Origin: Actinomycetota bacterium
Lineage (GTDB): Bacteria > Actinomycetota > Nitriliruptoria > Nitriliruptorales > JAHWKO01
Direction: 5' to 3'
Length of the DNA stretch: 64,000 bases
Assembly: GCA_019347675.1 (NCBI GenBank)
Contig: JAHWKW010000014.1
Span: 54,013 to 118,012 of the forward strand
The notes below the pieces were generated by a model. It searched no databases. It saw only the letters and a program-made list of their open reading frames with translations, and had not been told where the DNA came from. Of the stretch, positions 1-64,000 are shown one piece after another (the first letter of the stretch is position 1; every line of letters begins with the position of its first letter). Made by a program: the position numbers and the translations under genes.

Positions 1-1145
1 GTGCGGGCCCGGCAGGGACCGCGGCGGCGCTCGCGGCGAAACAGGCCCGCCCCGACGCCAGCGTCCTGGTCGTGGACAAGGCAACGTTCCCACGCGACAA
101 GACCTGCGGTGACGCGATCGGCCCACAGGCCCACGGCGAACTGCGGGCGCTGGGTGCGCCGGACGTCCTGAAGCCAGACGAGCGGGTGACGCGGTTCCGC
201 CTGCGTGGCCCCCGCGGCGCCGACGCGAGTGGCGTCCCCGGTGTCACCGGGTACGTGGTGCCTCGCGAGCAGTTCGACGCGCGGCTGGTCGAGACCGCCC
301 GGGACCGGGGCACGGAACTCGTCACCGAGCCGGTGGCAACGGTGACGTGCGTCGGCGACGACGTCGTGGTCAACGGGCGGTGGCACGCCAGGACGGTGAT
401 CGCCGCTGACGGGGCCCACTCGACGGTCCGCCGCGTGCTGTCACCTCAGGCTCGGCCGGCACCACAGCGCACCGATCGCGCAGGCGGCGGCGACCGCGGT
501 CTGGCCGTGGCCGTCCGCGGGTACGCACCGGCCGTCCCCGGTCGGGACGAGTTGCTGATCGCGTGGCAGGCCGGGGGCGGCCTGCGCTACGTCTGGTCGT
601 TCCCGACCTGCGACGGCCGCCTCAACGTCGGGTCGTGCGCACCCGTGGGAGGGTTCACCGGCGGGCGGCGGGAGCTGATGGAGCGGGTCAGGAAGGTCCT
701 CCCCGACGTCGACATCGACCGCAGCACGCTGCGAGGTCACCTCCTGCCGCTGTCGACCTCGATCGCTCCCCTGACCACCGGCCCGGTGCTGTACGCCGGC
801 GACGCGGCCTCCCTGATCAACCCGCTCTCCGGGGAGGGCATCTTCTACGCCCTCGCCTCGGGTCGCCTCGCGGGTGAAGCGGCGGCCACCGCACCCGACC
901 CCGCTGCCACGTACCGACGGAGGTTGCGCACGCGGTTGGGGCGCCACTGGCGCCACACCCGCATCCTCGCACGCCTGCTCGACGTGCCCTGGACCGTCCA
1001 GGCCACGCTGGCGGCCGCCGCGACACCGGCGATCTTCGACCTACTGGTCGACGTGGCGTTGGGCGACGGGACCTTCCGGCCCCGTCATCTACCCGCGGTC
1101 GTGGCCGCGTGTCTGCGGGGTGGCAAGGAGACGCGTCGCCGCTAG
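1..1145 (+). CDS. geranylgeranyl reductase family FAD-dependent oxidoreductase (5' end outside window)
   Basis: Frame 3 is open from base 3 (AGPAGTAAALAAKQ, dinucleotide-binding region) and runs into track ORF 72..1145. The GDAASLINPLSGEGI motif near the C-terminus is typical of GG-reductase/FixC-type flavoproteins. Confidence 0.75.
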   Translation, partial: AGPAGTAAALAAKQARPDASVLVVDKATFPRDKTCGDAIGPQAHGELRALGAPDVLKPDERVTRFRLRGPRGADASGVPGVTGYVVPREQFDARLVETARDRGTELVTEPVATVTCVGDDVVVNGRWHARTVIAADGAHSTVRRVLSPQARPAPQRTDRAGGGDRGLAVAVRGYAPAVPGRDELLIAWQAGGGLRYVWSFPTCDGRLNVGSCAPVGGFTGGRRELMERVRKVLPDVDIDRSTLRGHLLPLSTSIAPLTTGPVLYAGDAASLINPLSGEGIFYALASGRLAGEAAATAPDPAATYRRRLRTRLGRHWRHTRILARLLDVPWTVQATLAAAATPAIFDLLVDVALGDGTFRPRHLPAVVAACLRGGKETRRR

Positions 1146-1170
1146 CGACGAAGGCGTCCGAGGGGGCCAC

Positions 1171-2244
1171 ATGACGACGCGCACGGAGCGGGACCCCGAG
1201 CACCCCGGGGCGGTGATGGCCCAGGAGATGGCGGAACAGCCCGAGGTCATCGCTGGGCTGGTCGCGCGCCGGGATGAGATCGCTGCCACCGTCGCCGCGA
1301 CGTTGCCGCAACGGCACGTCGGGACCGTCCTGGTCGCAAGGGGGTCGTCGGATTACGCAGCCGTCTACGCCCGGTACGCGCTGGAGGCCATCGGCGGTCG
1401 GCACGCGGCTCTGGCGGCTGCGAGCCTGCACACGCGGTACCGGGTGACGACCGACCTCGATGGTTTCCTCGCGATCGGGGTGAGCCAGTCCGGCCGCACG
1501 CCCGAGATCGTCGAGACCCTCGAGCGGATGGGCGGATGCGGGGCGCGGACGCTGGCGGTGACCAACGACGCGGGTTCGCCGCTGGCGAACGTGGCCGACG
1601 GGGTCCTCGCCCTGGGCGCCGGAGAGGAGGTCGCGGTCCCGGCCACCAAGACGTTCACCGGGCAGGTCACGGCGTTCGCGCTCCTCGCGGAGGCGCTCGG
1701 TGGGACGCCCCGCTGGCCTCGTACCGACTGGGACCGCACCGTGGACGTCGTCGGTGAGCTGCTCACCGACGTCGAGGCGCCCGCCGCCGCCGCGGAGGTC
1801 CTCCGTGATGTCCAACGGCTGCTGTCGGTGGGACGTGGCTACCTCTACGCGGTGGCCCTCGAAGCCGCCCTGAAGATCGCCGAGACGACGTCGGTGCTCG
1901 CCACCGGCTGGTCCCCCCCGGACCTGCTCCACGGTCCGATCGCGATGGCTGGCCAGCAGCTGCACGTGTTGTGCCACGCCACACCCGGTCCCACGTTCGC
2001 CGACGTGGCGGAGGCCGCCGCCGCGCTGCGGGAGCGGGGCGCCACCGTGTCGGCCGTGACGCAGCCCGACGCCGACCTGCCGGTCGACGGAGCCTTGCTG
2101 GCCGTTCCGGCCGGGATCCCCGAACCGCTGACGCCGCTGGTGTACGTGGTCCGGGCGCAGCAGCTGGCCTGGTACCTCGCCGGATTGCGCGGCATCGACC
2201 CCGACCATCCCCCGAGCCTGCAGAAGGTGACACAGACGCGCTGA
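1171..2244 (+). CDS. SIS domain sugar-phosphate isomerase/aminotransferase-like protein (GlmS C-terminal / AgaS-FrlB type)
   Basis: ATG 1171 is preceded by GAGGGGG. The N-terminus MAQEMAEQPEVI and the GVSQSGRTPE motif indicate tandem SIS domains. The upstream part of track ORF 874..2244 is Arg/Pro-rich junk overlapping the previous gene. Confidence 0.7.
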   Translation: MTTRTERDPEHPGAVMAQEMAEQPEVIAGLVARRDEIAATVAATLPQRHVGTVLVARGSSDYAAVYARYALEAIGGRHAALAAASLHTRYRVTTDLDGFLAIGVSQSGRTPEIVETLERMGGCGARTLAVTNDAGSPLANVADGVLALGAGEEVAVPATKTFTGQVTAFALLAEALGGTPRWPRTDWDRTVDVVGELLTDVEAPAAAAEVLRDVQRLLSVGRGYLYAVALEAALKIAETTSVLATGWSPPDLLHGPIAMAGQQLHVLCHATPGPTFADVAEAAAALRERGATVSAVTQPDADLPVDGALLAVPAGIPEPLTPLVYVVRAQQLAWYLAGLRGIDPDHPPSLQKVTQTR

Positions 2245-2275
2245 GGCTGGCGCGATCGCCAACCGCACGCGCCTG

Positions 2276-3139
2276 TCACTCAGCTGAGAGCTGCTCCGCG
2301 TCGAGCATCTCGCAGCTGGCCTCGTACGCGAGCTCCATCCGTCGCTCCGCGTCCGTGAAGTCCCGGTAACGCATCCGGTCGAGGACGTCGAAGCGCGGTG
2401 GGTCGGCCTCCCCGGTCGGCAGGACGTGGACGAGCACACCGTCCGGCAGGGTGGCGATGTCGTGGTGGAAACGGTGACGTCGGGACAGCTCGAAGGTCAC
2501 CATCGCGACCTCCCAGACGTTGGTGGGCGGCTCGAGGGGACGCTCCACCCGCCCCACGTGCAGCACGTACATCTCCGTCGCACCGAGCTCAACCGCCCGG
2601 GAGACCGGGATGGCGTTGACGATCCCCCCGTCGAGGAAGTGCTCACCGTCGATCTCGACCACCGGGAGCAGCCCGGGTGACGCGGCCGATGCGAGAACAG
2701 CGTCCACGACCGGGCCACTGGAGAACCAGTGCTCGGCGGCCTGCTCGATGCTCGACGCGACGCACTGGAACGGCACCGTGAGATCCTCGAACCGGGGTGG
2801 GACCATCCCCTGGATCAATTCACGCAGCGGCTCGTTGGAGTGCACGTGGCTGCCCGTGCGGAGCAGGTTCGCGGCGCGGTCGAGGAGCGAGCCGCTGAAC
2901 AGGTCGTGGCTCTCCAACTCCCGCCAGATGTCGGCGAGCTTCTCGATCATCTCCAGGGCGGGGTCGGCGGCCACGGCCACGCCGTTGACTGCGCCGACGG
3001 ACGCGCCGACCACCAGGTCCGGTCGGATGCCTCGCTCCAGCAGCGCGCGGAGCATGCCGACCTCGTAGGAACCGATGTTCCCGCCGCCCCCGAGGACGAA
3101 CGCCACCGTCGGTGAGGACGGCAGGGTCTGATCGTCCAC
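2276..3139 (-). CDS. patatin-like phospholipase family protein
   Basis: Carries the oxyanion GGGGNIGSYEVG, the nucleophile elbow GASVGA (GxSxG) and a downstream DGG catalytic Asp motif. Confidence 0.8.
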   Translation of the reverse strand: MDDQTLPSSPTVAFVLGGGGNIGSYEVGMLRALLERGIRPDLVVGASVGAVNGVAVAADPALEMIEKLADIWRELESHDLFSGSLLDRAANLLRTGSHVHSNEPLRELIQGMVPPRFEDLTVPFQCVASSIEQAAEHWFSSGPVVDAVLASAASPGLLPVVEIDGEHFLDGGIVNAIPVSRAVELGATEMYVLHVGRVERPLEPPTNVWEVAMVTFELSRRHRFHHDIATLPDGVLVHVLPTGEADPPRFDVLDRMRYRDFTDAERRMELAYEASCEMLDAEQLSAE

Positions 3140-3251
3140 CTTACGTCCACCTCCGCAGAACCTCGACGTCTCGCAGACGCCTCCGTGAGGCGCTGCCCCC
3201 GTCCGGCATCGCCACTATGCCCAGCCGATCCGCCGTCAGGGAGCCGTCGGC

Positions 3252-4238
3252 GTGGACGCCGGCCGGGTCCTCTACGTTCGACGCAGCGGGAACCCGGGGG
3301 AGTGCGTGTTCGGCCTCAACATCGATCCCAGCGCCGACCGGCTCGAGCTCGCCTTCGACCTCGTCGCCGTGGCGGAGGCGGCCGGACTGGACCTGGTGGC
3401 GGTCCAGGACCATCCCTACCACCGCCGCCACCTCGACACGTGGACCCTGCTCACGGTCCTGGCCAGCCGCACCGCCCGCGTCAACGTCATGCCCAACGTG
3501 GCCAACCTGCCCCTGCGGGGCCCACAGATGCTGGCCAAGAGCGCCGCGTCGCTCGCGTCCCTCACCGGCGGGAGGATCGAGTTGGGGATCGGCGCCGGGT
3601 CACAGTGGGACGCGGTCGCCGCCTACGGCGGCCCGCGGCGGTCTCCCGGCGAGGCGGTCGACGCGTTGGAAGAGGCCCTGGACGTGATCGAGGCGCTGTG
3701 GGACGGCGACCGCCGGTCCGCCACCGTCGAGGGTGTGCACTACCGGCTCGACGGGGCGCGGCCTGGACCGGTGCCTGGGGAACCGATCCGGATCTGGATC
3801 GGCGGGTACGGTCCGCGGATGCTGCGGCTGGTCGGCCGCCGCGCCGACGGCTGGACCGCATCATTATCCTTCGCCCCGCCCGAGCGCATCCCCGACATGC
3901 AGCGCACCGTCGATGAGGCCGCGCAGGAGGCCGGCCGCGAACCGGCTGGTGTCCGGCGCAACTACAACGTGATGGGGCGCCTGGACCCGGATGCCGATCG
4001 GCAGGAGGGTGACCGCCTGTCCGGCCCGGCCGACCACTGGGTCGACGTGCTGTGCCGCTACGCCGATGAGCTCCGCTTCGACACGTTGGTGTTCTGGCCG
4101 CTGGACGGCGACGAGGTCGACCAGGCCCGCCGCTTCGCTGGTGACGTGGTCCCGCGCGTCTGCGAGCGGTTGGGCGACCAGCACCCGTGTGTGGACGGGT
4201 CGGAGGCGGCACGCGAGCGTCCGGGCGGGTACTTGTGA
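3252..4238 (+). CDS. LLM class (luciferase-like) flavin/F420-dependent oxidoreductase
   Basis: Luciferase-like TIM-barrel signature (LVAVQDHPY, IELGIGAG, IWIGGYGPRMLRL). The start is uncertain; GTG 3306 before VFGLNIDP is an alternative. Confidence 0.7.
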   Translation: MDAGRVLYVRRSGNPGECVFGLNIDPSADRLELAFDLVAVAEAAGLDLVAVQDHPYHRRHLDTWTLLTVLASRTARVNVMPNVANLPLRGPQMLAKSAASLASLTGGRIELGIGAGSQWDAVAAYGGPRRSPGEAVDALEEALDVIEALWDGDRRSATVEGVHYRLDGARPGPVPGEPIRIWIGGYGPRMLRLVGRRADGWTASLSFAPPERIPDMQRTVDEAAQEAGREPAGVRRNYNVMGRLDPDADRQEGDRLSGPADHWVDVLCRYADELRFDTLVFWPLDGDEVDQARRFAGDVVPRVCERLGDQHPCVDGSEAARERPGGYL

Positions 4239-4242
4239 CCGG

Positions 4243-5145
4243 TCATGCCAGACGGCCGTGGTTGGCCTCCCACTCCCCGACCAGTTCGGACAGCCGGTGC
4301 AGCTGCGACAGCTCCGCGACGCACGGCCACAGGATGACCTCGTCCATGCCGACGTCGGCGGCGGCGCCGAGCCGGTCGCGGACCTGCTCGGTCGAGGCCA
4401 GCATCTGTTCGGCGATCCCCTCGGCCCGCTCGCCGGCGAACGCGTAGTAGTCGCGCAGGACGTCGCGGCCCCGCTCGACCGTGGCGCCGTCACCCAACGC
4501 CCAGTACGCGCAGCCCACGAACCGGGGCTTGCCTGCGCGGGCGGCATCCCGCCAGGCAGCCACCGCCTCGTCGAACAGTTCACGCGCCCGCGCGGGCGGC
4601 AGGGCGCCTGCGATGAAACCGTCCGCCAGCCGCCCCGCCCGGCGGGCGGCACGCGGCGAGTACCCGCCGATCAGGACCTCGGGGCCGCCCGGCCGTCGCG
4701 GCGGCGGGCCCACCCCAGCGACCCCCTCGACCGGCGGCTGGCCGCTCCACACCCGTCGCAGGACCTCCAGCTGTTCCTCGAAGTGATCGGCGCGGCTGTG
4801 GAAGTCCACCCGGGACCCTGCCGCCAGGTAGTCCTCCTCCCGCCCGCCGATCCCGAACCCGACGGTGAGCCGCCCGCCGGACAACGCGTCGATGCTGGCC
4901 GTCTGCTTGGCGAGGAGCCCGGCGTGGCGGATGGGTGCGACCAGCACGGTCGTCGCGAGCCGGATCCGGGCCGTCACGCCGGCGCAGGCCGCGAGCGCGA
5001 CCAACGGCTCGTAGTTGCCGTACGCGATCCGGTCGATCACCGCCAGTGTCGACAACGGCGTCTGGTCGGCAGCGCGTGCCCACTCCACGACGGTCGCGCC
5101 GGGCGTGCCGGGGACGTTGGCGGGCAACCCGACCCCTACCTGCAC
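4243..5145 (-). CDS. LLM class F420-dependent oxidoreductase
   Basis: Motifs VGVGLP, LTVGFGIGGREEDY and VLIGGYSPRAARRAG. I prefer GTG 5145 (GGGAG about 9 nt upstream, giving VQVGVGLP). The longest ORF start is 5190. Confidence 0.7.
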   Translation of the reverse strand: MQVGVGLPANVPGTPGATVVEWARAADQTPLSTLAVIDRIAYGNYEPLVALAACAGVTARIRLATTVLVAPIRHAGLLAKQTASIDALSGGRLTVGFGIGGREEDYLAAGSRVDFHSRADHFEEQLEVLRRVWSGQPPVEGVAGVGPPPRRPGGPEVLIGGYSPRAARRAGRLADGFIAGALPPARARELFDEAVAAWRDAARAGKPRFVGCAYWALGDGATVERGRDVLRDYYAFAGERAEGIAEQMLASTEQVRDRLGAAADVGMDEVILWPCVAELSQLHRLSELVGEWEANHGRLA

Positions 5146-5294
5146 GTCGCAACTCCCTGCCGAGCCGGCCGACCCTACAGCGTCGACCACGCCGCGGGGG
5201 GCGCCCGCCGACCGCCGCAGCGACGACGCCGGCGCCCCGTCCGACCGGGGCAGCCACGACGCCCGGCCTTGCCCACACTGGCCATAGACGACCG

Positions 5295-5627
5295 ATGGGA
5301 CTCCCCGTGGAACCGCAGCAGGTGTACGCCGAGCGAGGACTGGTGCAGATCATCGACGTCCGCGGCGGCCAGGAGTGGGACGCCGGCCACATCGAGGCGG
5401 CCCACCACATCCCGCTCGACGAGCTCCGTGAGCGGCTCGATGAGGTCAGCGCCGGCCGAAAGACCATCACCGTCGACCGCGACGGAAGCCGGAGCGAGGA
5501 AGCAGCCGAGCTGCTACGCCTCGAGGGGTTCGACGCCGAGGCGATGGCGGGAGGACTGGGCCGCTGGTTCGACGAGGAGCTGCCGCTGGTGGCGACGTCA
5601 GGTGGCAGCGGAGGCGTCGCCCGGTGA
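5295..5627 (+). CDS. single-domain rhodanese-like protein (active-site Cys replaced by Asp)
   Basis: IIDVRGGQEWDAGHIEAAHHIPL and a C-terminal GGLGRW are rhodanese-fold motifs. The ATG at 5295 lies inside track ORF 4935..5627, whose upstream part is Arg-rich junk. Confidence 0.7.
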   Translation: MGLPVEPQQVYAERGLVQIIDVRGGQEWDAGHIEAAHHIPLDELRERLDEVSAGRKTITVDRDGSRSEEAAELLRLEGFDAEAMAGGLGRWFDEELPLVATSGGSGGVAR

Positions 5628-5658
5628 ACCAACCGACCAACGCAAGGAAGGTGGTGCG

Positions 5659-6129
5659 ATGCCAGCCAGGACAGTGCATCGGTTCCTCGACGAGCACGGC
5701 GTCGACTACGAGGTCCAGTCCCACGAGCGGGTGGTGGACGCACAGCGCCTGGCCGCCACGGAACACGTCACCGGCTGGAAGGTCGCCAAGCCCGTGATGC
5801 TCATCGTCGGCGACGAGCTGACGATGGCGGTGGTGCCGGCGGCGGTGTCGGTCGACTTGGACAAGGTCCGCCGTGTCCTCGGCCGAGACGAGGTGCGGCT
5901 GGCACGTGAGGACGAGTTCGCCGACGCGTTCCCCGACTGCGAGCCTGGAGCGGAGCCACCGTTCGGGAACCTCTACGGCCTGCCGGTGCTGTTCGATCCG
6001 ACGCTCGGCGACCGTGACCAGCTGGTGTGCCGCGACGGGTCACACACCGAGACGGTCACTCTTGTCACCGACGACTACCTGCGGCTGGTGGAGCCGCGGA
6101 TCGTCGACATCAGCACCGCCGCCGGCTGA
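5659..6129 (+). CDS. YbaK/EbsC-type aminoacyl-tRNA deacylase domain protein
   Basis: ATG 5659 with GGAAGGTGG upstream. A 157-aa product with YbaK-like features (KPVMLIVGDELTMAVVP, PPFGNLYGLPV). Confidence 0.65.
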   Translation: MPARTVHRFLDEHGVDYEVQSHERVVDAQRLAATEHVTGWKVAKPVMLIVGDELTMAVVPAAVSVDLDKVRRVLGRDEVRLAREDEFADAFPDCEPGAEPPFGNLYGLPVLFDPTLGDRDQLVCRDGSHTETVTLVTDDYLRLVEPRIVDISTAAG

Positions 6130-6218
6130 CCGGGCGCACCTCGAACGCCACCGATGCGACGAACTCCCCGACCGGACGTCGGATGCGTCGCCGCCGGCTT
6201 CACGAAGGTCCGCGTTCG

Positions 6219-6335
6219 GACGTTGACACCCACGGCCGCGTCCGGAAACGTGGACTTGATCGCCGTGGGCCGGTCGCCGGTCGTCTGTGTCCACGTTCCC
6301 ACGATCGGCCCGGCACCGCGACGTTGACGTTGACC
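6219..6335. promoter_or_regulatory. array of five ACGTKGAC motifs (one inverted) plus TTGACA/TTGACG/TTGACC boxes upstream of fabD
   Basis: ACGTTGAC at 6220, 6321 and 6327; ACGTGGAC at 6248; its reverse complement GTCCACGT at 6289. A perfect TTGACA sits at 6223-6228. All lie within 145 nt of the fabD ATG. Confidence 0.3.
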
Positions 6336-6360
6336 CGCCAGAAGGAAGAGGATCCGCCCG

Positions 6361-7296
6361 ATGAGCATCGCGATGGTCTTCCCCGGGCAGGGGTCGCACC
6401 GCCAAGGGATGGCCTCAGCCTGGCGAGGCCACACCGCCTTCTCCACCTTCGCGGAGGTCGGTCGCGTCGCCGGCCTCGACGACTTCGTCGGCCTCGCCGA
6501 CGACCCGGACGCGTGCGCCGCCACCGACGTCGCCCAGCCAGCGGTGTTCGCGGTCGATGTCGCGGCGTGGCGGGCGCTCCGGGACGCGGGGGTCACCCCC
6601 GACGTGGTCGCCGGCCACAGCCTGGGTGAGATCGCTGCCGCGGTCGCCGCCCGCGCCCTGTCGGTGCCCGCCGGCGCATCCGTGGTGATCGAGCGCGGCC
6701 GTGCGTTCGCCGACGCGGTGTCGGAGAACCCGGGGAAGATGGCTGCGGTGCTGGGGCTCGACCGTGACACCGTGGAGAAGGCCATCGCCGGGATCGACGG
6801 CGTCATCGTCGCCAACGACAACGCCCCCGACCAGGTCGTCGTGTCGGGTCCGCCCGACGCGGTCGACGCGGCCGCGGAGGCCTGTCAGGAGGCCGGCGGG
6901 CGGGTCCGGGACCTCGACGTGGAGGGCGCGTTCCACACCGAGTTGATGGCGTCAGCCCGTGACCGGCTCGAGAAGCGGCTGGACGAGCTGCAGATGGTCG
7001 ACCCCGACGTCCCGCTGGTCTCGGGCGCCACCGCCGACCAGGCGACCACCGCCGACGACGTCCGGGAAGTGATCATCGACGGGGTGCTGTCCCCGGTTCG
7101 TTGGCGCGAGGTCCAGCAACGTCTGGCGGCCATGGAGACCCGGCTGGTGATCGAGGCCGGTCCCGGAGACGTTCTTTCCGGCTTGGCACGCCGGACCCTG
7201 TCCGATGACGTCGAGATCGTCTCGGTGGGGACCCCGGACGACCTCGACGCGGCGATCTCGGCCGCGACGAGCATCCGCAAGAGCGAGGAGGGATGA
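6361..7296 (+). CDS. fabD: malonyl CoA-acyl carrier protein transacylase
   Basis: N-terminus FPGQGSHRQGM, nucleophile GHSLGE, and a length of about 310 aa. Position as first gene of the fab cluster. Confidence 0.9.
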   Translation: MSIAMVFPGQGSHRQGMASAWRGHTAFSTFAEVGRVAGLDDFVGLADDPDACAATDVAQPAVFAVDVAAWRALRDAGVTPDVVAGHSLGEIAAAVAARALSVPAGASVVIERGRAFADAVSENPGKMAAVLGLDRDTVEKAIAGIDGVIVANDNAPDQVVVSGPPDAVDAAAEACQEAGGRVRDLDVEGAFHTELMASARDRLEKRLDELQMVDPDVPLVSGATADQATTADDVREVIIDGVLSPVRWREVQQRLAAMETRLVIEAGPGDVLSGLARRTLSDDVEIVSVGTPDDLDAAISAATSIRKSEEG

Positions 7297-7427
7297 CCGC
7301 GGCGCGCCCGCCCACGACCCGGAACACGATGAACACGATGAACACGATGAACACGATGGACGTGATGACGATGCCGACCTGCACAGCGCGACCCGGAGAG
7401 CGACCCGGAGAGGAAGTCCGTCGATGA
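7293..7427 (+). CDS. candidate 44-codon sORF (MTAARPPTTRNTMNTMNTMNTMDVMTMPTCTARPGERPGEEVRR) coupled to fabD and fabH
   Basis: ATG 7293 overlaps the fabD stop (ATGA). The frame stays open to TGA 7425-7427, which overlaps the fabH ATG (ATGA). GAGGAGGG lies directly upstream. It contains two tandem repeats with 3n unit lengths. Rare codons in the tail argue against coding. Confidence 0.3.
   Translation: MTAARPPTTRNTMNTMNTMNTMDVMTMPTCTARPGERPGEEVRR
7323..7358. repeat. perfect 9-bp tandem repeat AACACGATG x4 (degenerate copies continue to about 7373)
   Basis: Read directly from the sequence: aacacgatg aacacgatg aacacgatg aacacgatg gacgtgatg acgatg. Confidence 0.95.
7389..7412. repeat. perfect 12-bp tandem repeat CGACCCGGAGAG x2
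   Basis: Read directly from the sequence: cgacccggagag cgacccggagag, 12 nt before the fabH ATG. Confidence 0.9.
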
Positions 7428-8482
7428 CGATCCCGCTGACCACCGAACGCCCGTCGCGAGCCGAACTCGCGCCCGGTCGGCTGCCCGTGGGCATCATCGG
7501 GCTCGGGATCGCGGTGCCCGACCAGGTGGTCACCAACCACGACTGGGAAGAGGCACTCGACACCAGCGACGAGTGGATCCGCACCCGCACGGGGATCGTC
7601 GAGCGGCGGCGCATCGCCGAGGACGACGCGACCTCCGACCTGGCCATCCGGGCTGGCGAGGCGGCCCTGGCCGAAGCCGGCGTGGACGTCGACGACCTCG
7701 GCGCCATCATCGTGGCCACCACCACACCGGACTACATCTGCCCGCAGACCGCGCCGATCGTGGCGGCGGGCCTGGAAACCAACGTCGCGGCCTTCGACGT
7801 CGGCGCGGCGTGCAGCGGGTTCATCTACGGCCTGTCGGTTGCAGCCTCGACCGTCGTGGCCTACGACCCCCGGCCGATCCTGCTGATCGGCGCCGAGGCG
7901 ATGACCCGGCTGATGGACGACCAGGACCGCTCCACCGCGGTGCTGTTCGGCGACGGCGCCGGCGCGTGCGTGCTGGCCGCGGAGAGCGGGGGAGGCACGC
8001 TCGGGCCCTTCGAGATGGGCTCCGACGGTGACCTCGCCGACGCGCTGATCATCCCCGCCGGGGGCAGCCGCAACCCTGCCAGCCAGGAGACCGTCGCCGA
8101 GCGGCAGCACTACCTGACCATGAGCGGGAGCGAGATCTACAAGCACGCGGTGACCCGCATGACCTCGTCGGCTCGGTCGGTGCTGGACCGGGCCGGGATG
8201 GACATCGACGACATCGACCTGGTGGTCGGCCACCAGGCCAACGCCCGCATCCTCAACGCGGTGGCGGATCGGCTGGGCGTGGACGAAGATCGCGCGTTCA
8301 TCGACGTGGACCGCTATGGCAACACCTCAGCCGCCTCGATCCCCCTGGCGCTGGTCGACGCGCGTGAACAGGGCCTGCTGCCGGCCGGGGCGACCGTCCT
8401 GCTCACCGCGTTCGGCGCCGGCCTGACCTGGGCCTCGTGCCTGGTGACCTTCTCCGACGGAGACCCGGAGGTGACCCCGTGA
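7424..8482 (+). CDS. fabH: beta-ketoacyl-ACP synthase III
   Basis: SDEWIRTRTGIVERR, active-site context AACSGF, and C-terminal GHQANARIL and YGNTSAASIPLAL. ATG 7424 lies within track ORF 7205..8482. Confidence 0.9.
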   Translation: MTIPLTTERPSRAELAPGRLPVGIIGLGIAVPDQVVTNHDWEEALDTSDEWIRTRTGIVERRRIAEDDATSDLAIRAGEAALAEAGVDVDDLGAIIVATTTPDYICPQTAPIVAAGLETNVAAFDVGAACSGFIYGLSVAASTVVAYDPRPILLIGAEAMTRLMDDQDRSTAVLFGDGAGACVLAAESGGGTLGPFEMGSDGDLADALIIPAGGSRNPASQETVAERQHYLTMSGSEIYKHAVTRMTSSARSVLDRAGMDIDDIDLVVGHQANARILNAVADRLGVDEDRAFIDVDRYGNTSAASIPLALVDAREQGLLPAGATVLLTAFGAGLTWASCLVTFSDGDPEVTP

Positions 8483-9204
8483 GCGACCTGGTCGCGATCG
8501 TCAGCGGCGGCAGCGGCGGCATCGGGGCGGCCACGTGCCGCGCCCTGGCCGCCCAGGGCATGGCGGTGCTGGTCGGGTACGCGTCGAACCAGGACGGAGC
8601 CGAGAAGGTGGCCGCGTCCTGCGACGGCACGGCCGAGGCGATCCACCTCGACGTCACCGACGAGGACCAGGTCGACGCCGCCGTCGACCGCGCCGGCGAG
8701 CTCGGCGACCTCGGCGTGGTCGTCACCGCGCACGGGATCGCCGACGACGACCTGCTGATGCGGCTGACGCCGGAACGCTGGGACCGCACCATGGCGATCA
8801 ACCTGCGCGGGGTGTACCTGATCGCCCGTGCTGCGCTCCGCCCGATGGTCCGGAACCGCAGGGGCCGCATCATCAACATCGGCTCGTTCGTGGGCCTCCG
8901 CGGCAACGCCGGCCAGAGCGCCTACGGCGCGGCCAAGGCCGCGCTGACCGGGTTCAGCAAGTCGCTTGCCCGCGAGCTGGCCGGGAAGGGCGTCACCGTC
9001 AACGTGGTCGCGCCCGGGTTCGTCGAGACGTCGATGACCGACCAACTCCCCGACGATCTGCTCGAGAGCTACCTCGAACGCACTCCGATCGGCCGGCCCG
9101 TCGCGGCCGAGGAGGTCGCGGCTGCCGTGAGGTTCCTCGCATCCGAGGAGGCCGCGGCGATCACCGGAGCGGTGATCCCCGTCGACGGCGGTGCCGGCAT
9201 GTGA
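8479..9204 (+). CDS. fabG: 3-oxoacyl-ACP reductase (SDR)
   Basis: GTG 8479 overlaps the fabH stop (GTGA). SDR motifs SGGSGGIGAA, NIGS and YGAAKAAL. Confidence 0.85.
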   Translation: MSDLVAIVSGGSGGIGAATCRALAAQGMAVLVGYASNQDGAEKVAASCDGTAEAIHLDVTDEDQVDAAVDRAGELGDLGVVVTAHGIADDDLLMRLTPERWDRTMAINLRGVYLIARAALRPMVRNRRGRIINIGSFVGLRGNAGQSAYGAAKAALTGFSKSLARELAGKGVTVNVVAPGFVETSMTDQLPDDLLESYLERTPIGRPVAAEEVAAAVRFLASEEAAAITGAVIPVDGGAGM

Positions 9205-9244
9205 CCGACACACCAGAACCTGCCCATAACCGAGAGGAGCAACG

Positions 9245-9490
9245 ATGAACCAGGAGCTGTACGAGACCGTGAAGTCCATCCTCGTGAACACGTTCCAGGT
9301 GCCGGAGGAGGACGTGAGCCCCGATGCCACGTTCGAATCCCTGGACCTCGACTCGCTCGACCTGGTCGAGTTCACGCTGGCGCTCGAAGAAGAGGTCGGC
9401 GTCGAGATCGAGGACGAGGAGGCCGAGGACATCCGCACGGTCGAAGACGCCGTGACCAAGATCGAAGAGAAGCAGAAGGTGCAAACGTGA
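9245..9490 (+). CDS. acpP: acyl carrier protein
   Basis: An 81-aa acidic protein with the phosphopantetheine-attachment motif LDLDSLD. GAGAGGAG RBS upstream. Confidence 0.9.
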   Translation: MNQELYETVKSILVNTFQVPEEDVSPDATFESLDLDSLDLVEFTLALEEEVGVEIEDEEAEDIRTVEDAVTKIEEKQKVQT

Positions 9491-10737
9491 CCGACCGTCA
9501 ACAGCCCGAGATCGTCGTCACCGGCATCGGCCTGTTCGCTCCCGGAGGGGCCAACGTCGACGCGGCGTGGAAGACGGTCCTGGAGGGGACCCCCGCCGCA
9601 GCGCACGACCCCACGCTGGAGGAAGCCGGCCTCGACGTCACCGTCTCGTGCCGCACGCCCGAGTTCGATCCCTCCGAGGAGATCGGTCGGCGTGCCGCTC
9701 GGCGGCTCGACCGCTTCGTGCAGCTGGCGCTCCTGGCCAGCCGCGAAGCGATCGACCGATCGGGTCTTGACCTGCCGACCGGCGAGGACCCCGAGGAGTT
9801 CGGCGACCGCGTCGGCATCGCGTTCGGCTGCGGGATCGGCGGGGTGATCACCTGGGAGGAGCAGCACGCCTCCTTCATCGAGAAGAACAAGGTCAGCCCG
9901 TTCATGATCCCCAAGATGCTGTCGAACATGGCTGCCGGCCAGGTCGCCATCGAGCTCGGCGCACGCGGCCCGAACCTGACCGTCAACACCGCCTGTGCAG
10001 CCAGCGCCACGGCGATCCACATCGCACGTGACCTGCTGGCATCGGGGACGGCCGACGCGATGCTCGCCGGCGGGACCGAAGCGTCGATCACGGCACTTTC
10101 CACCGCCGGGTTCGCCAAGATGGGGGCGCTGTCCAAGCGCAAGGACGAGACGGCGTCGCGGCCGTTCGATGCCGACCGTGACGGCTTCGTGATGGGTGAA
10201 GGCGCCGGGATGCTGGTGCTGGAGCGGGCAGAGGACGCCCGGGCCCGCGGCGCGACCCCGCTGGCGGTGCTGGCCGGAGCCGGCAGCTCCGCCGATGCGC
10301 ACCACCAGACCTCACCACCCGAGGAAGGCGGCGGCGCGGTGCTCGCCATGCAACGTGCTCTCGCCGACGCCGGCATGGATCGGGGTGACATCGACCACAT
10401 CAACGCGCACGGCACATCCACGCCGCTCAACGACAAGTCGGAGTCGATCGCGATCCGACGGGTGTTCGGTGACGCCACCGACCAGGTGGGTGTCAGCTCC
10501 ACCAAGGGGGTCACCGGACACACACTGGGCGCGGCCGGGGGGATCGAGGCGGTGTTCACCGTCCTCGCCCTGCGTGACGGCGTGATCCCACCCACCGCGA
10601 ACCTCGAACAGCTCGACGACGAGATCGACATCGACGTCGTGCATGGTGAGGCGCGCCAGGGCGAGGTCCGTGCCGCGCTGTCCAACTCGTTCGGCTTCGG
10701 GGGGCAGAACGCGTCACTGCTGTTCCGCAAGGTCTGA
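9487..10737 (+). CDS. fabF: beta-ketoacyl-ACP synthase II
   Basis: GTG 9487 overlaps the acpP stop (GTGA). KAS motifs NTACAASATA, INAHGTSTPLND and NSFGFGGQN. Confidence 0.9.
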   Translation: MTDRQQPEIVVTGIGLFAPGGANVDAAWKTVLEGTPAAAHDPTLEEAGLDVTVSCRTPEFDPSEEIGRRAARRLDRFVQLALLASREAIDRSGLDLPTGEDPEEFGDRVGIAFGCGIGGVITWEEQHASFIEKNKVSPFMIPKMLSNMAAGQVAIELGARGPNLTVNTACAASATAIHIARDLLASGTADAMLAGGTEASITALSTAGFAKMGALSKRKDETASRPFDADRDGFVMGEGAGMLVLERAEDARARGATPLAVLAGAGSSADAHHQTSPPEEGGGAVLAMQRALADAGMDRGDIDHINAHGTSTPLNDKSESIAIRRVFGDATDQVGVSSTKGVTGHTLGAAGGIEAVFTVLALRDGVIPPTANLEQLDDEIDIDVVHGEARQGEVRAALSNSFGFGGQNASLLFRKV

Positions 10738-10738
10738 C

Positions 10739-11389
10739 ATGGATCGTATCCCTGCCACACCGTCGTGGCTCCAGGCCGTGAGCAGGGCGCCGGTCCGATG
10801 GTGGCTGCGGCTGGACGTCGAGGACGTCGGTCGCCTGCCCGCGTCCGGACCTGTGATCGTCGCCTCGCACCACCGCTCGCACCTCGACTCGGTGGTGCTG
10901 GGCGCCACCGCGCAACGACGGCTGACGTTCCTGGGGTCGGCGCACCTGGCCGCCCCGCCGGTGATCGGGTCGCTGCTGCAGTGGGGAGGGATGATGCAGG
11001 TCCAGCGCGGCAGCGGCGAGACCGACGTCCTGGAGCGCTGCGTGGAGGTCCTCGACCGTGGCGGAGCGCTGGTCATCTTCCCCGAGGGTGGCCGCAGCCG
11101 CGACGGGCAGGTCTACCGGCCGCGCAGCGGCGTGGCCCGGATCGCGTCCGCCGCCGGCTGCCCGGTGGTGCCGGTGGGAATCAACGGGACCGCAGAAGCG
11201 TGGCCGGTCGATCGCTTCCCTCGGCTGCTGACCCGCCACGACGTGCGGGTGGCGTTCGGGGAGCCCCTGGACGCTCCCGAAGACGATCCCGCGGAGCGCA
11301 GCCGCTTCGCCGATCGCCTCCACGACGCACTCGTCGAACTGTCCGACGCCCCCCGGGCGGACGGGCTCAACCTGGGGACCTCCGCGTAA
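10739..11389 (+). CDS. plsC: 1-acyl-sn-glycerol-3-phosphate acyltransferase family protein
   Basis: ATG 10739 lies 1 nt after the fabF stop. Acyltransferase motifs HRSHLD (HxxxxD) and FPEGGRS. Confidence 0.8.
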   Translation: MDRIPATPSWLQAVSRAPVRWWLRLDVEDVGRLPASGPVIVASHHRSHLDSVVLGATAQRRLTFLGSAHLAAPPVIGSLLQWGGMMQVQRGSGETDVLERCVEVLDRGGALVIFPEGGRSRDGQVYRPRSGVARIASAAGCPVVPVGINGTAEAWPVDRFPRLLTRHDVRVAFGEPLDAPEDDPAERSRFADRLHDALVELSDAPRADGLNLGTSA

Positions 11390-11398
11390 GGAGACATC

Positions 11399-12175
11399 GT
11401 GCTGCTCGACGGAAAACGACTGCTCGTGACCGGCGTCCTCGATCCCCGATCGATCGCCTTCCACATCGCCCGCCTGGCCCAGGAGCAAGGCGCCGAGCTG
11501 CTGCTGACGGGCTTCGGGAAGAGCCGGCGACTGACCGAACGCACCGCGAAGAAGCTGGACCCGACCCCGGACGTCCTGGAGCTCGACGTCACCAAGCCCG
11601 ACGACATCGAGGGGGTCACCAAGGAGCTGCAAGAGCGGTGGGGAGGCCTCGACGGGCTCGTGCATGCGATCGCGTTCGCGCCCGACTCGGCGTTGGGCGG
11701 CGGGTTCCTCACCGCCCCGTGGGAGGACGTGGCCCCGGCCTTCCACATCTCGACCTACTCCCTGGCGGCGCTGGGCAGCGCGTTCGCGCCCCTGTTCCGG
11801 GAAGCCGACGGCGGGGCGATCATCGGGATGGACTTCGACGCGTCGGTGGCCTGGCCGGCGTACGACTGGATGGGTGTGGCGAAGGCCGGGCTCGAGTCGT
11901 GCGCCCGGTACCTGGCCCGTGACCTCGGCCCCGACGGTGTCCGCGTCAACCTGATCGCGGCTGGGCCGCTGAAGACGGTCGCGGCCAAGAGCATCGAGGG
12001 GTTCGAGGGGTTCGACCGCTGGGGCGAGCACGCACCGCTGGGCTGGGACAGCGACGACCCGGCGCCGGTCGCGCGGACGGCGTGCATGATGCTGTCTGAC
12101 TGGGCGGACGGGATCACCGGGGAGATCGTGCACGTCGACGGCGGCGCGCACGCCATCGGCGGGACAGCGGGCTGA
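11399..12175 (+). CDS. fabI: enoyl-ACP reductase (FabI/InhA type)
   Basis: GTG 11399 with AAGGAG overlapping the plsC stop. Features GKRLLVTGV, SIAFHIA and the Y..M..AK catalytic region (YDWMGVAKAGLE). Confidence 0.85.
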   Translation: MLLDGKRLLVTGVLDPRSIAFHIARLAQEQGAELLLTGFGKSRRLTERTAKKLDPTPDVLELDVTKPDDIEGVTKELQERWGGLDGLVHAIAFAPDSALGGGFLTAPWEDVAPAFHISTYSLAALGSAFAPLFREADGGAIIGMDFDASVAWPAYDWMGVAKAGLESCARYLARDLGPDGVRVNLIAAGPLKTVAAKSIEGFEGFDRWGEHAPLGWDSDDPAPVARTACMMLSDWADGITGEIVHVDGGAHAIGGTAG

Positions 12176-15100
12176 TGAGCGACTTCAAGCGTCTGGCGAT
12201 CGTCAACCGCGGCGAAGCGGCGATGCGGCTGCTGCATGCCGTCGCCGAGTACAACCGCGAGCACGGCACCGAGATCCGCACGATCGCGTTCTACACCGAC
12301 CCTGACGAGGCATCGTGGTACGTGCGCCAGGCCGACGAGGCGTACGGGCTGGGCCCGGCCATGACGTTCGACCCGAACGAAGGTGAACGCCGGCACACGT
12401 TCCTGCGTTACGACGTCCTCGCCGACGCGCTCCGGGCCACCGAGGCGGACGCCGCGTGGGTGGGTTGGGGTTTCGTCTCCGAACAGGCGGGGTTCGCCCG
12501 GCTGTGCGAGGACGAGCTAGGGATCACGTTCATCGGTCCCCCCGCCGACGTGATCGATCTCATGGGTGACAAGGTCGCCGCCAAACAGCTCGCCGAGGAC
12601 GCCGACGTCCCGGTGGTGCCGTGGAGCGACGGACCGGTCGACGACGCCGAGGAGGCAGCAGCACACGCCGACAAGCTCGGCTACCCGGTCCTGGTGAAGG
12701 CCGCCTCCGGCGGCGGCGGCCGCGGGATCCGGGTCGCAGCCGACCCCGACGAGCTGCGCGACGCGTTCCAGTCCGCCCGAGACGAAGGCCAGCGGACCTT
12801 CGGCGACCCGACGGTCTTCCTGGAGCAGATGCTCGGGGACGCCCGCCACGTCGAGGCGCAGATCATCGCCGACCGCCACGGCAACGTCTGGGCGGTCGGG
12901 GTGCGCGACTGCAGCGTGCAGCGGCGCAAGCAGAAGGTGCTGGAGGAATCGTCGTCGACGGCGCTGTCACCCGAACAGGACCAGGAGATCCGTGACGCGG
13001 CGGCGCGGATGGCCAGCGCCGCCGGGTACACCAACGCCGGGACGATCGAGTTCCTGTTCGAACCCGAGCGACAGCGGTTCTGCTTCATGGAGGTCAACAC
13101 CCGGCTGCAGGTGGAGCATCCGGTCACCGAGCTGGTCACCGGCCTGGACCTGGTCAAGCTGCAGCTGCACGTCGCACGGGGCGGGCGCCTCGAAGGCGAG
13201 CCGCCGCCGACCAAAGGCCACGCGATCGAGGCGCGCCTGTACGCCGAGGATCCCGAGAACGACTTCAGTCCCGCCCCTGGCCGGGTCGCCGAACTGCGTT
13301 TCCCCGCCGGTCCAGGGATGCGGGTCGAAACCGGCGTCACGCAGGGCGACGAGATCGCGACCGACTACGACGCGATGATCGCGAAGATCATCGGCTACGG
13401 CAGCGACCGTGGCGAGGCGATGGCGCGCCTGCGCCGCGGACTGTCGCAATCGTTGGCGATCATCGACGGTGGGGCGACCAACAAGGGGTTCCTGCTGAGC
13501 CTGGTCGACCACCCCGACGTCGTGGAGGGCCAGCTCGACACCGGTTGGCTGGACCGGCTGACCGAGGAGGGCGGGTTCCTCCCGGAACCCGCCGCCGCGG
13601 CGGTCCTGCTGGCTGCGGTGGAAGGCTACGAGGTCGAGCACGAGGCCGACCGCACGAACTTTCACGCGTCGGCGAGGCGGGGGCGGCCCGAAGCCGAACC
13701 CGGGACTGGCAAGAGCATCGAACTGCGCTACCGCGGGACGTCCTACCGCACCACCGTGTACCGGCTCGGGGCACGCGCCTACCGGGTCGACACGCCGGAT
13801 GGTCACGTCAGCGTGGAACTCGATCGGTTGGGCCGGTACGAGCGGCGCCTGACCTACGACAAACGGCACATCAAGGCGGTCGCCGACGTGCAGGGCCCCA
13901 CCTACAAGGTCGAGATCGAAGGGGTTCCCCACCGCGTGACACGCGACGAGGGCGGCGTCATGCGCTCCCCGTCACCAGCGGTCGTGATCTCCCTGGCCGT
14001 GTCACCCGGCGACCGCGTCGAAGCCGGCCAGACGGTCTGCGTGCTCGAGGCGATGAAGATGGAGACCGCGGTCGAGGCGCCGTACGCCGGCCGCGTGCGC
14101 TCGATCGACGTCAACGAGAACGTCCAGGTCGACGCCGGCGCCATCCTGGCCCGGATCGAACGCGAGGAAGAGGAACAGGAGAGCCCCGAGGAACGGGTCC
14201 AGTTCGCGGCCGACTCGGCCACCCGGTTCGACGGGGAATCCCCGGCGGCACGCGCACAGCGTTTCTTCGACCGCCTCCGCGCCTACTTGTTGGGCTACGA
14301 CCTCGACCAGGACGAGGTCGACGAGCTGTTCGCACAGCAAGAAGCCGTCTGTGCGGCGCTGCCGCAGGGTGACCCGGAGCTGCTCGCCCGCGAGGACGAG
14401 GTGCTCGCGATCTTCGCCGACCTCGGTGCGCTGTCGCGCCGCCAACCGGACCAGACCACCGAGGGAGAACTGGTCCGCAGCCCCCAGGAGTACCTGTTCA
14501 CCTACTTGCGGTCCCCCGACCGCGCCGAGGAGCTGCTTCCGCGCTCGTTCCTCGACCGCCTGGAACGGGCGCTGGCGCGCTACGGCGTCGACGGGCTGGA
14601 ACGCACACCGGAGCTCGAAGACGCGCTGCTGTGGATGTTCCGTGCGTTCAGGCGTATCCAGGACCTGACCCCCACGATCGACACCATCCTGGAACGCCAC
14701 CTCGAGCACCGCGCCCCCGTGGCGCGCGACGACGACGACTACCGGGCTCTCCTCGACCGCCTGATCTCCGTGGCGCAGGGTCGCTACGAGACGGTCAGCG
14801 ACCTGGCGCGGGAGGTGCGTCACCAGGCGTTCGACCGGCCGCTGCTGGAGGAAAAACGCGAAGAGACGTACGCGCAGATGGAGGAGGAGGTGGCGGCGCT
14901 GGCCGCCGACCCGGACCCCGATCAGCGTGAGCAGCACCTCGAGCGGCTGGTGCATTGCCCACAGCCACTGCGCGGACGGCTCCTGCGGTGGTACCAGGAG
15001 TCGGATGGGGAGCTGCGCGAAGCGGTCCTGGAGGTCCGCGCCCGTCGCTACCACCGTGCCCGCCACCTGCGTGATCTCCACGTGGAGTGGTTCGATGACC

Positions 15101-17733
15101 AGCCGCTGGCGATCGCCGACTACGAGCACGAGGACGAGAGCTACCACCTGGTGGTGGCCTACGCCCACGACGACGGGTTGGTGGGCGTCGCCGACCGGGT
15201 ACGGCGTCACATCGCCGAGGTCGACCCCGACCGGGCGGTGGTGGTCGATGTCGCCCTGGCACGGCCGGGTCCCAAGCGCGACGGTGACGTGATGGCCGAG
15301 GAGGTCCGCGAGCAGCTCGCGGACGTCGACTTCGGACGTCGACTGCACCGCCTCGACGTGATGGTGACCAGCAGCGGGCCGGGGCCCGAGCACCGCCGCA
15401 CGCAGCACTTCACGTTCCGTCAGGACGACGACGGTTTCCACGAGGAGACGCTGTACCGCAACCTCCACCCGATGCTCGGCAAGCGCCTGGGGCTGTGGAG
15501 ACTGTCGAACTTCCAGATCCGGCGGCTGCCGTCGGTCGAGGACGTGTACCTGTTCCACGGTGTGGGGCGAGACAACGAGAACGACGAGCGCCTGTTCGCG
15601 CTGGCGGAGGTCCGCGACCTCACGGCGGTCACCGACGACGACGGGGACGTCGTCTCCCTCCCGCACCTCGAGCGGATGCTGATGGAGGCGCTGTCGGGCA
15701 TCCGTCGCTTCCAGACCCGACGCCCACCGGGTGAACGCCTGCTCAACAACCTCGTCATGCTGCACATCGAGCCGCCGCTCGACTTCCCAACGAGCGTGCT
15801 GCGCGACCTCGCCCGTGAGCTCGCCCCCGCCACGGTGGGGCTCGGCCTGGAGAAGGTGATCGCGTTCGGTCGTACCCGCGACCCCGCCAGCGGTGAGACG
15901 CAAGAGATCGAGCTCCACATCGAGAACGTGGCCGAGACCGGCATCGTGGTCCGCGAGGAGGAACCGTCCGACGAGCCCATCCCGACCTTGTCGGAGTACC
16001 GCCAGCGGGTCCTCAAGACCCGCCGCTACGGCTCGGTCTACCCGTACGAGCTGATCGACCAGCTCACGCCACGCGACGAGGCGGTGTCGGACTTCCCACC
16101 CGGCAGCTTCACCGAGCACGACCTCGACGGGGACGGGCGCCTGGTCCCGGTCGACCGACCCTACGGGCAGAACGAGGCCAGCATCGTGGTCGGCCTGATC
16201 CGCAACGTCACCGAGGCGGTGCCCGACGGGATGGAACGGGTCATGGTTCTCAGCGACCCGTCGATGAGCTTGGGGTCGATGGCCGAGGCCGAGTGCAGGC
16301 GACTGATCGCCGCGCTGGATCTGGCCGAGTCGCGGCAGGTTCCTGTCGAGTGGTTCGCGGAGTCGTCCGGAGCGCGCATCGCGATGGACACCGGCGTGGA
16401 GAACATGGACTGGATCGGGGGGGTGCTGCGCCGCATCGTCGAGTTCACGCAGGGCGGCGGCGAGCTGAACATCATCGTGACGGGCATCAACGTCGGCGCC
16501 CAGCCGTACTTCAACGCCGAAGCGACCATGCTGATGCACACCGCGGGGATCCTGATCATGGTCCCCGACAGCGCCATGGTGCTCACCGGGAAGCGGGCGT
16601 TGGACTTCTCCGGGGGTGTCTCGGCCGAGGACAACATCGGCATCGGCGGCTACGAGAGGATCATGGGCCCCAACGGCGAGGCGCAGTACTGGGCGCCGAG
16701 CGTGGAGGCCGCCTGCCAGCTGCTGTTCCGCCACTACGACCACACGTACGTGGTGCCCGGGGAGCGCTTCCCGCCTCGGGTGCAGACCTCCGACCCCCAC
16801 GACCGCGACATCCGCGACTTCCCACACGAACAGGTGGAGGGCTCGGACTTCGACCGGGTCGGAGAGATCTTCTCCGACGAACGCAACCCCGAGCGGAAGA
16901 AGCCGTTCGCGATCCGGTCGGTGATGCGTGCGGTCAGCGACCAGGATCGCGAACCGATCGAGCGCTGGTTCGCCTGGCGCGACGCCGAGGGCGCCGTGGT
17001 GTGGGACGCCCACGTGGGCGGCATCCCGGTGTGCATGCTGGGGTTCGAGTCGCACACGTTGCCCCGCTACGGCTTCCTGCCCGCCGATGGGCCATCGGCG
17101 TGGACGTCGGGGACACTCTTCCCGCAGTCGTCGAAGAAGGTGGCCCGCGCCATCAACGCCGCTTCCGGCAACCGGCCCGTGGTGGTGTTGGCCAACCTGT
17201 CGGGCTTCGACGGGTCGCCGGAGTCGATGCGCAAGTGGCAGCTGGAGTTCGGCGCGGAGATCGGCCGTGCGGTGGTCAACTTCCGTGGGCCGCTCGTGTT
17301 CTGCGTGATCTCGCGGTACCACGGCGGTGCGTTCGTGGTGTTCTCCAAGTGGCTGAACGAGGGGTTGGAGGTCGCCGCTGTGGAGGGCTCGTACGCGTCG
17401 GTGATCGGCGGGACGCCGGCAGCCGCCGTGGTGTTCTCCAGGGAGGTGGATCGCCGCACGCACGAGGACGAACGTGTCGCGTCGCTGCGTCGGGAGCTGG
17501 AGGAAGCCCCGGAGGGGGAGAAGGCGAAGCTGCAGACCGAGCTCAACGAGGTCGAGGAAGAGGTCCATGCCGAGAAGATGCGCGAGGTGGCCAACGAGTT
17601 CGACAGCATCCACAGCATCGAACGCGCGCGGGACGTCGGCTCGGTGGATCACATCATCGCCCCCGCGGAACTGCGGCCGTACGTGATCGATGCGGTCGAG
17701 CGCGGCATCGCCGCCACACGCGAAGGCAGGTGA
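12175..17733 (+). CDS. single-chain multidomain acyl/acetyl-CoA carboxylase (biotin carboxylase + BCCP + large central region + carboxyltransferase)
   Basis: ATG 12175 overlaps the fabI stop (TGATG). It has an N-terminal ATP-grasp biotin carboxylase (NRGEAAMRLL, EVNTRLQVEHPVTE). The biotinylation motif EAMKME has its Lys codon at 14056-14058. An about 600-aa central region follows. The C-terminal carboxyltransferase carries YPYELIDQL and ANLSGFDGSPESMRKWQLEFGAEI. The reading frame is an uninterrupted 1852 aa. Confidence 0.85.
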   Translation: MSDFKRLAIVNRGEAAMRLLHAVAEYNREHGTEIRTIAFYTDPDEASWYVRQADEAYGLGPAMTFDPNEGERRHTFLRYDVLADALRATEADAAWVGWGFVSEQAGFARLCEDELGITFIGPPADVIDLMGDKVAAKQLAEDADVPVVPWSDGPVDDAEEAAAHADKLGYPVLVKAASGGGGRGIRVAADPDELRDAFQSARDEGQRTFGDPTVFLEQMLGDARHVEAQIIADRHGNVWAVGVRDCSVQRRKQKVLEESSSTALSPEQDQEIRDAAARMASAAGYTNAGTIEFLFEPERQRFCFMEVNTRLQVEHPVTELVTGLDLVKLQLHVARGGRLEGEPPPTKGHAIEARLYAEDPENDFSPAPGRVAELRFPAGPGMRVETGVTQGDEIATDYDAMIAKIIGYGSDRGEAMARLRRGLSQSLAIIDGGATNKGFLLSLVDHPDVVEGQLDTGWLDRLTEEGGFLPEPAAAAVLLAAVEGYEVEHEADRTNFHASARRGRPEAEPGTGKSIELRYRGTSYRTTVYRLGARAYRVDTPDGHVSVELDRLGRYERRLTYDKRHIKAVADVQGPTYKVEIEGVPHRVTRDEGGVMRSPSPAVVISLAVSPGDRVEAGQTVCVLEAMKMETAVEAPYAGRVRSIDVNENVQVDAGAILARIEREEEEQESPEERVQFAADSATRFDGESPAARAQRFFDRLRAYLLGYDLDQDEVDELFAQQEAVCAALPQGDPELLAREDEVLAIFADLGALSRRQPDQTTEGELVRSPQEYLFTYLRSPDRAEELLPRSFLDRLERALARYGVDGLERTPELEDALLWMFRAFRRIQDLTPTIDTILERHLEHRAPVARDDDDYRALLDRLISVAQGRYETVSDLAREVRHQAFDRPLLEEKREETYAQMEEEVAALAADPDPDQREQHLERLVHCPQPLRGRLLRWYQESDGELREAVLEVRARRYHRARHLRDLHVEWFDDQPLAIADYEHEDESYHLVVAYAHDDGLVGVADRVRRHIAEVDPDRAVVVDVALARPGPKRDGDVMAEEVREQLADVDFGRRLHRLDVMVTSSGPGPEHRRTQHFTFRQDDDGFHEETLYRNLHPMLGKRLGLWRLSNFQIRRLPSVEDVYLFHGVGRDNENDERLFALAEVRDLTAVTDDDGDVVSLPHLERMLMEALSGIRRFQTRRPPGERLLNNLVMLHIEPPLDFPTSVLRDLARELAPATVGLGLEKVIAFGRTRDPASGETQEIELHIENVAETGIVVREEEPSDEPIPTLSEYRQRVLKTRRYGSVYPYELIDQLTPRDEAVSDFPPGSFTEHDLDGDGRLVPVDRPYGQNEASIVVGLIRNVTEAVPDGMERVMVLSDPSMSLGSMAEAECRRLIAALDLAESRQVPVEWFAESSGARIAMDTGVENMDWIGGVLRRIVEFTQGGGELNIIVTGINVGAQPYFNAEATMLMHTAGILIMVPDSAMVLTGKRALDFSGGVSAEDNIGIGGYERIMGPNGEAQYWAPSVEAACQLLFRHYDHTYVVPGERFPPRVQTSDPHDRDIRDFPHEQVEGSDFDRVGEIFSDERNPERKKPFAIRSVMRAVSDQDREPIERWFAWRDAEGAVVWDAHVGGIPVCMLGFESHTLPRYGFLPADGPSAWTSGTLFPQSSKKVARAINAASGNRPVVVLANLSGFDGSPESMRKWQLEFGAEIGRAVVNFRGPLVFCVISRYHGGAFVVFSKWLNEGLEVAAVEGSYASVIGGTPAAAVVFSREVDRRTHEDERVASLRRELEEAPEGEKAKLQTELNEVEEEVHAEKMREVANEFDSIHSIERARDVGSVDHIIAPAELRPYVIDAVERGIAATREGR

Positions 17734-17744
17734 CGCCCGTCACC
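17729..17744. terminator. short GC hairpin spanning the two convergent stop codons
   Basis: ggtgac-gccc-gtcacc (6-bp stem, 4-nt loop) contains the carboxylase TGA (17731-17733) and the complement of the HD-gene stop (17740-17742). No U-tract. Confidence 0.25.
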
Positions 17745-18390
17745 GACCGCGTGACCCCGCGTTCCCGTCGTCGGGCGCGAGGTGACCCTCGGCGACCGCC
17801 GCGTCGATGACGTTCTGGGCGTGATCCCACAGCGCCGGGGCCGCCTGGTGCGTGTGCCGGTTGCGGGCACGGACCTGCCCGGCCCGGATGCCGTGCTCGC
17901 GCCACGCCACGCCACCGGAGGCGTGGTTGAGCAGGATCGGCTGGAGCCGGTCGATCGCAGCTGCGAACCGTGCATCGGGGCTACGACCGGCTTCGAACTC
18001 GTCCCACAGCGCACGCCACTCGGCGGCCTGGTCGTCAGGCAATAGCGCGAACAACCGGTCAGCCGCGCCCTGCTCGCGGGTCTCCTTGCTGACACGAGCC
18101 GCGGAGTCGTAGGCGAAGGTGTCCCCGGCGTCGATCTCCACCACGTCGTGGATCAGCAACATCCGGATGACCCGCGCCACGTCGACCGGCTCGGCGGCGT
18201 GCTCCGCCAGGACGGCCGCGAACAGGGCCAGGTGCCACGAGTGCTCGGCGGAGTTCTCACGCCGGGAGCCGTCCGCGATCGTGCTACGGCGCACCACGTG
18301 CTTGAGCCGGTCGGCCTCGAGCAGGAAGGCAACCTGGTCGTCGAGCCGGGCGGCGGCCGCGTCGCCCGGACCGGCCTCAAGCACTGTCAC
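17740..18390 (-). CDS. HD domain phosphohydrolase (YfbR-like 5'-nucleotidase family)
   Basis: ENSAEHSWHLAL and LLIHDVVEIDAGD metal-binding motifs. I prefer GTG 18390 or 18384, overlapping the upstream PEBP stop. Track ORF start 18462 would overlap PEBP by 86 nt. Confidence 0.65.
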   Translation of the reverse strand: MTVLEAGPGDAAAARLDDQVAFLLEADRLKHVVRRSTIADGSRRENSAEHSWHLALFAAVLAEHAAEPVDVARVIRMLLIHDVVEIDAGDTFAYDSAARVSKETREQGAADRLFALLPDDQAAEWRALWDEFEAGRSPDARFAAAIDRLQPILLNHASGGVAWREHGIRAGQVRARNRHTHQAAPALWDHAQNVIDAAVAEGHLAPDDGNAGSRGR

Positions 18391-18877
18391 GCTGGTAGAG
18401 GCCGGTGAGCTTGCCGACCGCGATGACGTTGCTTCGCAGCGCGTCGTGCAACTGCTGGGCACTGAAGTCGTTGTCCAGGGAGAGTCCCGCGCCCGAGGCG
18501 AACACCGTGAGAACGTACCGGTGGGGCTGGTCCCCGGACGGAGGACACGGTCCGCGGTAGCCGCTGGTGGCGAAGTCGTTGACGCCGACGACCGCGCCAG
18601 TGGGGATGGCGTTCTCGTCGAGGCCCGTGCTGGCCGAGTCGATCCCGGCCATCATCCAGTGAACGAACGTGCCGCCGGGCGCGTCAGGGTCCTCACAGGA
18701 CAGCGCCAACTCGACGGTGTCTCCCGGGATGCCCCGCCACGCCAACGCCGGGGCCAGGTCCTCACCGTCGCAGGTGAAGCGCCGCGGCATCGGATCGTGG
18801 TCCTGGAACGCCGCGCACGTGAGATAGATCGTCTCGGGTGCGTCACCCGCGGCGGCCGACGGCGTCACATCGGCCAT
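18377..18877 (-). CDS. YbhB/YbcL family Raf-kinase-inhibitor-like (PEBP) protein
   Basis: DPDAPGGTFVHW and GYRGPCPPSGDQPHRY are PEBP signatures. ATG 18877 has AGGAGGG upstream. Confidence 0.75.
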   Translation of the reverse strand: MADVTPSAAAGDAPETIYLTCAAFQDHDPMPRRFTCDGEDLAPALAWRGIPGDTVELALSCEDPDAPGGTFVHWMMAGIDSASTGLDENAIPTGAVVGVNDFATSGYRGPCPPSGDQPHRYVLTVFASGAGLSLDNDFSAQQLHDALRSNVIAVGKLTGLYQRDSA

Positions 18878-19000
18878 GGTGGTTGTCCCTCCTGCCCGGT
18901 CGTCCCCAACCTGCGTGGTCCGCGCCGGCTGTGCAGCGACCGTTCGGGCAGGGAGGCTGACGCCCGCGTCCACCGGGATGCGCGGATACGGCCGCGGCGC

Positions 19001-19795
19001 TCAGGGCCGGTGCTCGGCCAGGAAGCTCTCGACGGCCGCGAGCAGCCGGTCACCGGTCAACAGGGCCGGATCGTTGTGGTCAGCGCCCGCGATCTCCACG
19101 AAGCGCTTGGGCCCGGCGGCCACCTCGTACACCCGCCGGCTCTGGTCGGGCGGCACGATGTCGTCACGTTCGCCAGCGACGACCAGGACCGGTACCGCGA
19201 CCTCGGCCACGTGGTCGACGGTGGCGTACCGGTCGCGCAGGAACCAGTCGGGCACGACCGGGTAGTGCACGCGCGCGACCTCGGCCAGCGACACGAACGG
19301 TGAACGCAGGATCAGGGCCGCCGGCGGCGTCTCGGCCGCCAGTGCCGCGGCGACCGCCGCCCCCAGGGACTCGCCGAAGTAGACCGTCCGGCGGACGTCG
19401 CCGCGGGCGTCGAGCCAGGCCCGAGCCGCCCGCGCGTCGGCCAGGAGGCCGCGCTCGGTCGGACGGCCGGGGTTCCCGCCGTATCCCCGGTAGTCCACCA
19501 GCAGCGCCGACAGGCCGAACTGGGCCAGGGCCGACGCGAGCGGGGCGCGCCCCGACCGGTTGCCAGCGTTGCCGTGCAGGACCATCACCGCCACGGTCGC
19601 GCCGGGCACGGGCAACCACCATGCAGCCAGCCGCAGACCATCCTCGGTCGCCAGCGTGACGTCCTCGGCGCCTGCCAGCACGTCCGCCACCGACGGGAGC
19701 CGCTGGGTGGGCAGGTACACCAGACGCCGCTGGCCGAGCCAGGCGGCACCGACGAACGCGGCCGCCGCCCCGAGCAGCCCGCCGATCACCCCCAT
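19001..19795 (-). CDS. alpha/beta hydrolase
   Basis: N-terminal TM helix, HGNAGNRSGR, and nucleophile elbow GESLGA. ATG 19795 is preferred over 19849. Confidence 0.7.
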   Translation of the reverse strand: MGVIGGLLGAAAAFVGAAWLGQRRLVYLPTQRLPSVADVLAGAEDVTLATEDGLRLAAWWLPVPGATVAVMVLHGNAGNRSGRAPLASALAQFGLSALLVDYRGYGGNPGRPTERGLLADARAARAWLDARGDVRRTVYFGESLGAAVAAALAAETPPAALILRSPFVSLAEVARVHYPVVPDWFLRDRYATVDHVAEVAVPVLVVAGERDDIVPPDQSRRVYEVAAGPKRFVEIAGADHNDPALLTGDRLLAAVESFLAEHRP

Positions 19796-19908
19796 GTCAA
19801 GCGACCCTAACGGCGCGAGGCGAGCCGGCGTGGTCCGTCCACCACGCACCTTGTGTTCGCCGCGCCCGACTGCAAGCGTGGAGTCATTCGTGACGACAAG
19901 GAGCTTGC

Positions 19909-20286
19909 ATGCCCTGGGATCTCACCATCGAACTCCCCAACCAGCCGGGCACGCTGGCGGACGTGGCCGAACAGTTGGCCGCCGCCCGCATCAACATCGA
20001 AGGGGTCGCCGCCGTCCCGGTCGGTGCGCACTCCGAGGTCCACTTCCTCGTCGATGAACCGGGCGAAGCACGTCAGGTCCTGGAGGAGTCCGGGATCCCG
20101 GTGCTCCACGACCGGGAGGTGCTGGTCATCGACTGCCCCGACCGGCCCGGCGAGCTGGCTGCGCGCGCTCGCGCACTGGGCAACGCCGGGATCAACATCG
20201 ACATCCTCTACATCGCGACCCGAACCCGACTGGTCATCGGTGTGGTCAACGTCACCGAAGCAGCAGCGGCGCTGCCGGACGCCTGA
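19909..20286 (+). CDS. ACT domain-containing protein (two ACT-like halves)
   Basis: A 125-aa protein. The pattern NQPGTLADV...INIEG is repeated as DRPGELAAR...INIDI. AAGGAG-like RBS upstream. Confidence 0.6.
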   Translation: MPWDLTIELPNQPGTLADVAEQLAAARINIEGVAAVPVGAHSEVHFLVDEPGEARQVLEESGIPVLHDREVLVIDCPDRPGELAARARALGNAGINIDILYIATRTRLVIGVVNVTEAAAALPDA

Positions 20287-20363
20287 GCTGCCGTCCCCGG
20301 CCCCGACCCCGAGCCTGACCGACGGGGCTTCTGGCGGGCCGACGCGATCAGGCCGCTTCGGGA

Positions 20364-21917
20364 TCACCGCAGCAGGCCGTGCGGGTCGGTGCGCAGCGGC
20401 CGGGCGCGGTCGGGGCGGCTGCCCGGGCTCGGCTGGTAGTCGGGGGCGCCGATGGCGGTGACCAGCATCGGCTCGGCGTCGGTCCCGAACGTGCGCCGGA
20501 CCTCGTCGTCGTAGAACGTCAGGCCGGTGCCGCCAGCGCCGAGCGCGAAGGACGCGAGCTGCAGCCGCCCCGCCGCGATCCCGGCTTCGAGCTGCACGAC
20601 GCGGTAGGCGCGTGCTCCTCCGGCCTCCAGGAGCGGATCGAGCGTGGCGCTGTGGAAGGTGGTGAAGGCAGAGGAGCCGCCCAGCGGCTGGTCGAGGCAG
20701 AGGTGCGCCGTGCGCCTGCGGTCGATGTCGACCGGGAGGCGCTCGAGCCCCGCGGCGGTCCAGCGGTAGGCGCCCGCGTCGACGCCGGTGACGGCGTGGA
20801 CGGCCACCAGGTGCTCTGCCCACCCGGCACCGGCGTCGGCCGTGTCGCGTCGGGGCGGCCGCGCCGCGACCGTCAGCCCGAAGTCCAGCAGGTCGCGGGG
20901 GACGTCCGCGTCCAGGTCGAAGCGTCGGGTCGATCCGCGGCGCAGGATCACCTCCTCCACCGTCCCTACGGCGGTGTCGGGGACACCCGGCGTCGCGGAC
21001 GCAAGCTCGGGGGCGCGCTGGCTCAGGTGGCGACGCCAGTCGCTGACCGCTTCGCGGTCGGCGAGATCGCCGGCGTGGTGGGCCGCGAGTGCGTCGGGTT
21101 CGGGGATCTCCTCGCGCGACAGCGGCGTGACCGCGTGTTCGACGAGCGCCAGCTCGCGGTCGGGTGCGCTCCGATCTCCGTGCGGACCGACCGGCACGAC
21201 GGCGAGCGGCAGCTCCGTGAAGGGTGTGGGCGGACCCAGTCCGAGCAGGTGGCTGACCCGCTCGTCGACGAAGCCGGTCACGACCTGCAGCGGCCACCCG
21301 GCCGCGCCGGTCGCCACGGTTGCGTTGGACAGGATGGTGCCGGCGTCCCAGAACAGGTGGCGGTACCCGCGCGCCCCGTACTTCCAGGTGGTGCGCCACG
21401 GGATGCCGGTAAGGACCAGGCTGAGCGGGGCGCGGGCCACCTCGTCGGAGGCTGCAGCGCGTGACAGGGCGCCGCGGACGTCGCCGTCGCGGAGCCGGTG
21501 CAGCGCGAATGCGATCGGTTCGAGGTGGTACAGCCCCGCGGGCAGGCCCGGCAGGTCCGCGCAGGCGACGTACACCTCGATCGGGTACAGCGCGCCGGCT
21601 GACGGGGCAGCGCGGAACGCCACCGTCTGCTCGGGGAACCGCATCGTCCTGGTGACGCCGGCGGACAGGAACAGCAGCCGAGCCAGCGCACGTACATCGA
21701 CGGGGCGTGGCTCGGGTGCAGCCTGGCCGGCCAGCACCGCTGCGGCACCGAACTCCGGCTCGTCCCAGTCGACCGGGAGGGCAGTCGGCTCGAGCTGCGG
21801 GTACCGCTTGGCGGGCAGCGGCCGATTCGACGGATCCATGCGCCGGGCACCGGAGTGCACGCTGACCGGGGAATGCTTGGTGCGGTCGTGGAAGTCCCGT
21901 GCCACGTCTGCGCTCAT
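20364..21917 (-). CDS. SagB/ThcOx-type tandem nitroreductase-fold dehydrogenase
   Basis: N-terminus DFHDRTKHS, then two nitroreductase-like halves (RAAPSAGALYPIEVY and a C-terminal GTGLTFYDDEV). ATG 21917. The remainder of track ORF 20364..22976 is antisense to the MFS gene. Confidence 0.7.
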   Translation of the reverse strand: MSADVARDFHDRTKHSPVSVHSGARRMDPSNRPLPAKRYPQLEPTALPVDWDEPEFGAAAVLAGQAAPEPRPVDVRALARLLFLSAGVTRTMRFPEQTVAFRAAPSAGALYPIEVYVACADLPGLPAGLYHLEPIAFALHRLRDGDVRGALSRAAASDEVARAPLSLVLTGIPWRTTWKYGARGYRHLFWDAGTILSNATVATGAAGWPLQVVTGFVDERVSHLLGLGPPTPFTELPLAVVPVGPHGDRSAPDRELALVEHAVTPLSREEIPEPDALAAHHAGDLADREAVSDWRRHLSQRAPELASATPGVPDTAVGTVEEVILRRGSTRRFDLDADVPRDLLDFGLTVAARPPRRDTADAGAGWAEHLVAVHAVTGVDAGAYRWTAAGLERLPVDIDRRRTAHLCLDQPLGGSSAFTTFHSATLDPLLEAGGARAYRVVQLEAGIAAGRLQLASFALGAGGTGLTFYDDEVRRTFGTDAEPMLVTAIGAPDYQPSPGSRPDRARPLRTDPHGLLR

Positions 21918-21992
21918 GGCCAGACCGTAGTCGCACGATGTCTCACTCCAGCGATGTCGCAGCAGGTCGACGCCGGCTGCTAGACCAGCGCC

Positions 21993-23183
21993 GTGCCGAC
22001 CGAGCCCCGCCCCGCCGCCCCCGCGTCGCTCGTTCCGGCACTGACGTTCCTCAGCGCGGTGCGTCTTGTGACCAACACGGGTTACCGGTTCCTGTACCCG
22101 TTCCTTCCGGTGGTGGCCCGCGGGCTGGGCGTCTCGCTGGAACGCGCCGGGCTGTTGATCTCCGGCTTGTCGCTGGCGGGCCTGACCACCCCTGCGGTGG
22201 CCGCGCTCAACGCCCGGAGAGGCGAACGTCATCGTCGACTCGCCACGGTGGGGCTGCTTGCGTTCGCAGCCGGGGCTGCTCTGGCGGCGGCGACCACCGT
22301 GTACGTGGCGGTGCTGGCAGGCTTCGTGCTGCTCGGAGCCGCGAAGCCGGTCTACGACGTGGCCGCCCACTCCTACCTCGCTGAACGCACCCCGTACGCG
22401 CGACGCGCCCGGATCCTGGCTGTCATCGAGCTGACCTGGGCAGGGGCGCTGCTGATCGGCGCACCGGCGACGGGATGGCTGATCCACCGGGCGGGTTGGC
22501 GTGCGCCGCTGTGGGTGTTCGCCGCACTGGGAGGCCTCTCGCTGGTGGCCGTCCCGTGGGCGCTGGACCCGGACCGCCCGGAAGCCGAGCCCGGGACCCG
22601 GACCGCCCTGATCCTGGATCGCAGCAGCGTCGCGCTGCTGGTCGTCACCACGCTGTTCAGCTACGGCGCCGAGGTCACGTTCGTGGTGTTCGGGGCGTGG
22701 CTGGAGCGCGACTTCGGCGTGTCCGTGCTCGGGCTCGGGGCGTTGTCGACGCTGATCGGAGTGGCCGAGCTGCTGGGGTCGAGCGGCGTGGTCGCCTTCG
22801 GCGACCGGATCGGGAAGCGCCCCTCGGTCACGTGGGGTCTGCTCCTGGCGATCGTGGGGTTCGCGGCTCTTCCGTTGACCGACGACCTGGCCCCCGGTCT
22901 GGCCGCACTGGCGCTGGCGCTGTTCGGATTCGAGTTCACGATCGTGTCGGCGATCCCGCTGGCGAGCGAGGCTCATCCCCAGGCACGCAGCCGCTACCTC
23001 GCCCTGATGGTCGCCGCGATCTCGCTGCCGCGGGCGGTTGCGGCCGCCACCGGCCCGGCGCTGTTCACGCGTGTGGGGCTGGCCGGGAACGCCGCAGTCG
23101 CGGTCGGCGCCAACCTGGCTGCCCTGATGGTGCTGCGCCGGTTCGTTGCCGACCGCCCCCCCGAGGGTGGCGACGGGACGTGA
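21993..23183 (+). CDS. MFS transporter
   Basis: About 12 predicted hydrophobic helices with a loop motif GERHRR between TM2 and TM3. 396 aa. Confidence 0.75.
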   Translation: MPTEPRPAAPASLVPALTFLSAVRLVTNTGYRFLYPFLPVVARGLGVSLERAGLLISGLSLAGLTTPAVAALNARRGERHRRLATVGLLAFAAGAALAAATTVYVAVLAGFVLLGAAKPVYDVAAHSYLAERTPYARRARILAVIELTWAGALLIGAPATGWLIHRAGWRAPLWVFAALGGLSLVAVPWALDPDRPEAEPGTRTALILDRSSVALLVVTTLFSYGAEVTFVVFGAWLERDFGVSVLGLGALSTLIGVAELLGSSGVVAFGDRIGKRPSVTWGLLLAIVGFAALPLTDDLAPGLAALALALFGFEFTIVSAIPLASEAHPQARSRYLALMVAAISLPRAVAAATGPALFTRVGLAGNAAVAVGANLAALMVLRRFVADRPPEGGDGT

Positions 23184-23221
23184 GCCGCCCGGGCTCGGTG
23201 ACGTGCCGGGTGTGCGACGTG

Positions 23222-24364
23222 TCAGACGTGTTCGGTGTCGCGCGGGTCGCGGAGCTCGCCGAACTCCAGCAGTCGGGTCACGTCGGCCGGTGAGATGATC
23301 CCGATGATCTCGCCGCCGTCGACCACGATGACCCGCCCGTCCGCGCAGCCGCGCATGCGTGGAAGCACGCTGGTCAGGGTCTCGTCAGGGTCGGCGGTGG
23401 GGACGTCGCCGGGGTCACACGCGACCGTGCGGATCGACGTCCGTCCACGTTCCTCGGCAGGGACACGCTTGACCCGCCGCAACGTGACGATGCCCGCGGG
23501 GCGCCCCTCCTCGTCGACCATCGGGAAGGTGGAGTGGCGGTGTGCGAAGACGTAGTCGTCGAGGAACCGCTGGACGTTCAGGCTGCGCGGCACCACGACC
23601 GGGTCGGCCGTCATCGCATCCCGCACCGTGAGGCCCCCCAGGGCTCCCCGCAGCCGGGCGTGTTGCTCCTCACTGCCGGCCGCGGTGATCAGGAACCAGC
23701 CGATCAGCATCAGCCAAAGGCCTCCGATCCCCAACCCGAACGCGAACTCTGCGAGCCCGAGCGCGATCAACGCCCACCCGAAGGCCTTCCCGGCACGTGC
23801 GGCGGTGATGGTGGCGCTGAGACGGTCCCGACGGCGACGCCACAGGAACGCGCGGAGGATGCGGCCGCCGTCCAGCGGCGCCGCCGGGACCAGGTTGAAG
23901 ATCGCCAGCGCGACGTTGATCGCCGACAGCCACGAGAAGACGCCGCCGACGATGCCAGCTTCCCCCATCCCGACCAGGACGAACACGACGAAGAACACGA
24001 CAGCGACGATGATGCTGACCAGCGGACCGACCCCCGCGATGCGCAGCTCCGCACCCGGATCGGCTGCCTCACCACCGAGGCGAGCCACACCGCCGAACAG
24101 CCACAGCGTGATGCCCTCCACTTCCAACCCGTTGCGCTGCGCGACGATCGCATGTGCGACCTCGTGAGCCAGCAGCGACAGGAAGAACAGGACGGCGGCG
24201 ACCCCTCCGGCCACCACGTACGTGACGGTGGACTGCTCCGGGTACGCCGCCGGGAACCGCCCGGCGGACAGGACGAACCAGATCAACGCGAAGATGGCGA
24301 GCACGCTCCAGTTGATCCCGACCGCGACGCCCGCGATGCGACCCAGCCGCAGGCTCTCCTCCAT
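23222..24364 (-). CDS. site-2 protease (M50) family protein with C-terminal CBS pair
   Basis: HEVAHAIV (HExxH) in a TM helix, PAAPLDGGR (the second M50 motif), and a CBS-like C-terminus. ATG 24364 has GGGAGGAG upstream. Confidence 0.8.
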   Translation of the reverse strand: MEESLRLGRIAGVAVGINWSVLAIFALIWFVLSAGRFPAAYPEQSTVTYVVAGGVAAVLFFLSLLAHEVAHAIVAQRNGLEVEGITLWLFGGVARLGGEAADPGAELRIAGVGPLVSIIVAVVFFVVFVLVGMGEAGIVGGVFSWLSAINVALAIFNLVPAAPLDGGRILRAFLWRRRRDRLSATITAARAGKAFGWALIALGLAEFAFGLGIGGLWLMLIGWFLITAAGSEEQHARLRGALGGLTVRDAMTADPVVVPRSLNVQRFLDDYVFAHRHSTFPMVDEEGRPAGIVTLRRVKRVPAEERGRTSIRTVACDPGDVPTADPDETLTSVLPRMRGCADGRVIVVDGGEIIGIISPADVTRLLEFGELRDPRDTEHV

Positions 24365-24495
24365 CGCTCCTCCCACGAGCGGGTGCAGCAACCCTACGGT
24401 AAGGCAGCTCGATCGCAGGCACGACGGACGGTCGGGGCGTCCCGTCGAGAGGGAGGGTGGTCCCCGTACCGTGGAAGCACGAACGAGGAGAGCGC

Positions 24496-24843
24496 ATGCG
24501 GATCGACGACTACGAGTACGGACGCATCGTCATCGACGGCCGCGAGGAGCGCAACGACGTGATCCTCGTCGACGGCACGGTGCACGCCAACTGGTGGCGC
24601 GACGAGGGCCACCGCCTGCAGGTCGACGACCTCCAGCCGGTGCTGGACGCCGAACCCGATCTGCTGGTGGTCGGGACCGGCACGGCAGGCAACATGCGAC
24701 CCGCCTCGGAGCTGGAAGGCCAGCTGCGGTCACGCGGGATCGACGTCGAGGCGATGCCCTCACCACAGGCGGTCAGCCGCTACAACGAGCTGTTGCGGGC
24801 CGGCGACCGCGATGTCGCGCTGGCCATCCACCTGACCTGCTAG
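24496..24843 (+). CDS. Mth938-like domain protein (DUF498 family)
   Basis: YGRIVIDGREERNDVIL, then LLVVGTGTAG. ATG 24496 has GAGGAG upstream. Confidence 0.6.
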   Translation: MRIDDYEYGRIVIDGREERNDVILVDGTVHANWWRDEGHRLQVDDLQPVLDAEPDLLVVGTGTAGNMRPASELEGQLRSRGIDVEAMPSPQAVSRYNELLRAGDRDVALAIHLTC

Positions 24844-24846
24844 CGG

Positions 24847-25026
24847 CTACGACACGACCTTGAGGTGGCCGCCGGCCGGCTCGAAGATGGACTGGTGACC
24901 GTCTTCCCAGGTCACCTCGATCTTCAGCGGGTCCTGCTGCAGGACCTCGTTCACCGTGCCGCGGCGTGGGGGGACACCAACCTTGTTCGACGGGATCTCG
25001 ATCGTGTCGCCGGCGTGGACCTCCAT
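24847..25026 (-). CDS. DUF1918-like small protein (59 aa, below ORF-track cut-off)
   Basis: My own translation: MEVHAGDTIEIPSNKVGVPPRRGTVNEVLQQDPLKIEVTWEDGHQSIFEPAGGHLKVVS. AGGAGGGA sits 6 nt upstream of the ATG, and the codons are GC3-rich. Confidence 0.6.
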   Translation of the reverse strand: MEVHAGDTIEIPSNKVGVPPRRGTVNEVLQQDPLKIEVTWEDGHQSIFEPAGGHLKVVS

Positions 25027-25299
25027 CGCGTTCCCTCCTGACGGCCAGTCGGGTTCGGCTGCCGTTCACCGTACTGCGGAGCGGAGTGGTGAACCAGACG
25101 CCAATGCATCGTCCGGCCAGCCTCGTCCCGGTCGTGGTCGACGGCGCGTCCCTCCCGATCGATCGCGGGCGCACCGACCGGCCCGCCCGACCGTGCCGCC
25201 AGCCCGCTGGGCTCGCGACTAGGTTCGTCAGGCGATGGGCAACGCGGCGCTCCACGACCATCGCCTCGACGCCCGGACGAGCGTCACGGGGCACAGTCG

Positions 25300-26040
25300 G
25301 TGGTGACCCGGGTGACGTTCCTGGGCACCGGCGCCAGCGGCGGCACACCGGGGTCAGGGCGGTCGCGGCGGGGAGAGAGCTCAGCGCTGGCCGTGGCCGG
25401 CGACGTCTCGGTCATGATCGACGTGACCAACCACTTCGACGAGCAGAGCGAGCTGGTCGACCGCCTCGATGCCGTCCTGGTCACCCACGCGCACCGGGAC
25501 GCCTCGGGCGGGATCCCGGCTCTGGACCGCTGGCTCGACGACCACAGGCAGGCGCCGGTGCCGGTGCTCGCGAGCCCGGAGGCGGTCGGCGTGCTCCGCG
25601 AGCGTCGCGCGGACCTCGGCCTCTGCGATCTCCAGCCGGTGCATCCGGGCCAGCGCCGCAACGTCGGTCCCTGGCGCATCACCGCCGTGGAGGTACCCCA
25701 CGCCCGCGATCAGCGCTTCCGGACGTTCGCCTGGCGCCTCCAGCGCGACGACACGGTGTTGGTGTACGCATCGGACGTCGCCGAGCTGACCGAGGACCTG
25801 GCCGAGGCGACGCGCGGCGCTGATCTGCTGGCACTCGACGGGGCGATGTACGGCCGGAGCCTGTTCAGCCACCTGCGCATCGACGAAGCCCTCCCGGTGG
25901 TGTGCAGATGGGACGTCGACCGGATCCTGCTGACACAGATCGGCCGGACCGCCCCGGCCCACGACGAACTGGTCGAGGTCGCCGCGGCGCTGTGCGAGCG
26001 TGCGGCCCCGGCGTACGACGGGCTGACCGTGGAGCTGTGA
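25300..26040 (+). CDS. MBL fold metallo-hydrolase
   Basis: FLGTGASGG, VLVTHAHRDASGG (HxHxD-type motif), and a length of about 245 aa. Confidence 0.7.
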   Translation: MVTRVTFLGTGASGGTPGSGRSRRGESSALAVAGDVSVMIDVTNHFDEQSELVDRLDAVLVTHAHRDASGGIPALDRWLDDHRQAPVPVLASPEAVGVLRERRADLGLCDLQPVHPGQRRNVGPWRITAVEVPHARDQRFRTFAWRLQRDDTVLVYASDVAELTEDLAEATRGADLLALDGAMYGRSLFSHLRIDEALPVVCRWDVDRILLTQIGRTAPAHDELVEVAAALCERAAPAYDGLTVEL

Positions 26041-26100
26041 CGCCAGCCGGCGTGCCCGGCGACGGGCCGGTGACGCGCTGGCGACGTGAGTTTCGCTGGG

Positions 26101-26655
26101 TTACCGCTGCTGCCAGGGACCGGTGGGACGCTCTGCCGGTCCCTCACCGCCGCCCTGCTGCCCCGGGCCGGTCGGCGCCTGCGCCGGCTCACGGCCGGCT
26201 TCCCGGCGCGACCCTCCCCCGGACGAACCGCGGCGAGCGATCGGGCCGTACCGCAGCGACAGGATCACCAACGCGATCGCCCCGAGCATCAGGCCGAAGT
26301 CACGCAGAGCGATGTCCCAGTACTCACCCTCGGTGAACCCCACGATGACGAGGTTGGTGACGATCGTGCCGAGCCAGATGGCGACCAGCCCGCCCCCGAT
26401 GCTGGGCGCGACGGCGACGGTCAGGCCGGCGAGGATCTCCACCACCCCAACCGCCATCATGATCTGCACATCGGTTCCGGGCAGGGTGTCCGCGACCCCC
26501 TGCCAGAGGTACTTCTCCCAATCCACCATGAGGTTGAAGAACTTGTCCAGGCCGAAGAGGATCGGGGCGACCGTGAAGCCCACCCGCAGCAGCGTGAAGG
26601 CGGCGAACCCGGGGTCTCGGAGGTCCTGCGCACCGACGTTCGATCGAGATGCCAT
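26101..26655 (-). CDS. DoxX-like small membrane protein with Gly/Pro-rich tail
   Basis: ATG 26655 (GAGAGG upstream). It has four hydrophobic helices, including FGLDKFFNLMVDW and VGVVEILAGL. The rest of track ORF 26101..26856 is upstream junk. Confidence 0.55.
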   Translation of the reverse strand: MASRSNVGAQDLRDPGFAAFTLLRVGFTVAPILFGLDKFFNLMVDWEKYLWQGVADTLPGTDVQIMMAVGVVEILAGLTVAVAPSIGGGLVAIWLGTIVTNLVIVGFTEGEYWDIALRDFGLMLGAIALVILSLRYGPIARRGSSGGGSRREAGREPAQAPTGPGQQGGGEGPAERPTGPWQQR

Positions 26656-26665
26656 GCCAACCTCT

Positions 26666-26695
26666 CGATAAAAACTAGGTACGTTTACTTTATCG
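26666..26695. promoter_or_regulatory. inverted repeat CGATAAA-N16-TTTATCG in the AT-rich divergent DoxX/HTH promoter region
   Basis: Perfect 7-bp arms at 26666-26672 and 26689-26695. This is the only clearly AT-rich stretch I noticed in the window. Confidence 0.3.
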
Positions 26696-26739
26696 GAGGT
26701 GCGATCGGAGCACAAGGTCGGTGATGTGGGAGGTGTTCC

Positions 26740-27399
26740 GTGTCCGGATCGACGTTCGAAGCGCAGTTGGCTGCCCTGTGCGTCCTCGATGAGTCCACCC
26801 GCCGGCGGCTGTACAGCTACGTCGCCGTCCAGGACGAGCCCGTGACCCGCGACCACGTCAGCGCCTCGCTCGGCATCGACCGTTCACTGGTCGCCTACCA
26901 CCTCGACAAACTCGTCGAGAGTGGACTGCTCGCCGCGACGTTCGCGTATCCCGACGGCCGCGCATCACCGGGGCCCGGCCGCCCGGCCAAGCGGTACCAC
27001 CCGGCCGAAGGCGAGATCGCCGTGAGCGTCCCACCGCGCGACTACCGGCTGGCCGCCGAGATCCTCGCGCGGGCTGCCGAAGCCGACGACGCCTGGGCGG
27101 CGCGTCAGGCCCTCGACGAGACGGCCGCCGACCTCGGCCGAGACCTCGCTCGCAGCGAAGACGGGGGCGCGGCGCTTGATGCGGTGCTGGAGCACCGGGG
27201 CTACCAGCCTTACCGGGAAGGTCGGGTGGTCCGCTTGCGCAACTGTCCCTTCCGCTACCTGGTGGAGCAGCACACCGACCTGGTGTGCAACATGAACCTC
27301 GCGTTCGTGTCCGGCCTCGCAGACGTCCTGGACCCCGAGGTCCAGGTGCGACGCGACCCGGCGCCGGACCGGTGCTGCGTCGCGCTGCACCGTGTTTAG
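26740..27399 (+). CDS. winged helix-turn-helix transcriptional regulator (ArsR/HTH_20-like)
   Basis: N-terminal wHTH (RRRLYSYVAVQDEPVTRDHVSASLGIDRSLVAYHLDKLVESGLL) and a C-terminal Cys-containing domain (NCPF...VCNMN). Confidence 0.65.
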   Translation: MSGSTFEAQLAALCVLDESTRRRLYSYVAVQDEPVTRDHVSASLGIDRSLVAYHLDKLVESGLLAATFAYPDGRASPGPGRPAKRYHPAEGEIAVSVPPRDYRLAAEILARAAEADDAWAARQALDETAADLGRDLARSEDGGAALDAVLEHRGYQPYREGRVVRLRNCPFRYLVEQHTDLVCNMNLAFVSGLADVLDPEVQVRRDPAPDRCCVALHRV

Positions 27400-27404
27400 A
27401 CAGC

Positions 27405-27757
27405 GTGGTGAGCTGGGCGGCGTTCGCGGCAGAGGCTTCTGAGCTCGCCGCAACCGTGCGCGACCGCTTCGAGTCGCACGCCCACCACATCATCGGGACG
27501 ATCAGGGCTGACGGGGCACCGCGCCTGAGCGGGACCGAGGTCCGCACACCGCCCCCCTCGACGTGGAGCTCGGCGCGGGGGACGCGAAGATCGCCGGGCG
27601 GCTCGTCGAGATCCCACCCGACCCCGACGAGGAAATCGCCGGCAGCTTCTTCCGCCTCGACATCGAACTGGCCAGCCTCGTGCGTGTCGAGGCAGACGAG
27701 CTCGTCGTCACCACGTGGCGCCCCGACCGCGGACTCCGCGAGACGCGGCGGAGATGA
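27405..27757 (+). pseudogene. pyridoxamine 5'-phosphate oxidase (PPOX)-like protein, frame-shifted and apparently shortened
   Basis: The N-terminal half (VSWAAFAAEASELAATVRDRFESHAHHIIGTIRADGAPRLSGTEV) is in one frame. The C-terminal half (GDAKIAGRLVEIPPDP...ELVVTTWRPDRG) is in track ORF 27563..27757. The switch occurs at a C6 run, 27552-27557. Confidence 0.5.
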
Positions 27758-27786
27758 GCTGCGTCGGGTGCCGCTTCCCGTCCGGC

Positions 27787-28032
27787 TCAGTCGACCGAGC
27801 GCCGTTGCACCGGCGTGGATGGCTTCGATCCTGCGCCAACGACCAGCCCGTCAAGCAACCGCCGGGTCGCCGCGGCGATGCTGTCCACTGTCTGCTCGAA
27901 GACCGCCTCGTTGGCCGCCGACGGCGTTCGGTACCCGCTGATCTTCCGCACGTACTGCAGCGCAGCATCCCGCACTTCGACGTCGGTTGCCGGTGGGTTG
28001 GCCCCGCGGAGTCGCTGGATGCTTCGGCACAC
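27787..28032 (-). CDS. DUF2277-like small protein
   Basis: GTG 28032 gives VCRSIQRLRGANPPATDVEVRDAALQYVRKISGYRTPSAANEAVFEQTVDSIAAATRRLL, which matches my recollection of the MCRxIxxL...AALQYVRKxSG family. The upstream part of track ORF 27787..28158 is implausible. Confidence 0.55.
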   Translation of the reverse strand: MCRSIQRLRGANPPATDVEVRDAALQYVRKISGYRTPSAANEAVFEQTVDSIAAATRRLLDGLVVGAGSKPSTPVQRRSVD

Positions 28033-28177
28033 GCCGGGGACCCTACGCGCAGACGCAGCCACGGTCCACCGGACACGGGCGGAGCGATGACCGAGCGCGC
28101 AGGTCCACTGACGCGGCGTCCATCCGGCGAGGATCCACGACGCCCCGACGCACGCCATCGCAACAAGTGCAAGTCGG

Positions 28178-29350
28178 TCACGGCGTCAGCACGACCTTCA
28201 CGCAATCGTCCTTGTCGTTGCGGAACAGGTCGTAGCCGTCAGCAGCGTCGTCGAGTCGCATCCGGTGGGTGATGACGAAGGTCGGGTCGATCTCGCCGTT
28301 TTCGATCCGCTCCAGCAGCGGACGCATGTAGCGCTGCACGTGACACTGGCCGGAACGGATCGTCAACGACCGGTTCATGACCGCGCCCATCGGGAACTTG
28401 TCGATGAACCCGCCGTAGACGCCCATCACGGAGACCGTGCCGCCGTTGCGGCAGCTGAAGATCGCCTCGCGGAGCGCGTGCGGCCGGCCGGTCTCCATCC
28501 GGGTCAGGTGCTTGGCCTTGTCGTACGCGCGGACGGGAGTCGACGGGTGGTGTGCCTCCATGCCGACCGCGTCGATGCAGGCGTCTGGACCGCGCCCGGC
28601 CGTGATCTGCTTCAACGCGTCGAGGACGTCGCTCTCCTCGTAGTTGATCGTCTCCGCCCCGGTGTGCTGGCGGGCCATCTCCAGGCGCGCGGGGACCCGG
28701 TCGATGGCGATCACCCGCTCGGCTCCCAGCAGGAGGGCGCTCGCGATGGCGAACTGGCCAACCGGTCCCGCGCCCCAGACCGCGACCACGTCGCCGGGCT
28801 GGATGTCGCACAGCTCCGCCCCCATGTAGCCGGTCGGCAGGATGTCGGTCAGGAACAGGACCTGCTCGTCGGTCAGGTCGCTGTCGATCCTCAGCGGTCC
28901 GACGTCGGCGAAGGGCACTCGCACGTACTCCGCCTGCCCTCCGGCGTACCCGCCCAGCATGTGCGAGTAGCCGAAGATCCCAGCGGGCGAGTCGCCCCAG
29001 ACCTTCTCGGCCAGGCCTGCGTTGGGGTTGGAGTTTTCGCACAGCGAGTACAGCTGGCGCTCGCAGGCGTTGCAGCGGCCGCATGCGATCGGGAACGGAA
29101 CGACCACGCGGTCGCCCACCTCGAGGCTGGTCACGCCCGACCCGAGTTCGACGACCTCGCCCATGAACTCGTGACCCAGGATGTCGCCCTTGCGCATGCT
29201 CGGGATGTACCCGTCGTAGATGTGGAGGTCCGAGCCGCAGATCGCGGTCGACGTGACGCGCACGATCGCGTCCCGCTCGTTGAGGATCCTGGGGTCGGGG
29301 ACGTCCTGAACCTCCACGTCGTGGACCCCCATCCAACAGGTCGCTCTCAC
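28178..29350 (-). CDS. zinc-dependent alcohol dehydrogenase (glutathione-independent formaldehyde dehydrogenase-like)
   Basis: Catalytic zinc ligands ([19 protein letters not shown]), a structural zinc Cys cluster ([15 protein letters not shown]), and a Rossmann motif [10 protein letters not shown]. Confidence 0.85.
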
Positions 29351-29387
29351 GGTGAGCTCCTTCGGTCTGTCGGGTTCGCGACGGCGG

Positions 29388-30332
29388 CTACGCCGGTGGT
29401 CGCGCCGGAGGCTGCCGCCACTGCCGTTGTGTGCGTGTGCCGTCAGGGCTGCCGTCCGAGCGCACGACCTCGCCGGCCTCCAGGATCTGCTTCAAGCGGC
29501 GCAGAGCGTCCTTGACCTGCTGCTCGGGGTGTTCCCCAGCGACCTTGGCCAGCGCACGGCCGACCTCGCCACCCGGCGTGGCGACCTCCAGATCGACGGT
29601 CACCTCTGTGCCAGCCCCGCCCGGCGCCGGCTTGAACTGGACGGCCCCGGCGTTGTCGACGTCGGCGGCTTCCAGCGAGCGCCACGCGATCAGCTCGTTG
29701 GGGGTGTCCTGCACGATCTCGGCGTCCCATTCGACCGTGGTTCCGGCCGGTCCGCGTGCGACCCAGTGGGATCGCCCGCCTGCGGTCACATCGACCGACT
29801 CGAGGTGGAACATGAACCGTGGGAGGTTGTCCAGGTCGCGCCAGTAGCGGTAGACGTCCTCCGGCGGACGGTTGATCGTGATCGCAGTGGTCGACCGCAT
29901 CACCCGATCCGCACCGTCTGACGCGCGACCGGCCCGGACGCTCGCGATCAGATCGACCACCGCCACCCCGGCGACCGCCGCGATCGCCATCGTGACCCGT
30001 CGTCGTCTGCTGTCGGGTGACCTCAGCGCCGCACCCAGGAACATGAGGTGCGTGACGTCGCCTGCCACACGCGCCCACAGCCAACCGTCCGGCTGGTCGC
30101 TCGCGAGGATCCCGGTGCCGACCGAGAGCTCCTGTAGCCCCACACCACGCATCACAGCGCCGCTGCGGTGAGTGGGCGCGATGCCGACGAGCCGGTCGAC
30201 GGCTCCCGGCGCGACGACCTGCGCGGTCCCCAGACCGACGCTGAACCACCCCAACGCAGCTGGGAGGCGACCATCGCCACGGTCGCGACCCTGGTCGTCT
30301 GGACCCGCCCGCCGGCCGGTCGACGGCTGCAT
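29388..30332 (-). CDS. SRPBCC (cyclase/dehydrase) family protein with N-terminal membrane region
   Basis: The C-terminal half ([28 protein letters not shown]...[18 protein letters not shown]) is SRPBCC-like. The N-terminal half is hydrophobic. The start is uncertain. Confidence 0.65.
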
Positions 30333-30359
30333 GGCTGCGCTCCTTGGGGGCAGTGTCGC

Positions 30360-31346
30360 CTACGGCGTCCAGTTGATCACGAGCCGCCCGTCTGCCTCCT
30401 GGACGTCTGTCCCCATCGCCGCGCAGGCGGTCGTGAACCGGTCGGTGATCCACTGCGCCTCGTCGGGGTCGGCCAGGCGGGTGAAGCAGTAGTCCAGCGC
30501 CAACGGGACCGCCTCGAGCCGGACGGGGCGCGACCCGTCGAGCGTCACGAGCCACAACAGCCCCAGGTCGTTGCGGAGCGTGGCGTCGACCGCGTAGTCG
30601 TCGATGAAGTCGCCCAGGTCGTACAGGGCCGGGATCGGCGCCCCGCCGCGCCCCCCCAGCACCCGCACGCCGTGGAAGACGTGAGCGGAGTGACCAGCGA
30701 TGAGATCCACGCCGCTGGCCGCCAGCGTCTCAGCCGCTTCGACGACATGGGGCACCGGCTGGGCGGTCATGTTCGGTCCCCAGTGCGGCGTGAGCAACAC
30801 GACGTCGGCGTCGACCGCGTCGATCGCGTCACCTACCCACTGCGGCACCCCGCGCGCGAGGTCCGCGAACGCGATGCCGGGCCGATCCGGTTCGGCCGCG
30901 AAATCCTCCGGGTGGTCGGAGATGCCCAAGACACCCAACCGCAGGCCGTTGTGCTCCACCACCACGGCAGCGCGGGCCCGGCCGAGATCTTCACCCGCAC
31001 CCACCCATGCGATGCCCGCGCGGTCGAGGTGCGCGAAGGTGTCCAGCAGCGCCTCTTCGCCGAAGTCCAACGCGTGGTTGTTCCCCAACGTGACGACGTC
31101 CACGCCGAGCAGCGACAGCGCCTCCACGGCGTGGGGCGGGGCGCGGAAGAAGAACGGTTTGCGTGGGTCGGGCCACGGTGAGCCACGGTCGGAGATGCAG
31201 CACTCGAGATTGAGGGCGAGGATGTCGGCTTCGTTGCAGACCGCGACCACGGCCGCGTCGAACAGCTCGCTCGGCTCGACCTCAGCCAGCCGTTCGGCGA
31301 CCTTCCGGCCGAGCATGGTGTCGCCCGCCAGCCCGATCGTGGTCAT
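30360..31346 (-). CDS. CapA family metallophosphatase-like protein
   Basis: ATG 31346 (GGGAGGG upstream). Motifs GDTMLGR, NLECCIS, LGNNHALDFG and TPHWGPN. Confidence 0.75.
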   Translation of the reverse strand: MTTIGLAGDTMLGRKVAERLAEVEPSELFDAAVVAVCNEADILALNLECCISDRGSPWPDPRKPFFFRAPPHAVEALSLLGVDVVTLGNNHALDFGEEALLDTFAHLDRAGIAWVGAGEDLGRARAAVVVEHNGLRLGVLGISDHPEDFAAEPDRPGIAFADLARGVPQWVGDAIDAVDADVVLLTPHWGPNMTAQPVPHVVEAAETLAASGVDLIAGHSAHVFHGVRVLGGRGGAPIPALYDLGDFIDDYAVDATLRNDLGLLWLVTLDGSRPVRLEAVPLALDYCFTRLADPDEAQWITDRFTTACAAMGTDVQEADGRLVINWTP

Positions 31347-31506
31347 CGGCACCCTCCCTACACCCGCGACCGTACGGCGCGTGGAGGCCGTGGCGGGCGC
31401 TGCACCGGTCCGAGCGGGTGGTCGGTGTCGAGGGCCGGTGACCGCCCGGTTGCGGAACCGGTCGGCGTCGTCTTGCTTAGGAGGCGAGGAGACAGGAGCA
31501 CGAACC

Positions 31507-32019
31507 GTGGCCGACGCTGACCGCTTCACGCCCGACGAGGCGCCGCCGACCGACGGCAAGGACCAGACCAGTCAGCCCGACGCCGAACAGACGCCTGCGC
31601 AGCGTTTCCTCGACGGCGACAAGCCGCCTCAGGAGGAGGTCGAGCACCCGACGCGACTGATGCGCATCGCGCACATGGTGCGCAGCATGCTCGACGAGGT
31701 CCGCACCACCGAGCTCGACGAGGCCGGCCGTGAACGCCTCGCGGAGATCCACGACCAGGCGATCGCGTCGCTGAAGGAGATCGTGTCGGAGGATCTGGGC
31801 GCGGAGCTGGAGGAGATGAACCTGCTCCCCGACGGGACACCCAGTGGCTCGGAGCTGCGGGTGGCCCAGGCGCAGCTGGCCGGCTGGCTGGAGGGCCTGT
31901 TCCGCGGTATCCAGGCGAGCATGGCCACCGAGCAGCAGCTGCAGCAGTTGGCACAGTTCCAGCGCCGGCAAGCGATCGAAGGGGGCGGCCGCCAGGGCGG
32001 CGCCGGGCAGTACCTGTAG
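31507..32019 (+). CDS. bpa: bacterial proteasome activator (Bpa/PafE family)
   Basis: A 170-aa helical protein ending GQYL, the C-terminal 20S-docking motif known for mycobacterial Bpa, with AQAQLAGWLEGLFRGIQ before a Gly-rich tail. GTG 31507 has an AGGAGG...GGAG region upstream. Confidence 0.7.
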   Translation: MADADRFTPDEAPPTDGKDQTSQPDAEQTPAQRFLDGDKPPQEEVEHPTRLMRIAHMVRSMLDEVRTTELDEAGRERLAEIHDQAIASLKEIVSEDLGAELEEMNLLPDGTPSGSELRVAQAQLAGWLEGLFRGIQASMATEQQLQQLAQFQRRQAIEGGGRQGGAGQYL

Positions 32020-32081
32020 CGGTCGCTGTCGCGGTCGCGCCGAGAGCAAGCGGCCGCCCCGTCGATACCCAGGAGGATCCC

Positions 32082-32261
32082 GTGCCCGACGTGCACCAGT
32101 TCGACCCGCGCGAGGACATCCGTGAGGACGAGGTGTACGTCGTCGCCCGCTGCGTGTGCGGCTGGGAGGGGAACGCCTTCCCGCAGTCGGAGCAGGGGTA
32201 CGAGGACGCCGAGGTGGAGTTCGTCCACCACCAGGACGCCTCGCGTCACGGACTGACCTGA
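32082..32261 (+). CDS. hypothetical 59-aa protein (CxC...HH, below ORF-track cut-off)
   Basis: GTG 32082 lies 5 nt after a perfect AGGAGG. My translation is VPDVHQFDPREDIREDEVYVVARCVCGWEGNAFPQSEQGYEDAEVEFVHHQDASRHGLT, with GC3-rich codons. Confidence 0.45.
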   Translation: MPDVHQFDPREDIREDEVYVVARCVCGWEGNAFPQSEQGYEDAEVEFVHHQDASRHGLT

Positions 32262-32458
32262 CGGTCGGGGGTCGTCGGTTACGTCCGTGGATCTGTTCGG
32301 TGGGAGCAGCAACATTGTCGCCTGTGATGTCGTTCTGATAGGACTCGCGGTCCTGCGACAGGTACAGGTCGCCGTAGGTGCTGCTCTCGGGCTCGCGTAG
32401 CCGGGTGACAGCAGCGACCGGCTTTGCGTCATGGACCAGGTCGGCGGGCTACGGCGAC

Positions 32459-33034
32459 CTACCTGCCGGCGTCCTCCCGCACCACGGCCGTCGCCTCCAT
32501 CTCCTCCGGCGAGGACAGGATCTTCAGCGACCGGTACTCCGAGGCACGCCGCAGCTGATCCACGCCCCGTTCGAACTCGCGCCGCTGGCGTTGCAGGGCG
32601 TCGCGGCCGACGCGGCGGTCGCCGCGGCGCTCGTCCCGGGCGACACAGACCTCGAACGGCAGGTCGAACACCACCGCGACCGCGGGCACGTCGTACTTGG
32701 CGGCCAAGCCCAGGTAGCGCCGACGCTGATCGCGGGTCAGGTTCGTGGCGTCGACGACCGTCAGACGGCGGCGCTTCAACCGCTTATCCAGGATGAAGGT
32801 CACCAGCGAGAACGCGTCACCGGTGGCGCTCTGGTCCGTGGGGTCGTCGGCGACCAGGGCCCGGCAGCGGTCGGAGGAGACGATCTCGGTCGCAGTGAAG
32901 TGTCGCTCGGCGAACGTCGACTTCCCGCACCCGGCGATCCCGACGAGCAGGATCACCGACGGGTCGGGGACCCGCAGAACCGCGGCCGCTTGCGGCGCGC
33001 GTGACGGTCCCGAGGCGTCAGCGTCCGCCGTCAC
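32459..33034 (-). CDS. P-loop kinase resembling the polynucleotide 5'-kinase domain of bacterial Pnkp (AAA_33-like)
   Basis: Walker [39 protein letters not shown], and a C-terminal ILSSPEE. The GTG start overlaps the sigma-factor stop (GTGA at 33031-33034). Confidence 0.7.
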
Positions 33035-34239
33035 GCGGCCGCGACAGCGTCGAGGAGCGGGCCCAGGTTGGCGCCCCGCGCCGGATGACGCAGCTTGGCC
33101 AGCGCCTCCTGCTCGAGCTGGCGGATCCGCTCGCGGCTCAGCCCGTACTCCTGGGCGATCTCGTCCAGGGTGCGTGTGTCGCCGTCCACGAAGCCGTACC
33201 GCAGCTCGAGGATGGCGCGCTCGCGCTCGGTCAGGCCGGTCAGGGCCCGGGCGAGGCGGGCGCGAGCGTCACCCGCCGAGGCGGTGCGCTCGGGGTCGGC
33301 CGTGTCGGTGTCGGGCACGAGGTCTCCCATGCTGGCATCGCCGTCCTCACCGACGGGGCGGTCCAGCGAGGTCAGGTCCTGCAGGACCTCGCGGACGTCG
33401 CCGATCCGGCCGACATCGATCGAGGTCCGTCCCGAGATCTCCTCGTCGGTGGGGTCGCGGCCGAGCTCGTTGCGCAGGTCGATCTCGGCGCGGCGCAGCT
33501 TGGCCGACAGCTCCCACACGTGGGCCGGAACCCGGATGGTGCGGGCCTTGTCCGCGAACCCGCGTTGCAGCGCCTGACGGATCCACCACACCGCGTACGT
33601 GGAGAACTTGTAGCCCTTGGTGTGGTCGAATTTCTCGACGGCGCGGATCAGGCCGAGGTTGCCCTCCTGGATCAGCTCGATGAAGTCGATCCCGCGACCG
33701 ATCCACTTCTTGGCCTGCGGCACGACCAGTCGGAGGTTGGCGCGGACCATGTGTTCCTTGGCGCGTTCCCCGTCACGGCGGATCGCCTGCAGCCGGGCAC
33801 GCTGGCGGGGGGAAAGACGGCGGGCGCCGTGCAGCATCGCGGCGGCGGCGAGGCCCGCCTGGTACCGCTTGGCGAGGTCCTGCTCACGCTCGGCGTCGAG
33901 CAGCTGAGTCCGCCCGGCCAGGTCCAGGTACTGGCGGACCGGATCGCCCGACATCGACATCCGGACCTCACCCGAGGGCTCCTCGTCCCCCGAGACGTCG
34001 TCGACGACCTCGACGTCGCGGTCGCGTGCCAACGCCACGACCTCGTCCGCCCAGGACCCGTCCGCGTCCAGCGCGGAGCGCACCTCCTCGAGTTCGGACA
34101 CCAGGAGGTAGCCGCGCTCAGCGGCGCGGTCGAGCAGCTCGACGACGGCGGCGTCGGACGCCACCAGCTCGGTGACAGGCACGGCGCGTCCCTTCGCTGT
34201 CGTGCGGCCACCCCCGGTTGTCGGCACAGGGGTGGACAT
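33031..34239 (-). CDS. RNA polymerase sigma-70 family factor, group 1/2 (RpoD/HrdB-like, with region 1.1-like N-terminus)
   Basis: Region 2 ([34 protein letters not shown]), region 3 ([10 protein letters not shown]), region 4 ([19 protein letters not shown]), and an acidic N-terminal region ([13 protein letters not shown]). ATG 34239 lies within track ORF 33031..34671. Confidence 0.85.
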
Positions 34240-34264
34240 CCTGTAACGCTTCACGCGCCCCGCA

Positions 34265-35101
34265 TCATCCCGCTGCGGAGCGCCGCCCGGCCGCGCCGTA
34301 CTCGCCGACCACGGCGTCGGACAGCGCAGGCCACGCGTCGACCGCCCACGGCCCGAACTCGCGGTCGACCAAGCAGGCACACGCCAGCCCGGCCTCGGGA
34401 TCGACCCACAGGAACGAACCACTGCGGCCGAAGTGTCCGAACGTCGCTGAGGAGTTGGAGGTTCCCGTCCAGTGCGGGTGCTTGTCATCGCGTCGCTCGA
34501 ACCCCAGCCCCCAGTCGTTGGGGTCCTGGCGTCCGAACCCCGGCAGCACACCCGACCGGCCGGGGTACGCCACGCTGGTGGCACGGGCGAACAGGTCGCG
34601 GTCGACCAGGGTGGGGGCGAGCAGCTCGCGGCCGAGCGCCAGCAGGTCGGACAGCGGTCCCCGTTTGCCATGCGCGGGAGAGCCGGCCACGACGGTTGCG
34701 TCCATCTGCAGCGGCTTGAGGACGTTGTCAGCCACGAGCTCGTCGAACGACATGCCGGTGCGGTCGCTCAGCACCCGTCCCAACACCTCGAACCCCGCGC
34801 TCGAGTAGATGCGCCGCTCCCCTGGCCGGGCGACCGGATCCTCGCCGCGGAGCGGCAGACCGGACGTGTGCGCCAGCAGGTGCGCGACCGTCGCGCCTTC
34901 CGGTCCGGCGGGATCATCGAGACCGATGGCGCCCTGGTCGACGACGATCAGGACGGTGTAGGCGGTCAGCAGCTTGGTGACCGACGCCCACGGGAACACC
35001 TGTCCGCTCGGGCCGACCGTCTCCAGGGCAGCGTCGGCGTTCGTGACGCCGACCGCGGCCTCGCCGACCGGCCAGTCGCGGACCCGATCGAGCGCTCCCA
35101 T
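34265..35101 (-). CDS. serine hydrolase (beta-lactamase/transpeptidase-like)
   Basis: SVTK (SxxK) motif after [12 protein letters not shown], and a length of 278 aa. Confidence 0.75.
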
Positions 35102-35105
35102 CCCG

Positions 35106-35384
35106 TCAGCCGGCGACGCGACCCGCGATCTCGTCTTCGTACCCGGGGAAGTACCCTGGGATGTCCGACAGCGCGAAGCTGCTCAGGATCGACTCCTTCG
35201 GTTCGCGCTCCAGCAGGAACCGCACCGACTCGCGCACCAGGTCCTGCAGCGCGACGTCCCCGGCGCCCAACTGTTCGGCGTAGCCGTCGGGGACGGTCAC
35301 CTCGTGTTCGGATCGGCCGGCGTCGTCCTCGATCTCGACCCGGAAGAGCCGGTTGCCGGCCGGGGTCACCTCGATCTTCGCCAT
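35106..35384 (-). CDS. hypothetical protein (92 aa)
   Basis: ATG 35384 has AGGAGG 6 nt upstream, immediately after the CPBP stop. The codon bias looks coding and no motif was recognised. Confidence 0.5.
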   Translation of the reverse strand: MAKIEVTPAGNRLFRVEIEDDAGRSEHEVTVPDGYAEQLGAGDVALQDLVRESVRFLLEREPKESILSSFALSDIPGYFPGYEDEIAGRVAG

Positions 35385-35397
35385 GGTGGTCCTCCTG

Positions 35398-36174
35398 TCA
35401 CTGGCGACCGTAACGCCTGCGCTGGTCGGCCGCGCCGGTCGTGTGCCCGCGCCGGTGCACCCACCCGGCTGCCCCGAGCCCCGACGCGTTGATCGCCCAG
35501 TGTCCCAGCGCCGGGGCGACGAGCGAGGCGCTCCCCAGCCGTAGCACGCACAGGGCCACCCCGCCAACGGTCGTCACGACGACCGCACCGGCGACCCCCA
35601 ACACGGTCCGGGTGGGGTCGGTGATGCGGTTGGTGCGCAGCGTCGGGATGGTCGGGCCGATGTGCCACAAGCCGAACGCGACGCTGGATGCCACGACCGC
35701 CCCGGTGGTACCCAGCGGGCCGACGAACGCGGCGAGGAGCACGCCCCGGAAGGCGACTTCCTCCAACATGACGGTCCCCAACGGGATGCGCACGACGATG
35801 TGCCACGCCAACGTCGGCGGGCTCATGTCGGCGGCGCGCTGATCGGCGAGCGCGCGGCGGATCGACGGGCGCCGGCGTGACAGGCCGACCAGCATGGCGA
35901 ACGCCGCGGCCACTGCGGCTGCGATCCCCAGGCCGGCCGCCACCCCCGCAGCCGGGTCGTCGCCCACGATCGACGCCGGTGTGAGCCCGGTCGCCACCGC
36001 CGCCGCCGCCAGCCCGGCGGTGACGACGAGGTTGGTCGGCACGTACCAGCGCTCAGCAACAGGCGCGAGGTTCAGCACGGTGTTGTACGCCACCAGCGCA
36101 GCAGCCACGAGCACCGGAGCGAGCATCCCGGCAGACGATACGGGCCCCGCGACGGGCGACGCGGGACCGGCCAC
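35398..36174 (-). CDS. CPBP family intramembrane glutamic endopeptidase (CAAX/Abi family)
   Basis: Motif 1 EEVAFRG, motif 2 FGLWH, motif 3 HWAINA, and multiple TM helices. The start is uncertain (36174 or ATG 36126). Confidence 0.7.
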   Translation of the reverse strand: MAGPASPVAGPVSSAGMLAPVLVAAALVAYNTVLNLAPVAERWYVPTNLVVTAGLAAAAVATGLTPASIVGDDPAAGVAAGLGIAAAVAAAFAMLVGLSRRRPSIRRALADQRAADMSPPTLAWHIVVRIPLGTVMLEEVAFRGVLLAAFVGPLGTTGAVVASSVAFGLWHIGPTIPTLRTNRITDPTRTVLGVAGAVVVTTVGGVALCVLRLGSASLVAPALGHWAINASGLGAAGWVHRRGHTTGAADQRRRYGRQ

Positions 36175-36238
36175 GCCTTCGGCCTGGGTCGCTACCGTCG
36201 TGCTGGATCACCACGCGCCACGAACGACCGGGGCGGCG

Positions 36239-37545
36239 ATGACCGAGGACACGCTCGACAGCCGGGCGCACCCGCTGGACGACGCCGCCGTCGAAGCGCT
36301 GGCAGAGCGGCTCGCGGGTTCGCGCTACGTGCTCGTCGGGGAGGCCACGCACGGCACCCACGAGTTCTACGAGCTGCGCGCCGACCTCACCCGGCGACTG
36401 ATCGCCGACCACGGCTTCCACGCGGTGGCGCTGGAGGCGGACTGGCCTGACGCGGCCCGGCTCGACGGGTACGTCCGTCACCGCTCCGACGACGCCGACC
36501 CGCGAGCGGCCCTCGGCGACTTCACCCGGTTCCCGACGTGGATGTGGCGCAACACGGTGGTCGCCGGATTCGCTGCGTGGCTCCGCGAGCACAACGCGGG
36601 TCGCGACGTCCCAACCGGCATCTATGGGATCGATCTGTACAGCTTGTTCACGTCGATCGACGAGGTGTTGCGCTACCTCGACGCGGTCGACCCCGAGGCC
36701 GCGGAGCGGGCCCGTCTCCGCTACGGCTGCTTCGACCACGTCGGGGTGGACGGTCAGCGGTACGGGCACGCGACCGCGGTGGCGGGCCAGGAACCGTGCG
36801 AGGCCGACGTCGTCGAGCAGCTCGTGGAGCTGCGCCGCGAGGCTGACGTCTACGTCGGTTCCGACGGGCAGCTGCGCGAAGACGCCTTCTTCGATGCCGA
36901 GCAGAACGCGCGCCTGGTGGCCGACGCCGAGCGGTACTACCGGGCGATGTTCCGCGGCCGCGACGACTCGTGGAACCTGCGCGACACGCACATGGCCGAC
37001 ACCGTCGACGCGTTGGCCGAACACCAAGCCAGGCGCGCAGGTGACCCTCGGATCGTGGTGTGGGCACACAACTCCCACCTCGGCGACGCCCGTGCGACCG
37101 AGATGGGCCACCGCCGCGGTCAGATCAACGTCGGGCAGCTGCTGCGCGAACGCCACCCCGGGCAGGTCACCGCAGTGGGGTTCACGACGCACCGTGGACA
37201 GGTCGCGGCGTCGCAGTGGAACGGCCCGATGCTGCGCCAACGGGTCCGTGACGCGCTGCCCGGTAGCCACGAAGCTGTCCTGCACGAGGTCGCGTCCGAC
37301 CGGTTCTGGCTGGACATGCGCGACCCGCACGTGGCGGACACGTTCGGCGAGCCGCAGCTGGAACGGGCGATCGGGGTGGTCTACCGGCCGGAGACCGAGC
37401 GGATCAGCCACTACTTCAGCGCACATCTGCCGTCGCAGTTCGACGTCATGGTCCACATCGACGAGACCACCCCCTTGCAGCCCTGGACCCGACCAGTGCC
37501 TGGGAGTCGGGGAAGATCCCCGACACCTACCCGTGGGCGGTGTGA
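36239..37545 (+). pseudogene. erythromycin esterase family protein, C-terminal 20 codons out of frame (1-nt shift near 37470-37485)
   Basis: YVLVGEATHGTHEFY, FHAVALEADWPD and VVWAHNSHLGD are erythromycin-esterase motifs. After VHIDETTPLQP the family-like ending LDPTSAWESGKIPDTYPWAV-stop (TGA 37543-37545) is in the -1 frame. The annotated frame instead runs on to 37837 as Arg/Ala/Pro junk. Confidence 0.65.
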
Positions 37546-37570
37546 CGTCGGTCGGGGCGTGGAGCGGGCG

Positions 37571-37670
37571 CGGGCGCCGGCGCGCCAAACGTCAGCGGGG
37601 GCAGGCGCCGGGGCGGCAGCCCGGCGCCGGCGCGCCAAACGTCAGCGGGGGCAGGCGCCGGGGCGGCAGG
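37571..37670. repeat. 50-bp tandem duplication (2 copies, 48/50 identical, 47-bp perfect core)
   Basis: 37573-37619 is identical to 37623-37669 (ggcgccggcgcgccaaacgtcagcgggggcaggcgccggggcggcag). A 10-bp partial third start lies at 37674-37683. The repeat sits in the convergent spacer between the esterase and udgX stops. Confidence 0.9.
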
Positions 37671-37694
37671 CCCCCGGCGCCGGGGCCGCTGCGG

Positions 37695-38456
37695 TCACTC
37701 CAGCCGGTCGGCGAGCTCGTCCGCCAGCTGCCGCTTGGTCATCGACGAGCGGCCGGGGATGTCGGCGTCCTGCGCCTGCTCGTACAGGTCGTCCTTGGTG
37801 TCGTGCATCAAGCCGCCCAGGGCACCTTCGCGGATGACGTCGGCGATGCGCTGCAGATCGGCGACGAACGCCTCCCGCGCAGCGTGACGGTCCTCGTCGG
37901 ACGGGGCGCGCAGGATCGACGAGGGATGCACGGTGGCGGTGACCAGCGCGCCGTTGGGGCCGGGGTGAAGCTCCCCCCGCTGCCTGGTCACCCGGAACGA
38001 CGACCCGAGCAGCGCCTTGGCGGCAGTGGCACCGAGCGCGACGATCACCTTGGGCTGCACCGCCTCGACCTCGGCGTCGAGCCACGGGCGGCACGCCTCG
38101 ATCTCCTCGCGGTTGGGGGTCTGGTGGAGGCGCTTCCGCCCGCGCTGCTTCCACTTGAAGTGCTTCACGACGTTGGTGACGAACGTCTGCGTGCGGTCGA
38201 TCCCCACCCGTTCCAACGCGCGGTCGAGCTCGCGCCCCGCGGGACCGACGAACGGAGCGCCCTCGCGATCCTCCTGGTCGCCGGGCTGCTCGCCGACGAA
38301 CATGACGTCGGCGTCCCCCCCGCCGTCGCCGAACACGGTCTGGGTCGCGTCGCGGTACAAGCCGCAGCCCTTGCAGTCGGCCGCGGCCTCCTGCAGCTCG
38401 GACAGCTGGCGTGAACCAGGCACGTACGCAGCGGCGCTGGATGCTTCACCGTCCAT
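37695..38456 (-). CDS. udgX: UdgX-like family 4-related uracil-DNA glycosylase with C-terminal HeH/Rho_N-like extension
   Basis: CKGCGLY Fe-S ligands, motif A GEQPGDQEDREGAPFVGPAG, the UdgX-type insertion KHFKWKQRGRKRLHQTP (compare KRRIH), ACRPWL, and motif B HPSSILR. An extra tail reads DDLYEQAQDADIPGRSSMTKRQLADEL. Confidence 0.75.
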   Translation of the reverse strand: MDGEASSAAAYVPGSRQLSELQEAAADCKGCGLYRDATQTVFGDGGGDADVMFVGEQPGDQEDREGAPFVGPAGRELDRALERVGIDRTQTFVTNVVKHFKWKQRGRKRLHQTPNREEIEACRPWLDAEVEAVQPKVIVALGATAAKALLGSSFRVTRQRGELHPGPNGALVTATVHPSSILRAPSDEDRHAAREAFVADLQRIADVIREGALGGLMHDTKDDLYEQAQDADIPGRSSMTKRQLADELADRLE

Positions 38457-38632
38457 GGCGATCTCCCTGCGACGTCGATGGCGACCCTACGGCTGCGTCG
38501 CGACAGCGACGGACCGACGTTCGGGCGGGCCGGTGACGGACAGCTGCCAAGGATGCTCAGGTTAGCGACCGTGACTCCGCGTACGATGGATGAGTTAGGC
38601 GCGGAGGACCCGAAAGGTCGCCACGGAGGGGA

Positions 38633-38887
38633 CTAGCGCTCCGCGGTCGCCCCGGACCGATCGCCGCCGCCACCGGCCGTTGGGGCGCGTAGCGGCCCCA
38701 CGATCCCCACCAGACCACCCGCGACCGTCGCCAGGATGGTCGTGAACGCCGCCGGCGCTGACACGCCCGCGGCGATCATCCACACCCAGGCCACCAGTCC
38801 GATCACGAAGTACAACGTCAGCGCCCCGACGATCATCACATACAGCCAATCCTTCAGCCGCTCCAGGCCATCACCACGTGGATCCAT
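38633..38887 (-). CDS. hypothetical small membrane protein (84 aa, two TM helices)
   Basis: ATG 38887 has GGGAGG upstream. Two hydrophobic segments (LYVMIVGALTLYFVIGLVAWVWMIAAG and ILATVAGGLVGIVG). Confidence 0.5.
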   Translation of the reverse strand: MDPRGDGLERLKDWLYVMIVGALTLYFVIGLVAWVWMIAAGVSAPAAFTTILATVAGGLVGIVGPLRAPTAGGGGDRSGATAER

Positions 38888-38940
38888 CACTGGCCTCCCT
38901 TCGAGCCATACCCCAAGTCGAGCATCGGCTCGGTCCGTCG

Positions 38941-40146
38941 TCACGCGACTGCTTCCCGGTCGGATTGCAACGCTGCCGCCAGCGCGAACGGCATCGTCGC
39001 CGCCACGGCCGCCCCGACGGCGAAGGTCGCGGGCGACCCCACGGTCCCCGCGGCGTACCCGGAGACGACCGGTCCGATCGTCTGGCCGAGGCGAGCAGCG
39101 CCGACCCACAACGCGACCACCGTGCCGCGGCTCGCCGCCGGCGCGACGCTCGTCGCGACGTCCTGCAAGCCGGGGATGAGCAGACCCTCACCTGCCCCGA
39201 CCACCAACACCGCCGCCACCAGGTACGGCAGCGACGGTGCCCAGGCGACCCCCGCGTAGGCGACCGGGAAGAGCGCCGCTCCGGCGACGATCACGCGACG
39301 GCCCACGAACCGCTGGTGCAGTCGCCCAAGGAGGAGCGCAGCGACGGTCGACGTCACAGCGGGCAGCGCCAGGAGCAGCCCTCGCTGCGACGGCGTGAGG
39401 CCGAAGCCTTCCTCGGCGTAGATCGGCAGGACGGTGAGGCTCAGCCCGAAGATCAGCACGAACAACACGACCCCGACCGCCAGCACCCCCCGCACCATCC
39501 TGGTGCGCAGGTACGGCGCCGCTGCGGCGAGTTGCTGAGCGACCGTCTCGTCCCGCGTCTCGGTGGACGGGAGCCCGCGCCACGCCGCCGCGGCCGTGAT
39601 CAACGCCAACGGGTACAGCGCGAACGGGGCGCGCCACCCGGCCAGGTCGACCAGCGTCCCGCCGACCGGCGGGACCAGAGCCAAGGTGACGGTCAGGACC
39701 GCAGCGTTGCGTCCGATCAGCCGGGCCCGCTGCGTGCCGTCCCAGTGGTCGCCGATGATGACGACGGCCAGGTTGATGAGACCGGCCGAACCGGCACCCT
39801 GCACGACGCGGAGCGCCACCAGGACGGTGAGTGTCGGCGAGAGCCCGGCCAACCCTCCGGCCAGCCCGTAGAGCACCAGGCACGGGACCACGATCTCGCG
39901 CCGGCCGTACCGGTCCGCCAGCACGCCGATCACCGGTGCGAGCACGATCCCCGGAGCGGTGGCACCAGCGAGCACCAGACCGGCGAGGCGGCGTGACGCC
40001 TCCAGACCGTCGAGGATCTCGGGGAGCGAGGGGGTCAGCAGCGAGTTGACCGTGATGCCGGTGATCGTGATCGACGCGACGAGCAGGAACGATGGCCGCT
40101 GTGGGTGCCGCTCGTGCCGTGCTGGTTGCTCGTCGGTGGCCGCCAT
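38941..40146 (-). CDS. MFS transporter
   Basis: ATG 40146 lies 4 nt after the kinase stop. It has a GVLADRYGRR loop motif and about 12 TM helices. The remainder of track ORF 38941..40821 is an alternative frame of the kinase gene. Confidence 0.75.
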   Translation of the reverse strand: MAATDEQPARHERHPQRPSFLLVASITITGITVNSLLTPSLPEILDGLEASRRLAGLVLAGATAPGIVLAPVIGVLADRYGRREIVVPCLVLYGLAGGLAGLSPTLTVLVALRVVQGAGSAGLINLAVVIIGDHWDGTQRARLIGRNAAVLTVTLALVPPVGGTLVDLAGWRAPFALYPLALITAAAAWRGLPSTETRDETVAQQLAAAAPYLRTRMVRGVLAVGVVLFVLIFGLSLTVLPIYAEEGFGLTPSQRGLLLALPAVTSTVAALLLGRLHQRFVGRRVIVAGAALFPVAYAGVAWAPSLPYLVAAVLVVGAGEGLLIPGLQDVATSVAPAASRGTVVALWVGAARLGQTIGPVVSGYAAGTVGSPATFAVGAAVAATMPFALAAALQSDREAVA

Positions 40147-40150
40147 GGCG

Positions 40151-41302
<1,152 letters not shown>

Positions 41303-41371
41303 GGGCGTCTCGAACGTCGAGGGCGGTGGCAGGCTACGGGCGACGACCGCGGCGGTCGTGCAGCCGTGGGG

Positions 41372-42676
41372 TCACCGCGGCTGCGTGCCGATCCGCAACC
41401 CCACCCTGGGCACCGTCACGACCGGACCGGGGGTCGGTGGCTGCGTCGGCGTCGCCGTGGTCGGCTCGGGCTCCGGTTGCGTCTCGGGCGCCGGTTCCGT
41501 CTCCGGCGCCGGCTCCCGCTGCCGTGGCGTGCCGGGGGTCGGTGTGGCCTCCGGCTCGAGCGCCGGGGGTGGCTCTCCGGTCGCCTCCACGTCCGGTGGT
41601 GCCGGCAGGAACCGGTCGAGGCGGAAGTCCACGGTCGAGGCGATGAACCAAACAAGCAGCGCGGCGATCGCGACCACGATGAACCAGAAGATCGTCCGTT
41701 GCGTCCCGGCGGAGACGGCGTCGGGTGGTGCGACCACCACGCGGTGGCGTTCGGCGCTGCGGCGGGGCGGGCCGTGAGGGCCGACCGGGAGGGTCTCAGC
41801 CTCGCCGCGCGGCAGCAGTCGCGTCGCGTCCAGCGGGACGGCGGCGGCCACGGGCTCCTCGCCACGCTGGAGGCGGGCGAGGTCGTCGCGGAAGTCGCCG
41901 GCGTCGGCGTAGCGGTCGTCGGGGTCCTTGGCCAGCGCCCGCAGCACGACCGCATCGACGTCCGCGTCGACACCACCCACCCGCGCGGACGGGGGGCGGG
42001 GCGCCTGGTGCAGGTGCTGGGACACCACCGCCAGCGGTGAATCGCCGGCGAACGGCGGCATCCCGGTGAGCATCTCGTGGAGCACGCAGCCCAACGCGTA
42101 GATGTCCGCGCGGGCGTCGACGGGGTCGCCGCGGGCCTGCTCGGGCGCCATGTAGGGCGCCGAGCCGTACACGGCGTCGGTGACGGTCGCAGCGGCCACC
42201 GCGCGGGCGATGCCGAAATCCGTGACCTTCACGGTCCCGTCGCGCGCGATCATGATGTTGGCCGGCTTGATGTCACGGTGGACGATCCCACGGTCGTGTG
42301 CCGCGGCCAGCGCCGCGCAGACCTGGGCGGCGATCGCCACGCTGCGGCGGGGCGGTAGCGGGGCCTCATCGGCGACCAGCTGCTGCAGCGTGGGTCCGTC
42401 CACCAGCTCCATCACGATGAACTGTGTGGCGTTGTCCGAACCGGTGTCGTGGATCGCGACGATGTTGGGGTGTGTCAGCGATGCAGCGGCACGGGCTTCG
42501 CGGCCGAAGCGCTCCTGGAAGGACGCGTTCTCGGCGACCGCCGAGGACAGGACCTTGACCGCGACCGGCCGGTCGAGGAGGCGATCCTGGCCGCGGAAGA
42601 CCTCGGCCATCCCGCCGCGTCCGAGCCGCGCCGTGAGCTCGTACCGCCCGCCAAGCACCTCACCCGGTTGTGCCAA
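41372..42676 (-). CDS. Hanks-type serine/threonine protein kinase with TM helix and Pro/Glu/Thr-rich ectodomain
   Basis: GRGGMAEVFRG, VAVKVL, HRDIKPANIMI, DFGIA and APEQ motifs, plus a TM helix IFWFIVVAIAALLVWFIA. The tail contains EPAPETEPAPETQPEPEP repeats. No PASTA domain. Confidence 0.85.
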   Translation of the reverse strand: MAQPGEVLGGRYELTARLGRGGMAEVFRGQDRLLDRPVAVKVLSSAVAENASFQERFGREARAAASLTHPNIVAIHDTGSDNATQFIVMELVDGPTLQQLVADEAPLPPRRSVAIAAQVCAALAAAHDRGIVHRDIKPANIMIARDGTVKVTDFGIARAVAAATVTDAVYGSAPYMAPEQARGDPVDARADIYALGCVLHEMLTGMPPFAGDSPLAVVSQHLHQAPRPPSARVGGVDADVDAVVLRALAKDPDDRYADAGDFRDDLARLQRGEEPVAAAVPLDATRLLPRGEAETLPVGPHGPPRRSAERHRVVVAPPDAVSAGTQRTIFWFIVVAIAALLVWFIASTVDFRLDRFLPAPPDVEATGEPPPALEPEATPTPGTPRQREPAPETEPAPETQPEPEPTTATPTQPPTPGPVVTVPRVGLRIGTQPR

Positions 42677-42750
42677 CGCGTCCTCCAGCTAGCGGCGGCT
42701 GTCGGTGTACGGGTACCGCAGGCGGCGTGCGGGCGCACCGGGGGCGGCGG

Positions 42751-43341
42751 TCAGCTGGGCCGGAGTGCCGCGAGGTCGGCTGGGCGGTCGAGATCCACGG
42801 CGAAGGCGCCATCGGGGTCCGCGCCGGCCCAGATCTCGGGGCCGGCGATCCGCGTTCCGACGGTCGACAGCGCATGGGTGACGCTCCCGGTCCCGGACGC
42901 GAGCACCCGGCCGAGACAAGCGCTTGCATCCTTGGCGTAGACGCCGGGGAACGGCTGCACGCGGCCGTCGACGAGTGGGACCACCGCCGGTTCGCCTCGC
43001 CATGCGCTGGCCAGCGCGACCAGCACCTGAGCCGAGACGAACGGCTGGTCCACCGCCGCGACCGCGACCAGCGGCGTGTCGGCCGCTTCCAGGCCCGCCA
43101 CGATCCCGGCGAGCGGTCCGCGGCCCGGCGCCGCGTCGGCGACCTGCTCCCACGGCAGCGTTCCCAGCCGCCGACCGTCACCCGACGCGACGAGCACGCG
43201 GCCACACACACGCGACAGGCGCGACGCCACCCGCCGGACCAGCGGTTCACCGTCGAGCTCCAGCCACGCCTTGTCCTGGCCCATGCGGCGGCCAGCACCC
43301 CCAGCCAGGACGAGCCCTGTGAGCGCGGGAGCCGCACGCAT
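42751..43341 (-). CDS. mobA: molybdenum cofactor guanylyltransferase
   Basis: LVLAGGAGRRMGQDKAWL N-terminal nucleotide-binding motif. 196 aa. Confidence 0.7.
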   Translation of the reverse strand: MRAAPALTGLVLAGGAGRRMGQDKAWLELDGEPLVRRVASRLSRVCGRVLVASGDGRRLGTLPWEQVADAAPGRGPLAGIVAGLEAADTPLVAVAAVDQPFVSAQVLVALASAWRGEPAVVPLVDGRVQPFPGVYAKDASACLGRVLASGTGSVTHALSTVGTRIAGPEIWAGADPDGAFAVDLDRPADLAALRPS

Positions 43342-43367
43342 GCCGGCGGTTGCCGGGTCATCGACCT

Positions 43368-43381
43368 CGCGAACGTTCGCG
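43368..43381. promoter_or_regulatory. perfect 14-bp palindrome CGCGAACGTTCGCG upstream of mobA
   Basis: Self-complementary as read, located 27 nt upstream of the mobA ATG. Confidence 0.25.
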
Positions 43382-43499
43382 CGCAGACGCTCGCGTTCGT
43401 GTTGCCGCGCCGCGTCGTGGATGTACGTGCTCGTCGATCACTCCCGTATCGATAGGGAGGCGGAGCGTAGCGCCGGCCGTGATGACGACGCTGCGGTCC

Positions 43500-44021
43500 T
43501 CACTCGAGGGCGCTCACCTCGTAGCGGTCACCGTCGACCACGACCAGCACACCGGCGCCTTTGGAGACCGGCTCCAGCTCCTGCCCCGTCAGGCCGTACA
43601 CCGCAGCCTCGTTGGTGGGGCTGTGGCCCACGATCAGCGCGCGGCCGCCGTCGTCGAGCGAGTCGAGCACGCGCCGCAGCGCGTCACCGAGGACCTTGGC
43701 CTCCTGCTCGACGAAGTCGGCTGCGACCCGCTTGAAGTCGGACAGCGCCCCGCCACCGGCCTCCTGGTAGGCCTCCTTCCAGCGATCCTCGTGGTCCGAG
43801 CGCAACCCTCGCTCCACCACCACGCCGCGATCGACCCCTTGACAGCCCGCAGCGAGGAAGCACGCCGCGGTCTGCGTGGCCCGCTGCGCGCCGGTGGACA
43901 CGACCACCTCGTAGCGGTCGTGCAGGCGCCGGCCGACCTCCAGGGCGTGGCGGACCCCTTCGTCGGTGAGCACGTCACCGTCGTTGTCGGTGTGCCGTCG
44001 CAGTTCGAGTTGCTTGACCAT
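43500..44021 (-). CDS. histidine phosphatase family (SixA/PGAM-like) protein
   Basis: ATG 44021. LRRHTDNDG (RH catalytic motif) and IVGHSPTNE (second His). 173 aa. The upstream part of track ORF 43500..44411 is junk. Confidence 0.6.
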   Translation of the reverse strand: MVKQLELRRHTDNDGDVLTDEGVRHALEVGRRLHDRYEVVVSTGAQRATQTAACFLAAGCQGVDRGVVVERGLRSDHEDRWKEAYQEAGGGALSDFKRVAADFVEQEAKVLGDALRRVLDSLDDGGRALIVGHSPTNEAAVYGLTGQELEPVSKGAGVLVVVDGDRYEVSALE

Positions 44022-44155
44022 CGCCGGTCCCTCTCTCGTCGCTCGTTGACGAGGATGGCTGCTCGACCTCGACGTGGCAGACGCCACCCTCGGTCGACCG
44101 TCGACGCGTGCGACGTGAAATGTGCCACGCCTGTCGCCGCGTGCGGTGACGTAGC

Positions 44156-45124
44156 GTGGAGCGGATGTCGACCAGTCAACCGACCCGCACCCAGACGCCG
44201 GCGGCCCGGACCGCTGCGCCGCTGCCACCGTCCGCGACGGTCGCCGGGTTGGTGTTGGGCGTCGTCGCCGTGTCCTCCGCGGCAGTCCTGATCCGGGTCG
44301 CTGACGCACACCCGCTGGCGATCGCGTTCTGGCGCTGCCTGGGTGGGGCGGTGGCGCTGGGTCCGTTCGCGTTGCGTGCCCGCCGGGGGGCGCCGCCACT
44401 GGAAGCGGCACAGCGCCGGCAGATCGCCGGGGCGGGCGTGCTCCTGGCGGTGCACTTCGCGCTGTGGATCACGTCGCTGGACTTCACAACCGTCGCGTCG
44501 TCGGTGACGCTGGTGACCTTGTCGCCGGTGTTCGTCGGCGTGGGTGCCGCGGCCCTCCTGCGCGAGCCCCCGACCCGACGCGCCTGGATCGGCATGGCGA
44601 TCACCATGGCCGGGGCGTTGGTCATCGGCGTGGGCGACCTGTCAGACATCGCACTCGGCCGGGGCGCGCTGTTCGGTGACGTTCTGGCCTTCGGTGGGGC
44701 CATCGCCGTGGCCGGGTACCTCCTGGCGGGGCGGGCAGCGCGCCGCCGCCTCCCCGTCTCGGTGTACGCCGGCGGCGTCTACGCGGTGGCGGCCGTCATC
44801 CTGCTGCCCGCGGCCGTGGTCGCCGGCGCACGACTGACGGGGTACGGCGCCGTGACCTGGCTGGCCTTGCTGGCCCTGGTCGTCGGACCACAGCTGTTGG
44901 GCCACACGGTCTTCAACGCGCTGCTGTCGACGGTCACCGCCACGGTGGTGTCGATCGTCGTGCTCGCCGAGCCGGTCGGCGCGACCCTGCTCGCGTGGGT
45001 CTTCCTCGACGAGTTGCCCAGCGCCCTGTTCTGGGTCGGCGCCCCGCTGATCCTGGCCGGGGTCTTCACGGCGACCGCGCGCCGACGGGGCCCGGCCGCG
45101 CGCCCCGAACCGCCGCCGGCGTGA
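44156..45124 (+). CDS. DMT superfamily (EamA) transporter
   Basis: Ten hydrophobic helices in two EamA-like halves. The start is either GTG 44156 or ATG 44165. Confidence 0.75.
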   Translation: MERMSTSQPTRTQTPAARTAAPLPPSATVAGLVLGVVAVSSAAVLIRVADAHPLAIAFWRCLGGAVALGPFALRARRGAPPLEAAQRRQIAGAGVLLAVHFALWITSLDFTTVASSVTLVTLSPVFVGVGAAALLREPPTRRAWIGMAITMAGALVIGVGDLSDIALGRGALFGDVLAFGGAIAVAGYLLAGRAARRRLPVSVYAGGVYAVAAVILLPAAVVAGARLTGYGAVTWLALLALVVGPQLLGHTVFNALLSTVTATVVSIVVLAEPVGATLLAWVFLDELPSALFWVGAPLILAGVFTATARRRGPAARPEPPPA

Positions 45125-45176
45125 GCGCAGTAGCGTCAGCGTCACCGACCGTCTTCAGCGAGGTGGAGAGGACCGG

Positions 45177-46934
45177 ATGTCGACCAGCAATGACCTGCAC
45201 GGCACGTTGACCATCCCGGAGGGCATCCAGGCGATCCCCGCGTCATCCCGCGACGAGCTCGACGCGGCCGTCGAGGCGGTGGGAGCCCGCAAGGGCGACT
45301 GGGTCGCCGTCGATGTGAACGAGCGAATCCGGATCCTCCAGCAGCTGATCCACGACACCCTCGAAGAGGCGGAGCGCTGGGCGGACGCGGGGACCGCCGC
45401 CAAGGGCATCGACCCGGAGTCGAACTTCGCCGGTGAGGAGTGGCTGTACGGCCCGGCACTGGTCGTGCGCAACCTCCGGCTGCTGAAGCGGGCGCTGCAG
45501 GACATCGCCGAGCACGGCCGGCCGCAGCTGCCCGGCGAGCCCGACACCCGTCACGACGGCCAGGTGGTCGCCCCCGTTTTCCCCACCGACGTGATCGACC
45601 GGCTGCTGTTCCTGGGTTTCACCGCCGAGGTGTGGATGCAGCCCGACGTGACGCTCGAGGGCCTGCCCGACAGCCAGGCGGTGATCTACCAGCCGGGCCA
45701 CCACCACGACGGCAAGGTGGCGCTGGTCCTCGGGGCGGGAAACGTCGGCGTGATCCCCCCCACGGACGTGCTGTACAAGCTCTTCGCCGAGGACCAGGTC
45801 GTGGTGTTGAAGATGAACCCCGTCAACGACTACCTGGGGCCGATCCTCGAGGACGCCTTCGATGCGCTGATCGACCGCGGCTTCTTGAGGATCGTGTACG
45901 GGGGTGTGGACGCGGGCCGCTACCTCACGCAGCACCCGGGCGTCGACACCCTCCACATCACCGGCTCGGACAAGACCCACGACGCGATCGTCTTCGGCGC
46001 CGGCGCGGAGGGCCGTCGCAACAAGCAGCAGCGCACCCCGAAACTCGACAAGCCGATCACGAGCGAACTGGGGAGCATCACCCCGGTCATCGTGGTTCCC
46101 GGTCCGTGGTCAGACGGTGACCTGGCGTTCCACGGCGAGAACATCGCGTCGATGCTGATGGGCAACGCCGGGTTCAACTGCGTCACCGCCCGGCTGATCA
46201 TCACACACCGCCGCTGGGGCAAGCGAGGGGCCCTCCTCGACGCGATCCGCGACGTCCTGGAGCGCACCACGCTGCGATACCCCTACTACCCCGGCGCCCG
46301 CGAACGGTTCGAGCGGTTCGTCGAGGCCCACCCGGAGGCCGAGACGTACGGGGAGGACGGGTCGGAGGGGGTGCCGTGGACGTTCATCCCGGGGGTCGCA
46401 CCGACCGACGAGGACGACATCGTCTTCACGATGGAGCCGTTCGCCGGGATCTTCGCCGAGACGGCCCTCGACGCGCCGCCGTCCATCCCCGACTTCCTCG
46501 CACGGGCGACTGAGCTGTGCAACGACCGGCTGTGGGGCACGCTCGCCGCCTCGATCATCGTCCACCCGCGGTCGCTGAACGACCCGGCCGTCGCTGACGC
46601 GGTCGACCGGGCCGTGGCCGACCTGCGCTACGGGACGGTCGTGATCAACCACTTCACGGGCGTTCCGTTCGGGATGTTCTCGACCCCGTGGGGCGCCTAC
46701 CCCGGCCACGAGCTCCATGACATCCAGTCCGGACGGGGCGTGGTGCACAACACCTACCTGTTCGACCAGCCGCAGAAGTCGGTCGTGCGTGGACCCTTCC
46801 GGGTGTGGCCCAGACCAGTGTGGTTCGCCAACCACCGCAACGCCGAAGCGACGGTGCGCGAGCTGACCCACGTGTTCGCCGACCCGTCGCTGCACAGGCT
46901 GCCGAAGCTGATGTGGGAGGCGGCCCAGGGGTGA
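45177..46934 (+). CDS. aldehyde dehydrogenase family protein (long, about 585 aa form)
   Basis: NAGFNCVTARLII (catalytic Cys context), ITGSDKTHDAIVFG and ELGSITPVIV (catalytic Glu context). Confidence 0.75.
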   Translation: MSTSNDLHGTLTIPEGIQAIPASSRDELDAAVEAVGARKGDWVAVDVNERIRILQQLIHDTLEEAERWADAGTAAKGIDPESNFAGEEWLYGPALVVRNLRLLKRALQDIAEHGRPQLPGEPDTRHDGQVVAPVFPTDVIDRLLFLGFTAEVWMQPDVTLEGLPDSQAVIYQPGHHHDGKVALVLGAGNVGVIPPTDVLYKLFAEDQVVVLKMNPVNDYLGPILEDAFDALIDRGFLRIVYGGVDAGRYLTQHPGVDTLHITGSDKTHDAIVFGAGAEGRRNKQQRTPKLDKPITSELGSITPVIVVPGPWSDGDLAFHGENIASMLMGNAGFNCVTARLIITHRRWGKRGALLDAIRDVLERTTLRYPYYPGARERFERFVEAHPEAETYGEDGSEGVPWTFIPGVAPTDEDDIVFTMEPFAGIFAETALDAPPSIPDFLARATELCNDRLWGTLAASIIVHPRSLNDPAVADAVDRAVADLRYGTVVINHFTGVPFGMFSTPWGAYPGHELHDIQSGRGVVHNTYLFDQPQKSVVRGPFRVWPRPVWFANHRNAEATVRELTHVFADPSLHRLPKLMWEAAQG

Positions 46935-46979
46935 ACCGGCGGGCGTGACGTGGCTGGACCGGCTCCCGAGGTGGTCAGA

Positions 46980-47354
46980 TCACGAGAACAGCTCGCGGGC
47001 CCTGCGGATGTCGTCGACCGCGAACACCACCCGGTTGTTCGTGGCCAGGTAGGCCTGCTCGATGTTCACGCCCGCGTCGGCCAGAACCCGGCTCTTGTCG
47101 CCCAGCGCACCCGGACGGTCCTCGATGTCGAGGACCAGGACGTCGCGGGCGGCACGCACGTCGAAGCCGGCGTCGGCCAGGACCCGCTGGGCCTCCTCGG
47201 CGTCGGTGACAAGGATGTGGACGATGCCCTTGCCCTGCCCGGTGAAGGCGCTCACACCCTCCAGGTTCACCCCGCCACGGCCCGCGGCCTCACCGATCCG
47301 CGCCAGCACCCCCGGTTCGTCATCGGGGATGAGGACGAAGTCCTTGTACTCCAT
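46980..47354 (-). CDS. ACT domain-containing protein (paralogue of 19909..20286)
   Basis: ATG 47354. Shows DEPGVLARI...VNLEG and DRPGALGDK...VNIEQ repeats, the same two-half architecture as the 19.9-kb gene. Confidence 0.6.
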   Translation of the reverse strand: MEYKDFVLIPDDEPGVLARIGEAAGRGGVNLEGVSAFTGQGKGIVHILVTDAEEAQRVLADAGFDVRAARDVLVLDIEDRPGALGDKSRVLADAGVNIEQAYLATNNRVVFAVDDIRRARELFS

Positions 47355-47490
47355 GGGATCCACCTGTCTTGGCCGCGTCCGGGTCACACGCACCGAGCAT
47401 GCTAGGAGCCTCCGATCCGGCGGGGCGGGCGGATACGGGCCTGCAACGTCTCGACGGCCGGTGACGGCCGAGGTACCGTCACAGCGTCCT

Positions 47491-47563
47491 TCCGGGGTGG
47501 CGCAACCGGCAGCGCGAGGCACTGTTAATGCCGAGGTTGAGGGTTCGAGTCCCTCCCCCGGAG
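47491..47563 (+). tRNA. tRNA-Asn (anticodon GTT)
   Basis: Manual cloverleaf fold. Acceptor TCCGGGG/CCCCGGA, D-arm GCGC-AACCGGCA-GCGC, and anticodon arm AGGCA-CTGTTAA-TGCCG. Variable loop AGGTT, T-arm GAGGG-TTCGAGT-CCCTC, discriminator G. 73 nt, with no encoded CCA. Confidence 0.9.
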
Positions 47564-47576
47564 CCCCACCCGACAC

Positions 47577-47601
47577 GGCGCACCCCCACGTGGGGTGCGC
47601 C
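47577..47601. terminator. 10-bp GC-rich hairpin after tRNA-Asn and opposite the CWB2 gene end
   Basis: ggcgcacccc-cacgt-ggggtgcgcc is a perfect 10-bp stem with a 5-nt loop. It is followed by gtt only, so the U-tract is weak. Confidence 0.4.
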
Positions 47602-47670
47602 GTTCGACGTTGCCTCGTGAACGGCGACGGGGCCCCAAGCGGGGCCCCGTGCCGTCGTGGTCCGTCGCGG

Positions 47671-49278
47671 TCAGCTAGCTCGTGGTGGCGGGGTGGGGAA
47701 CGCCCCGTGAGCCGGCTCGGGGTCGAACGAGCACGCCTGCTCGGCGCCACCGCCCCGGATCGCCTGCTCGGCGCGTGTCTGCACGGTCTTGGCGATCGCC
47801 CGCTCGCCGCCGTACACCCACGCGCGTTCGAGGGTGTGCGCGGTCCAGCACAGGTTGCGGGCCGCCTCGGCGGACAGCTCCCCCGTCCCGGTGAGCAGCA
47901 TCGGGCCAGCCTGGCGGCCGCCGATGTGCACGCCCCCGGTCAGCGCGTCAGCGAACATCGGGTCCTGATCGGTCCCGGTCCCGCCTGCACGGGCCAGGCC
48001 GGCGTTGACCGGAGCCTCGTAGAAGAACTCCGCCACCGCGGCCGACGTCCCGACCCGGCCGACACCGAAGATCGAGCGGTACACCTCCGGCTGCAGCGCG
48101 TAGCCGTTCACGGCCGGACCACCGATCGCGTACCGGCCCGTGTTCAGGTGGGCGTTGATGAACGCTTCGGTCACCTCGTGCTTGTCGGTGCTGGTGTAGC
48201 CACTGAGCAGCACCGCGGTGTTGTCCAGGTGCGCTGCCGCGGCGCCCGCCACGACCGCGTCCGGCCAACGGAAGGCCGACGTGATCAGCAGCTTCTCCAG
48301 AGGCCCGGTGGTCTTCTCGATCTGGGTGGCGATCGCTGCGGCCGTCGCGACGCGTTCCGCGCCGAAGATCCGCACCGTCTGGTACCCGAGCGCGGCGACC
48401 TGGGCCTGGGCGGCCGGGGTGATCGCCTCGTCACCGCCGAGCATGTAGATCGTCTTGTTGGTGTCGTTGCCGAGCACCCGCCTGATCTCCGTGGCAGCCT
48501 GGCCGTGCAGCTCCGGCGGGAAGGTCAGGAGCAGCGGTGCCTTCTTGGCGTGGGCGAGCGGTGCTCCCGTCAGGGCGTCGGGGTACTTGTCCGCCCGGGC
48601 CAGGACCACCGCTTGGGCGGCCCCGTTGTTGTACAGGGCCTGCGAGATCTTGACCGCCGTGTCGATGCGGTCCTGACCCCCTAAGCGGCTGGACTCGCCG
48701 ACGTCGTCGGCCCCGACCCAGGTCTTGTCGACCACGTCGGCGGGCTCGTCGGCGTCGAGGACGAGGTCACCGTCCTTGTCGACGAACACGACGATCACGT
48801 CCCGTCCGATATTGGCGCCGGTGTAGGACTGCTGGCAGGTCCCGTTCGCGCCGGTGTCGCACGCCCCGAAGACCCCGGCGGGTACGTCCGTCAACGGTGG
48901 GTCGAACCCCACGGCGGCGTTGGTGGCCGTTAGGCGGTTGGGGCCCTGCACGATCTTGAAGACGACACGCTCACCGGTCGTCCGGGTGTCGATCGGCTGC
49001 GGTTGCGCTGCCCTGTTCGCGTAGGTCGCGGTGATCGTGTGTGCGGTGTCGGTCCGGTTGGTCGCGGTCTCCGGCGCCGCGTTGAGTGTTGCGGTCTGCG
49101 CCACCTGTTCCAGGGTGTACGGATCCCGCTCGCCCACGAGTTCGGGGGGGACGGTCACGCCCCCATCCTGGGCTGAGGCGACGGACGCCAACGTCAGCGG
49201 CACGGACAACGCCAGGAGCGTCGCCGCGGCCGCGAGCCAGGCGTACGACCTCAGGCTCGCTACTCGGTTCTCGTTCAA
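47671..49278 (-). CDS. secreted protein with N-terminal Ig-like region and three cell-wall-binding repeat 2 (CWB2) modules
   Basis: Three CWB2-like cores: RLGGQDRIDTAVKIS, RIFGAERVATAAAIA and IFGVGRVGTSAAVA. The signal peptide is SLRSYAWLAAAATLLALSVPLTLASVASA. I prefer TTG 49278 (GAGAGG upstream); the longest ORF starts at 49392. Confidence 0.7.
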   Translation of the reverse strand: MNENRVASLRSYAWLAAAATLLALSVPLTLASVASAQDGGVTVPPELVGERDPYTLEQVAQTATLNAAPETATNRTDTAHTITATYANRAAQPQPIDTRTTGERVVFKIVQGPNRLTATNAAVGFDPPLTDVPAGVFGACDTGANGTCQQSYTGANIGRDVIVVFVDKDGDLVLDADEPADVVDKTWVGADDVGESSRLGGQDRIDTAVKISQALYNNGAAQAVVLARADKYPDALTGAPLAHAKKAPLLLTFPPELHGQAATEIRRVLGNDTNKTIYMLGGDEAITPAAQAQVAALGYQTVRIFGAERVATAAAIATQIEKTTGPLEKLLITSAFRWPDAVVAGAAAAHLDNTAVLLSGYTSTDKHEVTEAFINAHLNTGRYAIGGPAVNGYALQPEVYRSIFGVGRVGTSAAVAEFFYEAPVNAGLARAGGTGTDQDPMFADALTGGVHIGGRQAGPMLLTGTGELSAEAARNLCWTAHTLERAWVYGGERAIAKTVQTRAEQAIRGGGAEQACSFDPEPAHGAFPTPPPRAS

Positions 49279-49537
49279 GTCCGGTGCCTCTCGACAGTGT
49301 GCGTGTGGTGCCGGGCCCGGCCACGACGTGGCCGAGGAAGGCTCGATGAGGCCCCCGCTCGCTGGTCCCATCCCCATGGCTCGTGGACCCAACGGTGAAG
49401 GACCATAGACACCGCCACGCGCGCTTGGCCACCCGGCACCCGCCGGTCGGACAGGGACTGGCGTGCAGCCGTCAGGTCGCGCCCCGTGACGACGACGTCG
49501 CGGACGGTGGCATCATCCGCGGGTTACCCTCCGGCGC

Positions 49538-51400
49538 ATGGCGCTGATCGAGCGGACCCTCGCCGTGCAGCGGGCCACCGTCGCCGCGCTCCTGGCCGGA
49601 TCGGCGTTGGTGTTCTGGCGTGCCAGCTACGACGTGTTCAACACGCCGAAGGCGACGCTGGTCGTCCTCGCCACGATCGTTCTGCTGGCCACCGGCGGCC
49701 TCCGCCTGTCACGCACCCGCGTCCTGCACCTGCCAAGGACCCGCGCCTGGGCGGTCCTGGCGGTCTTCGCCGCCGGCTTGGTGGCTGCGACGCTGACAGG
49801 GGACGCGCCGATGCGCGCCACGGTCGGCGAACCGGGCCGCCACACCGGGCTGGCGATGTACGTCGTGTACGCGGTGCTGTTCGCCGTGTCGCTGACGTTG
49901 TTCCGCGATCGGTCACCCGACGTGCTGATCCGCGCTCTGGTGGTGGCCGCCGTCCCGGTCGCCGGTTACGGGCTGCTACAGGCGGCCGGGATCGAGCCGT
50001 TCGAGTGGATCGCGTTCGAGGCCGGCCCCCAGGTCGTATCCACCATGGGCAACGCCAACTTCCTGGCCGCCTGGCTGGGGATCGTCGCCCCGCTGGCCAT
50101 CGGCGGGGCGTTGCGGACGCCGTGGCCGGTTGGGTGGCGGGCGGCGGCGGCGGGCGCCGCGGCGTTGGCGCTGGTGGTCGCCGCGGCGACCGGCTCGCTG
50201 CAAGGCGTGGCCGTCGCCGCGGTCGGGATCGGCCCGGTGGCATGGATCGGGGCCGGCCCCCGCCTGTCGCGCCGGTCGCGGTGGGCCGTGGCGGCGCTGG
50301 TGATCGTGGCGGCCGTCGGGGTCGTCGCGGCGGTGGCTGCCGAGATCGGCCCCCTGGAGACGGTCCGGTCGAGCGCGGCTCTGAGCGTCAGCACCCGGGC
50401 CGGCAAGTGGGCAGCGGCGTGGCGCATGTTCACCGACCACCCGGTGACGGGGGTCGGGCTGGCCGGGTTCGGCGACCGCTTCAACCTCTACCGCTCCGCG
50501 GAGGTGGCGGCCCGATCGGGCCTGCTGCGCTCGGTCGACGACCCCCACGCCGTCCCGCTGGCGCTGCTGGCCAGCGGCGGTGTCGTGCTGGCGGCCGGGT
50601 ACCTGGCCGTGGTCGGGTTGACCGCCTGGTCGCTGGTCCGTGGCCTGCGGACGGCCGACGGCGACGACCAGCTCGTCCTGGCTGCACTCGGCGGGGCCTG
50701 GCTCGGCTACCAGCTGCAGTCCCTGGTGTCGATCGATGTCCCGCCGCTGGCGGCGCTGCACTGGGTGCTGGCCGGGGTGATCGTCGGTCGGGCGACCCGC
50801 CCCGCATGCTGGACGCTGACCCTCCCCGGCGCCCCGGCGCCGGGACGGCGCAGCCAGTCGAGGCTGGCGCCCCGCTCCCCCGGCATGTTGGCGAGCATCA
50901 CGCTGCTGGCGGTGGCGGCGGGGGCGATCGCGCTGACGCCGCTGCGGGCCGATGTTGCTGCCGCCCACGCGGTCCGGCTGGCCGCCCGCGGCGACACCCA
51001 AGCGGCGTTCGCCGCCTACGAGCGCGCCTCGCAGGTGGCCTGGTGGGAGGGCCTGTACCCGGCGCTCACGGGAGCGTACCTGACCGAGCTCGGCAGCTAC
51101 GACGAGGCCCGGCAGCGTCACGAGGAAGCCGCAGCCCGTGAACCACGCAACCTGGTCCACCGCATCAACATCGCGAGGCTGTCCGCCGCGCTGGGCGAGA
51201 TCGGACGCGCCCGGGACGCCTACCAGACCGCCCTGGCCCTCGACCCCAAGACCCCCGACGTACTGGCGGAGGTCGGCGAGTTCGAACTGCAGCACGGCAA
51301 CCCTCGCCGGGCCGCGGAGCTGCTGCAGCGCGCCGTGGACCGCCGGCCGGGCAACCGCACCTGGCAGCAGCTGCTCACGCAGGCTCGCGAGGCCGGCTGA
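49538..51400 (+). CDS. O-antigen ligase (Wzy_C) family membrane protein with C-terminal TPR repeats
   Basis: About 10-12 TM helices. A large loop with GVGLAGFGDRF...DDPHAVPLALLASGG resembles the Wzy_C/O-antigen ligase motif. The C-terminal 170 aa shows a TPR-like pattern (AAFAAYERASQVAWWEG, ARDAYQTALALDP). Confidence 0.7.
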   Translation: MALIERTLAVQRATVAALLAGSALVFWRASYDVFNTPKATLVVLATIVLLATGGLRLSRTRVLHLPRTRAWAVLAVFAAGLVAATLTGDAPMRATVGEPGRHTGLAMYVVYAVLFAVSLTLFRDRSPDVLIRALVVAAVPVAGYGLLQAAGIEPFEWIAFEAGPQVVSTMGNANFLAAWLGIVAPLAIGGALRTPWPVGWRAAAAGAAALALVVAAATGSLQGVAVAAVGIGPVAWIGAGPRLSRRSRWAVAALVIVAAVGVVAAVAAEIGPLETVRSSAALSVSTRAGKWAAAWRMFTDHPVTGVGLAGFGDRFNLYRSAEVAARSGLLRSVDDPHAVPLALLASGGVVLAAGYLAVVGLTAWSLVRGLRTADGDDQLVLAALGGAWLGYQLQSLVSIDVPPLAALHWVLAGVIVGRATRPACWTLTLPGAPAPGRRSQSRLAPRSPGMLASITLLAVAAGAIALTPLRADVAAAHAVRLAARGDTQAAFAAYERASQVAWWEGLYPALTGAYLTELGSYDEARQRHEEAAAREPRNLVHRINIARLSAALGEIGRARDAYQTALALDPKTPDVLAEVGEFELQHGNPRRAAELLQRAVDRRPGNRTWQQLLTQAREAG

Positions 51401-51403
51401 GTC

Positions 51404-52369
51404 TCAGACCTTCAGGACGAGCTTCCCGAAGACGTCACCTGCCGCCAAGCGCGCCAGCGCCTGGTCGCCGTCCGTCAACGGGAACGTCCCGTCGATCAGC
51501 GGGCGCACCCCGGTCACGTGCAGGAACCGTACGAGCGACTCGAGCTCGCGGCGGGTGCCCATCGTCGAGCCAAGAACGCGCAGGTGGCGGAAGAACAGGT
51601 GGTTGAGCACGGCCGGCGGCGTGGTCCCGGTGGTGGCTCCGATCACCACGACCGTCCCGCCGGCACGGACGCTCTTCATGGAATGCTCCCAGGTGGCTTC
51701 GCCGACGCTCTCGAGGATGAGGTCCACCCTCTCCGGCAGCCGTTCACCCGCCTCCAGCGCCGCATGTGCTCCCAGCTCCCGCGCGGCCTCCCGCTTCTCT
51801 GCGTTCCGGCTGGTGACGTACACCCGGGCGCCGGCAGCGCGTGCCAGGAGAATCGCCGCGGTGGAGGTTCCCCCGCCCGCGCCCTGCACCAGGACCCGAC
51901 CACCCGGGTTCAGGCCGCCACGCGTGAACAGCGCGCGGTAGACCGTCAGGTACGCGGTCGGGAGGCACGCCGCTTCCTCGAACGACAGGTCGGGTGGCTT
52001 GTCGATCAGATTGTGGCGCGGCACAGCGACCTGCTCGGCGAACGTGCCGTCGTACCGCTCGGACAGGATGGAGAAATCCGACCTGGTCAGCGCGTCGTCG
52101 TCCCCGTCGGTTTCGCTGATCACCGAGTGCACGATCACCTCACGACCGTCCTCGGTCACGCCAGCCGCGTCGCATCCCAGCACGATCGGCAGCTGGTCCT
52201 CACGTAGCCCGATGCCGCGCAGGCTCCACAGGTCGTGGTGGTTGACGGACGCCGCCCGTACCCGCACCACGGTCCACCCCGGGGGAGGATCCGGATCGGG
52301 ATGATCGCCCAACGTCAGCCCCTGCAGCGGGTCGTCAGGCGAGAAGGAGGTCGCGGTGATGGCGAACAC
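51404..52369 (-). CDS. MDR family NAD(P)H-dependent oxidoreductase (quinone oxidoreductase/zinc-binding dehydrogenase-like)
   Basis: VRAASVNHHDLW, VLGCDAAG and GAGGGTSTAAILLARAAGARVYV Rossmann motifs. The start is uncertain (GTG 52369 preferred); the track ORF extends to 52696. Confidence 0.65.
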   Translation of the reverse strand: MFAITATSFSPDDPLQGLTLGDHPDPDPPPGWTVVRVRAASVNHHDLWSLRGIGLREDQLPIVLGCDAAGVTEDGREVIVHSVISETDGDDDALTRSDFSILSERYDGTFAEQVAVPRHNLIDKPPDLSFEEAACLPTAYLTVYRALFTRGGLNPGGRVLVQGAGGGTSTAAILLARAAGARVYVTSRNAEKREAARELGAHAALEAGERLPERVDLILESVGEATWEHSMKSVRAGGTVVVIGATTGTTPPAVLNHLFFRHLRVLGSTMGTRRELESLVRFLHVTGVRPLIDGTFPLTDGDQALARLAAGDVFGKLVLKV

Positions 52370-52472
52370 CGGCCCGAGCCTAGCCAGCCCGCAGCCCCCC
52401 GCCCGACTCCCCCGCCGGGGCACAGCGGCCACCGGCGCGTAGGGTCGAACGTCAGCGGATCCAGGGGGCAAC

Positions 52473-53024
52473 GTGAGCGCACAACGCGACGTCCACGGCA
52501 CCACGGTCGTGGCGCGCACCGGGGACCTCACCCAGCAGGACGTCGATGCGATCGTCAACGCCGCGAACGCACAGCTGCAGCACGGCGGTGGTGTCGCCGC
52601 AGCGATTGCCAAAGCCGGTGGGCCCACGATCCAGCGTGAGTCCGACGCCTGGGTGGACGAACACGGTTCGTTGTCGCCCGAGGAGGCGGCGGTCACCAGC
52701 GGCGGTGAGCTGCCTGCCCGGTGGGTGATCCACGTCGCCGGACCCGTCTACGGCGACCAGGAACCCGACGAGAGCCAGCGGCTGCTCGCGACCGCAGTGC
52801 GGGCCGCCCTGGACGCCGCGGCGGACGCCGGCGCCCGGTCGATCGCGTTCCCGGCCATCTCCGCCGGGGTGTATGGCTACCCCCGCGACGAGGCGACGGC
52901 CGTGATCGCCCGCACGGTCGTCGACTGGCTCCAGGAGCATCGCGATGCGCTCGACGAGGTCCGACTGATCGGCCTCGACGACGCCACCACGCAGGATTTC
53001 GCCGACGGGATCGACCAGGCCTGA
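52473..53024 (+). CDS. macro domain protein (ADP-ribose/O-acetyl-ADP-ribose hydrolase type)
   Basis: GDLTQQDVDAIVNAANAQLQHGGGVAAAI and IAFPAISAGVYGYP are the canonical macro-domain motifs. Confidence 0.8.
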   Translation: MSAQRDVHGTTVVARTGDLTQQDVDAIVNAANAQLQHGGGVAAAIAKAGGPTIQRESDAWVDEHGSLSPEEAAVTSGGELPARWVIHVAGPVYGDQEPDESQRLLATAVRAALDAAADAGARSIAFPAISAGVYGYPRDEATAVIARTVVDWLQEHRDALDEVRLIGLDDATTQDFADGIDQA

Positions 53025-53048
53025 CGGCGGGAACACGCGCCCACGTGG

Positions 53049-54102
53049 CTACCCGCCGGCCCCACTCCTCGGGTCGGTCGCCGCCGGGCGAGGCAGCGTC
53101 TCCACCGCGGCGGGGGTCGCCAGCTCGCCGCCGCTGTCGGCGCCGAGATCGCCGAGGCGGCGGGCTGCGCTGAGCACCCGGCTCTCGAGCGAGCCGACCG
53201 CCCGGTTGTACGCCCGCACCGACGTCTCCAGGCTGCGGCCGAGCGCGTCGATGTGCCGCAGGAAGGTGGTGAGCCGGCGGTGGAGTTCAGCGCCGAGGTC
53301 CGCCACCGTCCGGGCGTTCGCCGCAACCGCCTCCTCGCGCCAGCCATGCGCCACGGCACGCAACAATGCGATCAGCGTGGTCGGGGTCGCCACGATCACC
53401 CGCTGCTCCGCCCCGACCTCGACCAGGGCCGGGTCCTGCTCCAACGCCGCCCCGAAGAACGCCTCGCCGGGCAGGAACATCACCACGAAGTCGGGCGCGG
53501 ACGAGAACTGCGTCCAGTAGGCCTTCGCCCCGAGTCGGGCGACGTGCTTGCGGACCTGGCGTGCATGGTCGAAGAGCAACGCGGCGTGCGTCCTCGCTGT
53601 CGGCCTCGACCGCACGCAGGTACGCGTCCAGTGGCGCCTTGGCATCGACCACAACCTGGCGACCACCCGGGAGGGTCACCACGAGGTCGGGCCGCAGCCG
53701 ACCGTCGGGGGTGTCGACGGTGGGCTGCTGTGAGAAGTCGCAGTGCTCGACCATCCCGGCGAGCTCAACGACCCGTCGGAGCTGGACCTCCCCCCACGTC
53801 CCGCGGACGGTCGGCGACCGCAGGGCCGACACCAGCCGCCCCGTCTCGGTGCGGAGTTCGACCTGCCCGCGCGCCAGGTCGTGCACCTGCTGCGACAACG
53901 CCCCGTGCGCGTGCGCCCGGGACGCCTCCAGCGCGCGCACGTGGTCGTCGAACCGTCCCAGGGCGTCGTGCAGCGGCGCGACCGCCCGCCCGACCGCGTC
54001 CGCCGTCGCCGGGTCTGCATGCGCTGGCCGGCCGAGCCGGAGCGCCGCCCACGTCCCGACCGCCCCGAGCGCGATGCCCACCAGCAACCACACCATCTCC
54101 AC
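53049..54102 (-). pseudogene. rmuC: DNA recombination protein RmuC, split by a 1-nt frame shift near 53577-53592
   Basis: The N-terminal TM helix, coiled coil and VVVDAKAPLDAYLRAVEADSEDAR are in track ORF 53287..54102. The continuation AALLFDHARQVRKHVARLGAKAYW...FVVMFLPGEAFF...ATPTTLIALL is in track ORF 53049..53666. Confidence 0.7.
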
Positions 54103-54304
54103 CGGGCCGTTCCCTTCGTCGCCGCCTGCGTGTCGTTACCAACCCTCTTTCCGTACGACTCTCTTTTGGTACGAGCTCTGTCGTTCGGCCTGCTTGGCAT
54201 GATCCGTGCACCCTGCGACATCTCACCGGCACGGCCGCGACGTTCGCCCACCACTACCCTCGGGATCAGAACCCACCGGACACGTCGACCCGCAGGAGGC
54301 AGCG

Positions 54305-54901
54305 ATGGCAGACATCACCTACGACGAACGCACCGCCCTGATCGTCGTCGACACCCAGAACGACTTCGCCCACCCCGACGGCAACCTGTACGTCGACGGC
54401 GGGGAAGGAGCCGTCCCGGCGATCAACGCTGAGATCGACCGGGGGCGACAGGCCGGGACCTTGATCATCTACACCCAGGACTGGCACCCCGAGTCCACGC
54501 CGCACTTCGAGAAGGACGGTGGGGTGTGGCCGGTGCACTGCGTCAAGGGCAGCTGGGGCGCCGAGTTCTACGACGACCTGATCGTGGTCGACGACGCACC
54601 GGTCGTCCGCAAGGGCACCGAAGGCGGCGACGGGTACTCGGGGTTCAGCGTCCGCGACCCCGAGAGCGGCGAGGAGAGCGCGACGCAGCTGGACGCGATC
54701 CTGCGCGAACACGGGATCGAACGGGTCGTCGTGGTGGGCCTCGCCCAGGACTACTGCGTGAAGGAGACCGCCGTCGACGCCGCCAAGAAGCGTTACGACA
54801 CCACGGTCATGTCCGAGGCGACCCGGGCGGTGAACCTCCAGCCCGGCGACGGCGAGAAGGCGCTCGAGGACATGCGCGAGGCCGGGGCGCGCATCGCATG
54901 A
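54305..54901 (+). CDS. pncA: nicotinamidase/pyrazinamidase (isochorismatase family)
   Basis: ATG 54305 with AGGAGG upstream. Motifs ALIVVDTQNDF, WPVHCV and VVVVGLAQDYCV (catalytic Cys). Confidence 0.8.
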   Translation: MADITYDERTALIVVDTQNDFAHPDGNLYVDGGEGAVPAINAEIDRGRQAGTLIIYTQDWHPESTPHFEKDGGVWPVHCVKGSWGAEFYDDLIVVDDAPVVRKGTEGGDGYSGFSVRDPESGEESATQLDAILREHGIERVVVVGLAQDYCVKETAVDAAKKRYDTTVMSEATRAVNLQPGDGEKALEDMREAGARIA

Positions 54902-56256
54902 CCGACGCCCCGTCCCACTTCGACCTTCCCGAGCACCTCGGGCTGGCGACGGACCTCTACGAGCTGCGCATGGCACAGACCTGCCTGCGACGCGGCATGA
55001 CGGAGCCCGCCACGTTCAGTCTCTACGTCCGGGCCTCGACGCAACGTCCGTGGCTGCTGGCCGCCGGAACAGCACACGTGCTGCAGCTGCTGGAGCGCTT
55101 CCGGTACGGGCCGTCGGAGTTGGATTACCTGGCCTCGCAGGGGTTCGCTGACGACCTCCTGTCGTGGTTGGAGGCGGTCGAGCCCGCGGGAGAGATCTGG
55201 GCCGTGCCCGAAGGGACGGTCGTGCTCGCCGACGAACCGCTGGTCGAGGTGACCGCCCCGCTGCCGTGGGCGATGCTGCTGGAGACCGCGATGCTGAGCG
55301 TGGTTCAGTTCTCGACCGTCATCGCCACGAAGGCGGCACGCTGCAGCCTCGCGGCACGTGGCAAGGCACTGGCGGACTTCGGGTTCCGCCGTGCGCATGG
55401 GCTGCATGCCGGGATCGAAGCGGCGCGGGCCGCGTACGTGGGCGGCGTGGTCACCACATCCAACGTCGAGGCGGGCCGCCGCTACGGCATCCGCGTGGTG
55501 GGCACGATGGCGCACGCCTTCGTCCAGGCGTTCGACGAGGAGGTCGCGGCCTTCCGCGCGTTCGCCTCCGACCATCCCGACAACGCCATCATGCTGGTCG
55601 ACACCTACGACACGGTGGAAGGGGTGCGCAACGCCATCACCGTCGGGCGAGCCCTCCGCGAGGAAGGCGCTGACCTGAACGGCATCCGTCTGGACTCGGG
55701 CGACCTCGTCACGTTGGCCAAGGAGTCGCGGGCCCTGCTCGACGAGGCCGGCTTCCACGACGCACAGATCTTCGCCTCCGGTGGCATCGACGAGTACCAC
55801 ATCACCGAGCTCCTCGCCGCTGACGCACCGATCGATGCGTTCGGGGTCGGGACGGCGCTCACGGTCTCGCGCGACCATCCGGCTCTCGACATCGTCTACA
55901 AGCTGGTCGAGTACGGCGGGGATCCGCGCGCGAAGTACAGCGCGGGCAAGGTCCTGCTCCCCGGCGCCAAACAGGTGTTCCGCCGAGGGTCCCCCGCCGA
56001 GGACATCATCGCTGTGCGCGGCGAGGACGTGCCGGGCGACACCCTGCTGGAGCGCATGTGGCGCGACGGTGAGCCGGCGGCCGTGGACGGGCTCGAAGTG
56101 GCACGCGAACGGGCGGCGGCGCAGCTCGAGCAGCTCCCCGACGGGTGGCGCCGACCCAAGTTCGAGGGGGAGCCGCCCCGGCCGCGCCTGAGCCCGGGGT
56201 TACAGGACCTTGCCGACCGGATCTGGCCCGAGAACGTCGAACGCGTCGCTCCCTGA
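54898..56256 (+). CDS. pncB: nicotinate phosphoribosyltransferase
   Basis: ATG 54898 overlaps the pncA stop (ATGA). Motifs TDLYELRMAQ, FGFRRAHG, VGTMAHAFVQAF and IRLDSGDL. Confidence 0.85.
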   Translation: MTDAPSHFDLPEHLGLATDLYELRMAQTCLRRGMTEPATFSLYVRASTQRPWLLAAGTAHVLQLLERFRYGPSELDYLASQGFADDLLSWLEAVEPAGEIWAVPEGTVVLADEPLVEVTAPLPWAMLLETAMLSVVQFSTVIATKAARCSLAARGKALADFGFRRAHGLHAGIEAARAAYVGGVVTTSNVEAGRRYGIRVVGTMAHAFVQAFDEEVAAFRAFASDHPDNAIMLVDTYDTVEGVRNAITVGRALREEGADLNGIRLDSGDLVTLAKESRALLDEAGFHDAQIFASGGIDEYHITELLAADAPIDAFGVGTALTVSRDHPALDIVYKLVEYGGDPRAKYSAGKVLLPGAKQVFRRGSPAEDIIAVRGEDVPGDTLLERMWRDGEPAAVDGLEVARERAAAQLEQLPDGWRRPKFEGEPPRPRLSPGLQDLADRIWPENVERVAP

Positions 56257-56414
56257 CGTGGCGCCGGTGTCGACCGGACGAGGGACGGATCGACGGCTTT
56301 TTCAAGAAACACTGCCGTTCGTCGGTGTTGGTCAGTTGAGGTCGCCGCGACGGTCGCCCATCGTGACCGGGAGGGGCGAAGATCACACCTCGATCTGGCA
56401 GGAGGACGACGTCC

Positions 56415-56927
56415 ATGGCGAGGATCGCGTTCGTTGTCGGACCCGAGTACGAGGACAGTGAGTTCGAGCGGCCCTACAACTCGCTCCGCGAGGACGGCCA
56501 CGAGTGCGTGGTCATCGGGACGGAAGCAGGCGAGGAACTGAGCGGCAAGCGGGGCAACTCGTCGGTCACGGTGGACGCCACCGTCGATGCCGTCAACCTC
56601 GACGAGTTCGATGCATTGGTGGTGCCCGGGGGGTACTCGCCCGACAAGCTCCGCCTCGACGGCGGCATCGTGGAGTTCACGCGGAAGTTCGTGCAGTCGG
56701 ACAAACCGGTTGCTGCGATCTGCCACGCGGGACAGCTACTGTCCGAAGCCGAAGTGGTGGAGGGCAAGCGCATGACGTCGTGGCCGTCGGTGCGCAAGGA
56801 ACTCGAACTGGGCGGCGCCGACTGGGTCGACGAGGAGGTCGTCGTCGACGGCAACCTGATCACGTCCCGGGGGCCCGACGACCTTCCGGCCTTCGTCGGA
56901 GCGATCAGGAAGCACCTCGCCCGTTGA
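56415..56927 (+). CDS. DJ-1/PfpI family protein (type 1 glutamine amidotransferase-like protease/glyoxalase)
   Basis: VVPGGYSPD, the nucleophile elbow AAICHAGQLL, and VVDGNLITSRGPDDLPAF. Confidence 0.8.
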   Translation: MARIAFVVGPEYEDSEFERPYNSLREDGHECVVIGTEAGEELSGKRGNSSVTVDATVDAVNLDEFDALVVPGGYSPDKLRLDGGIVEFTRKFVQSDKPVAAICHAGQLLSEAEVVEGKRMTSWPSVRKELELGGADWVDEEVVVDGNLITSRGPDDLPAFVGAIRKHLAR

Positions 56928-56993
56928 GGGGGTGAACGAGAACAACTTCAAGCCGCGGGTCGAACGCTCGACGAAGTGTTCGGCCGCGCCGGG

Positions 56994-57022
56994 GGCGGGG
57001 CGTTAGCCGCGAGCGCCCCGCC
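56994..57022. terminator. 9-bp GC hairpin downstream of the DJ-1/PfpI gene
   Basis: ggcggggcg-ttagccgcgag-cgccccgcc. No U-tract. Confidence 0.25.
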
Positions 57023-57040
57023 ACCACCGCGGAGGGTCCC

Positions 57041-57580
57041 GTGCGTCTACTGACGGTAGGCCACGGGACCCTCCCATCATCCGATCTGGCGGCGCTGCTC
57101 GAGCGAGCCGATGTGGACCTACTGGTGGACGTCCGCCGCTACCCGGCCAGCCGTCGACACCCGCAGTTCAACCACGACGTCATGGCGCACTGGTTGGGGG
57201 AAGCCGGCATCGACTACTGCCACGAACCCGACCTGGGCGGGCGCCGACGTCAGCCGCCCCGATCACGCCACATCGGTCTGACCCATCCGAGTTTCCGCGG
57301 CTACGCCGACCACATGGAGACCGGCGGCTGGCGGCGGGCGGTCGAGCAGATCCTCGCCGCGTCTCGTGAGCGTGACGTGGCACTGCTGTGCGCCGAGAGC
57401 CTGTGGTGGCGCTGCCACCGACGGTTGATCGCCGACGTGGCTGTCCTCGTCCACGGTGTCGACGTCGACCACCTGTTCCACGACGGACGGGTGGAATCGC
57501 ACCGGGTCACGGACGCGGCCCGCGTCGAGGACGGCACCGTGGTGTACGACGTCGGCGCCGACCGGCCCCTGGCCGAGTGA
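57041..57580 (+). CDS. DUF488 family protein
   Basis: LLTVGHGT, LVDVRRYPASRRHPQFN and LLCAESLWWRCHRRLIAD match the DUF488 pattern. Confidence 0.7.
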   Translation: MRLLTVGHGTLPSSDLAALLERADVDLLVDVRRYPASRRHPQFNHDVMAHWLGEAGIDYCHEPDLGGRRRQPPRSRHIGLTHPSFRGYADHMETGGWRRAVEQILAASRERDVALLCAESLWWRCHRRLIADVAVLVHGVDVDHLFHDGRVESHRVTDAARVEDGTVVYDVGADRPLAE

Positions 57581-57610
57581 CGTCCCACCACCGCGGCGAG
57601 CACGCCGAGC

Positions 57611-58762
57611 TCAGCGAAGGCCGCGGTGCTCGATCAACTCGGCAGCCCGGTCCCGGCCGAGGCCGGCCGCGTCGTGCGCGGCGCGCCGCGCCGCGTCGCG
57701 GTACCGGTGGTCGCCGATGACGGTGGCGACGGCATCGCGGATGCGGTCGGGCGTGGCGTCCGCCCACCGCAGGCGCAGACCCGCCCGTGCTCGCACCACA
57801 CGCGCGGCGGTCTCGAGTTGGTCGCCGTGGAGCGGGACCGCGACCAGTGGGATCCCGGCCGTCAGCGCCTTGGCGACGAACCCGCCACCGGCGGTGCCGA
57901 CAGCGCACGCGGCGCGCTCCAGCAGCGGCGTGTGGCGGCCACGGCCGACCACGACCCGGTCCCCGCCCTCCAAGCTCCGGACGGTGGTGGCCACGACCCG
58001 CACCGGCTCGGAACGCAAGCCAGGCAGCGCCCGTTCGACCAGCGACCGCTCCACCCCGCTGGCCGTGGTGTCGCTGACCACCACCAGCGGTTCGTCACCA
58101 CGGGGAGGTTCGAGGACCGGCCACGAGGGCGGCTCCCAGCTCAGCGCCCCGACCACGAACGTGTGAGGTGGCCAGTCCGGCCGGGAGGGCTCCAGAGCAG
58201 GGAGGGTCGCGACGAGCCGGAGGGTCGGTCCTCCAGCACCGGACAGGCCCAGCCGGCGGCGTGCCTCCGCCCGCTGGCGGCGACCGTCCACCGCCGACCG
58301 GCGCTGGCGGCGGCGGAGATGACGGTGGGACAGCCGCCGGAGAGGATTGCCGGTGGGCAGCGCGCCCAGCCCCACGGGGGGGAGCACCTTCGAAGGCTGG
58401 GCGAGCCAGTGCGGTACGACCTCCGTCCACGGACGGTCGAGCAGTTCGGCTGCGAACCCGCCGGTGGCCGTCAAGCTGTCAGCGACGACGTGATCGACCC
58501 GCAGGGGGCCCAGGACCGCCGCGAGCGCCGGAGCCAGCACCGCGCCTCTGCCCCACAGCCGCCAGCCCAGGTCCGCGTCACGGTCGTCCGTGGCGGCCTG
58601 CGGCAGTTGCCGGAACCGGCAACCGGCGTGCTCCACGTCGCGGCGCCACCGCGCCCCCGCCACCACCGTGACGTCGTGCCCGCGGTCACGGAGGCCGACG
58701 GCGACCGCCACGACCGGGAGGAGATGACCGATGTCTGATCCGGCGACCGCCGCCACCCTCAT
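57611..58762 (-). CDS. GT1 family (MGT/UDP-glycosyltransferase-like) glycosyltransferase
   Basis: N-terminal GHLLPVVAVAVGLRDRGHDV. C-terminal nucleotide-sugar motif GTAGGGFVAKALTAGIPLVAVPLHGDQ. Confidence 0.7.
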   Translation of the reverse strand: MRVAAVAGSDIGHLLPVVAVAVGLRDRGHDVTVVAGARWRRDVEHAGCRFRQLPQAATDDRDADLGWRLWGRGAVLAPALAAVLGPLRVDHVVADSLTATGGFAAELLDRPWTEVVPHWLAQPSKVLPPVGLGALPTGNPLRRLSHRHLRRRQRRSAVDGRRQRAEARRRLGLSGAGGPTLRLVATLPALEPSRPDWPPHTFVVGALSWEPPSWPVLEPPRGDEPLVVVSDTTASGVERSLVERALPGLRSEPVRVVATTVRSLEGGDRVVVGRGRHTPLLERAACAVGTAGGGFVAKALTAGIPLVAVPLHGDQLETAARVVRARAGLRLRWADATPDRIRDAVATVIGDHRYRDAARRAAHDAAGLGRDRAAELIEHRGLR

Positions 58763-58886
58763 CTGAAGCCTCCTCGACGGTCGCAGCCTCGCACGGTGGC
58801 CCGCGGCGGGCCAGCCGGGCGGGGATGCTCGGGGCAGCTGCCGCTACCCTCGATCGGGTGTCTGGCGCGACAGGACCCTCCAGGCG

Positions 58887-59942
58887 ATGAAGATCCTGCA
58901 GATGGCCCCGCCGTGGTTCGCCGTACCGCCCGAGAGCTACGGCGGGATCGAGTGGATCGTCGCGCTCCTCGCCGACGGCCTGGCCGACGCCGGACACGAT
59001 GTGACCCTGGTCGCATCGGGCGGTTCGGAGACGCACGCCAACCTGCACACGGTGTACGACTCGCCGCCCAGCGAAGCGATCGGCGACCTGGCGCTCGAGC
59101 TGACCCACGTCCTGGCGGGCTACCTCGAGCCCGACTCGGTTGACATCATCCACGACCACTCTGGCCTGATGGGCCCTGCGCTCGGGGCGATCGCCAACCG
59201 GGTCCCCGTCGTCCACACACTCCACGGTCCGTGGACCGACCAGAACCGTGATCTGTACGCCCGCCTGTCCGACCACATCCACCTCGTGGCGATCAGCCAC
59301 AGCCAGGCGCAACAGGCCCCCGACGGGGTGCGCGTGGCCGCGGTGATCCACAATGCGGTTGCCCTGGACCGCTACCCGCTGTCGACCCACAAGGACGACT
59401 TCCTGCTGTACGTCGGACGCTCATGCCACGAGAAGGGCCCGGAGGTCGCCGTCGACGTCGCACGCCGGCTGGGTCGGAAGCTGATCATGGCGATGAAGGT
59501 CAACGAACCGCCCGAGCACGAGTACTTCCACCGCGAGGTGGAGCCGCGCATGGAAGGCGCCGACGTCGATCTGCGCACCAACGTCGAACACGACGAGAAG
59601 GCCGACCTGATGCGCCGCGCGGCGGTGGTCGTCGACCCGATCCAGTGGGAGGAACCCTTCGGCCTGGTGATGATCGAGTCGATGGCCTGCGGGACCCCGG
59701 TCGTCGCCTTCGCCAGGGGGGCCGCCCCCGAGATCATCGCGGATGGGCGCACCGGGCGGCTCGTCCCCCCCGGCGACGTCGACGCGATGTGCGCCGCCGT
59801 CGCCGAGGCGGAACAGCTCGATCCGCTCGAATGTCGCAGCCACGTCGAAGACCGGTTCACTGCGCGGCGGATGGTCGCCGAGCACCTGCAGCTCTACGAA
59901 CGTCTGGTCGGCCGGACGCACGGCACCGCACCGGACGCGTAG
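58887..59942 (+). CDS. GT4 family glycosyltransferase
   Basis: MKILQMAPPWFAVPP...GGIEW N-terminus and the EX7E-type C-terminal motif EEPFGLVMIESMACGTPVVA. Confidence 0.8.
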   Translation: MKILQMAPPWFAVPPESYGGIEWIVALLADGLADAGHDVTLVASGGSETHANLHTVYDSPPSEAIGDLALELTHVLAGYLEPDSVDIIHDHSGLMGPALGAIANRVPVVHTLHGPWTDQNRDLYARLSDHIHLVAISHSQAQQAPDGVRVAAVIHNAVALDRYPLSTHKDDFLLYVGRSCHEKGPEVAVDVARRLGRKLIMAMKVNEPPEHEYFHREVEPRMEGADVDLRTNVEHDEKADLMRRAAVVVDPIQWEEPFGLVMIESMACGTPVVAFARGAAPEIIADGRTGRLVPPGDVDAMCAAVAEAEQLDPLECRSHVEDRFTARRMVAEHLQLYERLVGRTHGTAPDA

Positions 59943-59949
59943 GACAAGC

Positions 59950-62040
59950 GTGGGACAAGGGAGCGCATCCGGGCCTTACGGCCAGATCACCTGCGTGGCC
60001 GGCGACTCGTTCGTCATCTCCGACGCCACCGGCGACATCCGCCACGGTGACCAGGGCCTCTACGTGCGCGATACCCGCTTCCTCAGTCGCTTGGCGGTCA
60101 CCGTCGACGGCGCCCGCCCACGTCCGTTGGCGGGGCGGGCGACCGGCGCGTCCTCCGCGGCGTTCTTCGGGTGGCTCCCCTACGACCCTGACGCGACGGC
60201 CGACCCTGCCGTGATCGTGAAGCGTCGACGGGTCATCGACGGGTCGCTGCACGAAGAAATCATCGTGGAGAACTCGGGGCGCGCCGAGACCGAGGTCCAC
60301 GTCGAGGTCTCGTGCGGGACCGACTTCGCCTACATCTTCGACGTCAAGCACGCCCGTGAGCTGCCGCTGGCTGAGCCGAACGCGCTCCCCGGTGGGCTGC
60401 GCTTCGAACGATCCGGGGGACCCGAGATCGTCGAGATCACCGCGACTCCCGAACCGGTCGTGACCGGCGACTGCCTGCGGTTCCCGCTGCAGTTGGCGCC
60501 GGGGGCATCGACGCGCATCTGTCTCGACGTGAGCGTGAAGGACCGCTACGGCACGGTCACCCCGGGGGCGGGGTGCGAGCAGCTCGACCGGTTGCGCGTA
60601 GCCACCGGGTCGCAGCGGCGAACCGTCCACGGCCCGGTGGTGCGCTGCTCCGACCTGCGGATGGCACGCCTCGTCCGCCGCAGCCTCGAGGACCTGACGT
60701 CGCTGCAGCTGCCAGATCCCGACGCACCCGACGACGTGTTCTGTGCCGCGGGCAGTCCGTGGTTCCTCACGCTGTTCGGACGCGATTCGGTGTGGGCGGC
60801 GTTCATGGCCCTGCCGTACCACCTGGGTCTGGCGGGAGGCACCCTGCGGGTGCTGGCCCGCCGTCAGGGACGGCAGGTGAACCTCGACACCGAGGAGGCC
60901 CCGGGCAAGATTCTGCACGAGGTGCGGCGTGGCAGCCTCTCCTACCGCGGTCCCCTGCCCGAGGTCTACTACGGCACCATCGACGCCACCCCCCTGTGGG
61001 TGGTCCTGCTGTCAGAGGCCTGGCGGTGGGGGCTCCCCGAGGAAGAGGTCGGGGCACTGCTGGACAACCTCGAAGCGGCCCTCATGTGGATGCGTGACTA
61101 CGGAGACGGCGACGACGACGGCTTCATCGAGTACGTGCGGCACGGCGACAAGGGACTGGCCAACCAGGGCTGGAAGGACAGCTGGGACGGCGTGCAGTTC
61201 GCCGACGGACGCATCGCCACCGCCCCGATCTCGCTGGTCGAGGCGCAGGCCTACGCCTACGACGCAGCGGGGCGCGGCGCGGAGATCCTGGAACACTTCG
61301 GCCGTCCGGGAGCCGACGAGTGGCGGCAGTGGGCCGCCGAGCTGCGTGAACGCTTCCACCGACGGTTCTGGACATCCGACGAGCTGGGCTCCTACCTGGC
61401 CATCGCCCTCGACCGCCACGGGGACATCGTCGACGCGCCCGCCAGCAACATGGGGCACGCCCTGGGCAGCGGCATCCTCGACGACGATCAGGCCGCGCAG
61501 GTCGCGGCACGCCTCGGACACGCCAGCTGCGACAGCGGCTGGGGCCTGCGGACCATGGCAGCCACCGCCGCGGGGTACAACCCGCTGTCGTACCACGGCG
61601 GTTGCGTGTGGCCACACGACACGGCGATCGCTGCCTGGGGGTGCGCCCGGACCGGGAACGACGCGGTCGCCGGCCGGCTGCTCAGAGGCCTGGTCCGCGC
61701 CGCACCCTTCTTCGACTACCGGCTCCCCGAGCTGTTCAGCGGTGTGCCGCGGACACCGGCGGGCTTCCCCGTCCCCTACCCCACGGCCTGCCAACCGCAG
61801 GCGTGGGCCGCCGGAGCGGGTCTGCTGTTGCTCCGCGCATGTCTCGACGCCCAACCCGACATCCCCAACCGGCGCCTGACGCTGCGACCGCTCCAACCGT
61901 TCCCGTTCCGCCGGCTGGAGCTGCGCGACATCCCGCTGGCCGGGGGACACCTCGACGTCGTCGTCGAGGCGGGGCGGGGCGTGGACGTCGACATCCGCGG
62001 CACCGACGTCGACGTCCGTCTGGGATCCGACGTCGGCTAG
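59950..62040 (+). CDS. amylo-alpha-1,6-glucosidase / glycogen-debranching-enzyme-like protein (GDE N-terminal + GDE_C six-hairpin domains)
   Basis: GTG 59950 lies 8 nt after the GT4 stop. Motifs ISDATGDIRHGDQGLYVRDTRFLS, PWFLTLFGRDS, GWKDSWDG, and GWGLRTMA...YNPLSYHGGCVWPHD. Confidence 0.8.
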   Translation: MGQGSASGPYGQITCVAGDSFVISDATGDIRHGDQGLYVRDTRFLSRLAVTVDGARPRPLAGRATGASSAAFFGWLPYDPDATADPAVIVKRRRVIDGSLHEEIIVENSGRAETEVHVEVSCGTDFAYIFDVKHARELPLAEPNALPGGLRFERSGGPEIVEITATPEPVVTGDCLRFPLQLAPGASTRICLDVSVKDRYGTVTPGAGCEQLDRLRVATGSQRRTVHGPVVRCSDLRMARLVRRSLEDLTSLQLPDPDAPDDVFCAAGSPWFLTLFGRDSVWAAFMALPYHLGLAGGTLRVLARRQGRQVNLDTEEAPGKILHEVRRGSLSYRGPLPEVYYGTIDATPLWVVLLSEAWRWGLPEEEVGALLDNLEAALMWMRDYGDGDDDGFIEYVRHGDKGLANQGWKDSWDGVQFADGRIATAPISLVEAQAYAYDAAGRGAEILEHFGRPGADEWRQWAAELRERFHRRFWTSDELGSYLAIALDRHGDIVDAPASNMGHALGSGILDDDQAAQVAARLGHASCDSGWGLRTMAATAAGYNPLSYHGGCVWPHDTAIAAWGCARTGNDAVAGRLLRGLVRAAPFFDYRLPELFSGVPRTPAGFPVPYPTACQPQAWAAGAGLLLLRACLDAQPDIPNRRLTLRPLQPFPFRRLELRDIPLAGGHLDVVVEAGRGVDVDIRGTDVDVRLGSDVG

Positions 62041-62077
62041 GCCAAGGCTCCACGTTGCCGGACTGTCACCACGAGGT

Positions 62078-63658
62078 TCACCGCCTCGGCCAGACAAGGG
62101 TCCGCACGAAGACGACGACGGGAACGATCTCCAGGCGGCCGAAGAGCATCTGGAAGATGAACATCGCCTCCACGGAGGTGGGCATCGACGGATCGGTGAT
62201 ACCCGACGACAGTCCCACCGTGCCCTGCGCGGTGGCGGACTCGAAGATCATGTCGGCGAGGCTGAACGACGTGTCGACGGTCAGGCTCATCAAGATGACG
62301 CTCACGAACAGACCGACGACCCACATCAGGGTGAACAGGGCGGCGCGTCCGCTTTCCGCTTCCATCTCCTCGCGGCGGAACGTGCGGTCCCCGATGCGGA
62401 AGGCGGGGACCGCGGACGAGGGGTAGAAGACCTGGGTGACCTGCCACCACACGCCCCTGGCCAGGAAGTTGACCCGCAGCAGCTTCAACGCACCGACCGT
62501 GGAACCCGCGGGGCCGCCGAGCACCATGGCCACCACGACGATGAGAACCGCGGCGGCCTCCCACTGGCCGATCTCAGACGTTTGCCAACCGGTGGTGGTC
62601 AGTGCGCTGGTGAACTGGAAGACCCCTTCGCGAGTGGGGTCGGCGATCGCCGGCGCTCCCACCAGCGCCCAAGCGACCAGCGAAGAACCCACGACCAGCA
62701 ACCCGACCATGGTCCGGTTCTGCACGTCGTTGAGGTAGGCGCTCGGCCGCCGTTCGCGGATCGCGATGTAGTGAACGGGCAGGGCGACCGCACCCATGAT
62801 CATCGGCAGGAGGTGGACCACCTCGATCGCGTAGGACCCGTATCCGGCGATGCTGTCGTCTTGGGTGCTGAACCCGCCGGTGGCCATACCAGTCATGGCG
62901 TGGTTGATGGCGTCGAAGATCGCCGCGGTGACGGGGTAGTCCGGGAGGAGGATCACCATCGCCGCGAACAGGTACAAGACCACCCCACCGGTGATCGCGA
63001 CGTAGATGCGCCACACGCGGCGGGCGGTCTCCCGCATCGACGGCCGTATCCGGGTTGGCCGTGCCTCCGTCTGGTAGAGGTACAGGCCCTGCACCCCGCC
63101 GTGCTGCTGGATCACCGTCAGCGCCAGGACGATGATCCCCAACCCACCGATCCACTGCGTCAGCGACCGGTAGAACAGGAAGGCGTGCGGCATCGACGCC
63201 TCGTTCACCGCCATCGTCAGTCCCGTGGACGTCCATCCGCTCATCGCCTCGAAGAACGCGTGCAGCGGGTCACGGAAGTGCAGCAGGCTGGACGACGTGT
63301 AGTCGGCCCCGGCAGGGACGTACGAGGCGATCACCGCATCTGGCGTCAGGTGCGCTGCGAGGATGAAAGGAACGCCACCGAAGACGGTCATCGCTGACCA
63401 CGCGGCCGTGGCGATCGACAGTGCCTCGCGCTCGCCTGGCTCCGGGGCGGCTCTGAAGAGATGCCTCGTTCCCAGGCCGGTCGCGGCGGTCACTGCCGCG
63501 GACACCACGAACCACGCCAGCGACCACCAGTCGCGGTAGATCGCCGCGACGGCGGCGCTGCACACCATCGCGATCGCCGCGATTAGGAGGATGCCGCCGA
63601 CGTCCCGCAGGACCGGAGTGAGAGCCCGACGCCGACTCGTGGCGCGCCGTGGGATCAT
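62078..63658 (-). CDS. trkH: TrkH/KtrB family potassium uptake membrane subunit
   Basis: A polytopic membrane protein with repeated pore-loop-like motifs (SGWTSTGLT, MATGGFST, LTTTGWQT, TAQGTVGLSSG). Confidence 0.8.
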   Translation of the reverse strand: MIPRRATSRRRALTPVLRDVGGILLIAAIAMVCSAAVAAIYRDWWSLAWFVVSAAVTAATGLGTRHLFRAAPEPGEREALSIATAAWSAMTVFGGVPFILAAHLTPDAVIASYVPAGADYTSSSLLHFRDPLHAFFEAMSGWTSTGLTMAVNEASMPHAFLFYRSLTQWIGGLGIIVLALTVIQQHGGVQGLYLYQTEARPTRIRPSMRETARRVWRIYVAITGGVVLYLFAAMVILLPDYPVTAAIFDAINHAMTGMATGGFSTQDDSIAGYGSYAIEVVHLLPMIMGAVALPVHYIAIRERRPSAYLNDVQNRTMVGLLVVGSSLVAWALVGAPAIADPTREGVFQFTSALTTTGWQTSEIGQWEAAAVLIVVVAMVLGGPAGSTVGALKLLRVNFLARGVWWQVTQVFYPSSAVPAFRIGDRTFRREEMEAESGRAALFTLMWVVGLFVSVILMSLTVDTSFSLADMIFESATAQGTVGLSSGITDPSMPTSVEAMFIFQMLFGRLEIVPVVVFVRTLVWPRR

Positions 63659-64000
63659 CCGGAACCGAAGGTGTCCATGACACTACGGTCGACACCGCCT
63701 GGTGCGTAGACGATGAGGTAGTCCCCGGACTGCAGCTCGGTGTCCCCCGACGGAAGGGTGATGCCCGCATCGGGACGCTCGATCACGACCACCTGCATGT
63801 CAGCGGGCAGCAGACCCTCATCGTTGGCCTGATCCAGCGTCAACCCGGCGATGGGCGCCTGTTCGCTGACCTCCACCTCGAAGACCTCCGCCCCGGATTC
63901 CAGCCGGATGTAGTCGCCGACCGGTGGATGGCTCACCGCACGGAACAGGTGCTCCGCGATCAGCCGCTGCGGGTTCTCCATGACATGCACACCGACGTGG
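63655..64000 (-). CDS. trkA: TrkA/KtrA potassium uptake regulatory subunit, C-terminal RCK_C part (5' end outside window)
   Basis: TrkA-C-like sequence (FEVEVSEQAPIAGLTLDQA...VVVIERPDAGITLPSGDTELQSGDYLIVY). The frame is open to the window edge. Its stop overlaps the trkH ATG (ATGA). Confidence 0.7.
   Translation of the reverse strand, partial: HVGVHVMENPQRLIAEHLFRAVSHPPVGDYIRLESGAEVFEVEVSEQAPIAGLTLDQANDEGLLPADMQVVVIERPDAGITLPSGDTELQSGDYLIVYAPGGVDRSVMDTFGSG

Follow-up and report, generated by a model that had tools for sequence, protein, structure and literature searches.

A 44-codon open reading frame joined by ATGA overlaps to both fabD and fabH, a possible ribosome bridge in a Nitriliruptorales-like genome

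Small open reading frames that deliver ribosomes to the next gene through a 4-nt NUGA overlap are known from Mycobacterium (bioRxiv 10.1101/2022.06.01.494293; Kipkorir et al. 2024, PMC11260477). The relay uORF uPPE2, upstream of ppe2 in M. tuberculosis, is described as a ribosome 'landing pad'; its translation and its coupling have been demonstrated experimentally, it follows a riboswitch in a 5' leader, and PPE2 itself has no Shine-Dalgarno (SD) sequence (bioRxiv 10.1101/2022.06.01.494293; PMC11260477). The review PMC12548453 covers ribosome-'delivering' short ORFs together with MIRU ORFs. According to it, the intergenic MIRU repeats carry ORFs that are coupled at -4 nt, for example in the senX3-regX3 spacer, and their units of 46-101 bp occur scattered over many loci and seem to be mobile (Supply et al. 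1997 via PMC12548453). The coupling of adjacent genes by ATGA or GTGA overlaps is presented as ordinary in the same literature (PMC12548453; Huber et al. 2019 cited in PMC11260477). A preliminary description of the locus reported here knew of no such element in fab operons; that the kind as such is new does not hold, as coupled small ORFs had already been described in Mycobacterium (bioRxiv 10.1101/2022.06.01.494293; PMC11260477; PMC12548453), and the small ORF (sORF) between fabD and fabH probably belongs to a kind already known in actinobacteria and is not a new type of element.

The locus was analysed within a 64-kb stretch of DNA (64,000 nucleotides, referred to as the window) from a Nitriliruptorales-like MAG. 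The fabD gene, encoding a malonyl-CoA:ACP transacylase of 311 aa (6361-7296, forward strand; Pfam Acyl_transf_1, E 1e-39; exact protein MBW3578213.1), is separated by 127 nt from fabH, encoding a ketoacyl-ACP synthase III of 352 aa (7424-8482, forward strand; Pfam ACP_syn_III and ACP_syn_III_C; exact protein MBW3578214.1), and this gap is spanned entirely by a 44-codon sORF on the same strand (7293-7427). The sORF ATG (7293-7295) overlaps the fabD stop codon TGA at 7294-7296 (ggATGAcc), an overlap that is created by the rare GGA used as the last sense codon of fabD. At the other end the sORF stop codon TGA (7425-7427) overlaps the fabH ATG at 7424-7426 (cgATGAcg, 7424-7427), which is the 4-nt NUGA overlap that characterizes termination-reinitiation small ORFs. 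The predicted peptide is MTAARPPTTRNTMNTMNTMNTMDVMTMPTCTARPGERPGEEVRR, with 7 Met, and the 44 codons include seven ATG, nine Thr and four Asn codons, compared with 14.4 ATG per 1000 codons in the genes of the window. The SD-like GAGGAGGG (7285-7292, forward strand) lies within the 3' end of fabD and directly adjoins the sORF ATG, a spacing that is too short for a canonical SD site. The preliminary description had given the coordinates, the length, the ATGA at both ends, the seven ATG codons and the SD-like motif against the ATG, and the sequence agrees with it on all of these. In the source record the sORF is unannotated and the FabD and FabH accessions run consecutively. Gene callers predicted it on none of the four contigs that carry the spacer, the peptide had no match in a collection of 5.8 billion protein clusters, and no Pfam or NCBIfam match to it was obtained.

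The purine tract GGAGAGGAAG (7407-7416, forward strand) ends 7 nt before the ATG at 7424 and is the likely SD sequence of fabH. The start at 7424 agrees with the N-terminal lengths of homologues, and it is also supported by the changes in the fabH frame, which are of the synonymous type from codon 12 onward. Further downstream a fabG-like short-chain reductase gene (8479-9204, forward strand) shares a GTGA overlap with fabH, which indicates that the operon makes use of 4-nt overlaps, and acpP (9245-9490, forward strand; Pfam PP-binding) shares another with fabF (9487-10737, forward strand; Pfam ketoacyl-synt). An orthologous 241-aa adh_short gene overlaps the end of fabH by 4 nt in the related loci L002, L004, L005 and L090-L092; in L003 it starts 46 nt after fabH. 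An ORF at 8535-9248 was considered as the gene of the fabH-acpP gap and rejected, being in the wrong frame; the fabG gene at 8479-9204 is the real one.

Comparison of the sORF with uPPE2 reveals several shared features: both are actinobacterial and unannotated, both place an AUGA on the downstream start, both are proposed to hand ribosomes on, and in both the peptide is presumably dispensable. In contrast to uPPE2, the sORF lies inside an operon, is also locked to an upstream stop codon, has a body of tandem repeats and precedes a gene with its own SD sequence, and its translation and coupling are proposed, where those of uPPE2 are experimental. With the MIRU elements it has in common a copy-variable tandem repeat in an intra-operon gap, a co-directional ORF that overlaps the flanking stop and start codons and is coupled to the downstream start at -4 nt, and the presumed effect of that ORF, preserving expression across inserted sequence. 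The units of 9 and 12 bp, compared with 46-101 bp, are by size alone enough to exclude membership of the MIRU family. The element also differs in being single copy within the 64-kb window and without sign of mobility; no dispersal of the MIRU kind was observed there, and blastn of the spacer returned no second copy, only itself, the next longest matches being 13-16 nt. The junction chemistry is that of ordinary ATGA/GTGA coupling, as at fabH/fabG and acpP/fabF, with the difference that two junctions are chained through a 44-codon ORF of no recognisable family, instead of fabD and fabH overlapping directly.

The body of the sORF is made up in part of two perfect tandem repeats, as had been noted before and as was also found with Tandem Repeats Finder. 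The 9-bp unit AACACGATG is present four times (7323-7358, forward strand; period-9 array 7322-7358, 4.1 copies, 100% match) and encodes (Asn-Thr-Met)4; the degenerate units GACGTGATG and ACGATG follow and extend to 7373. The 12-bp unit CGACCCGGAGAG is present twice (7389-7412, forward strand; period-12 array 7388-7412, 2.1 copies, 100% match), with an SD-like GGAGAG core in each unit. A third frame had been said to hit TGA in every 9-bp unit; this is correct when read from the sequence, and the frame in question is that of fabD.

We see about an even chance that the sORF is a young, lineage-specific translated bridge that leads ribosomes from fabD to fabH by termination-reinitiation, with a peptide that is itself probably unimportant and non-functional. 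Ribosomes ending fabD at the UGA at 7294-7296 would restart on the overlapping AUG at 7293, read 44 codons over the 127-nt gap and stop at the UGA at 7425-7427 atop the fabH AUG, where a further restart would be aided by the SD tract. Such a bridge would tie fabH translation to fabD translation and keep a long unstructured spacer covered by ribosomes, and its slippage-prone (Asn-Thr-Met)n middle could change in 9-bp copy number with the frame and both junctions intact. The sORF occupies a slot that is held by a biotinyl-domain-like gene, here called X, in other Nitriliruptoria. Coupling is not required for fabH, which has a well-spaced SD sequence of its own, and the dependence of fabH on the sORF may be partial. 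If translated, the sORF would be a clear natural case of an operon keeping its ribosome relay after loss of an internal gene, by way of a frame-preserving mini-ORF of 3n repeats that connects both ATGA junctions. What has been found for NUGA uORFs and MIRU ORFs in mycobacteria would then extend to the distant class Nitriliruptoria and to a core fatty-acid operon, and the sORF would exemplify a class of functional small ORFs overlooked by standard annotation. If untranslated, it would simply be a slippage-expanded spacer without wider consequence.

The spacer is carried by four contigs in three distinct versions. Three close relatives (L002, L005 and L006; FabH 89-94% identical) were compared, and all three keep a 38-codon version of the sORF with an open frame and both ATGA junctions. 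The 9-bp repeat has two copies in each of them and four in the window, a difference of 18 nt. An alignment of related spacers had been proposed as a check, and its outcome across these three relatives is a retained frame, two retained ATGA junctions and a copy number that varies by whole 9-bp units. The suggestion of frame-preserving slippage is borne out to the extent that the frame survives the change between two and four copies; the 3n indel does not count as independent evidence, because any slippage of 9-bp units is 3n. Only three substitutions distinguish the spacer versions (7310, 7313 and 7394, the last a C>T in the first 12-bp unit of L002 and L005). All are at codon position 3 of the sORF and synonymous, Pro to Pro, whereas in the fabH frame the same sites give the non-synonymous changes A>T, H>Y and R>W. 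The probability that three of three are synonymous in the sORF frame is 0.025, and the substitution rate at sORF position 3 (3/36) is like that of the neighbouring genes (8-12%), with 0/73 at positions 1 and 2 together; with three substitutions and one indel only, the comparative signal is thin. The role of a relay ORF, one of those suggested in the preliminary description, is thus favoured by the frame in the relatives, by the synonymous changes and by the GC content at third positions (GC3, below), and is weakened by the confinement of the sORF to one shallow clade. Divergence between the window and L002 is a mosaic, with anywhere from 1 to 15 differences in 109 nt and almost none in fabG and acpP, and L006 looks recombinant, so low divergence of the spacer is unreliable as evidence of constraint. 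For the same reason a "conserved island" at 7237-7458 was set aside as a sign of selection.

Openness of the frame means little in itself, as 62% of the 44-codon reading windows in the 64-kb window (71% GC) are free of stop codons. The fabH frame is likewise open through the whole spacer and back to 7205, giving two of three forward frames open there. The double ATGA lock has a probability by pure chance of roughly 4e-4 to 3e-3 (from 4.6% of codons ending in A, a frame match of 1/3, 15-30% of codons starting with A and an open frame in 17-62%), which is too favourable an estimate if the junctions came down from an ancestral gene X. GC3 of the sORF reaches 100% over codons 1-30 and falls to 43% over codons 31-44, to be compared with 88-95% in the fab genes and an overall GC of 66% in the spacer; with the repeat counted once, the chance of 100% GC3 is 0.66^21, about 2e-4. 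The codon log-odds of codons 1-30 are 0.31-0.41, near the mean of 0.49 obtained for real genes. Taken as a whole, the sORF has a lower codon score than about 97% of real-gene windows, at about the level of the fabH frame over the spacer. The rare codons of the tail, already pointed out as evidence against coding, are indeed rare in the window (CGA 3.9, ACA 2.4, GGA 7.6 and GAA 11.7 per 1000), and the poor codon usage of this part is explained by the SD tract of fabH being located there.

In more distant relatives (57-69% FabH identity, 51% for L066) the sORF is absent, and the slot is taken either by a 66-nt hairpin spacer or by a gene of 70-92 aa. The spacer type is found in L003 and L088, which have no X and in which the 66 nt between fabD and fabH contain neither an ORF nor an ATGA at the fabD stop. 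Gene X, a Lys-less protein resembling biotinyl/lipoyl domains, lies between fabD and fabH in L004, L087, L090, L091, L092 and L066. It starts with an ATGA or GTGA on the fabD stop in 4/6 of these loci and overlaps the fabH start by 4 nt or 16 nt in 4/6, and a motif resembling the SD-like one before the sORF, GAGGAGG or GGGAGGG, is present 8-10 nt before the X start in the relatives that carry it. The domain is matched by Pfam Biotin_lipoyl with 28.8-30.2 bits (cut-off 22.1) and by a PDB profile of the transcarboxylase 1.3S subunit (E 8e-11); going by these profiles, X is a real conserved domain protein. The sORF and X occupy the same slot, with an ATGA/GTGA start on the fabD stop (in four X loci) and an X 3' end that overlaps or adjoins the fabH start. 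In contrast to this shared position, the sORF shows no similarity to X: hhalign of the X profile with the peptide gave a probability of 0.2%, tblastn and blastn gave only noise, and the sORF as an X remnant was rejected on these comparisons. Derivation from a longer FabD C-terminal tail in another frame was also rejected, the matches being sub-significant (for example ARREEALLEEV with ARPGERPGEEV, E = 2.6), and homology of the spacer to the hairpin spacer of L003 and L088 could be obtained only by a forced alignment.

In the two lengths in which the spacer occurs, its RNA is predicted to fold worse than shuffled sequence, with z scores of +2.1 and +2.4; of 200 shuffles each, 197 and 200 were folded equally well or better. 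Such low structure fits a translated region or an initiation region. The spacer has an AT skew of +0.46 to +0.57 and GC dips to 60-65%; G is slightly commoner than C across it, so it is not rut-like. An Rfam scan of the spacer returned sub-threshold noise only (sR42 at 17.7 bits, where the gathering score is 38), a promoter and terminator scan found none at the spacer, and neither the alternative RNA structures nor the Rho site of a leader-peptide attenuator were found in it. Searches for further copies or relatives were made with a codon-degenerate pattern of the sORF core, which had no match in a scan of metagenome DNA; with FabH against a genome collection, where the matches listed were confined to an unrelated Bdellovibrionota locus; and with the 90 N-terminal residues of FabH, which gave only proteins of at most 73% identity (≤62% among the best-scoring). 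A metagenome scan by FabH alignment yielded 80 loci, or 86 with the six earlier ones, of which 76/86 have no fabD upstream of fabH and which are therefore unusable as a background.

The main alternative to the bridge, possible but on balance doubtful, is that the spacer is a scar, in which gene X was lost, its ATGA ends were left over and a slippage-expanded open filler between them is untranslated or incidentally translated. The presence of X in the same slot of six diverse Nitriliruptoria-like loci, with coupled ends in four, would account for the 5' ATGA and perhaps the 3' ATGA by inheritance, and the L003/L088 clade has indeed lost X and has a spacer without an ORF. That open frames are usual at this composition, that codon usage in the tail is poor, that fabH has its own SD sequence and that gene callers never predict the sORF can all be read in the same way. 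A remnant is, however, not demonstrated, since similarity to X is gone at both the protein and the DNA level, and L003 and L088 have kept no ATGA at the fabD stop despite also lacking X. Filler of 66% GC would not be expected to reach 100% GC3 over 30 codons, nor to have all three of its substitutions silent in the sORF frame. We judge it improbable that the spacer is a non-coding RNA element, a purine-rich, A-rich and unstructured platform on which ribosomes stand by or load before initiating independently at fabH. The weak folding in both length variants, the strong AT skew with its dip in GC and the two GGAGAG cores of the 12-bp repeat just upstream of fabH would suit such a platform, which leaves unexplained the fabD-stop ATGA, the common frame of the two junctions, the GC3 periodicity and the restriction of substitutions to third positions. 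It is also compatible with the bridge and not exclusive of it.

Leader peptides with codon runs, including the polycysteine sORFs of mycobacteria, act by amino-acid sensing. A leader of this type, in which the supply of tRNA for Met, Thr and Asn (aspartate family) gates transit through the sORF and throttles FabH relative to FabD, with repeat number setting the sensitivity, is suggested by the richness in these codons and by the four versus two repeat copies in close relatives. We consider it quite improbable: the codon enrichment is the content of a single 9-bp unit amplified by slippage, the spacer offers neither alternative RNA structures nor a terminator for attenuation, Met, Thr or Asn supply has no known logical tie to FabH, fabH is able to initiate from its own SD sequence, and the element is limited to one shallow clade. 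Very improbable is the more specific version in which the sORF is a tunable gate, where transit of the (Asn-Thr-Met)n stretch would be set by aspartate-family aminoacyl-tRNA supply and changes in 9-bp copy number would reset FabH:FabD throttling; if true, it would place a heritable stoichiometry dial, adjustable by repeat length, in a core lipid-synthesis operon whose FabH is the initiating condensing enzyme. Least probable, and contradicted by the results, is the reading of the spacer as an N-terminal extension of FabH, with an acidic EHDEHD... sequence, or as a structured regulatory RNA. The fabH frame does run open through the spacer from 7205, but no ATG, GTG or TTG occurs in it after the fabD stop and before 7424, each of the three substitutions would change an amino acid in this frame, including R>W, and homologous FabH N-termini match the length from the 7424 start. 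A structured RNA is opposed by the absence of an Rfam match above noise and by folding weaker than that of shuffles.

Across the window the sORF at 7293-7427 is the only double-locked one. A second candidate at 45121-45210 proved spurious, the downstream gene starting at the ATG at 45177. A-TGA stops are rare by composition because only 4.6% of codons end in A, and they number four among 41 confident genes. Three of the four sit on a candidate overlapping start, and these lead to the sORF, to a 452-aa ORF and to a 1852-aa ORF; the ATG of the last lies one base after the A-TGA stop, which makes it a 1-nt overlap.

The 127-nt spacer between fabD and fabH lies within an actinobacterial type II fatty-acid synthase operon, recognized by Pfam matches and by a gene order that is the same in relatives, in a window with a GC content of ~71%. 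On the forward strand the operon comprises fabD (6361-7296), fabH (7424-8482), fabG (8479-9204), acpP (9245-9490), and fabF (9487-10737), with Pfam matches for fabD, fabH, acpP, and fabF, followed by an acyltransferase and a short-chain reductase. GTGA overlaps, 4-nt overlaps of a stop with the next start, chain fabH to fabG and acpP to fabF, indicating that the overlap mechanism is routine in this lineage, which FabH homologues place in or near Nitriliruptorales, class Nitriliruptoria. FabD and FabH match MBW3578213.1 and MBW3578214.1 exactly, both from a MAG, and as these accessions are consecutive there is no annotated gene between them. Upstream of fabD, Pfam support for the 712-aa ORF at 3991-6129 (+) is confined to residues 578-699 (tRNA_edit, an aminoacyl-tRNA editing domain), and the true gene there is probably much shorter. 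In the close relatives L002 and L005 this position is occupied by other genes (rhodanese, luciferase-like), showing that synteny ends just 5' of fabD.

As the preliminary description stated, an ATG at 7293 overlaps the fabD TGA and opens a frame of 44 codons (the sORF) that ends with a TGA (7425-7427) on the fabH ATG. The repeats reported there were recovered by Tandem Repeats Finder as perfect arrays of 4.1 copies of the 9-bp unit (7322-7358) and 2.1 copies of the 12-bp unit (7388-7412); the sORF does contain seven ATG codons, and the CGA, GGA, ACA, and GAA codons of its tail are rare in the genome. Overlooked at that stage was the purine tract of fabH itself, GGAGAGGAAG (7407-7416), which ends 7 nt before the fabH ATG and forms the 3' end of the 12-bp repeat; its position in the tail plausibly explains the poor codons there. 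GC at third codon positions (GC3) is 100% in codons 1-30, compared with 88-95% in the fab genes and a GC content of 66% for the whole spacer, and with the repeat unit counted once the chance of such a value is 0.66^21, or ~2e-4. Codon log-odds for these 30 codons are 0.31-0.41, near the real-gene mean of 0.49, and the last 14 codons have a GC3 of 43% and score like out-of-frame reading. The sORF thus resembles coding sequence in its 5' two-thirds and a ribosome-binding region in its 3' third. Over its full length the sORF has an intermediate codon score: ~97% of true-gene windows score higher, more than 99% of out-of-frame gene windows score lower, and the fabH frame across the spacer scores about the same.

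The collections contain only three close relatives, L002 (GCA_030155625.1), L005 (GCA_030776725.1), and L006 (Logan contig of SRR16016015), the next-nearest FabH relatives being ≤69% identical. Alignment of the spacers, as the preliminary description had proposed, showed that the open frame and both ATGA junctions are kept in all three and that repeat copy number varies, with AACACGATG present twice in each relative and four times in the window, giving a 38-codon sORF in the relatives. The multiple-of-three length of this 18-nt indel adds no evidence, since the slipping unit is 9 bp. The remaining differences, 7310 G/A, 7313 C/T, and 7394 C/T, all hit Pro codons of the sORF frame at the third position, which makes them silent there; three random spacer transitions would all be synonymous in this frame with a probability of 0.025. 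Third positions of the sORF changed at a rate of 3/36, equal to that of neighboring genes (8-12%), and positions 1 and 2 show 0/73 changes. Divergence between the window and L002 is strongly mosaic (1 to 15 differences per 109 nt), and L006, window-like in fabD and L002-like from the spacer on, looks recombinant, suggesting that homologous recombination is frequent in this population. For these reasons the low overall divergence of 7237-7458 was not counted as evidence. Third-position differences between window 6361-10737 and L002 2956-7315 are 11-12% in fabD and fabH, 1-2% in fabG and acpP, and 9% in fabF.

In six more distant loci the same slot holds a gene, X, of 70-92 aa that is conserved across diverse Nitriliruptoria: L004:3780-4010, L087:1196-1426, L090:1475-1705, L091:1574-1804 (Egicoccus sp.), L092:1562-1795 (Salsipaludibacter albus), and the more remote L066:1609-1887. 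In L004 and L087, X exceeds the curated cut-off of Pfam Biotin_lipoyl (PF00364), and its profile matches solved biotinyl domains in the PDB, including the transcarboxylase 1.3S subunit at E 8e-11; the hairpin tip, where a biotin or lipoate would be attached, lacks lysine in X. Judged from its start, X is usually coupled translationally to fabD, as an ATGA or GTGA lies on the fabD stop in L004, L087, L090, and L066, with the rare CGA as the last fabD codon in three of the four. The overlap of its 3' end with the fabH start measures 16 nt in L004 and L087 and is a GTGA in L091 and L066. This distribution, with coupled ends, makes X probably ancestral, and it was probably lost both in the window clade and in the clade of L003 and L088. 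In this X-less sister group the spacer is 66-67 nt (L003, 2080-2145; L088, 907-973) and the fabD stop is directly followed by a perfect GC-rich hairpin, GGTCACCGGCC-ACC-GGCCGGTGACC; a T-run, an ORF, and an ATGA at that stop are all lacking, a different solution for the same slot. The sORF thus occupies the exact place of a former coupled small gene, and inheritance, instead of new selection, could account for its ATGA junctions. No residual homology of the sORF or spacer to X, to the L003-type spacer, or to the longer FabD tails of relatives was found.

The most economical reading, to which we give about even chances, takes the sORF to be a translated bridge ORF, young and specific to this clade. 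Ribosomes ending fabD would restart on the overlapping sORF AUG, read through the spacer, and stop at the fabH AUG, where the Shine-Dalgarno tract of fabH would help reinitiation. Translation is plausible on the sequence evidence, and the low-complexity, length-variable peptide, with no family and no match in any collection searched, is probably irrelevant. The main rival, possible and the less probable of the two, is an untranslated scar of X loss, expanded by slippage and open by chance. Open frames are common here, with 62% of all 44-codon reading windows in the window stop-free, a point missed by the preliminary description, and the sORF frame is open in 17% of dinucleotide shuffles of the spacer. 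Combining this openness with an A-TGA stop, the frame match, and an A-initial second fabH codon, the pure-chance probability of the double lock is roughly 4e-4 to 3e-3, a null hypothesis that the X context changes. Codons ending in A make up 4.6%; the last fabD codon is the rare GGA, and A-TGA stops occur in 4 of 41 confident genes, three of them on a candidate overlapping start (this sORF, a 452-aa ORF, and a 1852-aa ORF whose ATG follows with a 1-nt overlap). The hexamer GATGAC, common to both junctions (7291-7296 and 7422-7427), could be left over from duplication of an original direct overlap of fabD with fabH (or X); sharing it is statistically unremarkable.

The fabH frame, as the preliminary description had missed, is likewise open across the entire spacer, back to 7205 (reading ...EHDEHDEHDEHD...). 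In that frame the three changes would read A>T, H>Y, and R>W, and an N-terminal extension of FabH is essentially excluded. Structured RNA is essentially excluded as well. An Rfam search of the spacer gave no family above noise, a scan for promoter- or terminator-like sites found none, and both length variants fold significantly worse than dinucleotide shuffles (z +2.1 and +2.4, with 197/200 and 200/200 shuffles folding at least as well), which together make a structured riboswitch or attenuator unlikely. The spacer RNA is likely open and ribosome-accessible. A purely RNA-level, unstructured standby platform and a leader sensing Met/Thr/Asn codons are smaller alternatives to the translated bridge ORF.

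Supply et al. in 1997 reportedly described MIRU ORFs in the senX3-regX3 spacer that overlap both neighboring genes. The sORF would work like these and like NUGA-coupled uORFs (4-nt stop/start overlaps), but its units are 9 and 12 bp, its spacer is single-copy in the window, and its sequence is unrelated, so it is not a MIRU. NUGA-overlap small ORFs are abundant in M. tuberculosis, where termination-reinitiation coupling has been proposed (bioRxiv 10.1101/2022.06.01.494293) and uPPE2, an AUGA-coupled uORF, proved indispensable as a relay and "landing pad" (PMC11260477). According to a recent review, the sole purpose of some short ORFs may be ribosome delivery (PMC12548453). The sORF is best filed as a termination-reinitiation bridge sORF, a known kind. 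The preliminary interpretation is supported in part: frame and junctions are kept across a change in copy number, in favor of a translated relay ORF. Its remark that no such element was familiar from described fab operons can be set beside the NUGA-coupled sORFs and the uPPE2 relay of M. tuberculosis, elements of a similar kind that were already known. The novelty is modest; uncommon traits are that both ends are locked, within a core metabolic operon, and that a lost gene is replaced.

This is the only double-locked sORF in the window. A second candidate, a 29-codon ORF at 45121-45210 (+) that opens with a GTGA on the upstream gene's stop and terminates within the 5' end of the following one, was rejected as a chance ORF: the start of the downstream gene is ATG 45177, which has a good Shine-Dalgarno sequence in front of it. 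The 1852-aa ORF (12175-17733, +) begins inside the stop codon of the reductase gene before it, one base in. Its L003 orthologue has biotin carboxylase, biotinyl, ACC_central, and carboxyltransferase domains, so that in the window the fab genes are followed directly by a single-chain acyl-CoA carboxylase, and X of L087 matches the biotinyl domain of the 1852-aa ORF at 14008-14139 (E 9e-6).
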